A DNA stretch of 64,000 bases from Sphingomonadales bacterium (lineage in GTDB: Bacteria; Bacteroidota; Bacteroidia; UBA7662). Shown here piece by piece: positions 1 to 64,000 of the stretch. The stretch is from NCBI GenBank assembly GCA_016872215.1, contig VHAX01000006.1:5115-69114 (forward strand). The letters run 5' to 3'. The notes below the pieces were generated by a model, which was not told the origin of the DNA, did no database searches, and saw nothing but the letters and a program-made list of their open reading frames with translations. The translations under genes were made by a program, and so were the position numbers. Within the stretch, counting starts at the first letter, position 1. The number at the start of each line of letters is the position of its first letter.

Positions 1-1827
1 GAAAATACCATCATTTTTCAGGATGACTTTTCGGCTGGCTCTTCCTCATGGACCAATCAGGGGTTTGAAGGGACAAATAATGGCAGCACGCCCGACACCA
101 CAGGTGTATGGGAATACCGTGGCCCGGCCACTACCCCCAACACCGGTACAGGTTCTCGTGGTGCTTACGGAACAGCCAACCTAACCGTGCAGTCGTCTAC
201 GCCCGCCAATGGTTTTATGGTATTCGACTCCGATTGGCTCGATAACAATGGAGTGCAAGGTGCTTTTGGTCAGGGTATATTCCCCGCTCCGCACAGAGCT
301 ATGCTGATCAGCCCAAGTTTCAATTCGGCACAATATCCTTATCTGAACCTGGAGTTCTATCAGTATTACCGCCGTTTTGCTGGTCCAACCAGTCAGGCCC
401 AGCCAGCAACCTATGTGTTGTTCTCGATCAACGGAGGTGCTACCTGGGATGATACCCTTATGATCAATTCCAACATCGCGGTGAATCAGGCCACCGCGCG
501 CAACTCACTCATACGTGTGAATGTTTCGGATTATATCGGTGGTGCGGCCAATGCAAAAATTGCATTTATGTTCCATGGCGATTATTACTTCTGGCAGATT
601 GATGACGTGAAGATCACCCAGGCGCCCAACCATGATTTGGCCCTTGTTCAGTCGATTTTTCTCCCCGATACCGCAAACGGCCGTTTTCTGGAGTATGGGA
701 TGGTGCCCGCCCCCAACACGGGTGGCGTTGTGTTTCAAGCTTTGGTACGCAACGTGGGCACGCTTAGCCAGACCAATGTGACCCTGACAGTAAATGCAAC
801 GCCCACCTCTGGTGGCGCACCATTGTATACAAGCACGAGCTCCATCCCTTCTTTGGCCCCTGGTACTGAACAGGTGATCAGCCTGAACACCATTTTCCCG
901 GCTACGACCATCGCCAAAATGAATGTTAGCTTCAATGTGACAGCCGATAGTACCGACGCATACACACTAAACAACTCCGCTACACGCCAGTTTGCGATCA
1001 CAGACTCGGCATTTTCGCCCTCTGTAATTGCTCCCGTTTCACAGTCGTATTCCGGAACCGGTCAATGGGGCAATCCTGCTGCTCAACAAATTTCTCTGGG
1101 CAATTTGTTTGAGATTCTAACTGCTGATACGGTAACCAGTGCCACCGCTTATCTGCAGACCGGCGCAACTGGAACACAAGCAGGATCGTCTGTCGTGTTT
1201 ACGGTTCGCTCTCCCGGCACGGACGGACTCCCGGGCGATCTCACAACAGTTCTGTTTGAGAGCGATGTGTACACCATCACCTCGCAGGACATCGCTCGCG
1301 GCTTTATTGTGGTTCCCTTCCCGGCAACCCTTTTTGGATCACCCCAGGACCGGGTGGTGGAGCCTGGCGATCACTGGCTGGTGGCTGAAATGTTTTCAAA
1401 CAATGGAGCAAATCGCATTCGCTTCCTCGACGATGTGACTTTCACTATGCCTTGGTTTGCCTCTGTTTTGTATACCGATGATTGGTACAACAATGGTAAT
1501 GCCATGCGGATGTTCATGAACTTCGGACGTGCCTCCTCTGGAGTATCGGTACAGGAATTGGCTGCAGATGTTCGTTTGAACTTATACCCAAACCCGGCTC
1601 AGGGTGACTACGCTATGCTCGAAATCGCTGCTGAAAGACCTGCGGGTAAAGTAACCTGCGAAATTTCGGATATGACCGGTCGCCTCGTGGTTACCCAGAG
1701 CAGTCAAATTTCCGGGATGAGCGAAACTTTGCCCCTCGACATCAGCGCATTGAATACAGGCTTATATCAGGTTCGCGTGAATATGCTCGGTGGTAGCCGC
1801 ACGCTTCGCCTGGTGGTGAACCGCTGA
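1..1827 (+). CDS. Secreted protein with T9SS (Por) C-terminal sorting domain; 5' end truncated by the window edge
   Basis: Frame 1 is open from base 1 with no start in view. The C-terminal ~80 aa (LYPNPAQGDYAMLEIAA...LYQVRVNMLGGSRTLRLVV) have the typical T9SS CTD pattern. The Thr/Ser/Gly-rich body is consistent with a surface or adhesin-type protein. Confidence 0.6.
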   Translation, partial: ENTIIFQDDFSAGSSSWTNQGFEGTNNGSTPDTTGVWEYRGPATTPNTGTGSRGAYGTANLTVQSSTPANGFMVFDSDWLDNNGVQGAFGQGIFPAPHRAMLISPSFNSAQYPYLNLEFYQYYRRFAGPTSQAQPATYVLFSINGGATWDDTLMINSNIAVNQATARNSLIRVNVSDYIGGAANAKIAFMFHGDYYFWQIDDVKITQAPNHDLALVQSIFLPDTANGRFLEYGMVPAPNTGGVVFQALVRNVGTLSQTNVTLTVNATPTSGGAPLYTSTSSIPSLAPGTEQVISLNTIFPATTIAKMNVSFNVTADSTDAYTLNNSATRQFAITDSAFSPSVIAPVSQSYSGTGQWGNPAAQQISLGNLFEILTADTVTSATAYLQTGATGTQAGSSVVFTVRSPGTDGLPGDLTTVLFESDVYTITSQDIARGFIVVPFPATLFGSPQDRVVEPGDHWLVAEMFSNNGANRIRFLDDVTFTMPWFASVLYTDDWYNNGNAMRMFMNFGRASSGVSVQELAADVRLNLYPNPAQGDYAMLEIAAERPAGKVTCEISDMTGRLVVTQSSQISGMSETLPLDISALNTGLYQVRVNMLGGSRTLRLVVNR

Positions 1828-1887
1828 TTGTAGCTCATCCCCCGGGTTTATGGGTTGATTTCAAGACCCTAGAGATCCTTAAACAAA

Positions 1888-1920
1888 CCGATATCCCGAA
1901 AGGGGTGTCGGTTTTTTTTT
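1888..1920 (+). terminator. Rho-independent terminator downstream of the T9SS protein gene
   Basis: Hairpin CCGATATCCC-GAAA-GGGGTGTCGG (10-bp stem with two G-U wobble pairs) followed by T9. Confidence 0.5.
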
Positions 1921-1951
1921 GGATAGATTTGTGCGCCTGATTTGATGGATT

Positions 1952-2971
1952 ATGAAAGTACACAAGCACTTCGACATACGAAACCACAACACTTTTAGGG
2001 TCTCTTCATATGTTCGCTATTTTTTGGGAGCCGAAAGGGAAGAGGAAGTGCCGTCAGCCATGGAAATGGCCGAAAACCTGGGCTATCCAATGATGGTGTT
2101 GGGGAGCGGAAGCAATATGTTGATTTGCTCAGACCTGAACCGAGTGGTGATTAACCCCAATTTGCAGGGCATACAGGAGCACCACCATGGGGCTGATGTG
2201 ATTGTGGAGGCAGGTGCTGGGGTGAACTGGCATCAGCTGGTACGCTACACAGTGGAGCGGGGGTATGGTGGGTTGGAAAATCTGGCCCTCATTCCGGGCA
2301 CGGTAGGCGCTGCGCCCGTACAAAATATTGGTGCCTATGGGGTGGAATTGAAAGACGTATTTGTGGATCTGCTGGGGTTCCACCGCCAACACGGGCGGAT
2401 GGTGATGGATGCCGGTGCTTGTCGATTTGCCTACCGCGACTCGGTGTTTAAAGGCGAGTTCAAAGATGCGTTTGTGATCTGCAGCGTACGATTCCGTCTG
2501 CAAAAGCAGTCTAAACTCAATCTGTCATACGATGCCTTGCAACGCGAAATACAGAAAAGGGGACTCAAACCTGCAAACCCGGCTGAATTGGCCGATTGGG
2601 TGGCTGCCATCCGAAGCAGCAAACTGCCCGACCCGGAGGTGATCGGCAATGCTGGCAGTTTTTTCAAAAATCCAATGCTCTCTACCACACAATACAACGC
2701 GTTAAAGGATGAATTTCCCGAAATTCCGGGCTATCCAACGGCATCGGAACGCGTCAAAACGTCGGCGGCATGGTTGATCGAGCAATGCGGATGGAAGGGC
2801 GCGCGCAAGGGCGATGCCGGGGTTTATGAGAAGCATTCCTTGGTGCTGGTGAACCACGGAAGGGCATCAGGTGCTGAGCTATGGGCATTGGCCACAGAAA
2901 TCCGCCAATCCGTATTCGAGCACTTCCGGATCATGATCGAGCCCGAGGTCAATGTCCTGAGTGATGTCTAA
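1952..2971 (+). CDS. murB: UDP-N-acetylenolpyruvoylglucosamine reductase
   Basis: 339 aa with an FAD-binding PCMH domain (MVLGSGSNML, GGLENLALIPGTVGAAPVQNIGAYG) and a MurB C-terminal domain (GNAGSFFKNP). Confidence 0.85.
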   Translation: MKVHKHFDIRNHNTFRVSSYVRYFLGAEREEEVPSAMEMAENLGYPMMVLGSGSNMLICSDLNRVVINPNLQGIQEHHHGADVIVEAGAGVNWHQLVRYTVERGYGGLENLALIPGTVGAAPVQNIGAYGVELKDVFVDLLGFHRQHGRMVMDAGACRFAYRDSVFKGEFKDAFVICSVRFRLQKQSKLNLSYDALQREIQKRGLKPANPAELADWVAAIRSSKLPDPEVIGNAGSFFKNPMLSTTQYNALKDEFPEIPGYPTASERVKTSAAWLIEQCGWKGARKGDAGVYEKHSLVLVNHGRASGAELWALATEIRQSVFEHFRIMIEPEVNVLSDV

Positions 2972-3116
2972 GTGAAACGCGACTGAAACCCGGCTAAAGT
3001 TTTTGATTAAATCTTTAGTATGATTAGGATCGGGTGGAGGAGCGACAACAGCTAGTACAGTTGTTCTATAAAATGAAACCTGCGGTATAAGCGAGTAAGA
3101 GCACTACAGTATTCTA

Positions 3117-3824
3117 TCAGTGGGGATGCTGATGCACGGCCATCTTAGCTTTCAAAAAGGCCACCACAGCATCTAGTTCAGGGTCAGATAACACATCAGT
3201 ACCGAAACCGGGCATGGCGTTTTTGCCTTTGCGGATGAAGGACTTGGTTGCATCGCGGTCGAGGGTGCTGTGGACCAGATTTTTGGCACCAGCTACGCCC
3301 AAGGCGCCGTCAGAGCCGTGACAAGCCACACAGTAGAAGGTATAAAGCGCTTTGCCCTGAGAAACGTTGTCATTTAGCGCTTTACCAGCTATTGTTGAGT
3401 CTCTAATTGCCTTGACTCCCTCAAGGGCTTTGTGCGGCCCAAGGTTTTCGAAGTAATCGGACTTCTTCATCCGTGGGCTGCGGGTCTCCGATATGCCCCA
3501 TGAATAGAGGATCAGAAGCAGCGACAACAACGCCATGCCTTTGTTGGCCCTTCGAAATCCAATGACCGCCAGGGGAATGGAGGCGAAAACAGCAAGCAAC
3601 TTCACCCAAAACCAAACGCCTACCTGTACCGATGGGGTTTGAAGGGCCAATCCGATTCCGGTCAACAGAAACAAGGTGCTCACGATGATTTCTGCGATGC
3701 GGGTTTTTCGTCCGAATGGTTCAAGTAAAGCGGGTTTTAAATACAATAAAACCGTTTTTATGAGATAGAGCAGCAGGAAAAGGGAAACAACAAGGGTGTG
3801 TGTGTGTAATAGTCCGGTATACAT
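3117..3824 (-). CDS. Membrane-anchored c-type cytochrome
   Basis: N-terminal hydrophobic helices, then a CxxCH haem-binding motif (CVACHGSDG) and a typical class I cytochrome c C-terminal fold. Confidence 0.6.
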   Translation of the reverse strand: MYTGLLHTHTLVVSLFLLLYLIKTVLLYLKPALLEPFGRKTRIAEIIVSTLFLLTGIGLALQTPSVQVGVWFWVKLLAVFASIPLAVIGFRRANKGMALLSLLLILYSWGISETRSPRMKKSDYFENLGPHKALEGVKAIRDSTIAGKALNDNVSQGKALYTFYCVACHGSDGALGVAGAKNLVHSTLDRDATKSFIRKGKNAMPGFGTDVLSDPELDAVVAFLKAKMAVHQHPH

Positions 3825-3947
3825 ATGAGTGATGGGGTTGGAGTTCAGAGGAATCTACGTTACCCAAAAAATGGGCGTGGGTGAACTGCAAAAATAGTCA
3901 GGATTCGTGCGGAAGTTTACTCAGGTTTTCATGCGTTCAGGAATAAA

Positions 3948-5165
3948 TCAATCTTTGGAGTGCTGGGAGCGATTCACAAATTCGTTAAATTCCTCAAATA
4001 ACTTAAGACAGCGGTCGGGACATTCTTCCATGCCCATGTGACCAGTGTTGGGAAGAATGTCGAGCTGAAGGTTGTCAAGCCGGGATATCCAATCCCACGC
4101 TCTGGCCAAGGGTAACACCGGGTCCTGTTCACCCAGCACCACCCACTTCGGCAGCGAAGAGTGCTCGAGAAGCAGGTTAAGTCGATCGCTGCGGTTCATC
4201 ATGGCCTCTATCTGGTGACAGATGTGCTGCGGGAGCTGACTCGAGGCGACTGCACGGAGTTGCTTGATGCGTTCGCTGCAAGGTTCTACAGACTCGGGAG
4301 CGAACAGGGAGGGCACAAATGCATCCATGAAGCGCGTGTGCCCGGCATCGCGGATCAGATTCAAGGTACGGCGACGATTGGCACGCTTGTCGTCGTCGTC
4401 GGCAAGTGGGTGCGAATGAAACAAGCCAAGGCCCGCTATCCTGTCCGGTATGCGTTTCAGCAATTCCAACGCCACATAGCCCCCCATGGAATGTCCCACC
4501 ACCACAAACGACCCAACCCCCTGTGCATCGAGCCAAACTTCTAAAGCACATGCCATGATGCCTATACCTGTTTCAGACCGGCTCTCCGTGGCGCCCAAAC
4601 CTCTATCCGATTGTCTCTCCGTGATTCCAATCCCTGCATCCGACCGGTTTCCCGCAGTCTCCATTCTTGCATCGGAACGGGTTACCGTGTCCCCTGTCCC
4701 TGTAGCCGGATGACTTTCAGTGGTGCCCATTCCAGAATCCGACAAGCTTCCCGTGGCTCCTGACCCTGCATCTGAGCGACTTCCAGTGGTGGCCATACCC
4801 GTATCGAACCGGCTTCTCGTGGTCTCCATACTTGCACCCGAATGACCTTCTGTGATACCAATACCCAGATTCGGACTATTTCCAAAAGATAGCGTCGCAT
4901 CAAGTTGAGCGGAATGACTCGTTATGGCATTCGCATCCCTTGATTCAGGCCAGGCTTCGGAACCTGAACCAGAAAGGTCGGGAATGAGAATGGGCCCATC
5001 CCAGGAAATATGATCTGCCAGGGGCTGCCAAGACGAACGACTGCCTGAAAAACCATGTAAAAGAACAAGGGCCATGCCCGCGCCGTGTTGCCCAGCGGTT
5101 TTTTTTATCATTTTTGTCGGTTGACAAACGCAAAAAGGCGTAGTGCTAATATCCACAACCTTCAA
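3948..5165 (-). CDS. Alpha/beta-fold hydrolase with internal low-complexity tandem-repeat insertion
   Basis: HGFSGS oxyanion motif, nucleophile elbow GHSMGG and a C-terminal catalytic His region (PNTGHM). A ~105-aa G/S/T/D-rich insertion of 11-aa repeats lies between the core strands. The true start may be an internal Met (MIKKTAG...). Confidence 0.65.
   Translation of the reverse strand: MKVVDISTTPFCVCQPTKMIKKTAGQHGAGMALVLLHGFSGSRSSWQPLADHISWDGPILIPDLSGSGSEAWPESRDANAITSHSAQLDATLSFGNSPNLGIGITEGHSGASMETTRSRFDTGMATTGSRSDAGSGATGSLSDSGMGTTESHPATGTGDTVTRSDARMETAGNRSDAGIGITERQSDRGLGATESRSETGIGIMACALEVWLDAQGVGSFVVVGHSMGGYVALELLKRIPDRIAGLGLFHSHPLADDDDKRANRRRTLNLIRDAGHTRFMDAFVPSLFAPESVEPCSERIKQLRAVASSQLPQHICHQIEAMMNRSDRLNLLLEHSSLPKWVVLGEQDPVLPLARAWDWISRLDNLQLDILPNTGHMGMEECPDRCLKLFEEFNEFVNRSQHSKD
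4550..4870 (-). repeat. About ten imperfect 33-bp (11-aa) in-frame tandem repeats inside the hydrolase gene
   Basis: Encoded peptide units SRSDAGSGATG / SLSDSGMGTTE / TRSDARMETAG / NRSDAGIGITE / RQSDRGLGATE / SRSETGIGIM. The DNA shows recurring ...tccgac/tctccgtg...cc(a/c)ataccc... units. Confidence 0.6.
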
Positions 5166-5167
5166 CT

Positions 5168-8100
5168 ATGCAGCACCCATACCCCCTCAAAAATTCAGAA
5201 TGTCGAAACAGTGCCCTCAGGGGATTGTTATTGATGCTTCTTGCTCTCTACATCCCCAGCTATTCAGAGGCTCAGCCCCACTTTCCTTACAACGGAGTGC
5301 GCGATAGTCGTCCCGCCATATGGTATCTGAGCGGGGCAACGGTCATTAAATCGGCGGGCGACACCCTCAGAGATGGGGTTGTGGTGATCCGAAACGGACG
5401 AATAGAAGCGGTGGGTAAGCAAATACCCAAACCGACTGATGCCCGTGTGGTGGATCTGAAAGGAAAATTTGTGTACCCCGCATTCCTTGAGCCCGCGGCC
5501 AATTATGGGATGGATTCTCTGAAAACCCAGCGGTCACCCAAAGGATCGCGCCGCGAAGAAAGCCCTGTGCTGTTGCCCGAACGAGAGGGCGCCTGGAACG
5601 CCAATGATGCCATCCGGGCCGATCAAAGCGCTGCGGAGTTGTTTGTTGTGAAGTCGGAGGAGGCCGAAAAGTGGCGAAAGGCGGGATATGGGGCTGTGCT
5701 CACCCATCCCCGCGATGGAATTATGCGCGGCACCGGTGCGTGGGTGTCGACCGCTGACGGGCCGGAAGGCTCCGCCCTCCTGTTGCCATCGGCCAGTACG
5801 CATTACAGCTTCGATAAGGGAAGCAGCCGGCAGGATTACCCCTCATCGCTTATGGGCAGTATTGCCCTTTTGCGACAAACACATTATGATTTGCAGTGGT
5901 ACACACGGCAGGAAGCGGTGGGTAGGGTGTATGATCAGGTGCTCGACGCCATGCAGCGCACGGCATCACTCCCCAAGGTGTTCGAAACCCCCCGTAAGTA
6001 TGATGTTCTTCGTGTGGCTTCCATCGCCAAGGAATTTGGATTCCCCTTTGTGGCAACCGGAACAGGGGAGGAATACCAGTACATTCAAGACATTAAATCC
6101 ACAGGAGCGACGCTGTTGCTGCCCCTCAATTTCCCTGAACCTATGGATGTTCAGGACCCCTTCGATGCGCGAGAGGCCTCCCTATCGGCCATGATGCACT
6201 GGGAGATGGCCCCCGGAAACCCAGCCGTGGTGTACAGGGCGGGGGTCCCATTTGCAATAACGGGGAATGGACTAAAATCACCGGATGAGCTGCTGCCACG
6301 TTTGCGGACGGCCATTGAGCGTGGACTACCAGCAACTGCAGCATTGGAGGCCCTCACCCTGGCACCGGCCCGATTGTTCGGCGCCGGGCAATGGATGGGG
6401 AAGATTGAGAAGGGATATTTGGGGAATATCATTGTGTGTTCGCACCCCCTGTTTGATCCCGAAAACCAGATTATTGAGACCTGGACATCGGGGATTCCAT
6501 ACAACAACATCAAAGAAGAAATAAAGGTGGATTTGAGGGGCATCTACCGGCTGAACCGGGTTGAATGGGCCCCCAATGATGGTTTGGGTAAGGTGACGCC
6601 TAAAGCCTCGGTCGCATCCACCGAAACTGTAGAAGGACTGAAGGGGATGCAGCTCGTTGTCGGCGGTAGTCGCGCCAACTACGAAGTCGGACTACGCAGC
6701 AGCGATACGGCAAAATCGGTGGGCATGAAAGTGCGCTATCGACAGGGATTTCTGAGTCTATCGGTGCAGGACAGTAGTGTGAGTGGCGCACAAATGATAC
6801 GCCTGAGCGCATGGCGGGATGGGGTAGCGGGACTAAACGCACGTCTGGAACTGCCCGACGGCAGCATTTGGCGACTCGGATTCGACTCCATAGCACCCCA
6901 CACGGCCGACACCACCACCAAGAAGGCTAAGTCAACTCCACCCCTTCCCGCCGAAATCATGCGGTATCCATTTGCGGACCTGGGGCATGAGGAGTCCCCT
7001 CGTCACACCAATCTCTTGATCAAAGGGGTCACCGTGTGGACCAGCAGCGAATCGGGAATAATCAAAGAGGCGGATGTGGCTGTGCGCGACGGGAAAATAC
7101 TGGCCATTCGTACGACCGCTACGACAGATCCTGCAAGCTTGTTTGGCAAGGGGGTCGAATTCAGCGTCCGTGAGGGGAAGGGACTACACCTGACCCCGGG
7201 AATAATCGACGAGCACAGCCACATTGCCATCACCAGAGGCGTGAACGAGGGCACACGAAGCATCACCGCTGAGGTCCGCATCGGCGATGTACTCAACCCC
7301 GACGACGTCAACATTTACCGACAGCTCGCGGGAGGCGTAACCACCGCCCAACTGCTGCACGGATCGGCCAATGCCATAGGTGGACAAAGCGCAATTGTGC
7401 AGATGCGCTGGGGCGTTACCCACCCCGACTCACTGAAATTTCGCGGCGCCCCCGGTTTCATAAAATTCGCTCTGGGCGAAAACGTTAAGCAATCCAATTG
7501 GGGCGACATACATGTGGTACGTTTTCCGCAGACTCGTATGGGTGTGGAGCAGGTTATGATGGACGGATTCCTCAGGGCGCGGGAATATGCCGAGAAACGC
7601 AAGACCCAGCCGCAGACGACCCGCCGCGACCTCACTCTCGATGCCTTGGTAGAGATCCTGCGTGCTGAGCGTTTCATAACATGCCACAGCTATGTGCAGA
7701 GCGAAATCAATATGCTCATGAAGATGGCCGACTCAATCGGATTCAAGGTCAATACCTTCACACACATTCTGGAGGGCTATAAAGTGGCCGATAAAATGAA
7801 GCAGCATGGGGTGTCGGCCTCCAGCTTTGCCGATTGGTGGGCCTACAAATACGAGGTTATCGACGCCATCCCCCACAATGCGGCCATCCTGCATCGCGTG
7901 GGGGTGAACGTGGCCATCAACTCCGACGATGCCGAGATGGCGCGTCGCTTAAATCAGGAGGCGGCCAAGACCGTGAAGTATGGCGGACTCACCGAGGAGC
8001 AGGCCCTGAGGACAGTCACAATCAACCCCGCCCGCGCCCTGCGTATCGACCACAAGGTGGGGAGCATAGAGGTGGGCAAGCAGGCCGATCTGGTGCTTTG

Positions 8101-8347
8101 GAGTGCCCATCCCCTCAGCATGTATGCCCGTCCGCTGCTCACCCTAATCGAAGGCATACCCTATTTTGATCTGAATCGTGATGAGGCGGCACAAATGAGC
8201 CGTGAGAGGGAGCGCCAACGGCTGATTGCGGAACTTCTGAAGGAAAAAGGAGAGGTTAAGGAGGGCAACAAGCCGCGGCGGATAATCGACCCGCAATGGC
8301 ATTGTGAAACCCTCGGTGAGGAGGGAGAAGCAGGTGTCGCCCACTGA
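5168..8347 (+). CDS. Secreted tandem-domain amidohydrolase family protein (degenerate N-terminal domain plus active C-terminal domain)
   Basis: Signal-like N-terminus. Two amidohydrolase-like modules: the first lacks the HxH metal motif (PAFLEPAANYG), the second has it (GIIDEHSHIAI). C-terminal ...NSDD..., INPARAL and GKQADLVLW motifs fit the metal-dependent hydrolase fold. Confidence 0.7.
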   Translation: MQHPYPLKNSECRNSALRGLLLMLLALYIPSYSEAQPHFPYNGVRDSRPAIWYLSGATVIKSAGDTLRDGVVVIRNGRIEAVGKQIPKPTDARVVDLKGKFVYPAFLEPAANYGMDSLKTQRSPKGSRREESPVLLPEREGAWNANDAIRADQSAAELFVVKSEEAEKWRKAGYGAVLTHPRDGIMRGTGAWVSTADGPEGSALLLPSASTHYSFDKGSSRQDYPSSLMGSIALLRQTHYDLQWYTRQEAVGRVYDQVLDAMQRTASLPKVFETPRKYDVLRVASIAKEFGFPFVATGTGEEYQYIQDIKSTGATLLLPLNFPEPMDVQDPFDAREASLSAMMHWEMAPGNPAVVYRAGVPFAITGNGLKSPDELLPRLRTAIERGLPATAALEALTLAPARLFGAGQWMGKIEKGYLGNIIVCSHPLFDPENQIIETWTSGIPYNNIKEEIKVDLRGIYRLNRVEWAPNDGLGKVTPKASVASTETVEGLKGMQLVVGGSRANYEVGLRSSDTAKSVGMKVRYRQGFLSLSVQDSSVSGAQMIRLSAWRDGVAGLNARLELPDGSIWRLGFDSIAPHTADTTTKKAKSTPPLPAEIMRYPFADLGHEESPRHTNLLIKGVTVWTSSESGIIKEADVAVRDGKILAIRTTATTDPASLFGKGVEFSVREGKGLHLTPGIIDEHSHIAITRGVNEGTRSITAEVRIGDVLNPDDVNIYRQLAGGVTTAQLLHGSANAIGGQSAIVQMRWGVTHPDSLKFRGAPGFIKFALGENVKQSNWGDIHVVRFPQTRMGVEQVMMDGFLRAREYAEKRKTQPQTTRRDLTLDALVEILRAERFITCHSYVQSEINMLMKMADSIGFKVNTFTHILEGYKVADKMKQHGVSASSFADWWAYKYEVIDAIPHNAAILHRVGVNVAINSDDAEMARRLNQEAAKTVKYGGLTEEQALRTVTINPARALRIDHKVGSIEVGKQADLVLWSAHPLSMYARPLLTLIEGIPYFDLNRDEAAQMSRERERQRLIAELLKEKGEVKEGNKPRRIIDPQWHCETLGEEGEAGVAH

Positions 8348-8372
8348 GGCTAATCAGCGATCGATCTCCTTT

Positions 8373-10841
8373 TCAACCCATGAGCCTGATGCGCAGACTC
8401 AGGCGGCGGGGCATGGAGGGACCGTATCGGTAAGACGCGTCCCTTACGGGCCCTACACTCAGGTCGTTTTGGTAGTTGTTCATACAGTTCTGGCACCCCA
8501 GTTCCGTGGCCATACGCAGTCGTGCACCTACTTTCCATAGTTTCTCGATCCACAAATCATGCTGACCCATGGCAGGGGTTCGCATGAGTGTCAATTCTCC
8601 TTGTGTGGTGGCATCCGTACGGGTTGTCCACATTGACCCGGTGAATTGCTGGTTGTACTGCAGCCACCACCCCCGGCTGAGGGCACGTCGTATGGTGAAG
8701 TAGCCACTCCACACCGGACAGCGAAGCATTTCCCGGCTCCACAACTCGCCATTCGAACCATTGGACAGGCGCAAGGTCGACTCATATCGGGACTTTTGCA
8801 GGCTAATGGATGCATCCCACTGCCAGCCGCCCCCCGCCACCGATCCTCGTGCCCCCAGCACCATTCCAAGCACCCGCGCATCGGGCCCATTCGATTTTTG
8901 CCAAATTATGGCGCCCCCCAATGCAGTGTCGAGATTGTTCAGCAGCAGGGGCCGCATCAAACGGGTATGAAAGCCCTCTGCGGTAATCATACAGTTGCTT
9001 TCGCCCTCCGCCAGTGCATATTCTGCCGTGATTGAATAGCCCACCGATCGCTCCTCGCGCAGTTGGGGCGACCAGCGTATGCTGCGTATAGAACCGCCCA
9101 CCAGCTCCACATGCAGGTCTTCGGTGAACACCTGAGGGGCGCGATAGCCACCGGACCGCACCAGAGATAGGGCCAAACGGTTTTCCGGAGCCTGCCAACG
9201 GATCGAACTCCGCCAAATTCCAGGTTGCCTTATATAGCTTATGATTACTCTGCCCGTATCTTGCCGAAATTCACCTGACAGGTTCACGCCGTCGCTCCGC
9301 CATCCCAGATGCAATCGCCATGATGGATGTGGTTGTCCCTCAACCTGCGCAAACCGGCTCCAGGTGAGCATTTGTTGCGCTATGCTTCGTTCCACCACAG
9401 GAAGGGCATCCGTCAAGTGTTTTCGGTTAAGCTCCGAACCCGCCAGCAGTCGCCAACCCGTAAAGAGACGGGTGTTCCATCGGAAACCAGTCTGTGTAAT
9501 CTGTTCATTCGACTGTCCATACTGGCTTATGTGACTGTCATTCCAGCCCGACCATACGCCCATCGGGCCCGTCTCTCGTCCGGTGCCGGAATGGGGCGGA
9601 GCTAGGCTATCACCCGAACCGCCGTAGAATGCCTTTCGTTGCGCCGCCTGCCGCGATAGGTAGAACCGGGCCTCGCGGTCGGTGAGCTCGTTGCGGTATG
9701 TGGCCTCGAGGTGACCCGAAAGGGATCGCTGGAGGATCTCTTCAGTGAGGCGTGCCTGTGGCGCAGCTACATACCAGTCGCTCCCTCCACGCCGTTCCTC
9801 TTCAATGGCGAGGCTGTTTAGACGGATGTTCCAGGTGCGTGACAGGCGCTTCTCTATCAAAAATCCTGTGGATGTGCCCCTCAGTCGCGCCACCTCGCTG
9901 AATCCATCGCCATCGTGGTCGTAGGGGGAGCGCAAACGGTGGTTGATGAAAGCCGTTGCGCTTGTCGGCCGCTTGTGAATCTTGTCGCGGCCCGTGGTAG
10001 GTTGCGGTCGTTGGGCCCAATCGGCATGCACACGCCAGAGGTGGTCGTCTGCACTTCCCCTATGCAGGATCGACGATTGCTGGAGCGCCCCCCAGCCCCG
10101 TTCTTGCGCCCTGCGTGTCACCACATTCACCACTCCACCCACGGCGTTTGCTGCGTAGGCAGCGGATCCTCCCCCCCTGAGCACTTCAATCCGGTCGATC
10201 AGGGCAGTCGGCAGGTGGTCGAGCCCATACGCCGTGTTGAGTCCACCCACGAGCGATTGCCCGTCGATCAATATCTGGGTGTACGGACCAGCCAGTCCGT
10301 TCAGTCGAACCTGAGTGTATCCACAGGTCTGGCAGTTGTTCTCTACCTGCACACCCGGTGTGTAGGGCAATGCCTCACCCAAATGGGTGGCGTTGACCTG
10401 TTCAATCCGCCGCGCGTCGATCGATTTGACCTCGGCCGGTGCACCGCAACTAATGTCTATCGCACTTTCAATCTGAACCTCTTCCAACTCTACCACTGCG
10501 GGTCGCAGGGTCACCGAAACGCCCTGGCAACCCCTATCACCCAGATCCAGGCGCAGGGTTTGGTAGCCAACGCTTCTGAAAATCAGTTGTTTTGGAGGAT
10601 GTTGACTCTGCAATTGAAACACCCCGCCGCCGTCGGTCGTGGTGGCAGCGCCCGTAGATGTTTGAACGCTTGCCGCTGGTGCGGGTATGGAATCGATTCG
10701 TTCGCCTATGTTTATGCGCAGCCAGACGCGGCCCGAACAATCAGACCCCGTCGCAGCTTGTTGCCCACTCACCTGACTGATCTGGGTCATCAACAGCCCC
10801 GCAAGCAAGCCGATGTAACGGTATGAGATCCCTCTGAGCAT
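8373..10841 (-). CDS. TonB-dependent outer-membrane receptor with N-terminal carboxypeptidase-regulatory-like domain
   Basis: Signal peptide, CarbopepD_reg-like segment, plug motifs (IDRIEVLRGGGSAAYAANAVGGVVNVVTRR) and a long beta-barrel region. Confidence 0.75.
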   Translation of the reverse strand: MLRGISYRYIGLLAGLLMTQISQVSGQQAATGSDCSGRVWLRINIGERIDSIPAPAASVQTSTGAATTTDGGGVFQLQSQHPPKQLIFRSVGYQTLRLDLGDRGCQGVSVTLRPAVVELEEVQIESAIDISCGAPAEVKSIDARRIEQVNATHLGEALPYTPGVQVENNCQTCGYTQVRLNGLAGPYTQILIDGQSLVGGLNTAYGLDHLPTALIDRIEVLRGGGSAAYAANAVGGVVNVVTRRAQERGWGALQQSSILHRGSADDHLWRVHADWAQRPQPTTGRDKIHKRPTSATAFINHRLRSPYDHDGDGFSEVARLRGTSTGFLIEKRLSRTWNIRLNSLAIEEERRGGSDWYVAAPQARLTEEILQRSLSGHLEATYRNELTDREARFYLSRQAAQRKAFYGGSGDSLAPPHSGTGRETGPMGVWSGWNDSHISQYGQSNEQITQTGFRWNTRLFTGWRLLAGSELNRKHLTDALPVVERSIAQQMLTWSRFAQVEGQPHPSWRLHLGWRSDGVNLSGEFRQDTGRVIISYIRQPGIWRSSIRWQAPENRLALSLVRSGGYRAPQVFTEDLHVELVGGSIRSIRWSPQLREERSVGYSITAEYALAEGESNCMITAEGFHTRLMRPLLLNNLDTALGGAIIWQKSNGPDARVLGMVLGARGSVAGGGWQWDASISLQKSRYESTLRLSNGSNGELWSREMLRCPVWSGYFTIRRALSRGWWLQYNQQFTGSMWTTRTDATTQGELTLMRTPAMGQHDLWIEKLWKVGARLRMATELGCQNCMNNYQNDLSVGPVRDASYRYGPSMPRRLSLRIRLMG

Positions 10842-10850
10842 TCGGTTCGT

Positions 10851-10968
10851 GTGGTTCGTTTAGGTTGATGGCAGAAGTATAACTAGGTATCTGGTAAAAG
10901 TGGTTCGTTTAGGTTGATGGCAGAAGTACTATGGGCATCAGGTAAAAGTGGTTCGTTTAGGTTGATGG
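10851..10968. repeat. Three tandem direct repeats (period ~49 bp) upstream of the TonB-dependent receptor gene
   Basis: GTGGTTCGTTTAGGTTGATGGCAGAAGTA starts at 10851 and 10899. A third, partial copy GTGGTTCGTTTAGGTTGATGG starts at 10948. A TTCGGTTCGT half-unit also lies at 10841-10850. Confidence 0.7.
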
Positions 10969-11024
10969 TTTAACTGCAATGGGAATCCTCAAAAAGAGCG
11001 ATTTGACACTACAAAAATAGAACA

Positions 11025-11054
11025 ATCTAAATAAATATTTAGACTAATCTAAAT
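11025..11054. promoter_or_regulatory. Composite AT-rich palindromic operator-like site (ATCTAAAT-n-ATTTAGACTAATCTAAAT)
   Basis: Inverted half-sites ATCTAAAT / ATTTAGAc / ATCTAAAT. The core ATTTAGACTAATCTAA matches the palindrome at 53417-53433 upstream of the metal ABC operon in 15 of 16 positions. Confidence 0.35.
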
Positions 11055-11108
11055 TAAAAGATGACTTTAATATTTGGGGGCATCAACAACCTTGGTTATT
11101 TTCACTAA

Positions 11109-11588
11109 ATGAAATGGTCATACAGGTTTTTTTTTCGGTGGATGATTTTCAGGCGTCTCCCCCTGGCCTGGCTGGCGGGACTGCAGTTACAATCGTGCGA
11201 TGATCTTAAGTGTACAATATCACTAAGACATGGGTGGTTGAACCAGAATCCCTTCCGTTCCATTTATTTTGCCGCCCTTATGATGGCCGGCGAAATGGCG
11301 GGTGGACTACCAGCACTCCTGCACATACGGAAAAGGGGCTACAACAGCGCCATGCTCGTGACCCAAATCGAGGCGTCGTTCTACAAAAAGGCTGTCGGAC
11401 GGATCACGTTCCGCTTCGAAGAAGTGGCCGCTATGAGGGCAGCAGTCGATGCCGCACAACTGTCGCCCGACCAGGGCGCCACCTACCTGGCCATCACCCG
11501 CGCATACAATGAGAGGGGCGACAAAATAGCCGAGGTGCGTGCCCTCTGGAGCTTCCGCGCCCGTAATGCTGACCGCCGGCAAAACTGA
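11109..11588 (+). CDS. DUF4442-like hotdog-fold (thioesterase superfamily) protein
   Basis: About 150 aa whose pattern (SIYFAALMMAGEMAGG ... ITFRFEE) resembles the DUF4442/PaaI-like hotdog family. The true start may be an internal Met. Confidence 0.4.
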   Translation: MKWSYRFFFRWMIFRRLPLAWLAGLQLQSCDDLKCTISLRHGWLNQNPFRSIYFAALMMAGEMAGGLPALLHIRKRGYNSAMLVTQIEASFYKKAVGRITFRFEEVAAMRAAVDAAQLSPDQGATYLAITRAYNERGDKIAEVRALWSFRARNADRRQN

Positions 11589-11679
11589 ATCAGAACTATT
11601 GCCAAAACAGATATGAATCCGCCACCAATTATAGGCGGGTAACCAGTTCCATCATCTAATCGGGCAAAAAATGTAATAA

Positions 11680-12360
11680 CTAAGCAGGGCTAAAGACCTC
11701 CGTCATCAGCAGAGAACCTGAGCTGTATCGCACCTCAACCCATCCATCCCCGGCCACCTCATTGCTGCAGCCGATTCGTCCGCCCATTTCCATCGCCTCG
11801 CAATTGAGCGGATAAACGAGGTTTTGGGTCACGATGCCCCCGGCCCTGCCCATGGGCATAAGAGAAAGCGTCGTTCCGGCCGCATACCATTTTCGAAAAA
11901 CACGGGGCAACAAAAACGTTCGGGATTGATCGTCGATCAGGTTTAAGGTAATGCAATCTCCATACTCTGCCAAAACACTGAAGTGCGCCAGAAAATGGTC
12001 GCTGCGCCCCCCGCCGGCCCAGATGATGTGCGCTGAAGGGTGACCCCGTTCTATCAGGAAATCGAGACCCTTCTGTAAATCGGTCTTATTGGGGTCGGGG
12101 CGGAATAAAATCTCGGGTTTGCCTGGTTCAGCCGTATGGGGTAGGCCGGTAGACGAGATGGCTTTAGTGCTGTCGAAATCACCCAAAACCGCATCCACTG
12201 TGATGTTTAGTTCCCTCAGGCGATCGTAGGCGCCGTCCAGAGCCAAAAGGTAGGGACACCATTCAAGCAGGGCGGTCAACAGGTCATGACTGCACGCATC
12301 GCCGTTGGCCACCACGAGGGCAGGTTCTTGCAGTTCGCGTACAAAGTGGTGACTGCTCAC
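11680..12360 (-). CDS. Thiamine diphosphokinase
   Basis: 226 aa with a GGRSDH motif and overall TPK-like layout (catalytic N-terminal domain plus C-terminal thiamine-binding domain). Confidence 0.5.
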   Translation of the reverse strand: MSSHHFVRELQEPALVVANGDACSHDLLTALLEWCPYLLALDGAYDRLRELNITVDAVLGDFDSTKAISSTGLPHTAEPGKPEILFRPDPNKTDLQKGLDFLIERGHPSAHIIWAGGGRSDHFLAHFSVLAEYGDCITLNLIDDQSRTFLLPRVFRKWYAAGTTLSLMPMGRAGGIVTQNLVYPLNCEAMEMGGRIGCSNEVAGDGWVEVRYSSGSLLMTEVFSPA

Positions 12361-12366
12361 AGTCGC

Positions 12367-13536
12367 CTATAGCTGTTTGTAGAGGCTGCGGGCAATCACA
12401 ATCCGCTGTACCTCCGATGTGCCTTCGTAGATCTGGGTGATTTTGGCATCGCGCATCAAACGCTCCACATGGTATTCCTTCACATAGCCATAGCCACCGT
12501 GCACCTGAACCGCTTCGGTGGTTACCTTCATAGCGACCGATGAGGCGAACAATTTGGCCTGCGCACTGGCACTGTCGTAGTCGAGGTCCTGATCCTTCAA
12601 CCAGGCGGCCTTGAGACACAACAGTCGGGCCGCCTCGATTTCTGTGGCCATATCGGCCAGCTTAAATTGGATGGCCTGGTGGTTCATGATTTCTGTGCCG
12701 AATGCCTTGCGCTCCCTGGCGTACTGAACCGAAAGTTCATAGGCTCCCGAGGCTATGCCGAGCGCCTGAGCTGCTATACCGATCCGTCCGCCCGACAAAA
12801 CCTTCATGGCGAATTTGAAGCCGAAGCCGTCCTCGCCAATGCGGTGGCTTTTTGGAACCTTCACATCGGTAAACATAATGCTGTGCGTGTCGCTACCCCG
12901 AATGCCCATCTTGTCCTCTTTTTTCCCCACCTGGAAACCAGGCCATTCACGCTCCACAATAAAGGCATTGATGCCCCGGTGGCCCTTCTTCACATCAGTT
13001 TGGGCAATGACGATGTAAACCGCCGCACTATTACCGTTGGTGATCCAGTTTTTTGTTCCATTCAGCAGATAATGGTCACCCATATCGATGGCTGTGGTGC
13101 GCTGTGAGGTGGCATCAGAACCCGCTTCAGGCTCCGAAAGGCAGAAAGCGCCAATTTTCCGGCCGGCTGTGAGGTCGGGTAGGTAGCGCATCTTCAACTC
13201 TTCACTGGCATAAGTTTCAACGCCCCAACAAACCAATGAGTTGTTGACCGACATGCAGACAGAAGCAGAAGCGTCGATTTTGGATATTTCCTCCATCGCC
13301 AGCACGTAGGAAATGGTGTCCATACCCCCTCCACCATATTGCGGACTTACCATCATGCCCATCAATCCGAGATCTCCCATCATGCGGATCTCATCGGTCG
13401 GGAATTTTTGAAGGTTGTCGCGCTCAATAACCCCGGGCAACAATTGATTGCGTGCAAAATCGCGTGCGGCGTGACGAATCATTTCGTGTTCTTCGGTAAA
13501 ATGTAGCTGCATAGGGAAGAGAAAATATAAGGGCAC
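12367..13536 (-). CDS. Acyl-CoA dehydrogenase (short/medium-chain type)
   Basis: 389 aa with typical ACAD N-terminal, middle and C-terminal domains, a catalytic-base region YEGTSEVQ and FAD-binding motifs. Confidence 0.85.
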   Translation of the reverse strand: MPLYFLFPMQLHFTEEHEMIRHAARDFARNQLLPGVIERDNLQKFPTDEIRMMGDLGLMGMMVSPQYGGGGMDTISYVLAMEEISKIDASASVCMSVNNSLVCWGVETYASEELKMRYLPDLTAGRKIGAFCLSEPEAGSDATSQRTTAIDMGDHYLLNGTKNWITNGNSAAVYIVIAQTDVKKGHRGINAFIVEREWPGFQVGKKEDKMGIRGSDTHSIMFTDVKVPKSHRIGEDGFGFKFAMKVLSGGRIGIAAQALGIASGAYELSVQYARERKAFGTEIMNHQAIQFKLADMATEIEAARLLCLKAAWLKDQDLDYDSASAQAKLFASSVAMKVTTEAVQVHGGYGYVKEYHVERLMRDAKITQIYEGTSEVQRIVIARSLYKQL

Positions 13537-13672
13537 AAAGATAAGCGCATAAGGGCTTCCTATGGCTTGTGTTGAGTTGTGTTTCGTTATCCTATAAGAC
13601 GATGGAGGCCAATTTTGAAAGGTGCCGTTTTTTCAGATCGTTGATAGCAGGGAGAAAGCTGTTCTGTGTTTA

Positions 13673-14848
13673 CTAAAACAGGAGGGGAGAAAGATGTTCC
13701 GCCCACAGGTCGAGGATATCCTTACGGATGGTGGCGTTCACTGTTATAGCCAGTAGAATGGAGACCAGAAGGCCAATGCCCACCATCAGGATGTCTTTGC
13801 CAATTAACCTGAATGTTTTCTTCCAGCGCACCTCACCATGGTAGCCCGACAGCGTCATACCGATTTCTCTTCCGGCAAACAGTCCGATAAAGGCCCAGGT
13901 GGTGCTCATGGGTACGGTATTCACAAGCGTAAACCAAAAAAGAACCGCAGCATACACCAGGTCAATCATGGTGGCGGCCCGAACATCCGTAACATCCGAT
14001 TTCTCGTCGACTACATTTTGGATTTTATCTCCCCTCAAATAAAAAAGCAGGGCCAATCCCGCGAAAATAAATGCGCAAAAAAAGATAAGTTGCTCAACGG
14101 ATAAACTGCGCGGAAGGAAAACGGCCACATTGGCCGCATCCTGTGCAATCCAGAGATACCACAAAGTGCCACTGGTGATCCACTGAAAGCCTGTCCAAAT
14201 GTGACTAGCCTCACCGCGCTGGAGCCAGCGCAAGGGTTTCGACAGCAGCCACCAAATCAGAAGGGCAATAAAAAATGCGATGAAATATCCGGAAACGCTT
14301 TTCTGCAGCATACCCGTTACCGTTCCCAGAGTTCCGGAAAAGGAGGTGAGCAACATAAAAGTGGTACTCACAGGGATGCGCAGTCGGGTAATAACCAAAA
14401 GCATTAATGGGGACGTCAATTGTAAAAACGAAAATTCAGTTGGAGACTCTGTTAGTCCTTTGCTCTGTAATCTCTGGTAGGATACATCCCCATCGTAGAG
14501 CGACCAGCTGACTACTATGGCCACCACAAAAAGGCTTCCGATGTAGAGCCAAAGGTAATACCAGGGATAGCGGTGATTCGATGATATGAATGTACCGATT
14601 GTCTGAATGCTGTCGTTGGCTACGGCCGAATAGCCTGCAAGCATAAATCCCAACCACATGGCGAGCTGGGGATATGGAGAAAGGGCCGCACACAAAGACA
14701 GCAGCACCAAAACAAGCAGGTAGAATTTACGCTCAGCGTGCAGGTGCACCATCAAGGTGCCCGCAGATTTGCCGGTTACCAGGGCAGGCGCAGTGGACGA
14801 TTTTTTACCTTTCGATTTTTTGCCCTTCATAGGGTGATTCGGGTGCAA
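13673..14848 (-). CDS. Inorganic phosphate transporter, PiT family
   Basis: Polytopic membrane protein with two copies of the PiT signature (AVANDSIQTIG and IAQDAANVAVF). Confidence 0.6.
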   Translation of the reverse strand: MHPNHPMKGKKSKGKKSSTAPALVTGKSAGTLMVHLHAERKFYLLVLVLLSLCAALSPYPQLAMWLGFMLAGYSAVANDSIQTIGTFISSNHRYPWYYLWLYIGSLFVVAIVVSWSLYDGDVSYQRLQSKGLTESPTEFSFLQLTSPLMLLVITRLRIPVSTTFMLLTSFSGTLGTVTGMLQKSVSGYFIAFFIALLIWWLLSKPLRWLQRGEASHIWTGFQWITSGTLWYLWIAQDAANVAVFLPRSLSVEQLIFFCAFIFAGLALLFYLRGDKIQNVVDEKSDVTDVRAATMIDLVYAAVLFWFTLVNTVPMSTTWAFIGLFAGREIGMTLSGYHGEVRWKKTFRLIGKDILMVGIGLLVSILLAITVNATIRKDILDLWAEHLSPLLF

Positions 14849-14953
14849 AATGCCACATTCACTTGATTGGAAGGCCTTTGAAATATTATAATTTTGTTAA
14901 GAATCACCCTTCGCTGTCAAACGAGTGCAAAGCGATATTCATTTTGGAGTGGA

Positions 14954-15358
14954 TCATGACAGTATAAATGGGGCCACCAACGTGAATGCGGGTACTTCCA
15001 CCCTTAGTTTTTCACCAGAAGGGAGTTGACCTAAAAAAAATCCATGCATTCGTCCCAACGGGTGAACAATCGGGCAGTAGGAACTGTATTCATGCCGACC
15101 CCCTGGCGGGATTTCCGGGTATTCGCCCACCAGTCCCTCACCCGAAACTTCACGGCGAATGACTGGTCCATCCGCGATAAACCACTGCCTGCGTGTCAAG
15201 CGGATTGGAAAAGACCCATGGTTTATGATGCAAACATGGTAGGCGAATACATAACCCTGGCTTTGCGGGGTGGAGTGTTCGGGCTTGTACTCGGGTTGAA
15301 CCCGAACCTCAATAGAGCCGGTGGTCGACGATACCATACCAACAAATATAGAGGACAA
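14954..15358 (-). CDS. apaG: ApaG domain (DUF525) protein
   Basis: 134 aa with ApaG-like motifs RRQWFIADGPVIRREVSGEGLVGEYPEIPPGGRHEYSSYCPI. Confidence 0.65.
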   Translation of the reverse strand: MSSIFVGMVSSTTGSIEVRVQPEYKPEHSTPQSQGYVFAYHVCIINHGSFPIRLTRRQWFIADGPVIRREVSGEGLVGEYPEIPPGGRHEYSSYCPIVHPLGRMHGFFLGQLPSGEKLRVEVPAFTLVAPFILS

Positions 15359-15372
15359 ACGGGTAGTTCAAA

Positions 15373-15903
15373 TCAGACTGGCTTGAACTGCTCAAAGGCC
15401 TGCAGGCAGTCGAAGCAGTAGTGCATCGAACGGCATAAGGTAGGACCGAAAGGGGTTTTGAGAGTGGTGTTGACCGATGAGCAATAGGGACATTCTGTAT
15501 GCTTCAACCGGTCGAGGTCGGGCTCGCCGTTGTGCCTGGGGGGAGGCGCCAGGCCGAAATTACGAATGACTTCCCGCCCCTTTTCGCTGATGCGGTTGCT
15601 GTTCCAGGTAACACTGAAATCGGTTTCAACCCGCACGTCGCGGTAGCCCAGAAGCCCGACCGCCTCTCCCACTTGTTTTTCCAAAAGGCGAATGGCGGGG
15701 CATCCGGTAAAGGTGGGGGTCATCCGAACGGAAACCGAATTGTCGCCGGACAGCTCTACCGCGGTGATGATGCCCAGATCAACAACCGACAAAGTGGGAA
15801 TTTCCGGGTCCATAACCGTGTGCAGGGCATCCCAAATAGCATCGAGACCCGGATTGTTCGCTGCCGATGCGGCGCTGGGGAGAGTGTTGGGCTGGTTTAC
15901 CAT
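15373..15903 (-). CDS. paaD: 1,2-phenylacetyl-CoA epoxidase subunit D (DUF59/MIP18 domain plus C-terminal Cys-rich zinc ribbon)
   Basis: DUF59 motif (MDPEIPTLSVVDLGII) and C-terminal CPYC...C..C cysteines. It follows paaC with an overlapping start/stop. Confidence 0.7.
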   Translation of the reverse strand: MVNQPNTLPSAASAANNPGLDAIWDALHTVMDPEIPTLSVVDLGIITAVELSGDNSVSVRMTPTFTGCPAIRLLEKQVGEAVGLLGYRDVRVETDFSVTWNSNRISEKGREVIRNFGLAPPPRHNGEPDLDRLKHTECPYCSSVNTTLKTPFGPTLCRSMHYCFDCLQAFEQFKPV

Positions 15904-16691
15904 TCGGCCTGGGGGTCGAGACGAAATACTTCAGTCATTTCGGTGAGCAGCGGTTGCAGGAATTCAGTGTGGTAGCCTTTACGTCCCCCATACACGGGCT
16001 CCGTCCGATCGGGGTCGGGGAGGTGTAATCCGGCACTCTCCAAAATGGTATGCAAGGCTTCCAGCCACCTTTCCCTCCATTTCGCTTCAATAGGGGCGAT
16101 GTTTGCATCATCGAGAATTTGCTCGTCTGGGCGTGACTCAAACATACCCAATGCCAAGCCAAATTGCCTGTTGATGGTCGTTTGCAGTCGGGAACGTACG
16201 GTTTCGCTACTGTTGCCCAGCTGGCCCACCATAGTTTTAGCGTGGAACATATGATATTTCACCTCCCCCCTGATTTTGGTGGCTAATTGGGCCAGGGGTT
16301 TGAAGGATGAATGCGACAAGGTCTCCATACGCAGTCCCGCCGCGAGGTCGAAAAACAGGTGACGCACGAGGCTGAAATCGTATTCACCAATCGGCCACTC
16401 CACGAGCTGGCAGCAGGAAAATGCGGCTTCATTGCGGGTGAAGGCATGAATATCGGGGTCGGGGGTGCCGAAATACTCATGGAGCAGGGTATAAAAGCCA
16501 AGAGCGTGCCCCATCTGATCCTGCGCAATCGATGAGAAGGCGATATCTTCTTCCAAAATCGGCCCGAGGCCGGTCCATTCCGAATGGCGGTGACCCAGAA
16601 TCAGGTGATCATCGGCCAGGGCGGTTAATAAATGTCGAAGCGGCTCTAGATGAGTCTCCTCGATGGGGACGCTATTAAGGGGTAAGTTCAT
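15897..16691 (-). CDS. paaC: 1,2-phenylacetyl-CoA epoxidase subunit C
   Basis: 264-aa ferritin-like di-iron-family fold protein in the conserved position between paaB and paaD. Confidence 0.7.
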   Translation of the reverse strand: MNLPLNSVPIEETHLEPLRHLLTALADDHLILGHRHSEWTGLGPILEEDIAFSSIAQDQMGHALGFYTLLHEYFGTPDPDIHAFTRNEAAFSCCQLVEWPIGEYDFSLVRHLFFDLAAGLRMETLSHSSFKPLAQLATKIRGEVKYHMFHAKTMVGQLGNSSETVRSRLQTTINRQFGLALGMFESRPDEQILDDANIAPIEAKWRERWLEALHTILESAGLHLPDPDRTEPVYGGRKGYHTEFLQPLLTEMTEVFRLDPQAEW

Positions 16692-17073
16692 GGCTCATTT
16701 TTTCTCGGTACTCATCAATTTTATCATTTACCTTGTAGCCACCAGGGTCGCGATACGACTTTTCGGGGGTGGTGGCAAACATATCCTGATCCCCGTAGTC
16801 GAGGGCCAGTACGTGACGGGTATCCACCACCCACAGATTGGCCGTTTCACCCCTGCGACCAAATTGTTCCTTGGCATAAACCATGGCCAACTCCGGACTG
16901 GGTGCATGCACAATCCCCACCGCACCGTGGCGGTCGCCACGCTTTTTCTGATGAAACACCTGATAAGTGCCCCAATGGTCGTGGGGCGGCAGGGTATCAG
17001 CTGCCCCCGGTTCGTGGATGTGTAAGCCGAGGCGGTTGACCCGCGGGTCGAGTGAGCGAATCTCTACAGACAT
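16675..17073 (-). CDS. paaB: 1,2-phenylacetyl-CoA epoxidase subunit B
   Basis: Small PaaB-like protein (MVYAKEQFGRRGE, LWVV) immediately downstream of paaA. Confidence 0.75.
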   Translation of the reverse strand: MSVEIRSLDPRVNRLGLHIHEPGAADTLPPHDHWGTYQVFHQKKRGDRHGAVGIVHAPSPELAMVYAKEQFGRRGETANLWVVDTRHVLALDYGDQDMFATTPEKSYRDPGGYKVNDKIDEYREKMSHELTP

Positions 17074-17084
17074 ATTGGTTTTGT

Positions 17085-18071
17085 TTAAGCCAGTGGGGTA
17101 ACGTACTGCGCATCGGCTTGTCGGAGGGCCTGACGTACCCAGGCGCCGTTTACTTCCGCCGCTTTCCGCACTGCCAATCGTTCAGCATTACAAGGGCCAT
17201 TGCCACGAATGACGGCGAAGAACTCCGCCCAATCGGGGTCGCCAAACAGCCATTTGCCACTCTCAGGATCCTTGCGGAGCTCAGCATCCGGAAGTGTTAG
17301 TCCCAATTCCTGTATTTTAGGCACATAGAGCGACAAAAACTGCTGCCGCATATCATCGTTCGTGGCCATTTTCACCTTCCACTTCATGAGGGTAAGTGTG
17401 TGCTCGCTCATTTCGTCGGATGGACCAAAAAAATGCATGATGGGCTTCCACCAGCGGTTGAGCGCATCCTGCAGCATGCTCCTCTGAAGAGGCGTGCCGG
17501 TGGCGAGGTACACAAACACGCTGTGCCCCTGCTTAAGGTGAAAACTCTCTTCATAGCAGATCCGCTCCAGGGCGCGACAATAAGGACCATATGAGCCCTT
17601 GCTGTTGGCCACCTGGTTCACGATAGCCGCGGCGTCGATCAGAAATCCGATGACGGCCACATCGGCCCATGTTTTGGCGGGGTAGTTGAATACATTCGAA
17701 TACTTTGATTTGCCATTGATCAGGTCGTTGGTCATAGCCTCGCGCGATTTACCCAAGGTCTCGGCGGCGCTGTACAACAACTGGGCATGCCCCACCTCAT
17801 CCTGCACCTTGGCCATAAGGGCGAGCTTGCGGCGAAAACCGGGTGCCCGCGTAATCCATGTGCCCTCCGGAAGCGCGCCGATGATCTCCGAATGGGCATG
17901 TTGTTCGATCATGCGGATCAGCTGCCGACGGTATTCGGCGGGCATCCAATCGCGGGGTTCTACTTTTTCACCCCGGGTCACGCGCTCTTCAAAGGTTGCA
18001 AGCATTTCAGGGTCGTCGTTCGACACGGTCTTGCGGGACTCTTCTTTTGGGATATAGCCTCCTCCGTACAT
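17085..18071 (-). CDS. paaA: 1,2-phenylacetyl-CoA epoxidase catalytic subunit A
   Basis: 328-aa di-iron oxygenase-like protein with ferritin-like EXXH spacing, at the head of the paaABCD block. Confidence 0.8.
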
Positions 18072-18107
18072 ATTATTGGGGGTTAAATTATTGGGGGATA
18101 AAAGGTA

Positions 18108-18779
18108 TTACAAACTGGGGTTGGATGGATTAAAATGAATGTTTTTCGGCCATTCTTCGTTTTGAATGGCTATGCCGGGGTCAATTTCCCCGGTCGACAT
18201 AAACCCAAACAGCAGCTGATCGCTGAGTTGCCGGGCAATTTCGCTGATGCTCAGCGGTCCGTCGGGGCGGTACCACTCGTGAAGGGCGTTCAAGGTCGAC
18301 AACAAGCCGGCGGCGGCGAGCTTCTCATTGATGGGGCGGAACAGTCCATCGCGCATTCCTTTTTGCAGGATTTCGATGAAGTAGTCGCGGTACTGGTGGC
18401 GCAGGTTGATGAAATGCCCCAAATGGGGTTCCGTGAGGTGCCTCCACTCCTGAGCGAATACCATCGATGCGTTGACATTGCCCGTCACCACCCGAACATG
18501 GCGATCTACGGCCATTCTCAACTGCATGGGCGCGGGCAAGTCCATTCGCATAATGGGCTCGAGTTGGGTGAAAAATTCTGTAGCCCGTTCAAAGAGTATG
18601 TTTTGGAGGACTTCCTCCTTAGATGAGTAGTGGTTGTAGATCGACGAGGCTTCCATTCCACTGGCCGCAGCCAAATCCCTCATAGAGGTGGCGGAAAAGC
18701 CTTTTTCGCGAAATAACCGAATGGCTGCTCGAAAAATCTTCTCTTTACTTCCCCGGATTGGTACTGATTTGAGCTTCAT
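18108..18779 (-). CDS. TetR/AcrR-family transcriptional regulator (PaaR-like)
   Basis: N-terminal TetR HTH (IFRAAIRLFREKGFSATSMRDLAAASGMEASSIYNHYSSKEEVL), first gene upstream of paaA on the same strand. Confidence 0.7.
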   Translation of the reverse strand: MKLKSVPIRGSKEKIFRAAIRLFREKGFSATSMRDLAAASGMEASSIYNHYSSKEEVLQNILFERATEFFTQLEPIMRMDLPAPMQLRMAVDRHVRVVTGNVNASMVFAQEWRHLTEPHLGHFINLRHQYRDYFIEILQKGMRDGLFRPINEKLAAAGLLSTLNALHEWYRPDGPLSISEIARQLSDQLLFGFMSTGEIDPGIAIQNEEWPKNIHFNPSNPSL

Positions 18780-18794
18780 GATGGATGCTTATAC

Positions 18795-18881
18795 GAACAA
18801 TCGTTAGCAAAAGTAGTGAAATCAAAGCTCCCGTGTGTAGATAGAACGCAGAAATATTATTTTTTTATGAACGATCGTTAG
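18795..18881. promoter_or_regulatory. Two copies of a GAAC(A/G)ATCGTTAG palindromic motif in the tetR/ydeI divergent intergenic region (putative TetR operator sites)
   Basis: GAACAATCGTTAG at ~18795-18807 and GAACGATCGTTAG at ~18869-18881. The second has a perfect AACGATCGTT palindrome core. Both lie within ~100 bp of the two divergent start codons. Confidence 0.4.
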
Positions 18882-18910
18882 TTTCATCGTCATTTTCTGT
18901 ATTTTTAGGC

Positions 18911-19534
18911 GTGACCCGCAACGCTGATGATTTTTTTTCGATTGGATGTGGCCGCTGTGCACTCGGTGGCACACCCGATTGTAAGGTCCACCGATGGTCG
19001 GCGATGTTGCAGCAGTTGCGGACGATGGCTCTACAAGCCGGACTCACTGAACAGTGCAAGTGGGGAAGCCCCTGCTTTTCATTCGCCGAAAGAAATGTGG
19101 CGCTCTTGTTCGTTTTTAAGGAGAGCTGTGGCCTGTCGTTTTTCAGGGGCGATGAGCTTTCCGATCCCATGAATCGACTGGAAGCGGCGGGTCCCAATAC
19201 ACGTTCGGGTCGTTTGTTTCGGGCCACAGAGCAGCAACAGATTATTCAGCATGAGAACGACATACGGCACTGGCTGGCCGAGGCCATCGTTTTGGAGGAG
19301 CAAGGGAGGCTGGTCCATCGTGCGCCGACAGATGCAGATTTGCCCGAAGTCCCGGGCTGGTATGAGTATCTTAAAAGTCGGCCCGAACTAGCAATGGCAT
19401 TTGAGGCACTCACGCACGGGAGGAAGCGAGGTTATTTACTTCATTTTTCTTCAGCCAAGCAGGAGTCGACCCGGATCAAGCGCATAGAAAAATGGACACC
19501 CCAAATTCTTGCCTTTAAAGGCATCCACGATTGA
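18911..19534 (+). CDS. YdeI/OmpD-associated family protein (DUF1801/DUF1905-like)
   Basis: KWGSPCFSF...NVALLFVFKESCGLSFFRGDEL matches the YdeI-family core. Confidence 0.55.
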   Translation: MTRNADDFFSIGCGRCALGGTPDCKVHRWSAMLQQLRTMALQAGLTEQCKWGSPCFSFAERNVALLFVFKESCGLSFFRGDELSDPMNRLEAAGPNTRSGRLFRATEQQQIIQHENDIRHWLAEAIVLEEQGRLVHRAPTDADLPEVPGWYEYLKSRPELAMAFEALTHGRKRGYLLHFSSAKQESTRIKRIEKWTPQILAFKGIHD

Positions 19535-19610
19535 CGGGCAAAGATTGGATTTCGGGCCATACTATTGCAGTTGAATGGGCGTTGCCCATAGCCTCTAAAC
19601 ACGGTGTAAT

Positions 19611-21059
19611 ATGCTCGTTCATCAAAAAATGAAATTTTTTCGACTTTTTTCTGTCTGGTATCACCCCAACTACACCGGCTTTTTTCTGGCCGGTCTACTT
19701 GTATCAAGTGTTTTTTTGGGAATCGGGGGATGTAGACCCGAACGATTTGTGGCCAACGCGGGCTTAGAGCTGCGGTGCGAAACGGACACTGTTTTGTTCG
19801 ACACTCTACTCGTTCAGGCCGGTAGCATCACCAAGCGGTTTAAGGTCTACAACGACGAGGGCCGCAACATCCTGATCGATGAAGTGTACCTGGCGGGACG
19901 AAAATTATCGGGCACATCAGCCTACAGGATCAACATCAATGGTAGTCCCGTCAACGCCCTCACCGAGGTTGAATTGAGGGCGCGCGACAGCATATACATA
20001 TTCGTGGAGGTCACCATCGACCCCAACCAGCAAAACACCCCCTTTCTTGTAACCGATTCCGTGGTGCTCCGATCGGGCAACCGCACCAAGGCCGTGCAAT
20101 TGGTGGCATACGGACAAAACGCCGTGTTTTTCAATGATTCGGTGTTGGATTGTAATTTGGTGTGGGACAATACCCTGCCGATTGTGGTCTACAATTCGGT
20201 ACTGGTCGACAGTGGATGCACCCTCACCATACGCGAAGGCACACGCGTCTATTTCAACAAAAACTCATCACTATTCGTGTTGGGCACCTTGCGCGTGGAA
20301 GGAACACCCGCGAATCCGGTTCGCATGAGGGGCGACCGCCTCGATCCATTATACCGCGACCTGGCCGGGGGCTGGAACGGCATTCACCTGCTCAGGGGGA
20401 GCATCGGCCACCGAATCGAAAACCTCGACTTGCGCAACGGAACCATCGGAATACGGGTCGACTCGCTACCGGCTGATGCTGACTCGCTGAACCTCATCAT
20501 CAACAAAATGCGCATACACAATTGCGCGGTTGTAGGTCTTTTGGGCTATACAGCACGCATCGATGCCTACAATATGTTGATCAGCAACTGCGGTTTGTAT
20601 AATTTTTTGGGCGATTATGGAGGCACCTATCGCTTCCGCCATTGCACATTTGTACATCTGAATTCTGGTTTTCAACGCGGATACCCCGTTTTCGGATTGT
20701 CGAATCGCGACTACAACAATTCTCCCAGTCCCACGCGCCTCGAGTTGGAAAACAGCCTAGTTTGGGGTGGCCGTTCAAACGAATTGGTGCTCGATAGCTC
20801 GGGAAATGGATCCATCAATACTTATTTAAGTCACTGCATCATACAGTCGGAGATCCAACGACCGGGGGTTCAATTGGGATACAGTAACCCCAAATTCAAG
20901 AATCCGTCGGATAACGACTTTAGCATCGACACCTTATCGCCCGCTTTTCAGCGTGGTGTCGACCTTCGCGGTTTACATGGGGGACGGCTTATGACGGATC
21001 TCATCGACCGTCCAAGGGCACAAAGCCCTACCCTTGGCGCTTTAGAGCGAATCGAATAA
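19611..21059 (+). CDS. Hypothetical lipoprotein, probable right-handed parallel beta-helix fold
   Basis: Lipobox-like LGIGGC after a hydrophobic leader. N/G/S-rich periodic repeats (NxxGxxI type) through the body suggest a pectin-lyase-like beta helix. No family was recognised confidently. Confidence 0.4.
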   Translation: MLVHQKMKFFRLFSVWYHPNYTGFFLAGLLVSSVFLGIGGCRPERFVANAGLELRCETDTVLFDTLLVQAGSITKRFKVYNDEGRNILIDEVYLAGRKLSGTSAYRININGSPVNALTEVELRARDSIYIFVEVTIDPNQQNTPFLVTDSVVLRSGNRTKAVQLVAYGQNAVFFNDSVLDCNLVWDNTLPIVVYNSVLVDSGCTLTIREGTRVYFNKNSSLFVLGTLRVEGTPANPVRMRGDRLDPLYRDLAGGWNGIHLLRGSIGHRIENLDLRNGTIGIRVDSLPADADSLNLIINKMRIHNCAVVGLLGYTARIDAYNMLISNCGLYNFLGDYGGTYRFRHCTFVHLNSGFQRGYPVFGLSNRDYNNSPSPTRLELENSLVWGGRSNELVLDSSGNGSINTYLSHCIIQSEIQRPGVQLGYSNPKFKNPSDNDFSIDTLSPAFQRGVDLRGLHGGRLMTDLIDRPRAQSPTLGALERIE

Positions 21060-21140
21060 TTAAAGTGTGCCGTTGCAATATTTATTACCCCCGAATCAGA
21101 GCGAGGAAATAAGAGACTACTATCGGTTCCAGGTTCTTTC

Positions 21141-21175
21141 TTGCGCCAACCTCCGCCGAATTTTCCGTAAATTTG
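21141..21175 (+). promoter_or_regulatory. Candidate Bacteroidota sigma-A promoter (TTG ... TAAATTTG) for the usp gene
   Basis: TTG at 21141-21143 and a TAnnTTTG -7 element at 21168-21175, ~27 bp before the ATG at 21202. Spacing is slightly long. Confidence 0.3.
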
Positions 21176-21201
21176 CACTTCTTTAAAAAAACTGAAACGC
21201 G

Positions 21202-22065
21202 ATGAACCACGTCGACGAACATTTGATTTTAGTGCCCTTTCAATTCTCCGCTCCTTCGGAATGTGCCCTACAACACGCTGTGGCGGTGGCCAAAGCCGCT
21301 CAGGATCGTATTCTCTTGCTTCATGTGGTGAACAGTGAAACGAAAGATATGATGAAGCGCGAGCAGTTGACGCTGAAAAATTTGTACGACAAGCTGCGCC
21401 GGCTGGCCGATTCCATCAGCAGCCAACATGGAGTGTCTGCAGATTTTGAGATGGAGGAGGGTAGCATTTTTACAACTATACCCGAGTTTGCAGAAAAATC
21501 CAGGGCCAGGCTCATCATCATGGGCACACATGGAATTCATGGCCTGCAACACATCATCGGACCCAATGCCTTAAAAGTATCGGAATTGAGCAGTGTTCCC
21601 GATATCATCGTTCAGCAGCGTCCCATGAGACCCAGGGGCTACAAAACAATAGTGGTGCCCATCGACTCCACCCGCGAAAGCAAGCAAAAAATCAGTCAGA
21701 CCGCCGCCATGGCCTCCTTGTTTCAGGGAGAAGCACACCTCTTTGCCGCCACCGAATCCGACGAGTTTTTGTCGGCCTCTGTTCAAAGAAATATTCAGTT
21801 TGCTAAAAAAATGCTCGACAATCACGGTATTAAAACCACCTTGGTATATGAGCAGGCGGCCGGCAAGGCGTACGACAAGCAGATTCTGGAGTATGCGGCG
21901 AGGGTTGACGCTGATCTGATTGTGATCATGACCGACGATGACCGCGGCTTGCTCGACCGGTTCACTGGCAGCGAGGAAGAACACATTGTTTACAACTCCG
22001 ATCAGATTCCGGTGCTCTGCATTGAACCCAGAGACGCCCAGTACGGCAGCGTATTTACGATGTAA
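21202..22065 (+). CDS. Universal stress protein, tandem UspA domains
   Basis: Two Usp-like halves, each ending in a G-x2-G-x9-G(S/T)-like ATP-binding region (MGTHGIHGL...). Confidence 0.75.
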   Translation: MNHVDEHLILVPFQFSAPSECALQHAVAVAKAAQDRILLLHVVNSETKDMMKREQLTLKNLYDKLRRLADSISSQHGVSADFEMEEGSIFTTIPEFAEKSRARLIIMGTHGIHGLQHIIGPNALKVSELSSVPDIIVQQRPMRPRGYKTIVVPIDSTRESKQKISQTAAMASLFQGEAHLFAATESDEFLSASVQRNIQFAKKMLDNHGIKTTLVYEQAAGKAYDKQILEYAARVDADLIVIMTDDDRGLLDRFTGSEEEHIVYNSDQIPVLCIEPRDAQYGSVFTM

Positions 22066-22119
22066 TTGAGCCCCAATTGTGCTTAAAACTCTACCCATCC
22101 GGTATACACAGAGCGGAAT

Positions 22120-22590
22120 ATGATTCACGAAAACGGACAAATCATAGCGGTCGATTTCGACGGTACGATTGTCGAGCACGCCTACCCCTCCATTGGTGAA
22201 GAGATGCTGTTTGCGTTTGAAACGCTGAAACGATTGCAGTCAAAAGGCCACAAACTGATTCTTTGGACCATAAGAGAAGGGAAAGCCCTTGAAGAGGCCG
22301 TCGAATTTTGTCGCTCCAACGGCATAGAGTTCTACGCGGTCAACAAGAACTACCCGGATGAAGTATTCGAGGCTGAGGTCACCTCGAGGAAAGTCAACGC
22401 CGACCTGTTTATCGACGATCGGAATGTGGGCGGATTTAGGGGATGGGGTGAGATTTACATGATGCTGCACCCCGACGATAGGGAATATCGCCACCAGCTG
22501 ATCGATCGTGAGGCCCACTACAATCAAAAAGGAAAAAAACGCACCACGGGCAGCGGTGGCGGCATTTTTTCGCGCTGGAGGAAAGGGTGA
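22120..22590 (+). CDS. HAD-superfamily hydrolase-like small protein
   Basis: DxDGT motif (IIAVDFDGTIV) at the N-terminus and a small Rossmann-like fold. The specific subfamily was not recognised. Confidence 0.4.
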   Translation: MIHENGQIIAVDFDGTIVEHAYPSIGEEMLFAFETLKRLQSKGHKLILWTIREGKALEEAVEFCRSNGIEFYAVNKNYPDEVFEAEVTSRKVNADLFIDDRNVGGFRGWGEIYMMLHPDDREYRHQLIDREAHYNQKGKKRTTGSGGGIFSRWRKG

Positions 22591-23387
22591 TCATCTGTAA
22601 GTCACCCGAAGAAATTGCCTTGATGCGCGAAGTGGCCCAGGTGGTGAGCCGAACGCTGGGTATGCTGGCTCGTGAAATTCGGGTGGGAGCCATCCCACTG
22701 AACCTGGATCGCATGGCGGAAGAGTTCATACGCACCGAAGGCGCCGAGCCCGCCTTTAAGGGAATGTATGGTTTCCCGAACACCCTCTGCATGTCGCGCA
22801 ATGCCCAGGTGGTGCACGGCGTACCCGATCAACAACCCTTGCGCGAGGGCGATATACTGAGTGTTGATTGCGGGGCCAGACTGCATGGCTTTTATGGCGA
22901 CCATGCCTACACCTTTGCGGTGGGTGAAGTGGCAACACCAGTAGCACGCCTGCTAAGTGTTACGCGCGAATGCCTCTATAAGGGAATCGAACAAATGGTG
23001 GCGGGAAACCGGGTTGGGGATATTTCTTTCGCCATACAAGAGCATGCCGAGCGCCATGGTTATGGTGTGGTGCGTGAGCTGGTCGGGCATGGATTGGGGA
23101 AAAGCCTGCACGAAAAGCCGGAGGTACCCAACTACGGCCGCAAAGGCAGTGGCCCCATTCTGAAAGAAGGTCTGGTGCTCGCCATCGAACCCATGATCAA
23201 TATGGGACGTCGACAAGTGCGAACGCTGGCCGACCAATGGACGGTTGTGACGGCCGACGGACTACCCTCTGCACACTTTGAGCACGATGTGGCAATCGTA
23301 GAAGGCAAACCCGAAATCCTTTCTACTTTTGCCTATATAGAAGAAGCGTTGGGAATTAATTCAGATACGAATGGGACGAGCGTTTGA
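22587..23387 (+). CDS. map: Type I methionine aminopeptidase
   Basis: 266-aa pita-bread fold with conserved metal ligands (D..D..H..E..E), starting IKSPEEIALMREV. Confidence 0.9.
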   Translation: MIICKSPEEIALMREVAQVVSRTLGMLAREIRVGAIPLNLDRMAEEFIRTEGAEPAFKGMYGFPNTLCMSRNAQVVHGVPDQQPLREGDILSVDCGARLHGFYGDHAYTFAVGEVATPVARLLSVTRECLYKGIEQMVAGNRVGDISFAIQEHAERHGYGVVRELVGHGLGKSLHEKPEVPNYGRKGSGPILKEGLVLAIEPMINMGRRQVRTLADQWTVVTADGLPSAHFEHDVAIVEGKPEILSTFAYIEEALGINSDTNGTSV

Positions 23388-24078
23388 ATACCGCAAGGCC
23401 AGAAAGATGGCCCGATGGGGTAAGATGTCGCGCATTTTTCCGCGCATCAGCAAGGAAATCACCATGGCCACCAAAGCCGGTGGCCCAGACCAGGAAAATA
23501 ACTCGCGCCTGCGGGTGGCCATCCAAAATGCGAAGGGGGCGCTGATGCCCAAAGACCGCGTGGAAGCGGCCATCAAGCGCGCAACCAACAAGGATGAAAA
23601 GGATTATGAGGAGGTGGTTTATGAGGGCTACGGACCACACGGGGTGGCGATCGTGGTGGAGACGGCCACCGACAATCCAACCCGCACCGTTGCGAATGTC
23701 CGCCACTTATTCAGCAAATACGGGGGCTCTATGGGCACCACAGGCTCGCTGTCGTTTCTGTTTGAACGCAAGGGAATTTTCCGAATCAAGGCCGAAAATC
23801 TATCGATGGAAGATTTGGAGCTTGAGTTGATCGATTATGGGGCCGAAGACATCCGAACAGAGGACGATGAAGTTGTGGTGGTGGCGGCCTTTGCTGATTT
23901 CGGACAAATGCAAAAGGCGCTTGAGACGCATGGATTACCGGTCATTAGCTCCGAATTGCAGCGCATCCCCCTAAGCTTCACTGAACTGACTGAGGCACAG
24001 GAGGAAGAGGCCATGAAGCTGATCGAATTTCTGGAAGAGGACGATGATGTGCAGAATGTGTTCCACAACCTCGCTTAG
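23371..24078 (+). CDS. yebC: YebC/PmpR family DNA-binding transcriptional regulator
   Basis: Conserved N-terminus MGRAFEYRKARKMARWGKMSRIFPRISKEI and the length fit the family. Its start overlaps the 3' end of map by 17 bp. Confidence 0.85.
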   Translation: MGRAFEYRKARKMARWGKMSRIFPRISKEITMATKAGGPDQENNSRLRVAIQNAKGALMPKDRVEAAIKRATNKDEKDYEEVVYEGYGPHGVAIVVETATDNPTRTVANVRHLFSKYGGSMGTTGSLSFLFERKGIFRIKAENLSMEDLELELIDYGAEDIRTEDDEVVVVAAFADFGQMQKALETHGLPVISSELQRIPLSFTELTEAQEEEAMKLIEFLEEDDDVQNVFHNLA

Positions 24079-24205
24079 GGTTGATCGTCCTGGTTCAATC
24101 TTATTATTAGCTTAGTGTCTTCTTATTAGCCTATTTTTTTCGCTTCCAATTCTTTTGTCAAAACCGAAAGGTTCTTTAGATTATAACCGAAAGGCATTGG
24201 CCTGT

Positions 24206-26323
24206 CTACCAAAGGGTAATCCTGCCCGATGCTGGTATATCCATCCGTAGGCTGGTGCCGGGGCATCCCCAGGCCTCCTGAAATTCCTTCAAGTTCGATA
24301 AAGGCCCTAGCACACGATACTCACCAGGTGAGTGGCTGTCGGTGATCAGGCGCTTCCTCAACTCCTTCTCTGATATGTTCTGCGCCCAAACCTGGGCCCA
24401 TCCCACGAAAAACCGCTGTTGCCAGCTCCTTCCATCGAGGTAGGTAGCTTGCCCGCCGTATGCTTTGTTGTAGGCGTGGAAGGCCATAGTCAAGCCCGCT
24501 AAATCGGCTATGTTCTCCCCCAGCGTGAGCTTGCCGTCGATACGCTGATCGGGCAGCGGCTGGAACGCCTCAAACTGTTGCGTAATCATCGCTGTAATGG
24601 AGTCGAACCGCCGCCGGTCATCATCCAGCCACCAATTGCTCAGATTGCCCTTGCCGTCGAATTTGCTGCCCTTATCGTCGAATCCGTGCGAGAATTCATG
24701 GCCGATTACGGCACCGATGCCTCCATAGTTCACCGCATCTTCTGCCTGGGCGTTGAAGAAGGGTGACTGTAGGATACCTGCCGGAAACACGATTTCATTC
24801 AGGCTCGGTGAATAATAGGCGTTGACCGTTTGGGGGGTCATGCCCCATTCGTTGCGGTCAACAGGTTTACCAATGCGGGCGAGCATGATTTCCATGCTTC
24901 TTCGGCGAACCTGTAGCACGTTTTCGTAGAGCCGATCGCGACGAATATCGAGCATGCTGTAGTCCTTCCACTGATCGGGATAACCAATTTTATAGCGAAA
25001 TGCCTCGAGCTTCTTCAGGGCCTCCTGTTGGGTGGCCACACTCATCCAGCTAAGCTTTTGGATGCGCTCACGAAAAGCATCGCGAAGGTTTTCGACCATT
25101 TCCTCAACGCGGGCTCTCGATTCGGGTAAGAAATGCTCACGCACAAATAGCTGTCCGACGGTTTCACCCATGTTGCCGTTGGTGAGGTCGATGGCCCGTT
25201 CCCAGCGGGGCTTCATTTGTTTGGTTCCGCTGAGTGTGGTTTGATAAAAATCAAATCGTGCCTGTTCAGCCTCCGTGCCGAGGAGTCCTGCACTTCCGTT
25301 CAATACATTCCATTTCAGATATAGGCGAAGGTCGGCGTCGGATAGTATCGATAGCAATGTATTAAGGCTTTTGAGGTAGGCGGGTTGCCCCACGATGAGC
25401 GAGTCGAACGCTGGCGTTGCGAAACCGGAGAAGAATGCATCCCAAGCGAGGAAACCGAATTGATCGGGCCGCTTGAAGTCGGTGTATGCGTATTTGTTGT
25501 AGGTTTTTTCGGGATCACGCCGGTCAACCCGGGTCATGCTGGCCTCGGCCAGCTGCCTTTCCAAGGCAAAGATGCGTGCACCGGCTTGTTGTTCGGCGCG
25601 GTCGCCACTGAGGGTGAAGAGGTGGTCGACATAGGCCCGGAATGCGACTTGAATGGATAAAGAGTTCGAGTCGGTCTTAAGGTAGTAGTCACGATCTGGT
25701 AGAGAAAGGCCACCTTGTCCTAAATTCACGATGTTCTCGTCGCTTTTTTTGGCATCTGAACCTACATAAAAGCCAAAGAAAGGGGCAAAGCCCTCCCAAC
25801 GCATCTCGGCGAGCAGATTCATGAGGCTTCCACGATCGGTCCATGTGTCGATGGCCTTGAGGCGTCCGTGAATGGGTTCGAATCCTCTTTTGTTCAGCAC
25901 CGCTTCATCCAATGCCGAACGGTAGAAGTCGGATACCAGTTGATCCGGGCTTCCTTTCGGGTATTCAATGCCGCTGTTGGTACGCTGCTCCAGGATTACC
26001 CGGATTTTCTCGTCGTTGTCTTTCCCCAATTTGTTGAAGGTTCCCCAGCGACTCTCCGTGGATGGGAGTGGATTGGCTTTCATCCAACCGCCCGTTGCAA
26101 AGCGATAAAAATTATCGCACGGCACCACATCCACATCAAAATTCTTTGGATCGATTCCGGATAGGGTTCCGATGTTGAAACGGTTGATTCTTGCTGGCTC
26201 CACCACCATTTTGGCAGGCTCTGGCGCTGGTTTTTTGGAATTCTTTTGAGCCTCTACTGGGTTGAGGGTGCAGGAAAATAAGATTGATAGACTGAAAGCC
26301 GTCAGTTCGTTCATTCGGTTCAT
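24206..26323 (-). CDS. M13-family zinc metallo-endopeptidase (neprilysin/PepO-like)
   Basis: Signal peptide, HEFSH zinc motif (VIGHEFSHGFDD) and downstream GENIADLAG and CxxW motifs. Confidence 0.85.
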   Translation of the reverse strand: MNRMNELTAFSLSILFSCTLNPVEAQKNSKKPAPEPAKMVVEPARINRFNIGTLSGIDPKNFDVDVVPCDNFYRFATGGWMKANPLPSTESRWGTFNKLGKDNDEKIRVILEQRTNSGIEYPKGSPDQLVSDFYRSALDEAVLNKRGFEPIHGRLKAIDTWTDRGSLMNLLAEMRWEGFAPFFGFYVGSDAKKSDENIVNLGQGGLSLPDRDYYLKTDSNSLSIQVAFRAYVDHLFTLSGDRAEQQAGARIFALERQLAEASMTRVDRRDPEKTYNKYAYTDFKRPDQFGFLAWDAFFSGFATPAFDSLIVGQPAYLKSLNTLLSILSDADLRLYLKWNVLNGSAGLLGTEAEQARFDFYQTTLSGTKQMKPRWERAIDLTNGNMGETVGQLFVREHFLPESRARVEEMVENLRDAFRERIQKLSWMSVATQQEALKKLEAFRYKIGYPDQWKDYSMLDIRRDRLYENVLQVRRRSMEIMLARIGKPVDRNEWGMTPQTVNAYYSPSLNEIVFPAGILQSPFFNAQAEDAVNYGGIGAVIGHEFSHGFDDKGSKFDGKGNLSNWWLDDDRRRFDSITAMITQQFEAFQPLPDQRIDGKLTLGENIADLAGLTMAFHAYNKAYGGQATYLDGRSWQQRFFVGWAQVWAQNISEKELRKRLITDSHSPGEYRVLGPLSNLKEFQEAWGCPGTSLRMDIPASGRITLW

Positions 26324-26488
26324 GGGGTAAGATTAGGTTTCAAAAATAGAGAGAAATCGACGCCACCGAAATGGCATCCATAGGGGACTCTGGGCGCTAC
26401 CATTTTCTAGCGTCAAAAACCTTATTCTTCTCCTGAGCGTGACTGCTAGTCCCGCCAAAGAATCGGTGGCAAAATGACGAAGGTTTTA

Positions 26489-27102
26489 CCGAATGCAGGC
26501 TAGTCTTTCCTGTGCCGACTGATCGTCAGGTGTATTTAATAATACCCGATCAAACAAACGTGCCGCCTCATCAGTCTGGCCCAGAAATAGGCGGGTCCAA
26601 GCGCTCATCAGTATGGAGTAATAATCGAAGGGTGACAGCTCAAGGGAGATATCCAAAAATTTTTTGGCTTGCGCGTAATCCTCGCGGTAGTATTAGATCA
26701 GTCTCAAATGATAGATAGCAGAGCTGTTTTTGGGATCCAGAGCCAAAATTGACAGATATACTTTTTCTGCTACGATCCAATTTTCCTGCGCATTCAGTGG
26801 TAGAAGTTGTCCCCACAAGGGTTCCGTGGCTTTCGGATAGATCCTCTGCACCGCTTTGTAGTAGGCGATCGCCCGCACATATTGTCCGGCATGGTGGGCC
26901 AGCCATCCCAACCTCAGATTCACAGAGTACTCATTGAACTGATTGAGGGTCTGAGTCCATTGGGAATGGTGCTGAATGAGTTGCCCGTACCCGGATTGAA
27001 AATAAAGCCGCTCTCACTAATGGCGATGTTCTTGTTGATTTTTATGCGTTGTTCAGGAGGTTTCTGTGCGCTTGACGGGTTACTTTGAGGCTCTTCAGGC
27101 AC
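26489..27102 (-). pseudogene. Disrupted TPR-repeat protein gene (frameshift near 26925 and in-frame TAA near 26690)
   Basis: A minus-strand reading frame gives TPR-like repeats across an in-frame stop (...AIYHLRLI*YYREDYAQAKKFLDISLELSPFDYYSILM...). The upstream part continues in another frame (…SVNLRLGWLAHHAGQYVRAIAYYKA…). Confidence 0.4.
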
Positions 27103-27190
27103 GGAGGGTTAATGTATGGCAATAATAATGTAGCTGAATCTTTGGCGCATTGCCGCCCGCCCGATATTTTTGTCGACCTAAATACCTACC

Positions 27191-27682
27191 ATGTTGCGCA
27201 TCAGTCTATTGTTTGTCATTTTATCAGCGGCCTTGTTGGCCTGCACGGGTGGTGGAGAGAAATTGAGTATGGAAACAGGGAAAGTGGTTTTATTGGCGTC
27301 GGGACCGCTGTATGAAGGCTCTAATACTGCCACTGTGGAATGGATCCCAGCCCCTGAGGCTGTTTCAGGAAAGAAAATCACCTCGGCGCGTGTATCTAAG
27401 ATTCGGTTGATGGGATCGGGGGAGTATGCTGACTTATTTTCCGACATCACCTTTTCCCTGGCGGCACCCGGCGCGGATATGCGCAGGGTGGGTGTATTGA
27501 ATCCGGTGGCTGTGGGCGATAGCATCTGGGAGCTTCAGGTAGCTGATGAGCAGAAGAACATCGAGGATTTTTTCAAGGGGAAACCCATTACTTTGGTGGC
27601 GGACGTCAACCTCAAGCGTGACTTGGAGGCTGACCTCAATCTGACTGCTGAAGTAGTTTTTGAAACAGAAAATAAAAAATAA
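27191..27682 (+). CDS. Hypothetical lipoprotein
   Basis: Signal peptide with lipobox (LLAC). No recognisable domain. Confidence 0.35.
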   Translation: MLRISLLFVILSAALLACTGGGEKLSMETGKVVLLASGPLYEGSNTATVEWIPAPEAVSGKKITSARVSKIRLMGSGEYADLFSDITFSLAAPGADMRRVGVLNPVAVGDSIWELQVADEQKNIEDFFKGKPITLVADVNLKRDLEADLNLTAEVVFETENKK

Positions 27683-27701
27683 TACAAAAAAAACATCAAA
27701 A

Positions 27702-28163
27702 ATGAAAAAAATCCTGGTGAGTTTCTGGTTTGTGACTTTTCTTTTCAGCGTGGAACATTTGCCAGCGCAATCCACTGAAGGTGATCTGCTTGTGGGCGTA
27801 TGGGAGCCCTCCCATGGCAAAGCTCGGGTGAAGGTTGAAAAAATCGCTGATAAGTACTTCGGTAAGATTGTTTGGTTGCGCGAGCCAAATGACCCTAATA
27901 CTGGTCAGCCGAAAGTCGATCGCAACAACCCCGATGAGTCGATGCGCCAAGCTCCCCTCAAAGGTTATCGTTTGCTCAAGGATTTTACCTATTCGGGAAA
28001 AAAAGAATGGGGAAACGGCACGATCTACGATCCAGAAAACGGAAATACATATTCGTGTGTCATCAAGGCGCGCGATGAAAATACCCTCGACATCCGGGGG
28101 TATGTTGGGGTGAAAACCTTCGGCAGGACTGATGTTTGGCAGCGGGTTACGATAAAGAAATAG
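27702..28163 (+). CDS. DUF2147-domain secreted protein
   Basis: Signal peptide MKKILVSFWFVTFLFSVEHLPAQS, then DUF2147 hallmarks (GVWEPSHGKARVKV, YFGKIVWL, NGTIYDPENGNTYSC). The ORF-track start at 27660 is probably an upstream extension. Confidence 0.6.
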   Translation: MKKILVSFWFVTFLFSVEHLPAQSTEGDLLVGVWEPSHGKARVKVEKIADKYFGKIVWLREPNDPNTGQPKVDRNNPDESMRQAPLKGYRLLKDFTYSGKKEWGNGTIYDPENGNTYSCVIKARDENTLDIRGYVGVKTFGRTDVWQRVTIKK

Positions 28164-28164
28164 T

Positions 28165-29295
28165 ATGCGTTGTCTATTTATGCGGCAGTTATTGGTCTCT
28201 CTTTTACTTTTTCTTGTAGGCCTGCAAGCCAGCGCACAAAGCACCGACAGCAGTCGGGTCGATGATGACGAAGACTATGGTTCGGCTGAGTTGGCCGGTG
28301 GTGGCAGCAGCAGAAGCTACGCCAGCGCACGGATCGTGGGCACGTCACCCCAGAGGTTCATAACCCTAGCGTTCGATCACCAACTGGGCTACGACATGAA
28401 TTTGTCGGATTGGGGAGAATTCGCCGACGATAGCATCCCCCAATATGGGCGCGCCCAAAGGGTGAAGTCGACGGGTGGACTCCGATTCAATGCCAGCATT
28501 CCTGTTATATCCCGGAACAACCTGGTATGGCAATTGGGAGGCAATTATTGGGAAAGTCGCTACCAAATGGAGGAACCCATTGTGAATGATATCCTGGCTC
28601 CGGTGCGGAATGTTGTGGCAACAGCACTTAAGGAAGGGGGATTGCGTACGGCGGGTTTGAATACAACGATTTACAAGCCGCTCAATGCAGAGCAGTTCCT
28701 GCTCGTTCAGGCCTCGGTCGACATGAGTGGAGATTTTGGAATCGAATTGCAGCCTGTTGTGCGCACTTCCGCGGCGGTCATCTGGGGAAAGCGGCCCCAT
28801 GAACGAAAACAGTGGGGCGTGGGCCTCGTGCGTACCTATCGGGTTGGCGCACTGAATTATTTACCAGTCTATATGTTGAACTGGACGGCACCAAACAGGC
28901 GCTGGGGTTTCGAATCACTCCTTCCGGCACGGGCCTCGATACGCTACAACATCGATCGAAACAGTATGCTTTTGGGAGGATTTGAGTTGGAGGGACAAAG
29001 CTACCGAATAGAGCGTCTTTCATTGTTTGAACGCGGTGAGATATCACCACCCATCAGCTTCGAAATACGTAGGGGTGAACTGCGCCCACGCCTCGAATAC
29101 CTCCGCCAGTTAAAAGGGTATTGGTGGATGCACGCTCAGGCAGGGATTCGACTCGACTACAGCTTCGATGCGGATGAATTGCAAGGTGGCAAGGAATTTT
29201 TCAGGGGATTTTTTGGCGATCAACCTTTTGCTATGATCAACAGCCTGGGGAATACCCCCTACTTCCAGTTGGGCATCAACTTTGTTAGTCCATAA
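28165..29295 (+). CDS. Hypothetical outer-membrane/secreted protein
   Basis: Cleavable signal peptide (…GLQASAQ) and alternating hydrophobic strands suggest a beta-barrel. No family was recognised. Confidence 0.35.
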   Translation: MRCLFMRQLLVSLLLFLVGLQASAQSTDSSRVDDDEDYGSAELAGGGSSRSYASARIVGTSPQRFITLAFDHQLGYDMNLSDWGEFADDSIPQYGRAQRVKSTGGLRFNASIPVISRNNLVWQLGGNYWESRYQMEEPIVNDILAPVRNVVATALKEGGLRTAGLNTTIYKPLNAEQFLLVQASVDMSGDFGIELQPVVRTSAAVIWGKRPHERKQWGVGLVRTYRVGALNYLPVYMLNWTAPNRRWGFESLLPARASIRYNIDRNSMLLGGFELEGQSYRIERLSLFERGEISPPISFEIRRGELRPRLEYLRQLKGYWWMHAQAGIRLDYSFDADELQGGKEFFRGFFGDQPFAMINSLGNTPYFQLGINFVSP

Positions 29296-29539
29296 GCACA
29301 CCTGCCTTGGCTAATGCCAATCAATGGCCCATTCGGTGCCAATAGCCGGATTCAAATCCGCAAGCCAAATTTTGTGACTTCAACGCCTCCACGGTTTTAA
29401 AAAAAAAACATCTTCGTCGAGTTTCAGGGATAGGCTCTTCATACATGGTAGATTGTGGGATTTAATGTCAATAAGCGTATACATAAAGTATATACTGCAG
29501 AGATATTATTAAGCATACAAATTTGAGATGGATGGAGGT

Positions 29540-31030
29540 CTACCCAAGATCTGCCACGATACAAACTGGCCTATTGCTGGACAAAGTGGTGAAAATCAGG
29601 TAGGCATCGGCCCCATCAGGGATTTTGAGGGTCGACCTGAGCTGAGCAACGGCGAGGTAAAAACCCTTGCTGGCCATCATAGCACGGTTTATGCCCATCG
29701 ACTTCAATTGGGTCGCCAAGGTCTTGGGTTGGTAGTTGAGCACATCGCGAATTCTAAATATCCTGCCCGGAACTTGATTAGAGCATGGGGGGATAGTAGC
29801 CGAATTCATCAGAAAATAAGGCACATGGGGAGTTAGTTGAGCATATCCCATTTCGGCAGCATAGTGTCCCGACAAATTCAATCGGGTGAGTCCCGCGTGT
29901 GGCTCGAATAGGAGGTCACCCGGTCTGGCTTGGGATGGGTTGATGTGCATGGCACTCGATTCAGACAGGTTGCGGGTAAATAAATGAAATTGGGGTGGCC
30001 CGGTTATTTCGAGTGAAAGAGGTTCTTTTTGGGGAAAAAATGCATCGGGTGAAATAAGTGTGTTGAGTGAAGCAGATACTTTATGTGAAATAGGTATTTC
30101 CAGCGAATCCTTAGTCTCGTGTGCCTGGGGGAGGGTTGAATGTCCGTCCATTTCAACGATAGGCTCGTGATGGTCACCCTCATAGATGTGTACTGCATGC
30201 AGCCGACATTCATCTGTTGCCTCCTGCTGAACCCTAAAAAGGATTTCTTTCAATTCCCCTTGCCAGCAGATGGCGAAAACATCCGTGGTGTGGCCATCCC
30301 ATGCGTGCATGCTCGCGGCGGGATCGGTCATAGGCGATGATTTCACCCAAACACTGTTGAATGCCGAACAAAGTCGCGGCATCAGAGCAACCACATTCGG
30401 AAGGGAATCTTGCCAGGAGAAGGTGCGCCGCCCGCCCGGTCGTCGATCCGGATCAATATAAGCCACCGATCCGATGGGGTGACGGTCAATAGGATTGAGC
30501 AAGTCGTCCGACTCACTTTTAATAGGGAGGGTTTGATTGCCCAGTTTTGGGTTAGATTTCAGGCATTCGGTACCCTGCAAATAGGCAATGCCATCGTCGC
30601 ATATGTTTAGGTGGTTCCTTGCACACCTAAAATTATAAGCAAGCATGGACCTGAGTACAGGGTCATTTTCGGCCATGGAAAGCGGTATGCCAGAGCGCGA
30701 TGCAAAGTAGGCATCCACCCCGGCCCCTGTTGTGAGGTCCGTGAAACTGCTTGCCAGCAACCAAGTCGATTTCACCCGGGCTACGGCCTCGGAGGTGCAT
30801 TGCTCCAAGCTGCGCTGGGTAAAAAGCCATCCGTTATTATGCAACCAGGGCACTTTAATCCTGGCCTTCTGGTGCACATGCAGTTGTTCCAAAGCGTATG
30901 AGGCCAATGGTCCAAAAGCCTTTTGAGCCCGCGAGATTCTACCGCTTTCTGTGCGCATCACTTCCGTTTGTAGAAATTCGTGCAAAGGCTGACCGCACAA
31001 GAATTCGACGAGTTTTTCAGGTTCAAGCAT
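29540..31030 (-). CDS. Class I SAM-dependent methyltransferase-like protein with C-terminal THUMP-like region
   Basis: Motif-I-like FTDLTTGAGVDAYFAS and an acidic post-I motif, with a C-terminal ~150 aa extension. This family is widespread in Bacteroidota with unknown substrate. Confidence 0.4.
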   Translation of the reverse strand: MLEPEKLVEFLCGQPLHEFLQTEVMRTESGRISRAQKAFGPLASYALEQLHVHQKARIKVPWLHNNGWLFTQRSLEQCTSEAVARVKSTWLLASSFTDLTTGAGVDAYFASRSGIPLSMAENDPVLRSMLAYNFRCARNHLNICDDGIAYLQGTECLKSNPKLGNQTLPIKSESDDLLNPIDRHPIGSVAYIDPDRRPGGRRTFSWQDSLPNVVALMPRLCSAFNSVWVKSSPMTDPAASMHAWDGHTTDVFAICWQGELKEILFRVQQEATDECRLHAVHIYEGDHHEPIVEMDGHSTLPQAHETKDSLEIPISHKVSASLNTLISPDAFFPQKEPLSLEITGPPQFHLFTRNLSESSAMHINPSQARPGDLLFEPHAGLTRLNLSGHYAAEMGYAQLTPHVPYFLMNSATIPPCSNQVPGRIFRIRDVLNYQPKTLATQLKSMGINRAMMASKGFYLAVAQLRSTLKIPDGADAYLIFTTLSSNRPVCIVADLG

Positions 31031-31089
31031 GTTTGCCTGGGTTTGGTAATCTCACTTTTTTTTCGGTCTTTCGCAGACAAATATGAATT

Positions 31090-31215
31090 ATGAAAAAGTC
31101 ATTTTTCCTTTTGTCGCTTTTGGCTCTTGCGCTTTTTGCTTCTTCATGCCACCGCTCCTGTCCGGCCTACGGACAAAACAGCCCGGCTCCTACGGAGTCT
31201 TCAGACCGTAGCTGA
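31090..31215 (+). CDS. Small putative lipoprotein (about 41 aa)
   Basis: MKKSFFLLSLLALALFASSC lipoprotein signal followed by a short tail. It is below the ORF-track size cut-off and its 3' end overlaps the osmC 3' end convergently. Confidence 0.25.
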   Translation: MKKSFFLLSLLALALFASSCHRSCPAYGQNSPAPTESSDRS

Positions 31216-31615
31216 AGCGAACAACCTGTTCGATCTCCGGTGAAAGGCTCTTAGCGACCGGACAACTACGCGCGGCTTGTTCGAGTATCGCTCGATCATG
31301 GGGTTCCCATTCTCCGGGTATATGTAGGTCGATGATTAGCCGCGCCACCCTTCGGGCCCCCTCGCTCGACATTTCCTTGCTCACCGAACCGTTCATGCCG
31401 TCCAGATCCCATCCCCGCGATCGGGCTGTAATGCCCATGAGGGTCTGCATGCAGGTCAGTAATGCGGTGGCCAACAAGTCAGTTGGCGAGAAAGAGGACC
31501 CCAGTCCCTGGTTGTCGCGGGGGGCATCGGTGAGCAGTTCGGCGTTGGAACTCATGTGGCGCGCCGAGCAACGCAGATTACCTAAATAATATACATCCAT
31601 TTTGGTCATAATCAA
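31190..31615 (-). CDS. OsmC/Ohr-family peroxiredoxin-like protein
   Basis: 141 aa with two conserved Cys regions (LTCMQTLMG and AARSCPVAKSL) typical of OsmC. Confidence 0.6.
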   Translation of the reverse strand: MIMTKMDVYYLGNLRCSARHMSSNAELLTDAPRDNQGLGSSFSPTDLLATALLTCMQTLMGITARSRGWDLDGMNGSVSKEMSSEGARRVARLIIDLHIPGEWEPHDRAILEQAARSCPVAKSLSPEIEQVVRFSYGLKTP

Positions 31616-31747
31616 TTCAGTTAGAGTTTAATCTACCCTGATAGGGGGATTCAGTCACGCAAAATACCATTTTTGCAGGCGCACAACATTTATAAGCATT
31701 GTTTGTTTCTTATCTTTGATGTTTGAGAATAAAAGTGGCCTCTTTTC

Positions 31748-32605
31748 ATGATTTCAACCATACCCAATAATAAAAGTAGAAAAGGTGGGAACCCTCTCGA
31801 CTCCTTTGGGTTTATTTGGGTCGCCACCACGCTTTTATTCCTGACACCACTCAACCTCATCGCCCAGAATGGGTCGCTATCAACTGTTCGCCCATCGGGT
31901 TCCGAAGGCCGCAACGACATCAACTATTTCCGATACTACACTCTGGGGGGCGGAGTCCACAACCTGGGGTGGTTTCTGAACGCACGCTATGGACGCAGCG
32001 CCACGCGCGTGGAGGACAGAGCCTGGGAGGTGGAATTGTGGCGGTTGAAGCACCCCAAGGAGGTGCGCATCACCAACGAACAATTCATCAACCCGCGGCC
32101 GTTCGTTTTTGGTAAACTCAACGAGTTGATCCTGTTGCGTGGTGGTTACAGTTGGGAACGCCTGCTTTTCGAAAAGGGACCCAAAAATGGCGTGGAGTGG
32201 CGCTGGAGGTATGGGGGTGGACTATCATTAGTTTTCTTGAAGCCGGTTTACCTCGATGTACTTTATCCCATCGACCCATCAGATCCCCAGTATGTAACAG
32301 TGCGATCGGAGCGCTACGACCCCGGGCGGCACGGGAAAAGCGATATTTATGGGCGTTCGCGCTTTCAGGAGGGACTCGACGAAATGAGCCTTCAGGCAGG
32401 TGTGTATGGCCGGACGGGCTTGCTTTTTGAATGGGGTGCCACGGCAGAAGAACTTAGGGTGCTGGAGGCCGGACTATCGGTCGATCTCCTGCCTTTTCGA
32501 CCAGTTGTTATGGCCGAGAATATTCCGGGAATTCCTGGAAGTCTGAGAAACCCGATTGTGTACCCATCACTTTATGTTGCCGTACACCTCGGCAACAAAT
32601 GGTAG
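31748..32605 (+). CDS. Hypothetical secreted/outer-membrane protein
   Basis: Signal-like N-terminus (VATTLLFLTPLNLIAQ). No recognisable domain. Confidence 0.3.
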   Translation: MISTIPNNKSRKGGNPLDSFGFIWVATTLLFLTPLNLIAQNGSLSTVRPSGSEGRNDINYFRYYTLGGGVHNLGWFLNARYGRSATRVEDRAWEVELWRLKHPKEVRITNEQFINPRPFVFGKLNELILLRGGYSWERLLFEKGPKNGVEWRWRYGGGLSLVFLKPVYLDVLYPIDPSDPQYVTVRSERYDPGRHGKSDIYGRSRFQEGLDEMSLQAGVYGRTGLLFEWGATAEELRVLEAGLSVDLLPFRPVVMAENIPGIPGSLRNPIVYPSLYVAVHLGNKW

Positions 32606-32650
32606 GCACATATTTTCCCACCTTGATCGATTGAAGCGTATTTTTGCAGA

Positions 32651-33526
32651 ATGGACCATCATTTGGTACTGGACATCCGCTCCGAGCGTCGCAAGAAACC
32701 CGATTGGCTGCGGGTTAAGTTGCCATCGGGTGAGGCATTTCGAAAAGTTCGTGGACTGGTCGACCAATACAAACTGCATACGATTTGTGAAAGCGGCAAT
32801 TGTCCCAACATGGGCGAATGCTGGGGGGCCGGCACAGCCACTTTTATGATTCTGGGAAATATTTGCACGCGAGGGTGTTCATTTTGTGCGGTAGCCACGG
32901 GACGACCCACGGAACTCGATCTCGATGAGCCCTACCGGGTTGCGGAGGCCATCCGACTGATGGGGGTGAAGCATGCGGTGCTCACATCGGTCAACCGCGA
33001 TGAACTGCAGGACCGGGGGGCCTCCGTTTGGGCCGCCACCGTTCGTGAAATCCGAAATGCATCGCCCTCCACTACCCTCGAAACGCTGATTCCCGACGTG
33101 AAAGCCAACTGGGAAGCCCTGGAACTGATGATTTCTGAGCGGCCGGAGGTGGTTTCACACAATATGGAAACGGTGGAACCACTCTACCGATTGGTGCGCC
33201 CCCAGGCCCGCTACAGCCGGAGTTTGGAGCAGTTGTCGCGCATCAGCGCGTCCGGACTCCGCACCAAAACTGGTTTTATGGTAGGATTGGGCGAAACGCG
33301 TGAGGATGTTGCCCGGTTGCTCGATGAATTGGTCGAAGCAAACGTGCATGTTGTCACCATCGGTCAATACCTACAGCCCACAGCCCGTCACCTGGAGGTG
33401 GCGGAATTCGTGCACCCAGATCGTTTCGAAGAGTACAAGCAAATGGGCTATGACCGCGGTTTCGATTTCGTGGAAAGCGGCCCGCTGGTTCGCTCATCGT
33501 ATCATGCAGAACGACAGTTAGGATGA
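32651..33526 (+). CDS. lipA: Lipoyl synthase
   Basis: Two Cys clusters, [12 protein letters not shown] and the radical-SAM CTRGCSFC, with typical LipA length. Confidence 0.9.
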
Positions 33527-33828
33527 GCTTAAGGGGTGGCGATGCCAGCAGTCTGGCTAAGGTACTGGGTGACCTGGTGGAGACCTATAAATTACGGGCG
33601 CCCCTCGATGAGGCCCGCCTCCGCATATGCTGGGATAACTTGATGGGCGATGCCGTGGCGGCCCAAACCGAATCGTTTCTGGTAAGTGGACAAAAACTCA
33701 TGGTTCGCATCAGTGATGCATCGCTACGATCTGAACTGCACCTGAATCAGTCTGACATTATCGAGAGGCTGAATGCTTGTGCCGGCATCAGCGGCCGCCA
33801 CCGGATCAGCCGATTACTATTTATTTGA
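33523..33828 (+). CDS. DUF721 (DciA-like) small protein
   Basis: About 100 aa with a DUF721-like pattern. Its start overlaps the lipA stop by 4 bp. Confidence 0.4.
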
Positions 33829-33984
33829 TGCCCGAAACGGTAAATGACATGAACAATCAAAACAGCAGTCACAAATCCATACATCGATCACACAGTATTC
33901 AAAAAGCAATCATTCAACAGGTTTTCTATGCTCAGGCATTAGTTCTTCAACAATCCGACAACAGCCATTAAATATTCTGATATC

Positions 33985-34599
33985 ATGTCAACATTGGTTT
34001 TGGTCCGGCACGGACAATCACAATGGAATCTCGAGAACCGCTTCACAGGCTGGGTCGATGTGCCCCTTTCACCCCAAGGCGAACAAGAGGCCGCACGTGC
34101 GGGTAGTCTGCTGATGGACTATCATTTTGATATTGCTTTCACAAGTGCGCTGCAGCGGGCACAGAGTACGCTGCGCATCATGCTTCAGGAGATGGGGGTG
34201 GAGGACCTTCCCGTGACGGCCAACGAGGCCCTCAACGAGCGGATGTATGGGATGCTTCAGGGCCTCAACAAGGCAGAAACTGCAGAGCGGTATGGCGATG
34301 AACAGGTGCAGATTTGGAGGCGTAGCTATGACGTGGCCCCTCCCGACGGGGAGAGTTTAAAAGACACCGCGGCCCGGGTTATTCCTTATGTGACCCGGGA
34401 GATATTCCCGCTCCTTCGCTCCGGAAAAAATGTACTGGTTGCGGCGCATGGCAACAGTCTGCGGGCGCTTGTCATGCAACTCGAAGGAATGAGTCCCGTC
34501 CAAATTCTCCAATTCGAGATCCCGACGGCCGTTCCCAGGGTCTATTCTCTGTCTGATGACCTCACGGTTCAAGATGCCCGTTTCCTGATTCAAAAATGA
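33985..34599 (+). CDS. gpmA: 2,3-bisphosphoglycerate-dependent phosphoglycerate mutase-like histidine phosphatase
   Basis: RHG catalytic motif in the N-terminus ([26 protein letters not shown]). Confidence 0.75.
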
Positions 34600-34628
34600 T
34601 AATTCTACGTCCTGAGCCAACATATTCG

Positions 34629-34636
34629 TACTTTTG
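34629..34636 (+). promoter_or_regulatory. Candidate -7 element (TACTTTTG) for moxR
   Basis: TAnnTTTG motif 21 bp upstream of the ATG at 34657. No clear -33 TTG. Confidence 0.25.
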
Positions 34637-34656
34637 CACCTCCAATTTAAATCCTT

Positions 34657-35625
34657 ATGTCCACAAACTTTTCCTCCGACAAAGAAGCCGTTGATGCGCT
34701 GTATGAGCGTTACCAGCAATGCCGCAAAGAAGTGTTCGGGGTGGTGATCGGCCAGGATCAGGTGGTGGAGTCGGTATTTATCTCCATTTTCAGCAATGGC
34801 CACTGCCTGCTGGTGGGGGTGCCCGGACTCGCCAAAACGCTTCTGGTGCACACCATCGGCCAGGTGCTTGACCTGAGTTTTAGTCGTGTTCAGTTCACAC
34901 CTGACCTCATGCCGGGCGATATAACTGGTTCGGAGGTGCTCGACGATCAACGCCACTTCAAGTTTGTTCCGGGTCCGCTATTTGCAAATGTGGTGCTGGC
35001 CGACGAGATCAACCGAACCCCGCCCAAAACGCAGAGTGCCTTACTGGAGGCCATGCAGGAAAAGCAGGTTACCATATCCGGCAAGCATTATACCCTTCCC
35101 GCCCCATTTTTTGTGTTGGCTACTCAAAACCCCATCGAGCAGGAAGGAACATACCCTTTGCCTGAGGCGCAACTCGACCGTTTTATGTTTCACGTTCAAC
35201 TCGGATACCCCAAATTTGAGGACGAGCTGGAGGTGGTGCGCCACACCACCACCGATCTGCTGCCATCGGCCAATAAGGTCATGGGAGCCGATGAAATCCT
35301 GTATTTCCAGCAGCTGATCCGCCGTATTCCGATCAGCGATACTGTGCTGAACTATGCGGTGAAACTGGCCCACAAAACCCGTCCCGGTGGAACATTCGCA
35401 GGCGACGAAACGAATCGTTTGGTGAGCTGGGGCGCGGGCCCGCGGGCATCTCAATACCTGGCCATCGGAGCCAAATGCCATGCGGCTCTCAACCAAAAAT
35501 ATGCGCCCGATATTGAAGATGTACGGGCTGTTGCGAAGAACATTCTCCGTCACCGTATGGTGCTCAACTACAAGGCGGAAGCGGAGGGGATTACGGCGGA
35601 TGACCTGATCGAGAAAATTTGGTAG
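34657..35625 (+). CDS. MoxR-family AAA+ ATPase
   Basis: Walker A GVPGLAKT, Walker B (VLADEINR) and MoxR-typical length. VVIGQDQVVESV... Confidence 0.85.
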   Translation: MSTNFSSDKEAVDALYERYQQCRKEVFGVVIGQDQVVESVFISIFSNGHCLLVGVPGLAKTLLVHTIGQVLDLSFSRVQFTPDLMPGDITGSEVLDDQRHFKFVPGPLFANVVLADEINRTPPKTQSALLEAMQEKQVTISGKHYTLPAPFFVLATQNPIEQEGTYPLPEAQLDRFMFHVQLGYPKFEDELEVVRHTTTDLLPSANKVMGADEILYFQQLIRRIPISDTVLNYAVKLAHKTRPGGTFAGDETNRLVSWGAGPRASQYLAIGAKCHAALNQKYAPDIEDVRAVAKNILRHRMVLNYKAEAEGITADDLIEKIW

Positions 35626-35688
35626 TGGTGGGGGATGAACTTTTCCGCTATTTATCCGTTTTATATCCAATTTTAAACAATACTCTAT

Positions 35689-36363
35689 ATGTTATATATT
35701 TTGATGTTTCTCATGATGGTTGCCAGCTGGATCGTCGGCGCCCGTTTTAAAAATCGTTTCAATAAGTACGCAGCTACACCACTCGATGGCGGTATGTCGG
35801 GTCGTGATATTGCAGAGCGGATGTTGCACGACCATCAAATACGGGATGTTCAGATTATTTCTGCGGAGGGACAATTAACCGACCACTACAATCCGATCGA
35901 CCGCACCGTGAACCTGAGCCGTGAGGTTTATTATGGCAATTCGGTCGCTGCGGCTGCCGTAGCGGCTCATGAGGTGGGGCACGCCGTACAGCATGCAAAC
36001 GCCTATTCGTGGCTACAGTTCCGATCTAAAATGGTGCCTGCCTTAAGCGTCACCAATCGATTTATTCCCTGGTTGCTGTTGGGAGGTGTTTTTACCCTTC
36101 ACATTTTTCCCGAGTTATTGTTTTTGGGGGTAACCCTTTTTGCCCTCACCACTATATTTACCTTCGTAACCCTGCCCGTTGAGTTCGATGCCAGTCGTAG
36201 GGCTTTGGTGTGGCTCGATCAAAACAACGTAACTACCTCTCGTCAACATACAATGGCAAAAGACGCCTTGCATTGGGCCGCCATGACCTATGTGATTGCA
36301 GCCCTGAGCTCGCTGGCCACATTATTATACTACGCCAGCTTGCTGTTTTTGCGCCGCGATTAA
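35689..36363 (+). CDS. Membrane zinc metallopeptidase (YugP/Zn_peptidase_2 family)
   Basis: HEVGHAVQH motif between TM segments. Confidence 0.6.
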   Translation: MLYILMFLMMVASWIVGARFKNRFNKYAATPLDGGMSGRDIAERMLHDHQIRDVQIISAEGQLTDHYNPIDRTVNLSREVYYGNSVAAAAVAAHEVGHAVQHANAYSWLQFRSKMVPALSVTNRFIPWLLLGGVFTLHIFPELLFLGVTLFALTTIFTFVTLPVEFDASRRALVWLDQNNVTTSRQHTMAKDALHWAAMTYVIAALSSLATLLYYASLLFLRRD

Positions 36364-36426
36364 TCGATTTTTTTATTGTTAATGAAGTAGTTCTGACCGG
36401 TACTCGGTTCTTTAGTTGATGGCGAA

Positions 36427-37185
36427 GTGGTTCTGACCGACACCCACACGCACCTCTACAGCCGGCAATTCGATGCCGATCGGGATGCCGTGATGCAGCG
36501 GGCCCGGGAAGCTGGAGTGGGTATGATGCTGCTGCCTAATGTAGATCAGGAAAGTGTGGAGGGCATGCATGCACTGGAAGATGCGTATCCCGATGAGGTT
36601 CGATCCATGATGGGGCTACATCCCTGTTCGGTGGGTGATGATTGGCTAGGGGTCGTAGAAGATTTGTTTTCCTGGTTGGATCGACGAAAATATGTGGCTA
36701 TCGGGGAGATCGGAATTGATCTCTACTGGCGTAAAGACAATTTAGACCAGCAGCGAGAGGCTTTTTTATGGCAGGTGGATCAGGCGAAGTTCAGGTCACT
36801 GCCAGTTGTGATCCACTCCAGGGAGAGCACGAGGGTGATTTTAGATGCATTAGGAAGTAATACGATAGTGGGGGTGTTCCACTGTTTCTCCGGAACTCAG
36901 GAGGAGGCTCAACGCATTATCGATCGGGGGATGCATTTGGGCATTGGTGGAGTCGTTACATACAAAAATGCGGATAATTTGCGGGCGATTGTGCGGGAAG
37001 TGGACCGGAGCCGAGTCCTGCTGGAGACCGATAGTCCTTATTTGAGTCCCTATCCCTACAGGGGTCAGCGCAACGAAAGCGCGCGGATCATTGAGGTGGC
37101 GCGCGTGGTGGCGGAATGCTGGTCGATGCCCACCGAAGAAGTAGCTAAAATCTGCAGCCGCAACGCCAAAACCCTGTTTTCTTGA
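36427..37185 (+). CDS. TatD-family metal-dependent hydrolase/DNase
   Basis: TDTHTHL N-terminal motif and the full TatD fold. Confidence 0.85.
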   Translation: MVLTDTHTHLYSRQFDADRDAVMQRAREAGVGMMLLPNVDQESVEGMHALEDAYPDEVRSMMGLHPCSVGDDWLGVVEDLFSWLDRRKYVAIGEIGIDLYWRKDNLDQQREAFLWQVDQAKFRSLPVVIHSRESTRVILDALGSNTIVGVFHCFSGTQEEAQRIIDRGMHLGIGGVVTYKNADNLRAIVREVDRSRVLLETDSPYLSPYPYRGQRNESARIIEVARVVAECWSMPTEEVAKICSRNAKTLFS

Positions 37186-38213
37186 TGAGCAGGCGTATTC
37201 TGCTGATCTACACGGGAGGTACATTGGGCATGGTGCGCGATGAACAGTCGGGGGCTCTCATCTCTTTCGCCTTAAATGATGTTGCGCACAAATTGCCCGA
37301 ACTGAAGGCTTTGGGCTATCACATAGATGCCATCACCCCCATTCATCCCATCGATTCATCAGAGGTCGAGCCCGACCATTGGCAGTGCATCGCGCAATCC
37401 GTGTCGGATCACTACAACGATTATGATGGATTTGTGGTGTTGCACGGTACCGATACGATGGCATACACCGCCAGTGCCCTGAGTTATATGCTAGATGGAC
37501 TAACGAAGCCGGTGGTTCTGACCGGTTCACAGCTACCCTTGGGCTTCCCACGTACTGATGCGCGTGAGAATTTGGTGACGGCCATTGAATTGGCGGGGGC
37601 TACAGATACGAATGGCAATCCCCGCGTGCCGGAGGTGGGCATTTATTTCGACTACCGTTTATTTCGCGGAAATCGCGCTTCAAAGTTCGACTCCGACAAA
37701 TTTCAAGCGTTTCAATCGCCCAATTATCCTGCCTTGGCAGAGGTGGGAACAGCCATCCGATTTCAGGATCGTTTCATTCGTTCGGCCACTCCCTCGACAT
37801 TCCAATTGCGAACTGGTATTCACCGGGGTGTAGCAGGTATCCGGTTGTTCCCGGGTATGTCAAAGTCAGTGGTGGTTCCCTTGCTGGAGTCGCCCGAAAA
37901 TCGGGTGTTACTGATGGAGACCTTCGGTATGGGTAATGCCCCCACGCACGGATGGTTGCTTGATGCGCTCAGGCAGTACATCAGAGGTGGACGAACCGTA
38001 GTGTCGGTAACCCAATGTCGCGGGGGGTATGTCGACATGGGGCGCTACCATTCGTCGACCGTCCTACGCGAAATGGGGGTAGTCAGCGGGCGCGATATGA
38101 CCTTCGAGGCTGCAGTCACCAAGATTATGTGGCTCTTGGGCAACAATTACATTGGCACGGAACTGGAAAAGACCCTCGTTGAAAACCTCAGGGGAGAGTT
38201 AACTGAAGCTTAA
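37182..38213 (+). CDS. ansA: Type I L-asparaginase
   Basis: LLIYTGGTLGM threonine-nucleophile motif, 343 aa. Start overlaps the tatD stop. Confidence 0.85.
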   Translation: MMSRRILLIYTGGTLGMVRDEQSGALISFALNDVAHKLPELKALGYHIDAITPIHPIDSSEVEPDHWQCIAQSVSDHYNDYDGFVVLHGTDTMAYTASALSYMLDGLTKPVVLTGSQLPLGFPRTDARENLVTAIELAGATDTNGNPRVPEVGIYFDYRLFRGNRASKFDSDKFQAFQSPNYPALAEVGTAIRFQDRFIRSATPSTFQLRTGIHRGVAGIRLFPGMSKSVVVPLLESPENRVLLMETFGMGNAPTHGWLLDALRQYIRGGRTVVSVTQCRGGYVDMGRYHSSTVLREMGVVSGRDMTFEAAVTKIMWLLGNNYIGTELEKTLVENLRGELTEA

Positions 38214-38293
38214 GTTTGTGAATCTCCCTCCTTTTATTCTTAACTTTTGCGTGACTCTTTTTTATCTATATTAGCACGCTGATTTGTGGTTCC

Positions 38294-38383
38294 GGAGAGG
38301 TGTCCGAGTGGTTGAAGGAGCACGCCTGGAAAGTGTGTATATCCGAAAGGGTATCGCGGGTTCGAATCCCGCCCTCTCCGCCA
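38294..38383 (+). tRNA. tRNA-Ser (anticodon GGA)
   Basis: GGAGAGGTGTCCGAGTGGTTGAAGGAG... cloverleaf with a long variable arm, T-arm GGTTCGAATCC and acceptor CCTCTCC, ending GCCA. The anticodon loop cctGGAaa gives GGA. Confidence 0.85.
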
Positions 38384-38460
38384 CCTCCAACGGTACATAA
38401 AAGCTTGATCTTTGAATTCATACTTAACCCCAATAAACCACCCCTTAAACACATCGACTT

Positions 38461-39276
38461 ATGAAAAGAAAGTCACTTTTCGTTTCTCTGCTGATTTTGG
38501 CAGTTTGCACATTAGGCAGCCTGACATTCGCTCAGGATGCACCTGCCGGAGATACCAAAAAGAATGATACAGTTGCCGCTGCACCTCCGGCTGCCGACAC
38601 TATGGCCAGCGAAGAGGAAGCCGCCGCCCCTGTTGCTGAGCCGTCGGTTCACCAGGTCATTAAGCAGAAGTTTATAGAAGGAGGTTGGGAATGGATGAGC
38701 CCCATCTTATTGTGCATGATTATCGGATTGGCCATTGTTGTTGAGCGTATTATTTACCTCAATTTGGCCACCACCAACACGAAGAAATTGTTGGGTAAAA
38801 TCGAAGACGCCATGAAGAGTGGCGGAGTAGAGGCGGCAAAAGAACTATGCCGCAACACCCGCGGTCCGGTTGCCAGTATTTTTTATCAGGGTTTGGATCG
38901 TGTACATGAGGGAATTGAAATTGTTGAGAAATCAATTACATCGTACGGTTCCGTACAAATGGCACAGCTTGAGCGCGGATTAGTTTGGATTTCGCTTTTT
39001 ATCGCACTTGCCCCTATGCTTGGGTTTATGGGAACGGTTGTGGGAATGATTCAGGCGTTCGATGCCATCGAAGCTGCAGGTGATATTAGTCCATCGCTCG
39101 TAGCCGGTGGTATCAAGGTGGCGTTGTTGACCACAGTGGGGGGACTCATCGTGGCGGTTGTTCTTCAGATCTTTTACAATTATCTGCTGTCTAAAGTGGA
39201 CGGTTTGGTGATTGATATGGAAGACTCCAGCATTGGGTTGGTAGACATACTGGTTAAAAATCAAGCGAAAAAGTAA
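38461..39276 (+). CDS. exbB: MotA/TolQ/ExbB proton-channel protein
   Basis: 271 aa with an N-terminal signal/extension and the C-terminal TM helices and conserved MotA/TolQ/ExbB core. Confidence 0.8.
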
Positions 39277-39290
39277 TCCGCTAATTAGAT

Positions 39291-39623
39291 ATGGGAACTG
39301 AATCCACCATCAACATATTGTTGATAATTTCTTACATACTGATGGCAGTCAGTATACTCGGCGCCATTGTATTTCCACTATATCATATGGTAACTGACTT
39401 TTCGAAGGCCAAAGGCGCTCTGATGGGTGTGTTGGGTATTGGCTTGTTGTTCGGGATTAGTTTTGTTCTATCGGACAATGAAGTTATGGCTTCTTACGAG
39501 AAGTTCAACATCACACCGGTGCTTTCTCAATTTATTGGATCGTCACTGGTTATGAATTACATTTTGGGCGTCGGAGTTATTGTAATTGCCCTACTTGGGG
39601 AGGTTTACAACGCTTTTAAGTAA
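39291..39623 (+). CDS. Small membrane protein between exbB and exbD
   Basis: 110 aa, predicted 3 TM helices. The position between exbB and exbD is conserved in many Bacteroidota TonB systems. Confidence 0.35.
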   Translation: MGTESTINILLIISYILMAVSILGAIVFPLYHMVTDFSKAKGALMGVLGIGLLFGISFVLSDNEVMASYEKFNITPVLSQFIGSSLVMNYILGVGVIVIALLGEVYNAFK

Positions 39624-40168
39624 TGAGACGAAATCGAACCACTCCTGAAGTCAATGCTGGATCGATGGCCGACATCGCATTCCTGCTGCTCATTTTCTTC
39701 TTGGTTACCACAACCATAGACACAGATCGGGGTATTTCCATCCGACTCCCGCCTATGCCAGAGGAAAATCAACCAGAAAATGACATCAGAATCAAGGAGC
39801 GGAACGTGATGAAAGTGTTGGTGAACGCCAATGACCAGCTTTTGGTGAATGGCGAACTCTTGAGTGTTAAAGAGTTGAAGCGCAGGGCAAAAGAGTTTAT
39901 TGATAATCCGCGCAAAGATCCAAATTTGTCGGAGAGCCCGACAAAAGCTGTGATTTCCTTAAAAAATGACCGGGGTACGTCTTACAACATTTACATTACG
40001 GTGCACAACGAGTTGAAAGCAGCATACAACGAACTCAGAGAGGCCAAGGCCAACGCAGATTTTGGTAAGCCTTTTGAAAAGCTGAATGAAACACAGCAAA
40101 ACGAGATCAAGGATTATTATCGTCAGGTCATTTCCGAAGCTGAACCTGAAAATGTAGGAGGAGTTTAA
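39623..40168 (+). CDS. exbD: ExbD/TolR biopolymer transport protein
   Basis: MADIAFLLLIFFLVTTT single TM segment followed by the ExbD periplasmic domain. Confidence 0.8.
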   Translation: MRRNRTTPEVNAGSMADIAFLLLIFFLVTTTIDTDRGISIRLPPMPEENQPENDIRIKERNVMKVLVNANDQLLVNGELLSVKELKRRAKEFIDNPRKDPNLSESPTKAVISLKNDRGTSYNIYITVHNELKAAYNELREAKANADFGKPFEKLNETQQNEIKDYYRQVISEAEPENVGGV

Positions 40169-40169
40169 T

Positions 40170-40640
40170 ATGAAACTGGAAAAGAAAAAGAAGCCGGCAC
40201 CGGCCATTTCAACCTCATCTCTACCGGATATTGTTTTCATGTTGCTGTTTTTCTTTATGGTGACAACTGTAATGAGGCAGACAGATTTGAAAGTTAAGGT
40301 GGTGGTGCCTCAGGCTACGGAGATCCAAAAATTGGAGAAGAAATCCTTGGTCAGCTACATTTATATCGGAACGCCTACGGAAACCTATCGGGCAAAATTC
40401 GGTACTGCTCCACGAATACAATTGAACGATGCATTTGCTTCACCCAATCAGGTAATTGAATTTATCGAGAAAGAACGAGCCGCCCGGTCAGAGGCCGAGG
40501 TTCCTCTACTCACGACTTCCATTAAGGCCGATAAAGAGGCAAAGATGGGGATTGTTACGGATGTGAAACAGGAGTTGCGTAAATGCAATGCACTGAAACT
40601 GAATTATTCTTCCAGTAAGCGCGCCGAAGTCTACAATTAG
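40170..40640 (+). CDS. exbD: ExbD/TolR biopolymer transport protein (second copy)
   Basis: LPDIVFMLLFFFMVTTV TM segment plus an ExbD-like domain. Confidence 0.75.
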   Translation: MKLEKKKKPAPAISTSSLPDIVFMLLFFFMVTTVMRQTDLKVKVVVPQATEIQKLEKKSLVSYIYIGTPTETYRAKFGTAPRIQLNDAFASPNQVIEFIEKERAARSEAEVPLLTTSIKADKEAKMGIVTDVKQELRKCNALKLNYSSSKRAEVYN

Positions 40641-40688
40641 TCGGATGGGGTTGTTGTCGCCCTGGCTATCCCCGTCTAGATATTATTT

Positions 40689-41660
40689 ATGAGCCGTTTA
40701 GACGAGATCAGGCGCCCGGTGCAGCGGGAGATGGAGGCTTTTGAGCAACGGTTCAGACAGGCTATGAGCAGTAAGGTGCCCCTGCTCGATAAGGTTACCC
40801 ACTATATCGTAAGGAGAAAGGGTAAGCAAGTAAGGCCGTTATTTGTTTTTTTATCGGCAGGTTTGGCCGGTGGTGTACGGGAATCCACCTATGTGGGCGC
40901 GGTTTTGGTGGAGTTGCTGCATACGGCTACTCTGGTGCACGATGATGTGGTCGATGATGCTCATCTCCGACGTGGTTTTTTCAGCATCAATGCATTGTGG
41001 AAAAACAAGATTGCTGTGTTGGTGGGTGATTATTTGCTAAGTAAAGGGCTGCTTCACGCGCTTCATCACCGCGAACATCAGTTATTGGATCTGGTTTCAG
41101 ATGCCGTGCGCAAGATGAGTGAAGGTGAGCTTCTGCAAATTGAAAAGGCCAGGAAACTGGATATCACAGAGGATGTGTATTTCGACATCATATCCAATAA
41201 GACCGCGAGCCTGATGGCGGGGTGCTGTGCCGTGGGTGTGTCCTCGGCGGGGGCGGATCCGGACTGTGTGGAAAGAGCCCGAATATTTGGGGAAAAGGTA
41301 GGATTGGCGTTTCAGATTAAGGATGATTTGTTGGATTTGGGTAATGATCCAACCGGAAAATCGTCTGGGGTGGATTTGAAGGAAAAGAAAATGACCCTCC
41401 CGCTCATAATTTCTTTGGAAAGGGCGGGCGATGGCGAGAAAAGAAGAATCATGAAGTTGGTACGCAGCGATGAATCGAATCCCGCAAAAACGCGGGAGGT
41501 CGTTCGATTCATGCACCAATGGGGGGGTATTGAATATGCGAAGAATCAGATGAATGGACTGCGCGATGAGGCGTTTCGCTTGCTCCGGCAGTTCCCCGAT
41601 AATCCGTGTCGCACGAGTCTGGCAGACCTGGTGGCCTTCACGGTCGACCGAAACCGGTGA
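40689..41660 (+). CDS. Polyprenyl diphosphate synthase (IspB-like trans-prenyltransferase)
   Basis: First aspartate-rich motif LVHDDVVDD, second DDxxD-type region (KDDLLD) and typical length. Confidence 0.85.
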   Translation: MSRLDEIRRPVQREMEAFEQRFRQAMSSKVPLLDKVTHYIVRRKGKQVRPLFVFLSAGLAGGVRESTYVGAVLVELLHTATLVHDDVVDDAHLRRGFFSINALWKNKIAVLVGDYLLSKGLLHALHHREHQLLDLVSDAVRKMSEGELLQIEKARKLDITEDVYFDIISNKTASLMAGCCAVGVSSAGADPDCVERARIFGEKVGLAFQIKDDLLDLGNDPTGKSSGVDLKEKKMTLPLIISLERAGDGEKRRIMKLVRSDESNPAKTREVVRFMHQWGGIEYAKNQMNGLRDEAFRLLRQFPDNPCRTSLADLVAFTVDRNR

Positions 41661-41699
41661 TTTAATCTAGTCTTGAATTTGTTGATTGCGTCTTAGAGA

Positions 41700-42098
41700 T
41701 TAGAAACATTTTGGATACTTGAACGTATTTATGGCAATGTCTGCATGACACCCATGGTTTTAGCTGAGCTTGAGCTACCCGTGCCGGATTTTATTGAAAG
41801 CCCCGATGTTATAAACCTGAATTTATATCGAGTGCTAAAGGAAGTAGTTGACCCGGAGAAGCTTATGTCTTGGTGTTGGCATTGGAGAATCCCGAGGCAA
41901 TAGTCAGCATGGATGATTTACCTGGATGAGGGGAAGCCAAGGAAATCGGTATTAGGTTGACCGGAGCACTTGGGGTTTTAGTTAGAGCAAAAGGGGAAAT
42001 TATATCGCCGGCTTAGACTCTTACACCACGAAATTGCGGATTATTGGATTTAGAATTTCAAAGAATATCATGGAGTTGGCCCTTGAGCTATCAAGGTG
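41700..42098 (+). pseudogene. Decayed DUF3368/PIN-like (toxin-type) gene remnant
   Basis: Fragments in two to three frames read like DUF3368: ...VLAELELPVPDFIES..., ...AKEIGIRLTGALGVLVRAKGEIIS... and a C-terminal ...KLRIIGFRISKNIMELALELSR. They are interrupted by stops and frameshifts. No intact partner antitoxin was seen. Confidence 0.4.
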
Positions 42099-43614
42099 AA
42101 TTAATAATATTGTTCAGAAGGGTGTCGGCCAGGAGGCGGTCGTTGCTGAGGCGGGGAACTTTATTTTGTCCACCAAGTTTCCCTTTTTTTTTGTGCCATG
42201 TGTAGAATGTGCCTGATGGAAGATTGATAAGTTCCGGAGCGCGAAGGGCTAGGTCACCTGTACGTTTGGCGTCGTAATCGGAATTGATGCTGCGCAAAAC
42301 CTGGTCGATCGTCGCGATAAAATCCTGAGGATCTTTGGGTACTATTTCAAATTCCACCAGCCACTGGTGGGCACCCGATTGTGTACCGGTTAGGAAGAGT
42401 GGGGCCACGGTGTAATCACGAACGCGTGCGTCGGTGCGCGTACAGGCATCTGCCAGGGCGCGTTCGGCATTTTCCATAATCACCTCCTCCCCAACAATGT
42501 TGATGTAGTGTTTGGTGCGGCCAACGAAATGGAATCGGAAAGGGTATTTCTGTGTAAACCGGATCGTGTCGCCAATCAGATAGCGCCATAGGCCCGCGTT
42601 GGTACTCAAAACGGGAGCGTATGGGCGGTTGAGTTCTATTTCATCGAGGGTGTACGTACGGGGATGGGACTGCCCGACGTCTGACGGGTCCATGAACTCG
42701 AAAAAGATGCCGTAGTCGAGGAGCAAGAGCATTTCCCCCTGGCTATTGAGGCGGTCGGCGAAACCAAAAAAGCCCTCCGAGGCGTTGTAGGTCTCCATAT
42801 AGTTCATATGGTCGGATGGAATCATTTGCCGGAATGTTTCGCGATAGGGGTAGAAACCCACACCGCCATGGAAGTAGACCTCCATATTAGGCCATATTTC
42901 GCCGATATTGGATTTTCCGGTGTGGTTCAGAATCCAGCGGAACAGGACCAAAAACCATGTTGGAACGCCGGTCATGTTGGTGACATCCTGCTGCATGGTT
43001 TCCCGGGCGATTCGTTCTACTTTAATCTCCCAATCGTCGAGTAAGGCCACGGAAAGTTCGGGTGTGCGAATAAATTCGACCCAGAAGGGCAGATTTTGCA
43101 TCAACAGGGCTGATAAATCACCATAATAGGTGCCTTCCTTGAGCGAATTGATCTTGTGGCTTCCCCCAATGGTGAGTCCTTTGCCGGAAAAAATATGTGT
43201 GTCGGGCACCAATGAGCAGTACATGGCCAGCATATCCTTTCCCGCTTTGAAATGGCAGTCTTCGAATGCCTCCTCGCTCACTGGTATAAACTTGCTGCGG
43301 TCGTTGGTGGTGCCGCTTGATTTAGCGAACCACTTGATTTCGGTAGGCCAGAGCACCTGCTGTTCACCTTTCATGACCCTTTCGATCCATGGAAACAATT
43401 GCTCATAGCCCGAAACAGGCACCCGTTCACGGTAATCTTCAATCTTGTGAATTTGGGCGTAACCGAACGTACGCCCCCACTGTGTGTCGCGGGCTTTGAA
43501 GAGTAGTTGACGAAAAACATCGTTTTGTACCTCCATGGGGTACTTCATAAACAACTCTACCTGATGGAGGCGTTTTTTCATCCACCAGCTGATCAGCGAA
43601 TTCAAAACTGACAT
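42091..43614 (-). CDS. GH3 (auxin-responsive promoter) family acyl-adenylate-forming enzyme-like protein
   Basis: 507 aa with a conserved GH3-family N-terminus (…KYPMEVQNDVFRQLLFKARDTQWGRTFGY…YEQLFPWIERV) and layout typical of Bacteroidota GH3 proteins. Confidence 0.7.
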   Translation of the reverse strand: MSVLNSLISWWMKKRLHQVELFMKYPMEVQNDVFRQLLFKARDTQWGRTFGYAQIHKIEDYRERVPVSGYEQLFPWIERVMKGEQQVLWPTEIKWFAKSSGTTNDRSKFIPVSEEAFEDCHFKAGKDMLAMYCSLVPDTHIFSGKGLTIGGSHKINSLKEGTYYGDLSALLMQNLPFWVEFIRTPELSVALLDDWEIKVERIARETMQQDVTNMTGVPTWFLVLFRWILNHTGKSNIGEIWPNMEVYFHGGVGFYPYRETFRQMIPSDHMNYMETYNASEGFFGFADRLNSQGEMLLLLDYGIFFEFMDPSDVGQSHPRTYTLDEIELNRPYAPVLSTNAGLWRYLIGDTIRFTQKYPFRFHFVGRTKHYINIVGEEVIMENAERALADACTRTDARVRDYTVAPLFLTGTQSGAHQWLVEFEIVPKDPQDFIATIDQVLRSINSDYDAKRTGDLALRAPELINLPSGTFYTWHKKKGKLGGQNKVPRLSNDRLLADTLLNNIINSP

Positions 43615-43617
43615 GAC

Positions 43618-44355
43618 TCAGATGGGAATTTTTCTTTTCAGTTCAAAATGCTGGCCTAGGTAGAGGCGGCGCACTTCAGGGTCGACCGATAGCTCTTCGG
43701 GGGTGCCCGAACGAAGGATCTTGCCTTCGAAGAGCAGGTAAGCCTTGTCGGTGATCGACAAAGTTTCATTCACATTGTGGTCGGTAATCAGAATGCCGAT
43801 GTTCTTTTGTTTCAAGCGGAAAACGATGCCTTGAATATCTTCCACGGCAATCGGATCCACCCCGGCGAAGGGCTCATCGAGCAAGATAAAAGAAGGGTCG
43901 GCGGCGAGAGCACGCGCAATTTCGGTGCGGCGGCGCTCTCCACCCGATAATACGTCGCCCGGATTGCAGCGTACGTGCTGAAGGCCGAATTCTTCCAACA
44001 ATTCCTCGAGACGGGCGGCTTGTTCGGCCTGAGTGCGTGGGGTGAATTGCAAAACCGCCCGAATGTTGTTTTCAACCGAGAGTTTCCGGAACACGGAAGC
44101 TTCCTGGGGCAGATAGCCAATGCCCAAACGTGCACGCTTGTACATGGGCAAGTCTGTGATGTCGCGCTCGTCGAGGAATACGCGCCCCGAATCGCTTCGT
44201 ATGAGCCCCACCATCATGTAAAAAGTAGTGGTTTTGCCAGCACCGTTCGGGCCAAGCAGGCCAACAATTTCGCCACGGGTAACGGAAACCGAAACCTGGT
44301 CGACCACCCTTCTGTGCCGATATTGTTTGACCAGTTGCTCAGAGCGAAGAATCAT
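43618..44355 (-). CDS. lptB: LPS export ABC transporter ATP-binding protein
   Basis: Walker [10 protein letters not shown], signature [16 protein letters not shown], 245 aa. Confidence 0.85.
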
Positions 44356-44362
44356 GCGTGAG

Positions 44363-46093
44363 TCAAAGGAATTTGATGTCTTTGATGATCAATTTAATCT
44401 CGGATTGCTTACGAAAAGTATTCTCCTCAATTGTATAGGCCATATTAAAGGGAAGCCCCTTAGCTATCCGGTTTAGGTGCATTGCGGAACCGAAGGCGAT
44501 GGCCGTAATTGCCTGTCCATCGTCTTGCTGCACCCTTAGAAGCAGGTGGTTTTCGCCCACCACACGAGCCGAACCATCGGAAAATACTGCTTCTGAAGCG
44601 AACACCGGCTTTGGGTTGTCGTGACCAAACGGGGCGAATTGTCGGAGGATCCGATAGAATTTAGGTGTGATTTGCGACAAACGGATTTGTCGCTCAATTT
44701 CGAGGGAAGGCACAAGCTGCTCGTCGAGAATCAACCGGTCTACCTCCTGCTCGAAACGTGTGCAAAAGGCAGATAGGTTTTCCTCCTTAATGATTAGGCC
44801 CGCCGCTGCTTCGTGACCCCCGAATTGTTCGATACACTCGGAGCAGCCCGACAAGGCCTGATATATGTTGAAGCCGTTGACAGTACGGGCCGAACCAGTG
44901 AGCAGGCCGTCGGCCTGACTAAAAACCACCGAGGGGCGGTAATATTGTTCTACGAGGCGGGAGGCAACAATGCCCAAAACCCCTTTATGCCAATTCTTGC
45001 CGTAAACCACCATGGTTTTGCGCTCGGAGAAATTCTCAGCACATCGGGCCATTTCAATGGCTTCGCGGGTGATTACGGCATCCACATCGCGGCGGTCGGA
45101 ATTAGTGGTGTTGATGGCGGCCGCCCGCACATCGGCATCGTTCATGTCGCAGCACAGCAACAACTCTACAGCCTGTCGGGCATCTCCCATTCTGCCAGCC
45201 GCATTGATCCGTGGTGCGATCGAAAACACGATGTCGTTCACGGTGAGCTCGTTTTTAGGCCGCGAGAGTTGGATCACCGCTTTTAGGCCGGGACATGGAT
45301 TCTGATTGAGTTTTTGGAGTCCGAAATACACAAGGATGCGGTTTTCACCAGTGAGGGGGACGAAATCGGCGGCAATGCTCACCGCCACGAGGTCGAGCGA
45401 TTGGGTGAGCCAGTCGGTCGACATGCCATGCTTCATAATGTAGGCCTGAACCAGTTTAAATCCAATTCCACAGCCACTCAGCTCCTTGAAGGGATAGGTA
45501 CAGCCAGGCTGTTTGGGATTGAGAATGGCATAGGCCGCGGGCAATACCGAAGGCAAATGGTGGTCGGTCACCACCACATCGATACCCAATTTTTTGGCCC
45601 ACTCCACCTCCGCAACTGCAGTAATGCCACAATCGAGGGTGATGATCAGGTCGATGTTCTGTTCGGCCGACCATTCCACCGCAGTCATGCTGAGGCCGTA
45701 CCCTTCCTTGTGCCTGTCCGGAACGTAGAACTGCACAGATGGATTGATTGAGGCGATGAAACGGTACAGAACAGCAATCGATGTTGTACCGTCCACGTCG
45801 TAGTCGCCATACACCAAAATCCGCTCCTGTCGATGTAACGCTTCTGTGAGGCGGTCAACCGCTTTGTCCATGTCCTTCATGAGGAACGGATCGTGGAGCT
45901 TGTTCAGGTCGGGACGAAAATAATCGCGTGCCTGTTCGAATGAGCATACCTTTCGGTGGCACAGTAGCCAGGCTATGGCTTCATCGACCTGCAAGGCTTC
46001 AGCCAGCACTGCCACAGACGCCAATGGGGGTGCCTTGGCATACTTCCATATTTTTTCGGATTTGGCGGTTTCGATCAGAACAGGCTCAGACAT
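44363..46093 (-). CDS. recJ: Single-stranded-DNA-specific exonuclease RecJ
   Basis: DHH motifs ([15 protein letters not shown]...), DHHA1 domain, 576 aa. Confidence 0.9.
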
Positions 46094-46151
46094 GACGAGG
46101 AATTGCTCAATATACGGGACGTAAACGAAATTCTCAATGGGTAGGCAAGAA

Positions 46152-48206
46152 TTAGAATTCCTTTAAACGTTTTTCGAGTGCATAAACTTCGTCGCGGTAG
46201 CGGGCGGCTTCAAGGTAGTCGAGTTCGCGTGCGGCCTTTTCCATGTTCTTGCGGGTGTCGCGCAGCATTTTTTCAATCTGGGGTTTGCTGAGGTAGGGCA
46301 ATAAAGGGTCTGCAGCGAGGTCGGTTTGGCCTTCGCTACAATCGGTCGGTGATGTAGTCGCCGCCTCATAGTTGCGGATGTCGAGTACCGCTGATTGTCC
46401 AATGATTTCCTCACGGCTCTTGGTAATTCCACGGGGGGCGATGTTGTGCATTGTGTTGTAGGCCATTTGCTTTTCGCGCCTTCTGGTGGTTTCGGTCATG
46501 GTTTTCTCCATCGAATCTGTGATTTTATCTGCATAGAAAATCACCCGACCCTCTACATTTCGAGCGGCACGGCCCGCTGTTTGGGTAAGGGAACGTTCGC
46601 TGCGTAGAAATCCCTCTTTGTCTGCGTCCAGCACGGCCACGAGCGACACTTCAGGGAGATCAAGCCCTTCTCGCAAGAGATTCACCCCAATCAGCACATC
46701 GAATTTGCCAAGGCGCAGGTCGCGGAGTATTTCAATGCGGTCTAGGGTCTCGACTTCGCTGTGCAGGTAGCGACAACGAATCCCCAGACCTCCCATATAG
46801 CGGGTCAGTTCCTCCGACATCCGCTTGGTGAGGGTCGTTACCAGCACCCGCTGTCCCCGTTCGATGGTATTTTGTGCCTCATTCAGTAAATCGTCAACCT
46901 GGGTGGCTACCGGACGCACTTCTATAATGGGGTCGAGCAGGCCAGTGGGACGAACCAGTTGTTCCACCACAACGCCCTCGCTTTTTATGAGTTCATAGTC
47001 ACCCGGCGTGGCACTCACATAGACGACCTGACCAGTGAGCTGCTCGAATTCCTCGAAACGAAGGGGACGGTTGTCCAGGGCGGCCGGTAGCCGAAAACCA
47101 TAGTCAACCAGATTCAGCTTGCGGCTTCGGTCACCCCCGTACATGGCACGCAGTTGGGGTAGGGTTTGGTGGCTCTCATCCAGAAAGATTAGAAAATCGT
47201 TAGGAAAATAATCGAGCAGGCAGAAGGGGCGCTCGCCGGGATTGCGCTGGTCGATGTAGCGCGAGTAGTTTTCGATGCCGGAACAATAGCCCAACTCGCG
47301 GATCATTTCGAGGTCGAAGGTCACCCGCTCTTCTAGTCGCTTGGCTTCTTCAAATCGACCCACATCTTTGAAGTAATTCACTTGAGCCACCATATCGTCC
47401 TGTATGGCGCATAAGGTGTAATGCATGCGCTCGCGTGGGGTGATGTAGTTGTTTGCGGGGAAGATGGCGAGGTGCTCCAAGACCTCGCTACTGCTTCCTT
47501 TGAGGGGGTCTGTCACCGACATCCGTTCGATTTCGTTGCCGAACAATTCAATTCGGTAGGCATGATCGGCGTAGGGGGGGTATACCTCGATATTGTCGCC
47601 CTGTACGCGAAAGTGTCCCCGCGTCAGTTCAGCCGTAGTTCGCGTGTAGAGGATGTCGACCAGTGCATGGAGTAGTGCGTTTCGGGTGATGCGCTCGCTC
47701 TTCGACAGGCGGATTACCTTTTCGGTGTAGTCCTTCGGGTTGCCCATGCCGTAGATGCAGCTGACCGAGGCCACTACTAATACATCGCGTCGACCGCTCA
47801 TGAGGGAGGAGGTGGTCCGCAGGCGTAATTTTTCGATCTCCTCGTTTATGGCCAGATCCTTTTCTATATAGGTGTTGGTGGTGGGGATGAAAGCCTCTGG
47901 CTGGTAGTAGTCGTAATAGCTCACGAAATACTCCACGGCGTTGTGGGGAAAGAATTGCCGGAATTCACCATACAGCTGGGCCACAAGTGTTTTGTTATGT
48001 GTCAGGATAAGGGTTGGTCGGTTGATTTGGGCAATGACGTTGGCCATGGTGTAGGTCTTCCCACTGCCTGTAACCCCCAGCAAAACCTGTGCGTCATCAC
48101 CCCGGGTGATGCCCTCGCTGAGCGCGCGAATCGCCTCGGGCTGGTCGCCCGCGGGGGGGTAGGGTGATTGGATTTGGAACTCCATGTGGGGTGGTATGAC
48201 CTGCAA
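46152..48206 (-). CDS. uvrB: Excinuclease ABC subunit B
   Basis: 684 aa with helicase motifs (GVTGSGKT), a UvrB interaction domain and a C-terminal UVR domain (LEKRLKEF). Confidence 0.95.
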   Translation of the reverse strand: MQVIPPHMEFQIQSPYPPAGDQPEAIRALSEGITRGDDAQVLLGVTGSGKTYTMANVIAQINRPTLILTHNKTLVAQLYGEFRQFFPHNAVEYFVSYYDYYQPEAFIPTTNTYIEKDLAINEEIEKLRLRTTSSLMSGRRDVLVVASVSCIYGMGNPKDYTEKVIRLSKSERITRNALLHALVDILYTRTTAELTRGHFRVQGDNIEVYPPYADHAYRIELFGNEIERMSVTDPLKGSSSEVLEHLAIFPANNYITPRERMHYTLCAIQDDMVAQVNYFKDVGRFEEAKRLEERVTFDLEMIRELGYCSGIENYSRYIDQRNPGERPFCLLDYFPNDFLIFLDESHQTLPQLRAMYGGDRSRKLNLVDYGFRLPAALDNRPLRFEEFEQLTGQVVYVSATPGDYELIKSEGVVVEQLVRPTGLLDPIIEVRPVATQVDDLLNEAQNTIERGQRVLVTTLTKRMSEELTRYMGGLGIRCRYLHSEVETLDRIEILRDLRLGKFDVLIGVNLLREGLDLPEVSLVAVLDADKEGFLRSERSLTQTAGRAARNVEGRVIFYADKITDSMEKTMTETTRRREKQMAYNTMHNIAPRGITKSREEIIGQSAVLDIRNYEAATTSPTDCSEGQTDLAADPLLPYLSKPQIEKMLRDTRKNMEKAARELDYLEAARYRDEVYALEKRLKEF

Positions 48207-48243
48207 AAATAAGGGATGGGGGATGCTTCAGGCGGTCAATTTC

Positions 48244-48573
48244 AAAAGCTTTTCGGTTCCGGGTCAAAGGCATAAAAACTTGCGCAGAATGGGATGAAAT
48301 TTTTTTTTAACAGTAGTATTTCTTTTCGTTGAACTCCTATTTTTATCCCATGCAGGATGTACTGTCAATTGTACTCGAAAAGGCGCGCAAAAGGGGTACG
48401 CCCCGTGCAAAAGCTTTTCGGTTCCGGGTCAAAGGCATAAAAACTTGCGCAGAATGGGATGAATTTTTTTTTTAACAGTAGTATTTCTTTTCGTTGAACT
48501 CCTATTTTTATCCCATGCAGGATGTACTGTCAATTGTACTCGAAAAGGCGCGCAAAAGGGGTACGCCCCGTGC
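48244..48573. repeat. Perfect 165-bp x2 tandem duplication in the uvrB/GDPD intergenic region
   Basis: Copy 1 at 48244-48408 and copy 2 at 48409-48573 are identical except a single-base shift within the homopolymer (GAAATTTTTTTTT vs GAATTTTTTTTTT). Each copy carries an AT-rich promoter-like stretch and the start of the small ORF ATGCAGGATGTACTG. Confidence 0.9.
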
Positions 48574-48670
48574 CGTGCTGGTTCGCTACCTGCGGATGAA
48601 GTACCATATCGAACTGAGTGCGGAGGTGCTCGACCGACGCAGTCGTATGCTCGGTATAAAGATTTCTTGA
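48515..48670 (+). CDS. Small basic ORF (51 aa) immediately upstream of the GDPD gene
   Basis: MQDVLSIVLEKARKRGTPRAVLVRYLRMKYHIELSAEVLDRRSRMLGIKIS. Its 5' end is duplicated (and truncated) in copy 1 of the 165-bp repeat. The stop lies 3 bp before the GTG start of the next gene. Confidence 0.3.
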   Translation: MQDVLSIVLEKARKRGTPRAVLVRYLRMKYHIELSAEVLDRRSRMLGIKIS

Positions 48671-48673
48671 GTT

Positions 48674-49687
48674 GTGCGTTGGAGATTGCCTGCATTTCTC
48701 AGCTGGTTGATACCGCCCCTTTTTTCCGTTTTGATGCCCCCGGCCGCCGCAACACAACTCATGGCGCAAACCATAGCAAAAACCACTACACAAGCTATTG
48801 CGCAAAACGCTACACAGATGGCAGCACAAACGCCCCGTTTTGATGTGCAGGGCCATAGGGGTGCCCGGGGCCTGCTCCCCGAAAACACCATCCCATCCAT
48901 GCTGGAGGCGGTTCGATTGGGCGTTACCACCCTCGAACTGGATGTGGTGATGACCGGCGATCAACAGATCCTGGTTTCCCATGAGCCTTATATGAACCCC
49001 GAGATTTGTCTGGATCCATACGGCCGCACACTCGACCCAACGACCCCCAAGGCCATCAATCTGTACAGGATTCCCTTTGATCAAATTCGGCAGTACGACT
49101 GCGGGAGTAAGGTTCACCCCCGCTTTCCCGAGCAGCGGCTCATGCCGGTCTACAAGCCCCTACTTTCGGAGCTTTTTGCAGCAGTCGAGCAATACACCCA
49201 GGAGCTCAGTTTGAGCCCAGTGCGTTATAACATCGAGATTAAGTCTGTGGCGGGACAAGACAACATTTCACAGCCCACCCCTTCTGTGTTTGCAGACGCG
49301 GTTCTGGCCGAGATCGCCCGGGCGGGACTGGGCGGACGGTGTATGATCCAGAGTTTTGACGCCCGCCCCCTTCAGTACATCAACCGAAACCGGGGAAATC
49401 AGCGCATTCCACTTGCATTTCTGGTGGAGGAAGGAAAGGATGCGGCGATTCACCTAAAGGAGCTGGGGTTCATGCCTGCGGTTTACAGCCCATTGTTCCA
49501 CCTACTCGACAAAAAGAAGGTCGACCAGTTGCACAAGCAGGGTATTCGGGTGGTGCCGTGGACGGTCAACGAGATCCGCGACATGGAACTGCTGATCGAT
49601 ATGGGCGTAGACGGGATTATCACCGATTACCCCGACCGGCTCATCAAACTCGTTCGCGAGCGAAACCTGCCTGGTTGGATCCCTTAA
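48674..49687 (+). CDS. Glycerophosphodiester phosphodiesterase (GDPD family), secreted
   Basis: HRG motif (FDVQGHRGARGLLPENT), E/D metal ligands, a signal-like N-terminus and a Q/T/A-rich low-complexity stretch. The ORF track places a GTG start at 48674. Confidence 0.8.
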   Translation: MRWRLPAFLSWLIPPLFSVLMPPAAATQLMAQTIAKTTTQAIAQNATQMAAQTPRFDVQGHRGARGLLPENTIPSMLEAVRLGVTTLELDVVMTGDQQILVSHEPYMNPEICLDPYGRTLDPTTPKAINLYRIPFDQIRQYDCGSKVHPRFPEQRLMPVYKPLLSELFAAVEQYTQELSLSPVRYNIEIKSVAGQDNISQPTPSVFADAVLAEIARAGLGGRCMIQSFDARPLQYINRNRGNQRIPLAFLVEEGKDAAIHLKELGFMPAVYSPLFHLLDKKKVDQLHKQGIRVVPWTVNEIRDMELLIDMGVDGIITDYPDRLIKLVRERNLPGWIP

Positions 49688-49694
49688 AAGTATA

Positions 49695-51233
49695 TTATTT
49701 TTGGGTGATCCGGCGGACCCGTACACGGGCGGCCAATGTGGTTGGTAGCGTATAGTCACCACGACTCGATTGCAAACAAACCACATCGGCTTGATCCGCA
49801 TAGATACGGGTGAAGGGCTGACCAGCGCTTATGCCTGCGTCCCACAATTTCAGTCGCACCCCTTCATCGGGTTGGGCGGATAGGATCATGCCCGCTTCGC
49901 CTGGTTCCAGTTCGGTGAGCCGGATAAACGATAAGTCTTCCAGATGCAGGTCATTTGTAGCCTCCCGTTGGGGAATTGAGGAGCCGTGTGGGTCGGTGAC
50001 CGGGTAACCCAGGCGGGCATCTACCGCATCGATAAAGCCTTGAGGCAGGCTATGTTCATAACGCTCGGCTTGCGCGTGCAGTTGACCTTCTGAAAGACCC
50101 ATTTCACGCCACAGATAGCTCTCCCACAAGCGATGCGCCCGAATAAGTTCGTAGGCGCGCTCGAGCCCGGCATCCGTCAACTTCCAACTCCCGCGACTCC
50201 CCTGCAATATCCATCCCCTGTTTTTCAATGATTGGAGACGCCTTAGCACAACACTTTCACTGAGGTTGAGTTTACCCGTGAGCGTATGAGTATCGAACTC
50301 TTCCCGTTCCTGTAGTTTTACGATCAGTTTCAGCACGTCCTCCAGTTGACGGGTGTGGCGGCGACTTCTACCGCGCAGGAATTGGGGGATGAGACCGTTA
50401 TCGGGGGAAAATAGTACGGCGAGCAGATATAGGACAAACGCCAGCAGGGTCATTGCAGGACCCGGAGGAAATTCCATCAGAATTGCTAGTATTAGTCCAC
50501 CCACGGCGGAAGCCACTCCGGTTGCGGCCGACAACAACAAAACCATGGGTAGTCGCTTGCTCAGGTGTAAGGCCGTCGACGCGGGTATGATGAGCATGGC
50601 CACTACCAGCACCACGCCCACCGACTGCAGGGAGGCAACTACAGCAAAGCTCAGGAGCAACATCATAAAATAATGCATCCAGTCGACCCGAATGCCGGAT
50701 GTTTGGGCGGTTACGACCTGGAAGGTGGTGATGAAGAAAAAGCGATAGAATAGTAGTATGCAGGCCACTGTGTATAATGCAATCAGTGCCCCAAGCCATA
50801 AATCCTCGTTGCCTATTCCCAAGACATTCCCGAACAGAAAGTCCTTCATGTCGAGGTGCACCCCCTGTCGGCGGGTTACCGCGGAAATTCCTATAATCCC
50901 CAGGGCGAACATGGCCGAGAATATGATACCGATCGCGGCATCTTCGCGGGCTTTGATTTTGCGCTGTAGCCAGGTGATCGCGGTGGCGGCTATAAGTCCC
51001 GCCACCACCGAACCTGTGAAAAAGGCGACCAGACTATGGCCGGCAATTAGAAATCCCGCCACAACACCAGGCAGGATAGCGTGCGACAAAGCGTCTCCGA
51101 TGAGCGACATATTTCTAAGTACTATGAACACCCCAAGCAGGCCACAGGTAATGCCAACGAGCACGGAGGCTAGCAGGGCACGTTGGGCGTAGGCCTGCTG
51201 CAGGATTTCGATGAGTTCACTATGGCCGTTCAT
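49695..51233 (-). CDS. Metal (Mn/Zn-type) ABC transporter permease fused to a C-terminal DtxR/MntR-family metal-dependent repressor domain
   Basis: N-terminal ~290 aa are an ABC-3 permease (8-9 TM helices; GDALSHAILPGV motif). The C-terminal ~220 aa carry a winged-HTH (…LKLIVKLQEREE…VLRRLQSLKNRGWI…), a DtxR-like dimerisation region and an SH3/FeoA-like tail. The ORF is continuous. Confidence 0.7.
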   Translation of the reverse strand: MNGHSELIEILQQAYAQRALLASVLVGITCGLLGVFIVLRNMSLIGDALSHAILPGVVAGFLIAGHSLVAFFTGSVVAGLIAATAITWLQRKIKAREDAAIGIIFSAMFALGIIGISAVTRRQGVHLDMKDFLFGNVLGIGNEDLWLGALIALYTVACILLFYRFFFITTFQVVTAQTSGIRVDWMHYFMMLLLSFAVVASLQSVGVVLVVAMLIIPASTALHLSKRLPMVLLLSAATGVASAVGGLILAILMEFPPGPAMTLLAFVLYLLAVLFSPDNGLIPQFLRGRSRRHTRQLEDVLKLIVKLQEREEFDTHTLTGKLNLSESVVLRRLQSLKNRGWILQGSRGSWKLTDAGLERAYELIRAHRLWESYLWREMGLSEGQLHAQAERYEHSLPQGFIDAVDARLGYPVTDPHGSSIPQREATNDLHLEDLSFIRLTELEPGEAGMILSAQPDEGVRLKLWDAGISAGQPFTRIYADQADVVCLQSSRGDYTLPTTLAARVRVRRITQK

Positions 51234-53407
51234 TTGGGTCCCAGTTGGTTGTGGTGAATCACTCCCGCTTCGTCGTAGAGTGAATGGAGTCCGGAATAGG
51301 TTTTCAGGATGTTCTCTTCGGTGAGGACTTCCTCGGGTCGACCAAATGCAATCAATCGCCGGTTGATGAGTATAATCTGATCAAAGATGCTGCGGGCACG
51401 GGTCAGATCATGGTGGATCATGAGCACCGATTTGCCAGTTTCCACCTCACGGCGCAGTACCTGTAGAATTTTATCCTCGGTAGATTGGTCAACTCCTGTG
51501 AAGGGCTCATCGAGCAGGTACCATTGGGGGCGTTGACAAAGTGTGCGGGCCAGAAATGCCCTTTGTTGTTGTCCACCGGAGAGGCCTCCAATCGGGCGGT
51601 GGCGCAGATGAAGGATGTCGAGTTCACTCATAGCTCGTTCCGCCTCCTGTAGGTCGTTTGGGTTGAGGAACTCCGCAGGCCGGTGGTGCGGATAGCGTCC
51701 CGTCAGCACCACATCTTGCACGGTGGCGGGAAAATTGAGGTCAATTTCCTCCCTTTGTGGCACATAGGCAACGCCTGTTGTGTGGTGGTGGAGGGGGTGG
51801 CCTGCCAGCTGCACACTCCCGCTGTCTGTTGATATGAGTCCGAGGGCCGACTTGAAGAGGGTGCTCTTTCCGGATCCATTGGGACCGACCAAGCCATAGA
51901 AGGCACCTGCGGGCAGGTCTAGCGAGAAATGCTGCAGTACGATGGTTTGTGAGTATGAGACCGATAGGCCGTCGATTTGCAGGGGGTGGCTGCGGAGGTC
52001 GATTTTCGGGGCGGGGCGTTGAATACGAAGGATCAGGAAAAAAACTGCGGCGGAAAAGCAGGCCACAATGATTAAAAGGAAAGCGAGGTTGCCGTTTTGT
52101 GAATGTTTGTCTGAGGGGTCTTCTGCTGGAATCGTTGTCTGGCCCTCCCTTTCCTGCAGCCCGCCGGAACCTGTTTCCTGTTGCGCACCGGAGCCTGTTT
52201 CCTGCAGCGCACCGGAACCTGTTTCCTGTTGCGCGCCGGAATCTATTCCCTCCGGTGCAAGTGCGGCTGCCAGTACCCTTGCGTTGTGTTTGAGCATGCT
52301 CAGGTATGTGTCGGCCCCGCTTCCTTTCGGGCCCATGCTGTCGGCATACAACTTTCCACCCAGGCGAATTCCACAATCTCGGGCCACTTGTTGCATGAGT
52401 CGCGGATTGAGTGTGGTTTCTACAAACAGCGCGGGTAGTTGCCGGCTTTGGATGTTTCTGATCATTTCCTGCAGGTCACCCGCCCGTATTTCAGCATCGG
52501 TAGTGGTGCCCAGTAGCGATAGAACCCCAAAGCCATAGCGGTTACCCATATAACGGAACGCATCGTGAGTGGTGGCGATGACCCGATGTTCGGGGGGAAT
52601 GGTCAACAAGATTCGCCGGATGTAGACGTCGGTTTTCTGAATTTGTTGATCATAATGATACCACCTGTTCACCAGTTCCTCTTGATGCTCGGGCAGAATG
52701 CTGATAAGAGCTTCGCAGATGTTGCGGGCGTATGCGCGGCCGTGTATGGGGTCCATCCAGGCGTGGGGGTCTACGCTTCCTGCGTGTTCAATGCTTTGGA
52801 TGGGCACGATTCCGCGTGTGGCGGTCACCCTAAGGGCTTGTTTACTGGTGTTTCGGATCAATTTTTCCAGCCAGCCCTCCAGTGTGAGTCCGTTTTCTAT
52901 GACCACGTCTGCCCTTGCCAGCAGCGCGGCGTCTCCAGGCGTGGCTTCATAGGTATGGGGGTCGGTACCTGTGGGGAGCAGCGACACCACTTCGCAGGCA
53001 TCACCGGCGAGGTTGGCGGTTATATCGGCCAGGAACCCGGTTGTGGCCACCACCAAGGGGCGTTGCCCCGGGCCTTTTTTGTTACTTGTTTGGTGGGATG
53101 TGGATTCAGGATTAGGAGAAGCAGACCGCTGTTTGGAATTTTGATCGAGTTGTTTTAAGGATGCGGATTGAGTGCCTTTACCATTTTGCCCGTTGGCATC
53201 TAGTGATGTGTTAAGGGTAATGTGCTCCATGTTGACGCTCGAAAACGTGTTATGAGCGTTACTGGAAGTGGTAGGCACATCGTTGCTTCTGGCGGTAACA
53301 ATAAATAGCGAGATTGTTAGAAATAGGATGAAAAATCGCCAGAATGACCGTAATCGGGGCATCCGCTTCAAAATAGGTCGACGAACAGCGCTCATGGGGA
53401 AATGCAA
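51230..53407 (-). CDS. Fusion of signal peptide, periplasmic metal-binding protein (ZnuA/MntA-like), repeat linker, single TM helix and ABC ATPase (ZnuC/MntB-like)
   Basis: Signal peptide (…FILFLTISLFIVTARS), S/N/T-rich extension and a cluster-A-1 SBP domain (LVVATTGFLADITANLAG…DPHAWMDP…). Then a linker with 3x ETGSGAQQ, a hydrophobic helix LAFLLIIVACFSAAVFFLIL, and an ABC NBD (GPNGSGKST, LSGGQQQRAFLAR, LLDEPFTGVD). It is a single 725-aa ORF. Confidence 0.7.
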   Translation of the reverse strand: MHFPMSAVRRPILKRMPRLRSFWRFFILFLTISLFIVTARSNDVPTTSSNAHNTFSSVNMEHITLNTSLDANGQNGKGTQSASLKQLDQNSKQRSASPNPESTSHQTSNKKGPGQRPLVVATTGFLADITANLAGDACEVVSLLPTGTDPHTYEATPGDAALLARADVVIENGLTLEGWLEKLIRNTSKQALRVTATRGIVPIQSIEHAGSVDPHAWMDPIHGRAYARNICEALISILPEHQEELVNRWYHYDQQIQKTDVYIRRILLTIPPEHRVIATTHDAFRYMGNRYGFGVLSLLGTTTDAEIRAGDLQEMIRNIQSRQLPALFVETTLNPRLMQQVARDCGIRLGGKLYADSMGPKGSGADTYLSMLKHNARVLAAALAPEGIDSGAQQETGSGALQETGSGAQQETGSGGLQEREGQTTIPAEDPSDKHSQNGNLAFLLIIVACFSAAVFFLILRIQRPAPKIDLRSHPLQIDGLSVSYSQTIVLQHFSLDLPAGAFYGLVGPNGSGKSTLFKSALGLISTDSGSVQLAGHPLHHHTTGVAYVPQREEIDLNFPATVQDVVLTGRYPHHRPAEFLNPNDLQEAERAMSELDILHLRHRPIGGLSGGQQQRAFLARTLCQRPQWYLLDEPFTGVDQSTEDKILQVLRREVETGKSVLMIHHDLTRARSIFDQIILINRRLIAFGRPEEVLTEENILKTYSGLHSLYDEAGVIHHNQLGPK
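52140..52262 (-). repeat. In-frame 21-bp x3 tandem repeat encoding the (ETGSGAQQ)-type linker of the SBP–ATPase fusion
   Basis: (ccggaacctgtttcctgttgcgcac)-like units repeated. The peptide is GAQQETGSGALQETGSGAQQETGSGGLQE. Confidence 0.6.
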
Positions 53408-53416
53408 AAATACAGA

Positions 53417-53433
53417 ATTTAGACTAGTCTAAT
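53417..53433. promoter_or_regulatory. Palindromic operator-like site ATTTAGAC-TA-GTCTAAT directly upstream of the metal ABC operon (candidate DtxR/MntR box)
   Basis: TTAGAC-TA-GTCTAA is a perfect inverted repeat starting 12 bp upstream of the annotated start codon (53407). It is near-identical to the site at 11036-11054. Confidence 0.4.
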
Positions 53434-53792
53434 ATTTAATTTCGATGTGTCTTAAATCGCATAAGTTAAGTTTATTCACAAATGAAATTTTGGTATCCAA
53501 ACTCTTTCCGCAAATTCTGTGTTTATTTTGCGTATTCAAATTTCTACTGCTTATGTTCTTTTTCTTGCCGCCTTCACCCCCAGCCGCTCCTGTAGTCGTC
53601 AACGTTCTGGCTGTTGATCCACCCAAATCAGACGGACGGCTCCTGACTGGTGGTGTAAACCGTTACGCATCTCGCATCTTCCTCCCAGCCATTTGGGCTG
53701 TCGGAATACCTGCCATGCCTAGATCTTCCTTACCCAACTCCTTTAACGAATCCATCTTAAACCAACATATTCTTCATTCTAAATCCAATAAA

Positions 53793-54401
53793 ATGTCATT
53801 TGAATTACCTCCCCTCCCCTACGCCTACGACGCGCTGGAACCGCACATCGATTCATCCACCATGCAAATTCACCATGGTAAACACCACGCGGCTTACGTC
53901 AACAATCTAAATGCAGCCCTCACAGGAACGCCACATGAGGGCAAGTCACTCGAAGAGCTGATGTCGATCGTGAGTCAGTTGTCGCCCGCTGTTCGGAACA
54001 ATGGTGGCGGTCACTACAACCATAGCTTGTTCTGGACAGTTTTGTCGCCCAAAGGCAGTGGCGCCCCAACCGGAGAATTGGCCAACGCCATACAGCGTGA
54101 CTTCGGGTCTTTTGAGACTTTCAAAGAGAAGTTTGCGCAGGCCGCGGCCACACGTTTTGGTTCCGGATGGGCCTGGCTGTGCTCGGAAAAAGGAAAACTA
54201 TCGATTTGTAGTACGCCCAACCAAGACAATCCCCTGATGGATGTGGTTACGGATTGCAACGGCATTCCAGTATTGGGATTGGATGTATGGGAACACGCGT
54301 ACTATCTCAAATACCAGAACCGCCGCACCGACTACATATCAGCGTTCTGGAATGTGGTGAATTGGGATGAGGTCAGCCGACGATACGCTGCGGCACGCTA
54401 A
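53793..54401 (+). CDS. sodA: Fe/Mn-family superoxide dismutase
   Basis: [32 protein letters not shown]...[18 protein letters not shown]. The ORF-track entry 53445..54401 includes a spurious 5' extension, and the true start is the Met at 53793. Confidence 0.9.
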
Positions 54402-54423
54402 TTCTCATTATTTTATTATGTTC

Positions 54424-54458
54424 AAAAAAAAGCCGGTTCGCAAAAACCGGCTTTTTTT
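54424..54458. terminator. Bidirectional rho-independent terminator between sodA and susD
   Basis: A8-AGCCGGTT-cgcaaa-AACCGGCT-T7: a perfect 8-bp stem flanked by A and T runs on both sides. Confidence 0.6.
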
Positions 54459-54470
54459 ACCTGTGGGGGG

Positions 54471-55787
54471 TTATTGATCCCACCAAAGACGTTGCAGAAA
54501 CCCATCAGCACCCTGTAAATCGATAAAATTGCTGTTGTAGAGGCGCTCATTCTGAGGATAAGGAAGTCTACGGGGAATTTCAGCGTATTGGGCGCCTGGA
54601 TAGACAGCGAGCGTTGGATAATTGGTGCGGCGCCAATCGGTCCACGCTTCCACATGTGAGAACATCGCCACGTACTTTTCGTTCATAACCTGCTCCAGAG
54701 TTGGATTGGCAGCAAGTGCGTTCAAATAGGTTGTGGCAGCTGCTGAGGGAACGCCTAAAGCCGACATATTGGCGTCCACCGCAGAGATAAGCGCCGTGCC
54801 TGCACCCGATGACTGGCGCTGGCGAACTTCAGCCTCGATGAACTTCAATTCCGCATAGGTCATCAAATTCAGCGGCGAGGTTTCCGAACCATAAGCAGGC
54901 ATTTCGGAAGAGTCGGCCGAACGATAAAGAGATATTCTCGGGTCATTTTTACCCTCCATCAGGGTATACATGGTGCCAAATTGACTAATATATCCAGCTC
55001 TTTGGGTGTTGAACTGATACCAGGGATTGGTGTTGGGCGACACCTGGAAGGTAATGCGCGCATCATCGGCGTTCGACGACAAACCTGCGGCAACTTCTGT
55101 CAGAATCGCAGCTGGGTTGTAATCAGGTTTCTTCGAAAGATGGTTCATGTAGCGCGCTTTCAGGGAATGCGCCAGTTTGGTCCACCTGGTCAGATTGCCC
55201 GCATATACCAAATCCTCGGCACCTGGCTTGGTAGATGATGCAGTGGCCGCCATATTGGCGATTGCCTCATCCAACAAGGTCATGATGCTTGCATAAATCT
55301 GCGCTTGCGAATCATAGGACGGATTCAAGCCATCGGCACCCTTCATGGCATCGGAATAGGGGATGTTACCCCAGATGTCAGTGAAGTGTCCCAGGTACAT
55401 AGCTGTCATCACCTTTGCAACACCCGCATAATGTGGGGACGATGCCTCAGTCTTGTCGATGATGATTTTCAAGTCATACAAGCCGCCGGCGTATCCATTG
55501 TCGGACCACACCTGATCGAAATCAGCCTCACCGATTTGCGCGTAGCGGTTATGGGCGAGCGACTGCCGGTCGGTGCCGGTCATTTGCTGCATGAAAATGG
55601 AAGTGAGGCGGGCCACCGCATCGCCCTGTGCCATCCCGAAGGAGATTTGGGCGGAGGGAAGCAAAACCTGAACTGATACGTCCGACGGGCGGGCAGGATC
55701 GGTGGAATATTCTTCCAACCATTCCTTAGAGCACCCCGCAAGAACGAAAAGCAGGAAGGTGAGTGAAAAATAAGTTAGTTTTTTCAT
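54471..55787 (-). CDS. SusD/RagB-family nutrient-binding outer-membrane lipoprotein
   Basis: Lipoprotein signal (LFVLAGCSKEW), TPR-like helical fold typical of SusD, and a position immediately downstream of a SusC-like gene. Confidence 0.8.
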   Translation of the reverse strand: MKKLTYFSLTFLLFVLAGCSKEWLEEYSTDPARPSDVSVQVLLPSAQISFGMAQGDAVARLTSIFMQQMTGTDRQSLAHNRYAQIGEADFDQVWSDNGYAGGLYDLKIIIDKTEASSPHYAGVAKVMTAMYLGHFTDIWGNIPYSDAMKGADGLNPSYDSQAQIYASIMTLLDEAIANMAATASSTKPGAEDLVYAGNLTRWTKLAHSLKARYMNHLSKKPDYNPAAILTEVAAGLSSNADDARITFQVSPNTNPWYQFNTQRAGYISQFGTMYTLMEGKNDPRISLYRSADSSEMPAYGSETSPLNLMTYAELKFIEAEVRQRQSSGAGTALISAVDANMSALGVPSAAATTYLNALAANPTLEQVMNEKYVAMFSHVEAWTDWRRTNYPTLAVYPGAQYAEIPRRLPYPQNERLYNSNFIDLQGADGFLQRLWWDQ

Positions 55788-55802
55788 GTTTCTTATCTGT
55801 TT

Positions 55803-58800
55803 TTAGAAGTTGGCTTTCAGACTGAAGATAATGCCCTTAGTGTTGGGCATGTTGAAGTAATCGGCGCCCTGACTATTTGTAGCACCCGAAAGGTTCGTTT
55901 CTGGGTCTATGCCTTTGTAGTCGGTAAACAACAATAGGTTTCTTCCGGATACACCGAGTGTGATGCCTTTTAGGGTACTTCCCGATTTAAAGTGATCGGA
56001 AGGCAAGCGGTAGTTCAAAGAAAGTTGACGCAGGCGAACCCAGGACCCGTCCTCGATGAATGGACTTGAGGCACCGGTGAAGCCACTGAGTGGACCCGTT
56101 GCATATGAAGTGTAGTCTGCCGGAATGGGAGTATTGTTGGCCTGTCCGCTCACGTCTTCGCCATTGATGATGGTTCCAGGTGCATAAACACCCGTGTTTC
56201 CAGTTTTTACATCAGTCCAAACAAACTCGCCAGAGCGATCACCGCCTAAATCGGCATGGGTGCCGAAATAGTAGAGCGCACCGCGGGTACCGTTCCATAT
56301 GTCGCCGCCCTGACGAATGTCCCAAAGCATGTCCATGCTCCAATTGCCCCAGCTGAGGTCTGAGTTTATGCCCATCAGCCAATCGGGGTTCGGATTGCCC
56401 ACCACAACTTCTGTTGATGAATAGATTGGGTAGCCATTCTCATCAACCAAAGCATTGCCATTGGCGTCGCGCTCCCAGTCATCCCCATACAGGGTTCCAT
56501 AGGCCTCGCCTTTCACAAGGCGCTGATTGGCACCGTAAAAGCCCCATGGCAAGTCGATGACATCCACTCCAGGGGCTAGTTCAACTACCTTGTTGCGGTT
56601 TCGGGTAAACACCACGCCTGCATTCCATTTCAACGAATTGTTGTCGACCAGCTTGATGCGGGTGTTCAACTCGATACCCTTATTTTCCATCTGACCAATG
56701 TTCTGGTACATATTCGTGAATCCAGTCGAACCAGCAACGGGCACCGCAACGATCAAGTCCTTCGACTGCTGGTTGTAATAGGTAAGGTCGACAGTGATGC
56801 GATTGTCGAGCAGACCCAATTCCAGGCCGATTTCATTGGTTTGGGTGAACTCAGGTCGCAGGTTGGGGTTACCCAGTACATCCGACAGGGAGAAGCCCGT
56901 TGTGGTGCCAAAGGGGAATTGTATGCCATCGATCCAGCCTGAAAAGGAGCCGGCTTTGTTGTAATAGGTGCGGTTGGAACCAAAGGCTGGCTCAAGACCC
57001 ACCTTGGCTGTAGAGAACCGTAGTTTACCTGAGCTCAAGGTGCCCGTATTCATGCCAAATGTCTCGCTGAACATCCAGCTTCCGCTAACGGATGGATAGA
57101 AGATAACCTGAGACACATCTCCAAAAGTGGAGGCTTGGTCGCCCCGTGCGGTAGCGGTCAGGAAGAACTGGTTTTGGTAGCCGAGCGACAATTCTCCATA
57201 AACTCCGGCGAGTCGACGGCGCTCCACGCTTTGTGAGGCAATGATGTTCGAAGCGTTGGATAGGTTATTGAATCCTTCTAACGCATAGCCATCTCCTTGT
57301 GCATAAACGTTATCCAAGTTGCGCTGGTTCACATTCCAGCCCAGCAACAGATTGGCATCGAGGTCGCCGAATTGCTTTTTGGCTCGGGCCACCAGATCAC
57401 TGTTTAATTCCGACCAGGTATATACGTCTTCTATGATCCGGCCATTCACGGCTGTACGTGATTGCCTGGCCAAAATTTGTGTCCTGCGGTCGGTGTAGTT
57501 ATCCGTACCCAGACGGTACATTAAAGATAGCCAATCGTTCGCATTGTAATCGGCTTGTACATATCCCTGCACACGGTTCACTTTGTCGTTGAATGGGTTT
57601 TTGTTTATGGTCCAATAAGGGTTATCATAGGTGGTGTGGTACCTGCGTTGTGTTCCGTTTGGTAAAAGGAATGATGCAGGATCATCGGCCTCCGTGGCGC
57701 CCCCTGAATTGTCAAATGTGGGCGAAGTGCGCAGCAATCCCAGCATGAGTCCAGAGGTATTTGAACCCTGTTGAATGCGCTGACCACCGGAGGTAGAGAA
57801 ATTTACGGATGATGACAATTTCATTTTTTGTGAAACTTGAGCCATACCGCTTGCGCGAACGGTAGTTCTGCTGAACTCATTCAAGGGAATGATCCCCGAC
57901 TCGCGGAGATTACCAACCGACATATAATAGGTGGTGCGGTCATTTCCTCCCGAAACACTCAAATTGTTGTTGAACCGGTATCCCGTGCGGAAGAAATCGT
58001 ATTGCTCGAATTTGGGTACAGTTCCTTTCGTGCCGGGTGCCATGAGGGAGTCAACCCCAGTGATGCTGCCACTGCTTGTGAAGCCCAAATCGCTGACTTT
58101 TGGTCCCCATGAAAAGGGTGTGGAGTTTCCGTTGGCGAATGAACGATAAACGCCCAGCCCTTGTGCATAGGTGTCCTGCAGTTCGGGGAGTTTGTTGGGC
58201 GACATGGTTTCCATGGAGGAAGAATAGTCGACCGTGAACGGGCGATTGAACTTGCCTTTCTTGGTGGTGATCAGGATCACACCATTGGCACCCCTGGTGC
58301 CATAAAGTGAAGCGGCGGCCCCGCCTTTCAATACTGAAATATCCTCGATGTCATCGGGGTTGATGTCGATGGCACGATTTGAAAGAGATACCCCGGCGCG
58401 CAAGTCCTCGGTGTTTAGTTGAGAGTTATCGATTGGCACCCCATCCACCACAAATAGCGGTTGGTTGTCATTCGCGCTGAACGAGGCGTTACCCCTGATT
58501 TTAATGTAGGAGGCAGCTCCGGCGGCACCACTCGAAGCGGTTACCTGAACCCCGGCGGCTTTGGCTGACATGGCGGATACCATATTGCTTTCGCCAGATG
58601 CCCGGATTTCGGCCCCTCCGACCTGTTCTACACTGTAACCCAAAGCCTTCTTTTCGCGGTTGATGCCCAATGCGGTAATCACCACTTCCCCCAATTGCTC
58701 GGCATCAGGCGACATCAGGACATCCATGGGCGCCGATGTGACCTTCATCGAGAGCTTTTGCATACCCAAATAGGTAAAGCTAATAGTAGCGTCGGCCGAA

Positions 58801-59000
58801 GCCACACGCAGACGGAAATGACCTTCCGCATTGGAGATAGTGCCGTTGGTCGTGCCTGTTTCCACCACGGCAACGCCCGACAACGGTGTTTTTCGGACGG
58901 CATCACGAATAATTCCGGTTGCCGTTATTGATTGAGCTGAGGCTAACCCCATAGGCACAAGCCAGCAAACCAAGCAGAGAAAAAGTTTGTTTGTGTTCAT
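55803..59000 (-). CDS. SusC/RagA-family TonB-linked outer-membrane protein
   Basis: 1065 aa with a signal peptide, CarbopepD_reg-like N-terminal domain, TonB-box/plug (…VLKGGAAASLYGTRGANGVILITTKKG) and a large barrel. Confidence 0.85.
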   Translation of the reverse strand: MNTNKLFLCLVCWLVPMGLASAQSITATGIIRDAVRKTPLSGVAVVETGTTNGTISNAEGHFRLRVASADATISFTYLGMQKLSMKVTSAPMDVLMSPDAEQLGEVVITALGINREKKALGYSVEQVGGAEIRASGESNMVSAMSAKAAGVQVTASSGAAGAASYIKIRGNASFSANDNQPLFVVDGVPIDNSQLNTEDLRAGVSLSNRAIDINPDDIEDISVLKGGAAASLYGTRGANGVILITTKKGKFNRPFTVDYSSSMETMSPNKLPELQDTYAQGLGVYRSFANGNSTPFSWGPKVSDLGFTSSGSITGVDSLMAPGTKGTVPKFEQYDFFRTGYRFNNNLSVSGGNDRTTYYMSVGNLRESGIIPLNEFSRTTVRASGMAQVSQKMKLSSSVNFSTSGGQRIQQGSNTSGLMLGLLRTSPTFDNSGGATEADDPASFLLPNGTQRRYHTTYDNPYWTINKNPFNDKVNRVQGYVQADYNANDWLSLMYRLGTDNYTDRRTQILARQSRTAVNGRIIEDVYTWSELNSDLVARAKKQFGDLDANLLLGWNVNQRNLDNVYAQGDGYALEGFNNLSNASNIIASQSVERRRLAGVYGELSLGYQNQFFLTATARGDQASTFGDVSQVIFYPSVSGSWMFSETFGMNTGTLSSGKLRFSTAKVGLEPAFGSNRTYYNKAGSFSGWIDGIQFPFGTTTGFSLSDVLGNPNLRPEFTQTNEIGLELGLLDNRITVDLTYYNQQSKDLIVAVPVAGSTGFTNMYQNIGQMENKGIELNTRIKLVDNNSLKWNAGVVFTRNRNKVVELAPGVDVIDLPWGFYGANQRLVKGEAYGTLYGDDWERDANGNALVDENGYPIYSSTEVVVGNPNPDWLMGINSDLSWGNWSMDMLWDIRQGGDIWNGTRGALYYFGTHADLGGDRSGEFVWTDVKTGNTGVYAPGTIINGEDVSGQANNTPIPADYTSYATGPLSGFTGASSPFIEDGSWVRLRQLSLNYRLPSDHFKSGSTLKGITLGVSGRNLLLFTDYKGIDPETNLSGATNSQGADYFNMPNTKGIIFSLKANF

Positions 59001-59083
59001 AATTTGGTTTTAGGGTAAAAAAGAAAGGTTGAAACTAGGGTAAAAAAGGTTGAAAACCTGTAAAGGTATAAAAATATTTAAGT

Positions 59084-59125
59084 AAAAAAAAAGCCCTGCA
59101 GGATTAAACTCCTGCAAGGCCTTTT
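59084..59125 (-). terminator. Rho-independent terminator after the OM beta-barrel gene (minus strand)
   Basis: GCCCTGCAGG-attaaact-CCTGCAAGGC (9/10-bp stem) preceded on the plus strand by A9, which is a U-run after the hairpin on the minus-strand transcript. Confidence 0.45.
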
Positions 59126-59151
59126 GAAAAATTTGATTTAAAACTTGCGCG

Positions 59152-59790
59152 CTAGAAGTAAACAGACAGTACAATCTGTCCGCCTGCATTGTCGTTTCCA
59201 ATGATGGTATGGCTGCTTTTGGCATCACCCATTTTAGTGCTGCCAAGCATAAGTCCTAATCCATACTCGGCACCGATGGAAACTTTTGGCCAAATAAAGT
59301 ATTGTGCACCTACAAAGCCGCGTGCCATAATTTCTGTGCCGCTCTCTTCGGTTTTGGTACTTCCTACTTCGGTTTTGTCGCTTGAAATCCCTAATCCTGC
59401 CTCAGCACCATAATATCCCATGATTCTATTGCCTCTGCGCAGTTTCATCATCCCAGCCATCAGGCTAATGTTTGACGCTGAAATAGTGCTGGTGTCGTTG
59501 GGCTTTGATGAAGCCATCCCAATTCCGATTCCTGCCCGATAAGCAAGATCATCCGATTTCATGTATGTGCCTACCAAGGTATTTTCACGTTGCCAATCCA
59601 TTTCGACCGAATTGCCGTCAGAAAATAAATTTCCGATGTAATTCAAGGCGGGCGCAGCGTTAAATCCGATAGAGTAATCTCCAGCGGCAGGTAAACGATC
59701 TTGTGCCCAGGCAGTAGCAGTGAACAAAAGAGAAGCGATGATCAGTGAAAAGATTTTTTTCATAAAAAAGGGTTTAATTTTCCTACTCAT
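59152..59790 (-). CDS. Outer-membrane beta-barrel protein (OmpA-beta-barrel/porin-like, OmpW-type size)
   Basis: Signal peptide MKKIFSLIIASLLFTATAWAQ, alternating amphipathic strands and a C-terminal ...VYF. Confidence 0.55.
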   Translation of the reverse strand: MSRKIKPFFMKKIFSLIIASLLFTATAWAQDRLPAAGDYSIGFNAAPALNYIGNLFSDGNSVEMDWQRENTLVGTYMKSDDLAYRAGIGIGMASSKPNDTSTISASNISLMAGMMKLRRGNRIMGYYGAEAGLGISSDKTEVGSTKTEESGTEIMARGFVGAQYFIWPKVSIGAEYGLGLMLGSTKMGDAKSSHTIIGNDNAGGQIVLSVYF

Positions 59791-59922
59791 AAGGCTTTTC
59801 GGTCACGCCCTGTTTGATTGGTTTTCTTGACTCCAAAGATTTATTAACACAAAGGTAATGTGGAAAATAATCGGGACAATTGCGGGGCACAAAAAGTTAT
59901 CCACACCTAATGTGGTTTTAAA

Positions 59923-59930
59923 TAGATTTG
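59923..59930 (+). promoter_or_regulatory. Candidate -7 element (TAGATTTG) for the DUF962 gene
   Basis: TAnnTTTG motif 10 bp before the annotated ATG. This implies a very short leader or a downstream true start. Confidence 0.2.
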
Positions 59931-59940
59931 TTCGAAATTT

Positions 59941-60264
59941 TTGAAAAATATGATTCAAAACCGCATCAAATCGTTCCGGGAGTTTTACCCGTATTACTTG
60001 AGCGAACATTCGAAAAAGGGCACCCGAATATGGCATTATATCGGTACAACAGCCTTTTTTATGTTGCTGATCGCCGGAGTTTTATCGGGTAATTACAACC
60101 TGTTTTTTTGGCTGCCCTTGGCGGGCTATGGCTGTGCATGGATTGGACACTTTTTTGTGGAAAAAAACAAGCCGGCTACCTTTCAGTATCCGCTTTGGAG
60201 CCTGGCCTCCGATTTTGTTATGTATTTCCAGTGGCTGAGTGGGCGACTGAACGCGGGTCGCTAA
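59941..60264 (+). CDS. DUF962 (Mpo1-like) membrane protein
   Basis: FREFYPYYLSEHSKKGTRIWHYIGT…FFVEKNKPATFQYPLWSLASDFVMYFQ matches the DUF962 core. Confidence 0.55.
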   Translation: MKNMIQNRIKSFREFYPYYLSEHSKKGTRIWHYIGTTAFFMLLIAGVLSGNYNLFFWLPLAGYGCAWIGHFFVEKNKPATFQYPLWSLASDFVMYFQWLSGRLNAGR

Positions 60265-60331
60265 GGCCGAATTTGGGCTAATTCCCCGTATTTTTGCAAG
60301 CTTTTTGCTCCCAACCCCTTAAATTGTAGAC

Positions 60332-61831
60332 GTGAAGATCAGTCAACCCACTTTTAGATCCGAATGGATCAAACATATTACATCCGGTGGGTTTCTGTTG
60401 CTTTATATTTTGCTGTTCATCCCTGCAGCGAAGGCTCAATCGACAGGAGGTGGACCACTAGATGAGGCCTGGACCTTGGAGCGTTGCATCAGGCATGCCC
60501 TCGACAGCAACCTGAGCATACGTCAAGCGGCTATTCAAGTCACCAACAACCGCAACGATCTCCGTCAGCTGCAGTTGAGTCGGTACCCCACGGCCAACGC
60601 GGGCAGTTCACTCAGTCTTAACAACGGCCGGGTCATCGACCCATTCACCAATACCTTCGATGAGCAAACCATCGAATCCAATCAGCTGAGTCTGCAGAGC
60701 GGAGCCTTGATTTATGGGGGTGGTCAGCTGCGACAGAGTATTAAGTCACAGGAAATGGCCTATGAGGCGAGTCGGGAGGATTTAAACAGTACCAGGAATA
60801 ACATAGCACTCAACATCGCCAATTTGTATTTGCAGGCGCTTTTAGCGGAAAAACTTCAAGAGTCGGCCTTGAAACAACTGGAGATGACCCGTGCGCAGCG
60901 GGAAAGGATCCAAAAGCTGGTCGACGCCGGGGCATTGAGCATCGACAACCTGCTCAACATCAGGGCACAAGAGGCTAGCGAGGAGCTGAGTCTGGTGAAC
61001 GCCCGCAATAACTCTACCAATTCGCTGGTGAATCTGGCGCTTCAATTGCAGCGGCCTGACCCAGGCTCATTCCAAATTAAGCAAGCCACGCAGTTTGATC
61101 TACAGGCACCTATGGAAATCGGTATACAGGCGTTGTTTGTCCAGACGGAGCAGCGTATACCCGAACTCAAGGCGGCACAGCTGCGCGAAAAACAGGCGCT
61201 GCATGGACTATCCGCAGCACGGGCAGCACGGTACCCGAGTTTGCGGGGCTTCGCCAATATGAGTACCGTATATTCCAGCACCAACCGACGCTTTCTGACC
61301 GATCAGCCACCCGTCGTTACGGGTACCGCTCCTTTGGGCTACCTGGAAAATGACCCCACCCAGATTGTGGTTCGACCGGTATATAATTACCCCACAGAGC
61401 TCGTTCCCCGTTTCAACCAGTGGGGGGATAATCTGGGGTATGGTTTGGGCTTGTCGCTCTCCATTCCAATTGCTAACAGCGCCCAGGTGGAGACGCAAAT
61501 CAGAAGGGCCGCCCAATCCGCCACACAGGCACGACTGCAGACCCAAACGGCGCGCAACCAACTTTTTTCAGATGTGGCCCGCGCTGTCACCGAATACCGC
61601 GCCGCTCTGGCCAGGGTAGAGGCCAACCGCCGCAATGTGGAAGCCCAACGCGAGAATTATAGTTTTAGTGAGCGGAGACAGGAACAAGGCCTCATCAACC
61701 CGGTCGAATACACAACCATCAAAAACCGACTGCAAATTGCGGAGGTGAACCTCGAACAGGCGCGCTATGAAATGCTCTTCCGCGCCAAAGTCATCGATTT
61801 TTACCTCGGACGCCCCATCATTTTAGAATAA
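60332..61831 (+). CDS. TolC-family outer-membrane efflux protein
   Basis: Signal peptide and two tandem TolC-like coiled-coil/barrel repeats. Confidence 0.75.
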   Translation: MKISQPTFRSEWIKHITSGGFLLLYILLFIPAAKAQSTGGGPLDEAWTLERCIRHALDSNLSIRQAAIQVTNNRNDLRQLQLSRYPTANAGSSLSLNNGRVIDPFTNTFDEQTIESNQLSLQSGALIYGGGQLRQSIKSQEMAYEASREDLNSTRNNIALNIANLYLQALLAEKLQESALKQLEMTRAQRERIQKLVDAGALSIDNLLNIRAQEASEELSLVNARNNSTNSLVNLALQLQRPDPGSFQIKQATQFDLQAPMEIGIQALFVQTEQRIPELKAAQLREKQALHGLSAARAARYPSLRGFANMSTVYSSTNRRFLTDQPPVVTGTAPLGYLENDPTQIVVRPVYNYPTELVPRFNQWGDNLGYGLGLSLSIPIANSAQVETQIRRAAQSATQARLQTQTARNQLFSDVARAVTEYRAALARVEANRRNVEAQRENYSFSERRQEQGLINPVEYTTIKNRLQIAEVNLEQARYEMLFRAKVIDFYLGRPIILE

Positions 61832-61841
61832 CTACCCCCCT

Positions 61842-63218
61842 ATGCAATTTTGGAAACGTATGAAACCCCTGTACCGCATCCTGCTGGTGGCGGGAATCCT
61901 GTTGCTGGCGATGCTGCTGGCACGCGCCATGGGTTGGATTGGAAAAACAGAACCCGAAAAGGTGGCCGTTGAAGCTGCGCAAGTGCGGACACTTATTGAG
62001 ACCGTACTGGCCAATGGAAAAATACAACCCGAAACGGAGGTTAAGTTGTCGTCTGAAATATCCGGGGAGGTTATCGAACTGCTGGTTGCCGAGGGCGATT
62101 CTGTACGCAAGGGACAGCTGTTGGCGCGGATTAACCCCGAGCTGGTGGTGGCCGGACTAGACCGCAGCGAAGCCGCGTTGAACAGCGCACGAGCCCAGGA
62201 GGCCACGTCCAGAGCACGGCTCAATCAACTGAAAGCCACCTATCAGGTCAATATTCAGCCCGCCTATGAGCGCAACCGCAAGCTCTATCAGGATAAAGTC
62301 ATTTCCGAGGCCGAATTTCAGAATTCGAAAGCCACACACGATGCTTTTTTAGAGGATTTAGAGGCGGCGCGACAAACACTTCTGGCAGCAGGATATGCAG
62401 TGGGTAGCGCGGCGGCCGGACAAAAAGAAGCGCGCGAGCAGCTGCAGCGCACGAATATGTATGCCCCGATCGACGGGATCGTTACCCGCCTTTTTGTGGC
62501 GGTGGGAGAACGTGTGGTGGGCACCATGCAAATGACAGGTACTGAGATGATTCGAATTGCCGACCTCGGGAAAATGGAGGCTTTGGTGGAGGTGAGCGAA
62601 GGAGATGTTGTGCGCATCAAAAAGGGCGACAGCGTTCGCGTGGAGGTGGATGCCTATCCCGGCAGAGTATTCAGTGGTTGGGTACGGGAGGTGGCGCATT
62701 CCAGTAAGGCGGGACTGGCTATGGGGGCCACGGGTGACCAGGCAACCAATTTTGAGGTGCGCATCCGTTTGGTGAATGAATCCTATGCCGATTTACTGGT
62801 TGGCGGTCGCCCGCCCCTGAGACCTGGCATGAGTTCATCGGTTGAAATCCTCACCAATCGGGTCGATAACGTTTTATCGGTACCCATCACTTCCGTCACC
62901 ACCCGAATGTTCGGAGTCGACGGCAAGGTCAAAAAGCGTTTTGGGGATTCAGGCGGGGAAGGTGAAAAAGAGGGGGAAAAATTGGAAAGCGAAAAGGAGA
63001 CCGACATACGTGAGGTGGTATTTGTGCATGAAAAGGGGATTGTAAAAGCCGTTCAGGTAAAAACCGGAATTCAGGATGATCAGTTTATTCAAATTATATC
63101 GGGCATCAAATCGGGCGAGGAGGTGGTGACGGCACCCTTCACCGCCTTGTCGAAGTCACTTAACGACGGACAAAAAGTAACGCGTGTGGAGCGCGATCAG
63201 TTGTTCACCGAGGAATGA
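61842..63218 (+). CDS. Efflux transporter periplasmic adaptor (HlyD/membrane-fusion protein family)
   Basis: N-terminal TM anchor, long coiled-coil, lipoyl-like/beta-barrel domains and a Gly/Glu-rich insert (GDSGGEGEKEGEKLESEKE). Confidence 0.75.
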   Translation: MQFWKRMKPLYRILLVAGILLLAMLLARAMGWIGKTEPEKVAVEAAQVRTLIETVLANGKIQPETEVKLSSEISGEVIELLVAEGDSVRKGQLLARINPELVVAGLDRSEAALNSARAQEATSRARLNQLKATYQVNIQPAYERNRKLYQDKVISEAEFQNSKATHDAFLEDLEAARQTLLAAGYAVGSAAAGQKEAREQLQRTNMYAPIDGIVTRLFVAVGERVVGTMQMTGTEMIRIADLGKMEALVEVSEGDVVRIKKGDSVRVEVDAYPGRVFSGWVREVAHSSKAGLAMGATGDQATNFEVRIRLVNESYADLLVGGRPPLRPGMSSSVEILTNRVDNVLSVPITSVTTRMFGVDGKVKKRFGDSGGEGEKEGEKLESEKETDIREVVFVHEKGIVKAVQVKTGIQDDQFIQIISGIKSGEEVVTAPFTALSKSLNDGQKVTRVERDQLFTEE

Positions 63219-64000
63219 GCCAACCCAGGAATTCGTCGGATTCATCCCATTGTTTTGTAGGAGATGCTCCCCGAATTGCTGTTTTGGGCGGGGGCAGCTG
63301 GGCTACTGCATTGGTGAAAATCCTGCTCGACAACCGAGTGGATGTACGCTGGTGGATGCGCAATTCGGAAACAGTGCAGTTCATCCGCAAGTATCACCAC
63401 AACCCACGCTATCTGCCGGCTGCCACGATTCGTATGAAGTCGTCGGCCATCGGAACAGACCTTGACGCTTGTTTGAAAGGGGTGACGCATGTGGTGGTGG
63501 CGGTGCCATCAGCCTTCCTGAAGGTGGCTCTGGCGTCGCTTCCCCGGGAGGTATTTCAAGATAAAATCGTGATATCAGCCGTAAAGGGCATGATCCCCGA
63601 CGAGAATCTACTGATCGGTCAGTATTTCCTTCGACACTTCGATCTGCCAGATGATCGTTTTTTGCTGATTGGCGGGCCATGTCACGCCGAAGAAGCGGCT
63701 CAGGAAAAACTGAGTTATCTTACCATATCGGGTCGTGACGCGGCACGGGCGGAGTTGTTGGCAGTGGCCCTCCGCAACCGCTACATAAATGTATCGGTGA
63801 GTGAAGATACGGAGGGCACGGAATACGCCGCCATTATGAAGAATATTTATGCAGTGGCCGGTGGTATAGCCAATGGATTGGGCTATGGTGATAATTTTAT
63901 GGCCGTTCTGGTCAGTAACGCTATTATTGAACTCAAGCAGTTCTTGATGAGCATCTATCCGGTGCGGCGCGATATCAAGGGCTCAGCCTATTTGGGCGAC
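63215..64000 (+). CDS. gpsA: NAD(P)H-dependent glycerol-3-phosphate dehydrogenase, 3' end beyond window
   Basis: My own translation gives MSQPRNSS…IAVLGGGSWATALVKIL…YLPAATI…VVAVPSAF…GGPCHAEE…GSAYLGD. There is no stop before the window end, so it is absent from the ORF track. The ATG overlaps the HlyD stop (ATGA). Confidence 0.8.
   Translation, partial: MSQPRNSSDSSHCFVGDAPRIAVLGGGSWATALVKILLDNRVDVRWWMRNSETVQFIRKYHHNPRYLPAATIRMKSSAIGTDLDACLKGVTHVVVAVPSAFLKVALASLPREVFQDKIVISAVKGMIPDENLLIGQYFLRHFDLPDDRFLLIGGPCHAEEAAQEKLSYLTISGRDAARAELLAVALRNRYINVSVSEDTEGTEYAAIMKNIYAVAGGIANGLGYGDNFMAVLVSNAIIELKQFLMSIYPVRRDIKGSAYLGD

Follow-up and report, generated by a model that had tools for sequence, protein, structure and literature searches.

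The window, by which we mean the whole 64-kb stretch of DNA that was analysed, contains an AT-rich spacer (GC 0.39–0.42) between the divergent genes uvrB and GDPD (glycerophosphodiester phosphodiesterase), and within this spacer a 165-nt unit is present twice, head to tail. Both flanking genes proved to be those named by the first-pass annotation, uvrB on the minus strand with its ATG at 48185 and GDPD on the plus strand. An intact ORF of 51 aa lies directly upstream of GDPD, and a truncated, hybrid version of it is created by the duplication. The features discussed below are listed in Table 1.

Table 1. Coordinates (window positions) of genes, repeat copies and sequence elements in and around the uvrB–GDPD spacer
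Feature	Position	Strand	Remarks
uvrB	46152..48185	-	677 aa from ATG 48185; Pfam UvrB_inter, UvrB, Helicase_C, UVR; outside the duplication
Bacteroidota-type -7 box TATTTTTG, perfect	48204..48211	-	18 nt upstream of the uvrB ATG; motif scan; outside the unit
Copy 1 of the unit	48243..48407	+	A3T9 homopolymer form; extra copy relative to all other assemblies compared
Copy 2 of the unit	48408..48572	+	A2T10 homopolymer form; runs into the intact small ORF
Copy junction 48407/48408	48388..48427	.	40-mer, CAAAAGGGGTACGCCCCGTG followed by CAAAAGCTTTTCGGTTCCGG
A3T9 homopolymer pair, copy 1	48297..48308	+	contains the only copy difference (48299 A)
A2T10 homopolymer pair, copy 2	48462..48473	+	48464 T; aligns with the TATTTTTG -7 box of relative L022
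Conserved AAAAACTTGCG block, candidate -33 TTG element	48439..48449 (duplicated at 48274–48284)	+	invariant in the three-lineage alignment
Conserved TATTTTTA	48503..48510 (duplicated at 48338–48345)	+	4 nt before the ATG; three-lineage alignment
Hybrid ORF made by the duplication	48350..48475	+	ATG 48350, TAA 48473–48475; translation
Small ORF, 51 aa, basic	48515..48670	+	intact; continuous with copy 2
GDPD	48674..49687	+	Pfam PF03009, E = 1.4e-34

The organism is a freshwater lake bacterium of the Bacteroidota. Its placement in this phylum was based on a SusC/RagA protein (55803–59000, 633 bits) with a SusD-like neighbour (54471–55787), a DUF805 RNA motif (59776–59841) and a T9SS-tail protein on the adjoining contig. 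The exact RecJ and UvrB proteins of the window (44363–48185) are deposited at NCBI as MBM3918448.1 and MBM3918449.1 under the label ‘MAG: Sphingomonadales bacterium’; probably, either the contig was mis-binned or the MAG was mislabelled as Sphingomonadales.

The 677-aa UvrB product was also called on other contigs. For GDPD, the match to PF03009 was full-length (profile positions 1–243 of 244), with a score of 120.7 bits compared to a gathering cut-off of 23.6. The probable start of this gene, judging by its conservation, is the GTG at 48674, from which the GDPD frame begins with a hydrophobic stretch resembling a signal peptide; the start called elsewhere was the ATG at 48734 (317 aa). The stop codon of the small ORF (48668–48670) is separated from this GTG by 3 nt, and the resulting TGA-N3-GTG arrangement was conserved in an alignment of three lineages, which suggests that the small ORF and GDPD may be translationally coupled.

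The small ORF is a real, hitherto unannotated protein-coding gene under purifying selection. Comparisons with two other lineages returned dN/dS values of 0.118, 0.037 and 0.056, and the differences fell mostly at third codon positions (8/4/23, 9/0/25 and 8/4/25 for first, second and third positions, respectively). AlphaFold2 predicted a three-helix bundle (pLDDT 82). The protein matched no Pfam or NCBIfam family and no PDB sequence, and Foldseek found no significant fold match, the best E-value being 1.6 for helix-turn-helix-like three-helix domains. A profile search of 1.84 billion proteins returned a handful of relatives of 43–80 aa, one of which (P0037, 41% identical) is likewise encoded immediately before a GDPD gene, with otherwise unrelated gene surroundings. 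Synteny of the small ORF with GDPD was also kept in the two further lineages, and taken together these occurrences suggest a conserved small-protein/GDPD module. Loci with the small-ORF/GDPD arrangement are those of the window (48515–48670 with 48674–49687), L016, L022 and L061/L062.

Three approaches (TRF, a separate repeat search and direct comparison) agreed on the tandem duplication in the uvrB–GDPD intergenic region that the first-pass annotation had reported, although its coordinates of 48244–48573 were off by one and should read 48243–48572. TRF delineated a single array (48243–48573, period 165, 2.0 copies, 99% matches, no indels, score 655), while the separate repeat search gave the copy bounds shown in Table 1. 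Direct comparison showed 164 of 165 positions to be identical. The sole difference between copies was located at unit position 57 (48299 A in copy 1, 48464 T in copy 2), where the change from A to T turns AAATTTTTTTTT into AATTTTTTTTTT; the difference is a substitution that moves the boundary between the A and T runs, and not an indel. A 165-bp repeat of this quality is far beyond chance, and no second long near-perfect repeat of such kind was present in the 64-kb window.

The unit begins 57 nt beyond the uvrB ATG and consists of 107 nt of upstream sequence followed by the first 58 nt of the 51-aa ORF, including its first 20 codons. At the end points we observed a microhomology of 1 nt (C at 48243, 48408 and 48573), which is compatible with illegitimate joining but non-diagnostic. 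The DNA fold of the region around the junction (48380–48440) was no better than that of shuffled sequences, giving no indication of a hairpin, and the junction carried no Ns or other scaffold marks. No Rfam family, riboswitches and leader RNAs included, was matched in 47000–50000.

Shorter and less perfect tandem repeats were seen elsewhere in the window. A 24-nt repeat (3.8 copies, 52150–52269, minus strand) encodes an 8-residue repeat, GA(Q/L)QETGS, which lies in the linker between the ZnuA-like substrate-binding and ABC ATPase domains of an unusual fusion gene (51230–53395). This gene adjoins a second fusion gene (49695–51233, minus strand) encoding a 512-aa ABC-3 metal-transporter permease joined to an iron-dependent repressor (DtxR-type) C-terminal domain. 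A non-coding 48-nt repeat (2.8 copies, 85–91% matches, 10851–10987) is situated just upstream of a TonB-dependent receptor gene (8373–10841, minus strand).

The duplication leaves a full 51-aa ORF downstream and a truncated one upstream, as had been claimed, except that the truncated product is 41 aa long and not 42. The unit length is divisible by 3, so the reading frame of the upstream ORF continues through the junction, and its product comprises residues 1–20 of the native protein, after which 21 foreign residues are read from the sequence that precedes the ORF in copy 2. Searches for exact matches to the 48-aa and 41-aa truncated products returned no record. In terms of the predicted structure, the hybrid keeps helix 1 only and lacks helices 2 and 3; of the invariant residues of the family it retains the initiator Met alone, V21, R24, Y25, L26, K29, L39 and R42 all being missing. 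With these helices and residues gone, the 41-aa peptide is presumably inert.

Exact-protein look-ups yielded contigs from this Bacteroidota population with ≥99.9% identity to the window, from which copy number was established. Fifteen distinct contigs spanned both unit boundaries: two JGI metaSPAdes contigs (70 kb and 50 kb), the ENA MEGAHIT contig k141_71913 (91 kb) and 12 Logan contigs from 12 runs. All 15 were single-copy and none contained the junction, the distance from entry to exit boundary being 164–166 nt in these records vs 330 nt in the window. The ENA contig covers the whole window, and in it MurB and ZnuA lie closer together than in the window by exactly 165 nt; with copy 1 deleted, window positions 45065–59395 were 100% identical to this contig (L058) over 14,166 nt. 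The 40-mer across the junction was missing from all 62 fetched loci. A junction 38-mer was absent from the metagenome_contigs and genome_contigs collections, but the organism is barely present there (a small-ORF control found one contig and no genome), so that this absence has no evidential value. The two more distant lineages, with small ORFs 88% and 82% identical to that of the window, were single-copy as well. One copy is therefore the normal state of the population, and the second copy is private to this contig. This comparison with close relatives, which the first-pass annotation had called for, upholds and sharpens its alternative of a very recent duplication or an assembly artefact.

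Related JGI contigs (IMG 3300020193, 3300020197 and 3300020214) originate from a Lake Tanganyika study, in which samples were assembled individually with metaSPAdes 3.12; the JGI workflow employs k up to 127. Breaks in the Logan contigs were located at 48029/48030, owing to a conserved Walker-A 31-mer common to the uvrB of another species, and none of the 12 was broken at either unit boundary. One Logan contig (L013) was chimeric, its nt 1–77 coming from the uvrB of a different species, with the join (window position 48029) in the conserved Walker-A stretch. Elsewhere in the locus, a SNP at 42668, in the second codon position of a GH3/OlsH-like gene (42091–43614, minus strand), splits the population into two haplotype groups, with G in the window and in runs SRR16108666-73 and A in the JGI 70-kb contig. 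Among the records, the allele of the window at 42668 was carried by one long contig only.

No site of the locus varied more between assemblies of this population than the A/T tract in which the two copies differ, and it did so both in composition and in length: A2T10 was found in most records, A3T9 in four, A2T11 in one and A2T9 in one. The two copies in the window bear the two commonest of these forms, A3T9 and A2T10, each of which also occurs as a single-copy allele in the population. As this tract changes from one assembly to another, the base that separates the copies gives no date for the duplication, nor does it need any special explanation. The pattern fits a mix-up of two strain variants, and equally fits recurrent change at a slippage-prone run boundary, a process known as transient-misalignment mutagenesis. 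In its own right, this hypervariable homopolymer pair ahead of the small ORF marks a hot spot either of slippage or of sequencing error.

Sigma-A promoters of Bacteroidota are characterised by a TTG at -33 and TAnnTTTG at -7. The perfect -7 box upstream of uvrB lies within a block (48201–48219) conserved in three lineages and, on the strength of the motif, may serve as the uvrB promoter. The first-pass annotation suggested that a duplicated promoter can alter the dosage of GDPD. The unit does contain every upstream block kept in the three lineages, namely AAAAACTTGCG, the T-tract, GTTGAA and TATTTTTA. In relative L022, a TTG-N18-TATTTTTG arrangement aligned with the TTG and T-tract of the window conforms to the full Bacteroidota consensus. 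In the lineage of the window, what comes after the conserved TTG block (48274, 48439) is a T-run and not TAnnTTTG, and the full -33/-7 consensus (TAnnTTTG with a TTG ~17–23 nt upstream) was not found in the unit. The only plus-strand match of at least 5/6 to the -7 box in the unit was TATTTTTA (48338, 48503), which has no TTG partner and could alternatively be an A/U-rich translation start region. A sigma-70-type scan returned only two matches inside the unit, both on the minus strand and of a consensus that is not relevant for Bacteroidota.

Our working model is that of a population normally having one copy of the 165-nt segment, of which this contig would represent a part with two copies head to tail, as a result of a very young tandem duplication. 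The duplication could have originated by replication slippage or by illegitimate (RecA-independent) joining at the 1-nt microhomology, and would then have been written into the contig by a de Bruijn graph assembler. It would leave uvrB untouched, with its own promoter-proximal sequence. The downstream copy would keep the whole small-ORF/GDPD unit together with 107 nt of native upstream sequence, while the upstream copy would amount to a second upstream region driving the 41-aa hybrid peptide; any effect would consist of additional transcripts reading through into the small ORF and GDPD. Most probably, such a duplication would be neutral, and also transient, because direct repeats of 165 nt are readily lost by homologous recombination. 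The presence of the junction in reads, the mechanism of origin and the transcriptional consequences are points that we infer from the assembled sequences.

That the second copy is a young duplication of this kind, real but private to a sub-population, seems to us about an even proposition, and the argument in its favour comes from the way in which contigs are built. Provided that the window stems from a de Bruijn graph contig, the k-mers of its junction must be present in reads. At k = 127, every k-mer wholly inside the 165-nt unit covers position 57, so two copies differing there form one unambiguous linear path, which favours real junction reads over a graph error. Moreover, with stretches of 56 and 108 nt exactly in common, the two variants would already have been joined at k ≤ 99, leaving no gap for a scaffolder to mis-close. 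Against a real duplication stand the absence of the junction from every independent assembly, including the 91-kb MEGAHIT contig, the fact that the copies bear the two commonest homopolymer forms, as a mix-up of strain variants would produce, and a microhomology of only 1 nt with no slippage-favouring hairpin. The first two of these observations also lend weight to a local assembly error, whereby two single-copy variants (A3T9 and A2T10) were present in the sample and their 165-nt overlap was written twice instead of being merged; we consider this a strong contender, with a probability somewhat short of even. The error would have arisen not in the plain graph but elsewhere, for instance during scaffolding, gap closing, contig merging or bin re-assembly, and no cell would carry two copies. 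It would account for the single copy in 15 of 15 other contigs, for both homopolymer forms being known as single-copy alleles, for the exact identity with the ENA contig once copy 1 is removed and for the lack of any record of the truncated ORF product. The homopolymer (T9 to T11 among assemblies) is moreover a site prone to error and variation, where graphs fragment, and JGI contig L014 begins inside the unit, at 48446. The latter start was assessed as a possible k-linked signal and dismissed as coincidence, given that the first 127-mer ends at the unit end while the branch vertex lies one base further. On the other side of the balance, if the source was a metaSPAdes or MEGAHIT contig then the junction k-mers must have come from reads, the shared runs of 56 and 108 nt would join the variants at k ≤ 99 in a multi-k assembly, the junction is free of Ns and scaffold marks, and the 64 kb contain no other such duplication and so give no hint of a systematic fault. 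Concatenation of a SNP bubble was rejected as its source, since a unit of 2k-1 = 165 requires k = 83 with the SNP in the centre (position 83), and the actual SNP is at 57 of 165. More generally, a unit of 165/166 nt with a variant at 57 fitted the k-linked geometry of none of k = 33, 55, 77, 99, 127 or 141.

Two further readings carry much less weight. Two copies might be the true state of the population, with the repeat collapsed in all other assemblies: short-read assemblers often collapse tandem repeats, Logan contigs by construction cannot hold the same 31-mer twice, and the mixture of A3T9 and A2T10 could in principle reflect a random pick from two collapsed copies. A true duplication, however, would produce a cycle in a k = 31 graph with branch nodes at both boundaries, so that Logan breaks would be expected there, whereas the 12 Logan contigs run unbroken through both and their real breaks are otherwise explained. 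In addition, metaSPAdes (k up to 127) and MEGAHIT (k141) could have represented two differing copies and yet show one, as the shorter MurB-to-ZnuA distance of the ENA contig also attests. With unbroken boundaries and a single copy in long-k contigs, we rejected collapse for the 15 sampled records and regard it overall as extremely improbable. Very unlikely too, if not to quite the same degree, is an adaptive promoter duplication, in which the doubled upstream region would cause the small ORF and the secreted GDPD, an enzyme for scavenging organic phosphate, to be transcribed more strongly in a sub-lineage under selection. In its favour, the unit holds all the conserved upstream blocks and the start codon, the intact operon is preserved downstream, and the signal-peptide-like N-terminus of GDPD fits a role in nutrient acquisition. 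It is countered by the restriction of the duplication to one contig (0 of 15 other records, with no sign of spread), by the absence of the full -33/-7 consensus from the unit in this lineage and by the general rule that neutral transient duplications are far commoner than selected ones. If true, selection would be maintaining the duplication in a sub-lineage of this Lake Tanganyika population, and the case would illustrate, in nature and while still under way, how micro-duplication can alter regulation.

Whether a young private duplication or a local assembly error, the second copy is not a stable feature or one with a demonstrated function. Its biological weight is accordingly small: at best, it is a private and probably neutral micro-duplication in one sample, and at worst a local error in a public MAG contig that ought to be flagged. 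For annotation, the lesson is that neither the additional 165 nt nor the hybrid ORF of 41 aa qualifies as a feature of the organism. The useful by-product of the analysis is the small ORF gene and, with it, the definition of a small protein family, as yet uncharacterised and tied to glycerophosphodiester metabolism.

Compared to known systems, the upstream elements recall Bacteroidota sigma-A promoters in the perfect TATTTTTG box of uvrB and in the TTG-N18-TATTTTTG arrangement of L022, but depart from them in that the aligned -7 position of the window is a T-run (A2T10/A3T9) lacking the TA and the G, and in that the 5-of-6 match on the plus strand of the unit is placed 4 nt from the ATG with no -33 partner. 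Promoter duplications that raise expression are resembled insofar as the unit takes in the conserved sequence ahead of the first gene of a two-gene unit together with that gene’s start, with a complete copy downstream; unlike in those cases, the promoter here is not defined by a consensus and signs of selection or spread are lacking. Short-read local mis-assemblies share with the present case the uniqueness to one assembly, the location at a strain-variable homopolymer, copies that equal two variants of the population and the restored identity with independent assemblies on removal of one copy; they differ from it in that plain de Bruijn contigs cannot invent junction k-mers, while bubble geometry at the usual k and Ns are both missing here. 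Finally, although the microhomology of just 1 nt and the lack of the junction in a second assembly set it apart, the repeat has much in common with spontaneous short tandem duplications arising by slippage or RecA-independent illegitimate recombination, which likewise have near-identical head-to-tail copies, arbitrary end points and minimal microhomology, are private to one lineage and are expected to be unstable. Both outcomes, a transient private micro-duplication or a local assembly error, are ordinary.

Follow-up and report, generated by a model that had tools for sequence, protein, structure and literature searches.

Organization of the locus

Within the window, a stretch of 64,000 nucleotides from a Bacteroidota genome, two adjacent minus-strand open reading frames encode what appears to be a whole manganese-type uptake pump together with its own repressor, packed into two fused genes (Table 1). 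Both frames were recovered at the coordinates proposed in the initial annotation, namely 51230..53407 (725 amino acids, starting from TTG) and 49695..51233 (512 amino acids). The true start of gene 1 is likely the ATG at position 53395, because gene callers used the resulting 721-amino-acid form in three independent assemblies. Since the two genes overlap in an ATGA motif at 51230-51233, translational coupling is suggested.

Table 1. Coordinates of genes, protein domains and regulatory elements at the locus.
Feature	Position	Strand	Remarks
Gene 1, SBP-TM-NBD fusion protein	51230..53395	-	721 aa; 725 aa with TTG at 53407
N-terminal hydrophobic segment, signal peptide	53291..53353	-	residues 19-39 (725-aa numbering); hydropathy; model helix 13-36
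Low-complexity Ser/Asn/Thr/Gln-rich insert	53063..53290	-	residues 40-115; pLDDT <50; clade-specific
Cluster A-I (ZnuA/TroA-family) metal-binding domain	52262..53053	-	ligands His151, His215, His281, Asp356
Disordered periplasmic linker	52088..52261	-	residues 383-440; pLDDT <50; ETGSGAQQ repeats
Single transmembrane helix	52031..52087	-	residues 441-459; hydropathy score 3.0; helix in AlphaFold2 model
ABC nucleotide-binding domain	51287..51982	-	residues 476-707; Pfam and NCBIfam matches
Gene 2, permease-repressor fusion protein	49695..51233	-	512 aa; ATG overlaps gene 1 stop (ATGA)
ABC-3 family permease domain	50409..51194	-	residues 14-275; 8 predicted TM helices (hydropathy)
Arg/Lys-rich connector	50343..50408	-	residues 276-297; predicted helix running into the repressor's first helix
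MntR/DtxR-type repressor module	49710..50342	-	residues 298-508; winged helix, metal-binding dimerisation domain, SH3-like domain
-7 promoter element TATTTTTG	53405..53412	-	9 nt before ATG 53395; read from sequence
Candidate operator, perfect 14-bp palindrome TTAGACTAGTCTAA	53419..53432	.	6 nt upstream of -7 box
Mn-type superoxide dismutase gene, divergent	53790..54401	+	Pfam
Second operator-like site TTAGACTAATCTAA (11039-11052) and degenerate copy 22 nt upstream	11018..11052	.	intergenic

Binding protein, membrane helix and ATPase in one polypeptide

The order of elements predicted earlier for the gene 1 product, i.e., signal peptide, ZnuA/MntA-like binding domain (SBP), linker, one transmembrane (TM) helix and nucleotide-binding domain (NBD), was borne out by Pfam and NCBIfam searches, hydropathy analysis and an AlphaFold2 model (mean pLDDT 81). 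The Pfam family ZnuA matched residues 119-382 of the 725-aa protein (E 1.6e-74) and ABC_tran residues 491-636 (E 7e-29), while hydropathy analysis located an N-terminal hydrophobic segment and one strong hydrophobic helix at the expected places. The signal peptide is possibly cleaved between VTA and RS. Homologs carry short typical signal peptides immediately ahead of the first SBP strand; the predicted disordered low-complexity insert of the present protein is unconserved and missing in homologs of approximately 580 amino acids.

Among solved structures, Treponema pallidum TroA is closest to the SBP domain (1e-51), whose four metal ligands are invariant in all 112 homologs compared. The ETGSGAQQ repeats of the following linker, already recognized in the initial annotation, are encoded by 3.8 tandem copies of a 24-nt unit (52150-52241); most homologs possess only about 10-15 residues at this place. 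The TM helix is followed by RIQRPAPK, in agreement with the positive-inside rule. In 110 of 113 homologs, exactly one TM segment lies 46-50 residues (outliers up to 83) ahead of Walker A, and Lys and Arg are more numerous after than before it (3.2 vs. 1.4), i.e., the same positive-inside bias. The NBD retains intact motifs that are invariant among homologs (Walker A K514, signature S610, Walker B D633/E634) and matched the NCBIfam models of Deinococcus MntA (7e-65) and AztA (5.5e-51).

Permease and metalloregulator in one polypeptide

The predicted joining of an ABC-3 permease to a DtxR-type C-terminus was confirmed for the 512-aa protein by Pfam (ABC-3 at residues 14-275, E 2.6e-70; Fe_dep_repr_C at residues 353-422, E 3.7e-21) and by the NCBIfam Thermus-type MntR model, which aligned to residues 298-508 over nearly its whole length. 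The AlphaFold2 model of this protein reached a mean pLDDT of 84.8 and a pTM of 0.76. The permease matched that of Streptococcus pneumoniae PsaBC (7KYP, 1.7e-15) best in Foldseek searches, and its eight predicted TM helices would place the C-terminus in the cytoplasm. The connector is modelled confidently as a helix (residues 281-309, pLDDT ~92-94); Pro277 and Gly280 hardly vary, the Arg/Lys-rich character is kept, and no conserved internal Met occurs in this connector across homologs.

In alignment with DtxR, the metal-ligand equivalents of the repressor module are D299, H367, E371, H386, E390, E393 and H394, and none of these seven positions varies among the 116 homologs compared. Matches in the PDB comprised Mycobacterium tuberculosis (Mtb) MntR, MtsR, SloR and ScaR, and Foldseek aligned the module with full-length SloR, ScaR, IdeR and DtxR. 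The proposed composition of winged helix-turn-helix (HTH), DtxR dimerisation domain and SH3-like domain gained support from NCBIfam, AlphaFold2, Foldseek and Fe_dep_repr_C, with one exception: the Pfam N-terminal HTH family PF01325 yielded no match to the 512-aa protein at E≤0.01. The winged helix was detected through NCBIfam, the AlphaFold2 model and Foldseek only, and conservation of the recognition helix within the family is poor. DNA binding by the repressor is consequently proposed on the basis of its fold and of the conserved palindrome described below.

Conservation of the fusions

The strength of the domain E-values in two long open reading frames rules out chance as an explanation of the domain content. 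That separate SBP, ATPase, permease and regulator genes were wrongly joined by sequencing, assembly or frameshift error has a negligible probability, even though the order SBP, NBD, permease exists as separate genes outside the Bacteroidota and the NCBI annotation of the same contig contains only a 355-aa ATPase. Both junctions are continuous, and the assemblies of ENA, Logan and JGI, which are independent of each other, contain the same 721-aa protein. Clustering at 90% identity gave at least 112 clusters in which one protein carries both ZnuA and ABC_tran, the fusion persisting in over 110 clusters to identities as low as 37%, and the hydrophobic helix between them, needed only for a viable topology of the fused protein, is the element retained in 110 of 113 homologs. 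For gene 2, more than 2000 permease matches were obtained; almost all of the best 120 combine ABC-3 with Fe_dep_repr_C, and full-length permease-repressor homologs number in the hundreds. The artefact explanation was rejected, since both fusions are conserved in many independent assemblies. Moreover, the two genes lie side by side in 10 loci whose flanks are unrelated.

Metal specificity

A superoxide dismutase (SOD) of the Fe/Mn family, located divergently beside the importer, had been taken as a hint at manganese, and Pfam confirmed its assignment. Its listed start at 53445 was revised to approximately 53790, since the N-terminal extension of 115 aa in that frame is unconserved in a 77%-identical relative. 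Almost all of its top solved matches are Mn-SODs, and the enzyme is likely a manganese client. An SOD gene is also adjacent to the gene pair in loci L006, L008, L010, L091 and L093. The hint was further strengthened by the sensor, in which D299 and E390 sit at the positions of DtxR M10 and C102 and form an MntR-like Asp/Glu pair. In DtxR, the M10D/C102E change confers a response to Mn and, when Fe is high, to Fe too (PMC2628430). The nearest relatives of the regulator are the Mn sensors Mtb MntR, MtsR, SloR, ScaR and DR2539, and NCBIfam Deinococcus MntA and MntC were among the top transporter matches. Judged from these sequence features, the metal of both importer and sensor is likely Mn.

Alternatively, the same architecture might have Zn(II) as its substrate and signal, like AztABCD and TroA, or Fe(II), which has been claimed for Chlamydia YtgABCD/YtgR; we regard this as rather unlikely. 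AztC is a Zn-specific binding protein with a His3Asp site. Zinc importers are normally under the control of Zur and not of DtxR-family sensors. The binding site of the present SBP domain is likewise His3Asp, as in TroA and AztC, and differs from the His2-Glu-Asp site of dedicated Mn-binding proteins, so that the metal identity is more doubtful than the adjacent SOD gene would imply. In addition, AztC and AztB were the best NCBIfam matches of SBP and permease, and AztA was among the top matches. TroA binds both Mn (Kd 7 nM) and Zn (22 nM) (PMC3851752), YtgR is reportedly Fe-responsive and, in one study, Zn-responsive, and the Fe response of the DtxR variant points in the same direction. Against zinc stands the presence of a DtxR-family sensor, and a His-rich loop of the ZnuA kind was not found in the SBP domain by sequence alignments. 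The invariance of the Asp/Glu pair in 116 of 116 homologs, the Mn sensors as closest regulator structures and the linkage of a Mn-type SOD in several lineages argue against both zinc and iron and for manganese.

Promoter and candidate operator

TAnnTTTG is the consensus of the Bacteroidota-type -7 promoter box, and such a box follows the palindrome in related loci as well. In nine of ten repressor-fused loci, TTAG-N6-CTAA was found within 100 nt ahead of the start codon, and the tenth (L005) contains a one-mismatch variant; the motif was not found at L009, the one locus in which no repressor is fused to the permease. In L005 and L092 the palindrome is farther from the start codon (83-95 nt). 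The motif occurs essentially once per ~10-kb locus. Two occurrences, both intergenic, were counted in the 64-kb window, versus 0.33 expected. The second lies 42 kb off, flanked by genes for a TonB-dependent receptor and a DUF4442 protein, and probably belongs to the repressor's regulon.

Proposed mode of action

Based on domain content and genomic context, the locus probably represents a complete, self-regulating divalent-metal ABC importer of the Tro/Mnt type on two translationally coupled polypeptides. The TroA-like domain of gene 1 would be exported to the periplasm, where a single TM helix at its C-terminal side would keep it attached to the cytoplasmic ATPase of the same protein, and gene 2 would supply an eight-TM permease bearing a full MntR/DtxR-type metalloregulator at its cytoplasmic C-terminus. 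Because there is a single permease gene, we infer a symmetric complex, (SBP-TM-NBD)2(permease-repressor)2, so that each pump would carry two tethered receptors, as OpuA does. At elevated cytoplasmic Mn(II), the repressor module would bind the metal, dimerise and occupy TTAG-N6-CTAA by the -7 box; Fe(II) or Zn(II) appear less likely signals. Occupancy would switch the operon off and probably also act at the distant site by the TonB-dependent receptor gene.

Proteolytic release of the repressor from the permease before it acts is favoured by analogy to Chlamydia YtgC-YtgR, and we give it an even chance. The connector, predicted with confidence as a rigid helix and not as a flexible cleavable linker, disfavours easy release; action of the repressor while membrane-tethered is the main alternative, albeit a less probable one. 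MetNI and ModBC are subject to trans-inhibition. Correspondingly, the DtxR-like module could work mainly after translation, metal-dependent association of the two modules within a pump, or of modules from different pumps, locking the transporter, and not, or not only, as a DNA-binding repressor. Being short and confidently modelled as helical, the connector to TM8 points to a mechanical link with the permease, and the weakly conserved recognition helix and the missing PF01325 match fit this idea, as do the well-known regulatory domains fused to ABC importer subunits (PMC10945777). We nevertheless consider it improbable, since a conserved palindrome whose TTAG/CTAA arms are DtxR-like is present where the fused module is and overlaps with the promoter, the entire three-domain repressor fold is kept, winged helix included, and the Chlamydia homolog is a proven repressor.

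Comparison with known systems

The initial annotation had regarded the architecture as possibly uncharacterised. This does not hold for the permease-repressor half, a kind of fusion already known from Chlamydia trachomatis, where YtgC-YtgR is cleaved, freeing the repressor, and from similar fusions in 11 phyla (PMC5599777). Compared by published description, both systems join an ABC-3/TroC-like permease C-terminally to a DtxR/TroR-like repressor, and YtgC-YtgR is encoded within the metal importer operon that it autoregulates (PMC5599777). In contrast to the present locus, in which SBP and ATPase form one protein beside a single permease, Ytg comprises separate YtgA (SBP) and YtgB (ATPase) and two permeases, YtgC and YtgD. 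YtgR is described as Fe-dependent, whereas the ligand pattern of the present repressor is MntR-like. Cleavage was demonstrated for YtgC and is proposed here by analogy; the tethered form of the repressor may thus be no more than a precursor.

The Treponema troABCDR system shares the His3Asp site, the gene order SBP, ATPase, permease and DtxR-type regulator, and a palindromic operator at the promoter (PMC2628430), as proposed for the candidate here; Treponema denticola TroR also carries an SH3-like domain. Tro differs in its five separate polypeptides with two permeases, in Asn instead of Asp at the DtxR-M10 position of TroR, and in an 18-bp operator unlike the present palindrome. The Mn importers PsaBCA, MntABC and SitABCD agree in permease fold, NBD subfamily and a link to oxidative-stress defence, and MntR, ScaR, SloR and MtsR agree in ligand pattern and structure; however, the binding proteins of these importers are of the His2-Glu-Asp type and free or lipid-anchored, and these regulators are separate, usually unlinked genes.

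For the SBP-TM-NBD fusion, no description was found in the literature, and joining a binding protein to an ATPase via one membrane helix seems to be undescribed; here the earlier assessment stood. In the type I importers OpuA and GlnPQ, two or more receptors per complex are tethered to the translocator (PMC8276074), and attached receptors of this type are likewise treated in PMC8025302 and PMC11065425. In these importers it is the transmembrane domain that carries the binding domain, unlike the present SBP, which is joined to the ATPase by an additional TM helix dedicated to this purpose, within a metal system of the cluster A-I/ABC-3 type. Cyanobacterial NrtC and CmpC combine an ABC ATPase and a domain homologous to the binding protein of the same system in one polypeptide (PMC10945777), but in reversed order (NBD, then SBP-like domain) and without signal peptide or TM helix. 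Their SBP-like domain is cytoplasmic and regulatory, capture being performed by the separate periplasmic NrtA, whereas the fused SBP of gene 1 is the only one of its system and is predicted to be periplasmic.

Two adjacent genes and their models

Two adjacent genes on the minus strand encode all components of a metal ABC importer in two polypeptides, namely a chain composed of substrate-binding protein (SBP), transmembrane (TM) helix and ATPase (NBD) (gene 1), and a permease joined to a DtxR-like repressor (gene 2). ORF calls as well as Pfam and NCBIfam searches confirmed the two long reading frames and the domains that the initial annotation had assigned to them. For gene 1, gene callers in three independent assemblies selected the ATG at position 53395 as start, yielding a protein of 721 aa; residue numbers refer to the 725-aa form unless stated otherwise. 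The ATG of gene 2 overlaps the stop codon of gene 1 as ATGA, which is a usual sign of translational coupling. Coordinates of the features discussed are summarized in the table.

Features of the gene pair, its surroundings and homologous loci
Feature	Sequence	Position	Strand	Remark
Gene 1 ORF	window	51230..53407	minus	725 aa from TTG
Gene 2 ORF	window	49695..51233	minus	512 aa
Low-complexity segment	window	53063-53290		about 75 aa, after the signal peptide
Low-complexity segment	window	52088-52261		about 55 aa with ETGSGAQQ, before the TM helix
24-nt tandem repeat	window	52150-52241		encodes the ETGSGAQQ repeats
Candidate operator	window	53419-53432		perfect palindrome TTAGACTAGTCTAA
Second TTAG-N6-CTAA site	window	11039-11052		TTAGACTAATCTAA; within 11018-11057, degenerate copy 22 nt upstream
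TonB-dependent receptor gene	window	8373..10841	minus	
DUF4442 ORF	window	11109..11588	plus	
Three tandem 48-49-nt direct repeats	window	10837-10981		core GTGGTTCGTTTAGGTTGATGG
N-terminal extension of the SOD ORF	window	53445-53789		115 aa, rejected
Real start of the SOD gene	window	53790		MSFELPP
Most divergent SBP-TM-NBD homolog	L009	4001-6631		38% identity
TonB-dependent receptor gene	L009	7407-9686	minus	NCSICNT
Short permease-repressor	L007	5707-6945		
Short permease-repressor	L008	5967-7301		
Short permease-repressor	L091	5841-7169		
Short permease-repressor	L092	5852-7141		
Additional site TTAGACTGCGCTAA	L093	2236-2249		about 1.7 kb upstream of the operon

Both genes adjoin in every homologous locus fetched (L004-L008, L010, L091-L093), with otherwise unrelated flanks. 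This constancy amid unrelated neighbourhoods indicates a self-contained module. Moreover, both fusions are kept across many homolog clusters and loci, which removes the concern, raised initially, that a frameshift artefact had created them. In locus L009, the SBP-NBD fusion is located beside an ordinary permease of 291 aa, indicating that the two fusions are separable events which arose or were lost independently. In public annotation the fusion goes unrecognised: in the MAG annotation of the window contig, gene 1 is reduced to a 355-aa 'metal ABC transporter ATP-binding protein' and gene 2 is a 'hypothetical protein' (NCBI records for the two products: MBM3918452.1 and MBM3918451.1), and database labels for such proteins comprise 'zinc ABC transporter substrate-binding protein', 'ATP-binding protein' (truncated) and 'hypothetical protein'.

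Binding domain and ATPase on one chain

The binding domain of the gene 1 protein was identified by the Pfam model ZnuA (PF01297; residues 119-382, model positions 1-263 of 263, E 1.6e-74, 251 bits vs a cutoff of 29). Its nearest relative is TroA of T. pallidum (1TOA, 1e-51), followed by AztC. The metal ligands H151, H215, H281 and D356 are invariant in 112 of 112 gene 1 homologs and align with H68, H133, H199 and D279 of TroA. The ligand set is of the His3Asp (TroA/AztC) subtype and not of the His2-Glu-Asp (PsaA/MntC) subtype. The ATPase domain was assigned by ABC_tran (PF00005; residues 491-636, E 7e-29) and features the motifs GPNGSGKST, LSGGQ and LLDEP, with K514, S610, D633 and E634 being invariant in all 112 homologs. 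NCBIfam equivalog cutoffs were missed for Deinococcus MntA (218.9 bits vs 400) and AztA (172.9 vs 220). The domain is a member of the Mn/Zn/Fe-chelate subfamily, yet no equivalog of a named transporter.

For one chain to place its receptor in the periplasm and its ATPase in the cytoplasm, it must cross the membrane an odd number of times in between. By hydropathy, the N-terminus contains a hydrophobic segment, and a single strongly hydrophobic helix (residues 441-459) precedes RIQRPAPK; the signal peptide, the ETGSGAQQ linker and the single helix proposed from the sequence were all recovered in this way or as a tandem repeat. Exactly one hydrophobic segment separates the two halves in 110 of 113 homologs. 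Its distance to the downstream Walker A is 46-50 residues (at most 83), and Lys/Arg residues are more numerous after than before the segment (3.2 vs 1.4), corresponding to a positive-inside bias. Furthermore, homologs possess short, typical signal peptides directly before the first SBP strand. Based on the signal-like segment and the positive-inside downstream TM helix, the SBP domain is predicted to be periplasmic.

In the AlphaFold2 model (pLDDT 81), SBP and NBD are folded, the TM helix is formed, and two stretches are disordered (residues 40-104 and 389-432 of the 721-aa form). Both stretches are clade-specific expansions. The corresponding low-complexity segments are expanded in the window and in relatives with 69-78% identity, almost nothing is present there in most homologs, and only about 10-15 residues separate the SBP from the TM helix in most relatives.

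Permease and repressor module

The permease domain of the gene 2 protein matched ABC-3 (PF00950; residues 14-275, model positions 3-257 of 258, E 2.6e-70). Eight hydrophobic helices were recognised in this domain by hydropathy, and the protein is predicted to feature about eight TM helices and a cytoplasmic C-terminus. In Foldseek searches with the AlphaFold2 model (pLDDT 84.8, pTM 0.76), the permease of S. pneumoniae PsaBC was matched at 1.7e-15.

The claim that the C-terminal part of the permease is DtxR/MntR-like was borne out by three approaches. Fe_dep_repr_C (PF02742) matched residues 353-422 over its entire length (1-70 of 70, E 3.7e-21, 75.3 bits vs a cutoff of 27), the full-length NCBIfam MntR model aligned to residues 298-508, and in Foldseek the C-terminal 215-225 residues matched full-length SloR, ScaR, MntR, IdeR and DtxR, with 213-227 aligned columns for SloR, ScaR and IdeR. 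Among the HMM searches initially proposed, those for ZnuA, ABC_tran, ABC-3 and PF02742 yielded matches, while the N-terminal HTH model PF01325 was undetected in gene 2 at E<=0.01. In the predicted structure, residues 315-352 form three consecutive helices followed by a beta hairpin, so that a winged-helix fold is present in the modelled repressor module; its DNA-recognition residues are not conserved at sequence level. BLASTP of the module against an approximate B. subtilis MntR sequence gave no meaningful alignment.

According to an alignment to DtxR and to phmmer alignments with ScaR, SloR and Mtb MntR, the positions H367, E371, H386, D299, E390, E393 and H394 correspond to the ligands of DtxR sites 1 and 2, namely H79, E83, H98, M10, C102, E105 and H106, respectively. 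None of the seven varies among 116 homologs. The invariance of SBP ligands, Walker A/B, signature and repressor ligands among the 112 and 116 homologs, respectively, indicates that all four modules are under selection. Permease and repressor are linked by a short, R/K-rich connector, which AlphaFold2 predicted as one confident helix reaching from just past TM8 into the first repressor helix. Permease-repressors of only 412-444 aa were observed in four loci (L007, L008, L091, L092); in these, the C-terminal SH3-like domain is probably truncated or missing altogether. The co-occurrence of short and long forms parallels the difference between the TroR proteins of T. pallidum and T. denticola.

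Candidate operator and putative regulon

A perfect palindrome upstream of gene 1 represents a candidate operator. Relative to the gene 1 ATG it begins 38 nt upstream, with its 3' end 13 nt upstream, and it is located 6 nt upstream of the Bacteroidota-type −7 box TATTTTTG. Among the repressor-fused loci, 9 of 10 contain the strict pattern TTAG-N6-CTAA in the 100 nt preceding the first gene, and the tenth (L005) contains a variant with one mismatch. Upstream of the L009 operon, which is devoid of the repressor fusion, no such pattern was found. The upstream copy is essentially the sole occurrence per roughly 10-kb locus, and the probability of the overall pattern arising by chance is far below 1e-10 according to our own arithmetic, which assumes about 0.7% per 100-nt AT-rich window. 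DtxR and IdeR boxes possess TTAGG/CCTAA arms, which the TTAG/CTAA arms of the candidate operator resemble. Judged from these sequence patterns, the repressor module is inferred to bind the TTAG-N6-CTAA operator.

Within the window, the pattern occurs twice vs 0.33 expected. The second site is located between the TonB-dependent receptor gene and the DUF4442 ORF and may represent another member of the same metal regulon, which would then be small (importer and TonB-dependent receptor). For uncultured Bacteroidota, we can now propose a small regulon with a predicted operator in Mn homeostasis. The tandem direct repeats directly precede the receptor gene and overlap its listed start; the true start may be further downstream. 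An N-C-x-x-C motif occurs in the plug domain of the TonB-dependent receptors of both the window (NCQTCGY) and L009, and the window receptor weakly matches the NCBIfam model 'TonB-dependent receptor, CU motif-type'. Orthology of the two receptors was rejected, as only about 28% identity was found, in the N-terminal part; this provides no evidence for a conserved partnership of operon and receptor. In L093, the additional site falls between convergent genes close to the SOD gene and may be due to chance.

A SOD ORF of 318 aa would start only 13 nt from the operator. Its N-terminal extension has a low GC content, lacks in-frame conservation compared to L010, and was discarded in favour of the start at MSFELPP; several gene callers nevertheless keep the long form.

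Metal specificity and proposed mechanism

The initial annotation had taken the neighbouring SOD gene as a hint of Mn. This part stands: the best solved matches of the divergently oriented SOD are nearly all Mn-SODs, and a SOD gene also adjoins the operon in L006, L008, L010, L091 and L093. The His3Asp binding site, on the other hand, leaves the metal open to Zn or Fe. The Kd of TroA is 7 nM for Mn and 22 nM for Zn (PMC3851752), so that the binding site alone cannot decide the metal. The sensor ligands of the repressor are more telling. Asp299 and Glu390, which take the places of DtxR Met10 and Cys102, constitute the MntR-type pair, and introduction of the Asp/Glu pair into DtxR resulted in a Mn response (PMC2628430). 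The nearest solved regulators of the module are Mn sensors, too. An AhpC-like (AhpC/TSA-like) gene adjoins the L009 operon. Mn(II) is regarded, with moderate confidence, as the most likely substrate and signal, and Zn or Fe as live alternatives.

Best supported is a two-polypeptide, symmetric (SBP-TM-NBD)2(permease-repressor)2 importer of the Mn type, whose fused MntR-like module would repress the operon at TTAG-N6-CTAA when metal is sufficient. By analogy to Chlamydia, the repressor would most likely act after proteolytic release, and possibly while tethered. In C. trachomatis, YtgC-YtgR (CT069) autoregulates ytgABCD and is cleaved to release YtgR, and counterparts were reported from 11 phyla (PMC5599777). 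Like YtgC-YtgR, gene 2 combines an ABC-3 permease and a DtxR-like repressor on one polypeptide within the importer operon. Whereas YtgC is cleaved, the gene 2 connector is a predicted rigid, R/K-rich helix without a conserved internal start codon. A free repressor generated by internal translation initiation was ruled out, since the connector contains no conserved Met. Given that the connector is predicted to be rigid and that DtxR-family repressors are dimeric, the module could conceivably gate the pump as well. In an alternative considered improbable, the repressor is never released: rigid MntR-like modules would sense Mn at the pore exit, gate the pump (trans-inhibition) and hold the operator DNA at the membrane, with the SBP-NBD TM helix serving as structural ninth helix of each half-transporter. 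If this were true, a single machine made of two polypeptides would couple uptake with flux control and transcription. Protease, cleavage signal and tethered vs released activity of YtgC-YtgR are hard to study in Chlamydia, an obligate intracellular pathogen, and free-living relatives of this fusion offer a tractable model for these questions.

Relation to known importers and distribution of the fusions

Overall, the initial interpretation is supported with two corrections, namely the YtgC-YtgR precedent and the His3Asp binding site. The suggestion that the architecture may be uncharacterised holds for one half only. The permease-repressor is already known as a kind, with Chlamydia as the precedent, while the full-text literature search retrieved no description of an SBP-TM-NBD chain or SBP-ATPase fusion, an absence which is not proof. 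In textbook ABC importers, a tethered receptor domain, where present, sits on the membrane domain. Tethered receptors of OpuA and GlnPQ are fused to the membrane domain (PMC8276074), whereas here one TM helix joins the receptor to the ATPase, and the permease is found on the other polypeptide. The system works like a tethered-receptor importer, but is outside the OpuA/GlnPQ architecture class. In NrtC and CmpC, the ATPase is joined to an SBP-like domain (PMC10945777); compared to gene 1, the order is reversed, the TM helix is missing, and the SBP-like domain is cytoplasmic and regulatory. In PMC8144104, 'SBD-NBD' stands for the order of genes and does not mean a fusion. Taken as a whole, the system resembles Tro, with a TroA-like SBP and the shared gene order SBP, ATPase, permease and DtxR-type regulator (PMC2628430).

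Joining of receptor and motor via a dedicated TM helix represents a different tethering solution that a Bacteroidota family has conserved throughout. With only two genes, a 1:1:1:1 ratio of receptor, motor, channel and sensor is fixed, which makes the importer an attractive minimal system for studying structure and mechanism of cluster A-I/type II-like metal importers.

The initially suggested search for orthologous fusions in other Bacteroidota was successful. SBP-NBD homologs with both domains form at least 112 clusters at the 90% identity level (555-720 aa, down to 37% identity), and the permease-repressor obtained more than 2000 significant matches, the best 120 of which are almost all about 500 aa in size and contain both domains. 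When 1.84 billion representatives were searched exhaustively with HMMER, both SBP and NBD were present in only about a dozen clusters at 50% identity; all matches below these are single-domain proteins. Source names of the fused SBP-NBD proteins are all Bacteroidota, except for the 'Sphingomonadales' MAG label on the homologous protein P0044. For the window contig, this label is contradicted by a SusC/SusD pair, and all relatives also suggest Bacteroidota, so that mis-binning or mislabelling is likely. Outside Bacteroidota, loci exist in which SBP, NBD and permease are encoded by separate genes in unchanged order, which is the obvious precursor arrangement of the fusion. Among the matches listed in a junction-pattern contig scan with generic Walker A and SBP motifs, conventional SBP/NBD genes from many phyla were observed. 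A Waddliaceae contig (L070) considered as a Chlamydiota ytg operon was rejected, as it encodes an unrelated ABC-F protein. Other compressed architectures occur in the same transporter family, such as ZnuA, ABC-3, Fe_dep_repr_C and FeoA on one 869-aa chain (P0273), ZnuA and ABC-3 on 589 aa (P0266) and a tandem double ZnuA of 653 aa (P0275).

Follow-up and report, generated by a model that had tools for sequence, protein, structure and literature searches.

Several DtxR-family systems provide the background for the locus described here. Among the regulators of solved structure, SloR, ScaR and Mycobacterium MntR are manganese-responsive, contain a FeoA/SH3 domain and are the closest relatives of the transporter-fused domain discussed below, with which they share the metal-ligand pattern. 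The streptococcal operators are AATTAA-N6-TTAATT palindromes, which gives them a 4-6-4 geometry like that of the box under study. In Treponema, the troABCDR genes are arranged in the order binding protein, ATPase, permease(s) and DtxR-family regulator (TroR), and TroA-type proteins use His as the third metal ligand. Outside this family, ToxR and CadC carry a DNA-binding-type domain and membrane segments in one polypeptide, and their DNA-binding domain is conserved and demonstrably reads DNA. DtxR-family operators and manganese regulons are well known. Such regulators are also used in Bacteroidota: PgMntR of Porphyromonas gingivalis, a DtxR-family protein that stands alone, senses Mn2+ and binds the promoter of a manganese transporter gene (PMC4805248). 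For the iron box of DtxR, the consensus is TTAGGTTAGCCTAACCTAA, and identical DtxR dimers bind its opposite faces (PMC7762939).

Here we analyse a palindromic box at two promoters of the window, by which we mean the whole 64-kb stretch of DNA that was studied. One promoter belongs to an ABC-type metal importer and the other to a TonB-dependent receptor. Judged from its sequence and surroundings, the box very probably serves as a DtxR-family operator in a regulon for metal uptake to which the receptor belongs. Our comparison with the DtxR/IdeR iron box of Corynebacterium and Mycobacterium reveals that both are built from TTAG and CTAA half-sites with centres 10 bp apart, and that both overlap the core promoter of metal-uptake genes. 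Positions 1–14 and 6–19 of TTAGGTTAGCCTAACCTAA are two TTAG-N6-CTAA units offset by 5 bp, each of which scores about 15 bits with the position weight matrix (PWM) described below. As the 19-bp iron box reads as two such units, the box would correspond to one dimer unit of a DtxR-family operator. The original prediction had likened it to boxes of the DtxR/IdeR/MntR type, and this assignment is supported by the shared TTAG-N6-CTAA unit, the position at the core promoter and the DtxR-family genes nearby.

By comparison, the iron box is 19 bp long and consists of two overlapping units offset by 5 bp, with two dimers on opposite faces, whereas the box described here is a single unit of 14–16 bp; the 19-bp double palindrome of the DtxR/IdeR subtype is not found at the window sites. 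Where a second site is present, it lies 22 bp away on the same helix face, unlike the 5-bp offset within the iron box. The repressor of the iron box is a metal-loaded DtxR-family dimer (PMC7762939), and the same would hold here, but the metal of the iron box is Fe2+ and that of the present system probably Mn2+.

The other known systems differ from this locus in distinct ways. Compared with the operators of SloR, ScaR and MntR, the half-site of the box is TTAG and not TTAA; in addition, the hosts of these regulators are Gram-positive, and none of the regulators is fused to a transporter. The importer operon has the same gene order as Treponema troABCDR, but only two genes, both fusions, encode its four functions, and the regulator-like part is covalently attached to the permease. 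PgMntR differs in its twin FeoA domains, its Cys ligand and its target, feoB2 (PMC4805248); the text of that paper defines no PgMntR operator sequence. As in ToxR and CadC, a DNA-binding-type domain and membrane segments are united in one polypeptide, whereas the DNA-reading surface of the fused domain is not conserved here. Full-text literature searches directed at the fusion, at the MntR regulon of Bacteroidota or at its operator returned no description of a TTTAG-N6-CTAAA motif, of an MntR-controlled TonB-dependent receptor in Bacteroidota, or of a permease-DtxR fusion.

Two strong copies of a palindromic box in the window

The importer site reads ATTTAGACTAGTCTAA, that is gaATTTAGACTAGTCTAAtatt, at 53417–53432. 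Its core, TTAGACTAGTCTAA at 53419–53432 (given without strand, like all boxes below), is a perfect 14-bp palindrome and a predicted strong operator box, confirming the inverted repeat that had been noticed upstream of the metal operon. The receptor site reads ATTTAGACTAATCTAA, that is atATTTAGACTAATCTAAatta, at 11037–11052. Its core, TTAGACTAATCTAA at 11039–11052 (TTAGATTAGTCTAA on the minus strand), is likewise a predicted strong operator box (box 1) and lies between the genes for the TonB-dependent receptor and a DUF4442 protein. When the 64-kb window was searched with the 16-mer at up to three mismatches, the sites at 53417 and 11037 were recovered, each on both strands owing to the dyad symmetry, together with one weak site at 26693. 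The number of matches expected by chance is 0.35, and none of 100 shuffled sequences reached 5 matches. Because the window has a G+C content of about 52%, an exact repeat of an AT-rich 16-mer is unlikely to arise by chance.

A symmetrised PWM was built from 22 distinct orthologous ABC-importer boxes, with the 53419 site included and the 11039 site and all receptor-promoter sites left out. In the window it ranks 11039–11052 first (30.2 bits) and 53419–53432 second (25.3 bits). The remaining sites score at most 13 bits or, at 53441–53454, about 13.2 bits, and the maxima of shuffled sequences range from 6.5 to 19.2 bits. The claim of a near-identical second copy, with none else in the 64 kb, therefore holds in the sense that only two copies are strong, the third (26693) being weak. 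The TTAG and CTAA positions carry 1.6–1.7 bits of information each and the central six positions 0.2–0.7 bits. The resulting consensus is wTTTAGrynnryCTAAAw, a palindrome of 14–16 bp with the short form TTTAG-N6-CTAAA, and its TTAG/CTAA half-sites, at a centre-to-centre distance of 10 bp, are near-invariant among the 22 distinct orthologous boxes.

The weak site at 26693–26706 (13 bits) was rejected as a chance match, being within the shuffle range and inside broken TPR-like ORFs. The surrounding stretch, 26333–27100, contains short broken TPR-like ORFs and no long frame, and is possibly a decayed gene.

Organization of the importer promoter and operon

The entire ABC importer is encoded by two fusion genes on the minus strand (49695–53395). 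Gene 1 (51230–53395, minus strand) encodes a ZnuA-like binding protein, one membrane helix and an ABC ATPase in a single chain of 721 aa. Gene 2 (49695–51233, minus strand) encodes an ABC-3 permease followed by a DtxR/MntR-like domain, which is composed of a winged helix, a metal/dimerisation part and an SH3/FeoA-like part. The start of gene 1 is most likely the ATG at 53395–53393 and not the TTG at 53407; a length of 721 aa is also found in the orthologues and in the independent gene calls of three assemblies. With the operon start reassigned to this ATG, the box is situated 24–37 bp upstream of the start codon, which corrects the earlier figure of 12–25 bp.

The −7 box of Bacteroidota sigma-A promoters has the consensus TAnnTTTG at −12 to −5 (PMC9723704). 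Such an element is present on the minus strand at 53412–53405 and at 11019–11012, as in the orthologues. At the importer, the matching element is TATTTTTG (53405–53412, minus strand), found at the same place in orthologues. Placing TAnnTTTG at −12 to −5 gives a predicted transcription start near 53400 and puts the importer box at about −32 to −19. In addition, a weak distal box (TAAGACACATCGAA on the minus strand, 53441–53454) is located 22 bp from the strong box; its score of 13.2 bits is not significant alone. L002 and L033, the two closest relatives, have this weak box as well.

Several further features surround the operon. Between the binding protein and the membrane helix, the gene 1 linker is a Gly/Ser/Gln-rich repeat (GSGAQQET, four times). 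A gene for a Mn/Fe superoxide dismutase of the Mn type (53793–54401, plus strand) is divergent from the operon, about 360 bp from the importer box, and is found likewise in 14 related loci; the PWM scan detected no box near its own start. The listed ORF 53445–54401 would give the superoxide dismutase a 116-codon N-terminal extension that is probably untranslated. Adjoining the superoxide dismutase gene is a pair encoding a SusC-like (1065 aa) and a SusD-like (438 aa) protein (54471–59000, minus strand), which is unrelated to the box.

Organization of the receptor promoter

A second copy had been placed between a TonB-dependent receptor gene and a hotdog-fold gene; our analysis confirms this position and indicates that the promoter there faces the receptor. 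The receptor gene (8373–10841, minus strand; 822 aa) is a predicted member of the regulon, and the divergent DUF4442 hotdog-fold gene (11109–11588, plus strand) is a possible co-regulated member. The −7 element of the receptor gene is again TATTTTTG (11012–11019, minus strand), with a predicted transcription start near 11007. Relative to this start, the strong box occupies about −45 to −32, and a weak box occupies −23 to −10. The latter is a degenerate box 2 at 11017–11030 (TTAGATTGTTCTAT on the minus strand; 12.8 bits), which is located 22 bp from box 1, overlaps the −7 element and is kept in the orthologous loci L041–L044. A third half-site (ATCTAAAT) had been described at 11025–11032; the sequence is indeed present, but it belongs to this degenerate second box.

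In the direction of DUF4442, box 1 is followed after about 22 nt by a −7-like element oriented towards this gene, which matches well in L041 and L043 and imperfectly in the window. Co-control of DUF4442 via box 1 is possible.

A metagenome scan recovered four close receptor orthologues (L041–L044) at 67–68% identity, all other matches being distant (27–31%). The box is present in all four, at 30.0–30.5 bits, and the divergent DUF4442 gene is kept in all four. Read in the direction of the receptor, these loci share one layout, in which the strong box is followed by 8 bp and then by the degenerate box TTAGATTGTnCTAT, whose end runs into TAnnTTTG. Individually, the weak boxes score within the shuffle range; what makes them credible is the fixed offset of 22 bp.

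The predicted 166-nt leader of the receptor gene is filled by a 48-bp tandem repeat at 10851–10987 (2.8 copies; three exact copies of CATCAACCTAAACGAACCAC), which is unique in the window. The insert is absent from L041–L043, where the ATG follows the −7 box after about 10 nt, and the insert of L044 is a different one, about 120 nt long and containing similar CCATCAACC motifs. The leader RNA, rich in C and A, is not structured (z = +1.14) and matches no Rfam family. Elsewhere in the window, gathering-level Rfam matches are a DUF805 RNA motif (62 bits; 59776–59841, minus strand) and a tRNA (38294–38380, plus strand).

Conservation of the box across related loci

A survey of the importer with one genome per species yielded 40 loci with relatives of the permease fusion, all from Bacteroidota MAGs and with 44–94% identity; 37 of them are informative, and 3 are without upstream sequence. 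The box is found upstream of the fusion operon in 30 of the 37 informative loci, including six in which the permease-fusion gene comes first. It is absent in the remaining seven, where the fusion gene sits inside another arrangement. All loci that hold the 5' end of the binding-protein/ATPase gene show TTTAG-N6-CTAAA, then TAnnTTTG and then a nearby ATG. At the ABC operon, the box ends 6–12 nt upstream of TAnnTTTG, and the ATG lies a few nucleotides further on. Among the boxes, the six central positions drift and the dyad symmetry is maintained.

Sites scoring at least 19.8 bits in the 990 kb of loci occur only upstream of fusion operons or receptor orthologues. The highest score in 556 kb of unrelated loci from gut Bacteroidales, scanned as a negative control, was 13.7 bits. 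The distant receptor homologues L045–L120 (gut Bacteroidales, 27–31% identity) were rejected as orthologues; they have no box and were used as negative control. The conservation check that accompanied the original prediction thus returned the box at both promoters in orthologous loci (30 of 37 for the importer and 4 of 4 for the receptor), and this conservation supports the proposed mini-regulon that includes a TonB-dependent uptake step.

The box beside stand-alone regulators and Nramp genes

Stand-alone canonical DtxR/MntR genes adjoin the box in six loci (L012, L040, L125, L126, L127 and L130). Scoring 29.4–30.3 bits in these loci, the box stands in front of an mntR-ZnuA-ABC operon in L125, L126 and L012/L040 and in front of Nramp-Usp genes in L127 and L130. 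The operon preceded by the box in L126 (29.4 bits) is an unfused regulator-ZnuA-ATPase operon. In L127 (6016–6051, 30.3 bits) and L130 (8716–8751, 30.2 bits), the downstream gene encodes an Nramp (MntH) protein fused to a universal-stress-protein domain and stands beside a stand-alone regulator. Both loci contain a strong-plus-weak pair of boxes at the 22-bp offset, as at the receptor promoter, and the second box of these Nramp promoters overlaps the −7 box.

In L012, L040 and L125, a stand-alone regulator and the fused permease are encoded in one operon preceded by the box, and the regulator gene (1865–2584, 3530–4201 and 5001–5660, respectively) is placed between the box and the transporter genes. 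In L125, moreover, the binding protein and the ATPase are encoded by separate genes, and there is a second permease that is not fused.

Four of the eight contexts with a stand-alone regulator (L121/122, L123/124, L128 and L129) are without a nearby box. On account of these four contexts, autoregulation of the stand-alone regulators was rejected, and the box appears to follow transporter genes rather than the regulator gene. With the exception of the receptor loci, the box adjoins a DtxR-family gene or domain at every locus found.

The fused DtxR-like domain and the likely reader of the box

The fused polypeptide comprises an ABC-3 permease, a linker of only about 20 residues between the last membrane helix and the helix-turn-helix (HTH), and the DtxR-like domain, which makes up residues 285–512 approximately. 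JGI annotation names both halves of this fusion, which has more than 2000 relatives in protein databases, mostly in Bacteroidota; some relatives are without the C-terminal SH3/FeoA-like domain (417–440 aa forms). The fused domain aligns from residue 5 of the solved manganese-responsive members 5zr4 (a Mycobacterium-type regulator), SloR and ScaR, with E values of 1e-15 to 4e-17. The ligand pattern H..E...H...E..EH is kept, with Glu in place of DtxR Cys102. In an alignment of 28 fusion proteins, set beside their boxes, the metal/dimerisation segment is nearly invariant (LIRAHRLWESYL ... QIHxQAExxEH ... DPHGSPIP). An internal start releasing a soluble DtxR domain was considered and rejected: the stretch from the last membrane helix to the HTH contains no ATG, and the only available GTG would remove the N-terminal metal ligands.

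The original prediction suggested that the box may be the operator of this membrane-tethered domain. On such a reading, the DtxR-like domains of a permease homodimer, once loaded with metal, would bind the box at the membrane and autoregulate both the operon and the receptor gene. The domain has the complete DtxR-family layout with all metal ligands conserved, and its HTH is still basic (net +3.1). The single permease gene would imply a homodimer and hence a ready-made pair of domains. Furthermore, 30 of 37 loci combine the fusion gene with the box, including loci in which the fusion gene heads the operon, and no stand-alone DtxR-family gene was found in the 64-kb window or in the 21-kb loci around the operon.

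Against this proposal stands the hypervariability of the recognition helix and wing, as compared with the invariant core of the box. The recognition helix differs even in close relatives, reading LSESVVLRRLQSL in the window and QRENFITGRLISL in L002 at 84% overall identity. We compared 116 fused with 120 stand-alone proteins: the mean pairwise identity of the recognition helix is 0.26 in the former versus 0.78 in the latter, and that of the metal/dimerisation domain 0.63 versus 0.76. No other part of the fused proteins is as poorly conserved as the recognition helix and wing. Nonsynonymous divergence (dN) was computed for six pairs, and only dN and amino-acid identity were used, as synonymous sites are saturated in most of them; the dN of the fused recognition helix is 0.37–0.48 for four of the five diverged pairs and 0.14 for the remaining one, compared to 0.03–0.06 for the membrane domain. 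The Pfam HTH model PF01325 matches the stand-alone proteins but gives no match to the fused ones. The DNA-reading residues of the fused domain are thus not conserved among orthologues that share the operator. An invariant operator core fits a reader with an invariant helix and not one with a drifting helix, which favours a soluble regulator.

The genomic contexts point the same way. The three operons that encode both a soluble regulator and the fused permease (L012, L040 and L125) indicate that the fused domain does not replace the soluble regulator there. In addition, the same box precedes Nramp genes beside soluble regulators, and the last membrane helix and the HTH are separated by only about 20 residues. 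Reading of the box by the tethered domain is unlikely on these grounds. Most likely, the box is instead read by a soluble MntR-type protein of the canonical kind, which we assume to be encoded elsewhere in the genome, while some auxiliary or non-specific DNA binding by the fused domain may occur.

We consider it quite improbable that the box is read by a protein of another family, such as a Fur/Zur/PerR-like or Bacteroidota-specific factor, and that its likeness to the DtxR box is coincidental. Short AT-rich palindromes are used by many families, and half of the stand-alone DtxR contexts are without the box; however, TTAG-N6-CTAA is the exact dimer unit of the DtxR/IdeR box, and everywhere except at the receptor loci the box stands beside a DtxR-family gene or domain. 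Direct comparison with the Fur box GATAATGATAATCATTATC (7-1-7 repeats; consensus quoted in PMC7762939) showed no resemblance. That the palindrome is instead a promoter or structural element (−33/UP-like or a terminator-like hairpin) or a chance repeat, as its AT-richness and its overlap with the −33 element position might suggest, can hardly be credited, since it is confined to metal-uptake promoters across about 1 Mb of loci, is absent from the 556-kb control with its many promoters, keeps its dyad symmetry while the central 6 bp drift, and lies upstream of the predicted start sites and so would not be transcribed as a hairpin.

The metal of the regulon

Mn2+ is favoured as the metal of the regulon, given that Nramp genes belong to it, that the ligands of the fused domain are of the manganese type (Glu for DtxR Cys102) and that its nearest solved relatives, SloR and ScaR, are manganese sensors. 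The binding-protein domain of the importer has His as the third metal ligand (THDAFRY), resembling TroA/ZnuA/AztC in this respect, and its best NCBIfam match is the zinc protein AztC. On these two counts, Zn2+ is a possible regulon metal.

A proposed mechanism of regulation

Taken as a whole, we regard it as fairly probable that the box is the operator of a manganese-responsive MntR-type repressor, that importer and receptor form one regulon, and that the reader is soluble. From the features described above we infer that the box mediates repression, which metal is sensed and which protein binds. In this model, one metal-loaded repressor dimer would bind both TTAG/CTAA half-sites. When Mn2+ is sufficient, the loaded repressor would occupy the boxes, occlude the −33 to −7 region and block the sigma-A RNA polymerase, following the paradigm of the family. 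When Mn2+ is scarce, the boxes would be vacated, and the inner-membrane ABC importer and the outer-membrane TonB-dependent receptor would both be expressed. At the receptor and Nramp promoters, a second, weaker box covers the −7 box; it lies on the same face as the strong box, at a distance of two helical turns, and may permit cooperative binding and a tighter shut-off.

A separate and more speculative role is suggested for the fused domain. Having lost conserved DNA-reading residues, it may more likely be a metal sensor attached to the transporter; present in two copies per permease homodimer, it might sense cytoplasmic metal for the transporter itself. We tentatively suggest, as a proposal about which we remain rather doubtful, that the domain descends from a transcription factor, has ceased to read DNA and now acts as a built-in cytoplasmic Mn2+ sensor of the importer, which could either shut the transporter at sufficient Mn2+ (trans-inhibition) or capture soluble MntR via the highly conserved dimerisation surface that both share. 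The combination of a fast-evolving DNA-binding part with a frozen metal-binding part makes a transporter-attached metal sensor a testable idea.

Implications for manganese uptake in Bacteroidota

Our analysis separates two questions that had been merged in the original prediction. The cis-element appears to be ordinary DtxR-family biology, whereas the fate of the fused domain is more unusual. For the former, TTTAG-N6-CTAAA is an operator model that can be used for the MntR-type regulon in a large section of Bacteroidota, most of it uncultured, and a TonB-dependent outer-membrane receptor is predicted to be part of this manganese uptake regulon. For the latter, if the sensor reading is true, the coupling between transport activity and transcription would operate at two levels, in a regulon that would also contain a manganese-regulated TonB-dependent receptor in Bacteroidota.
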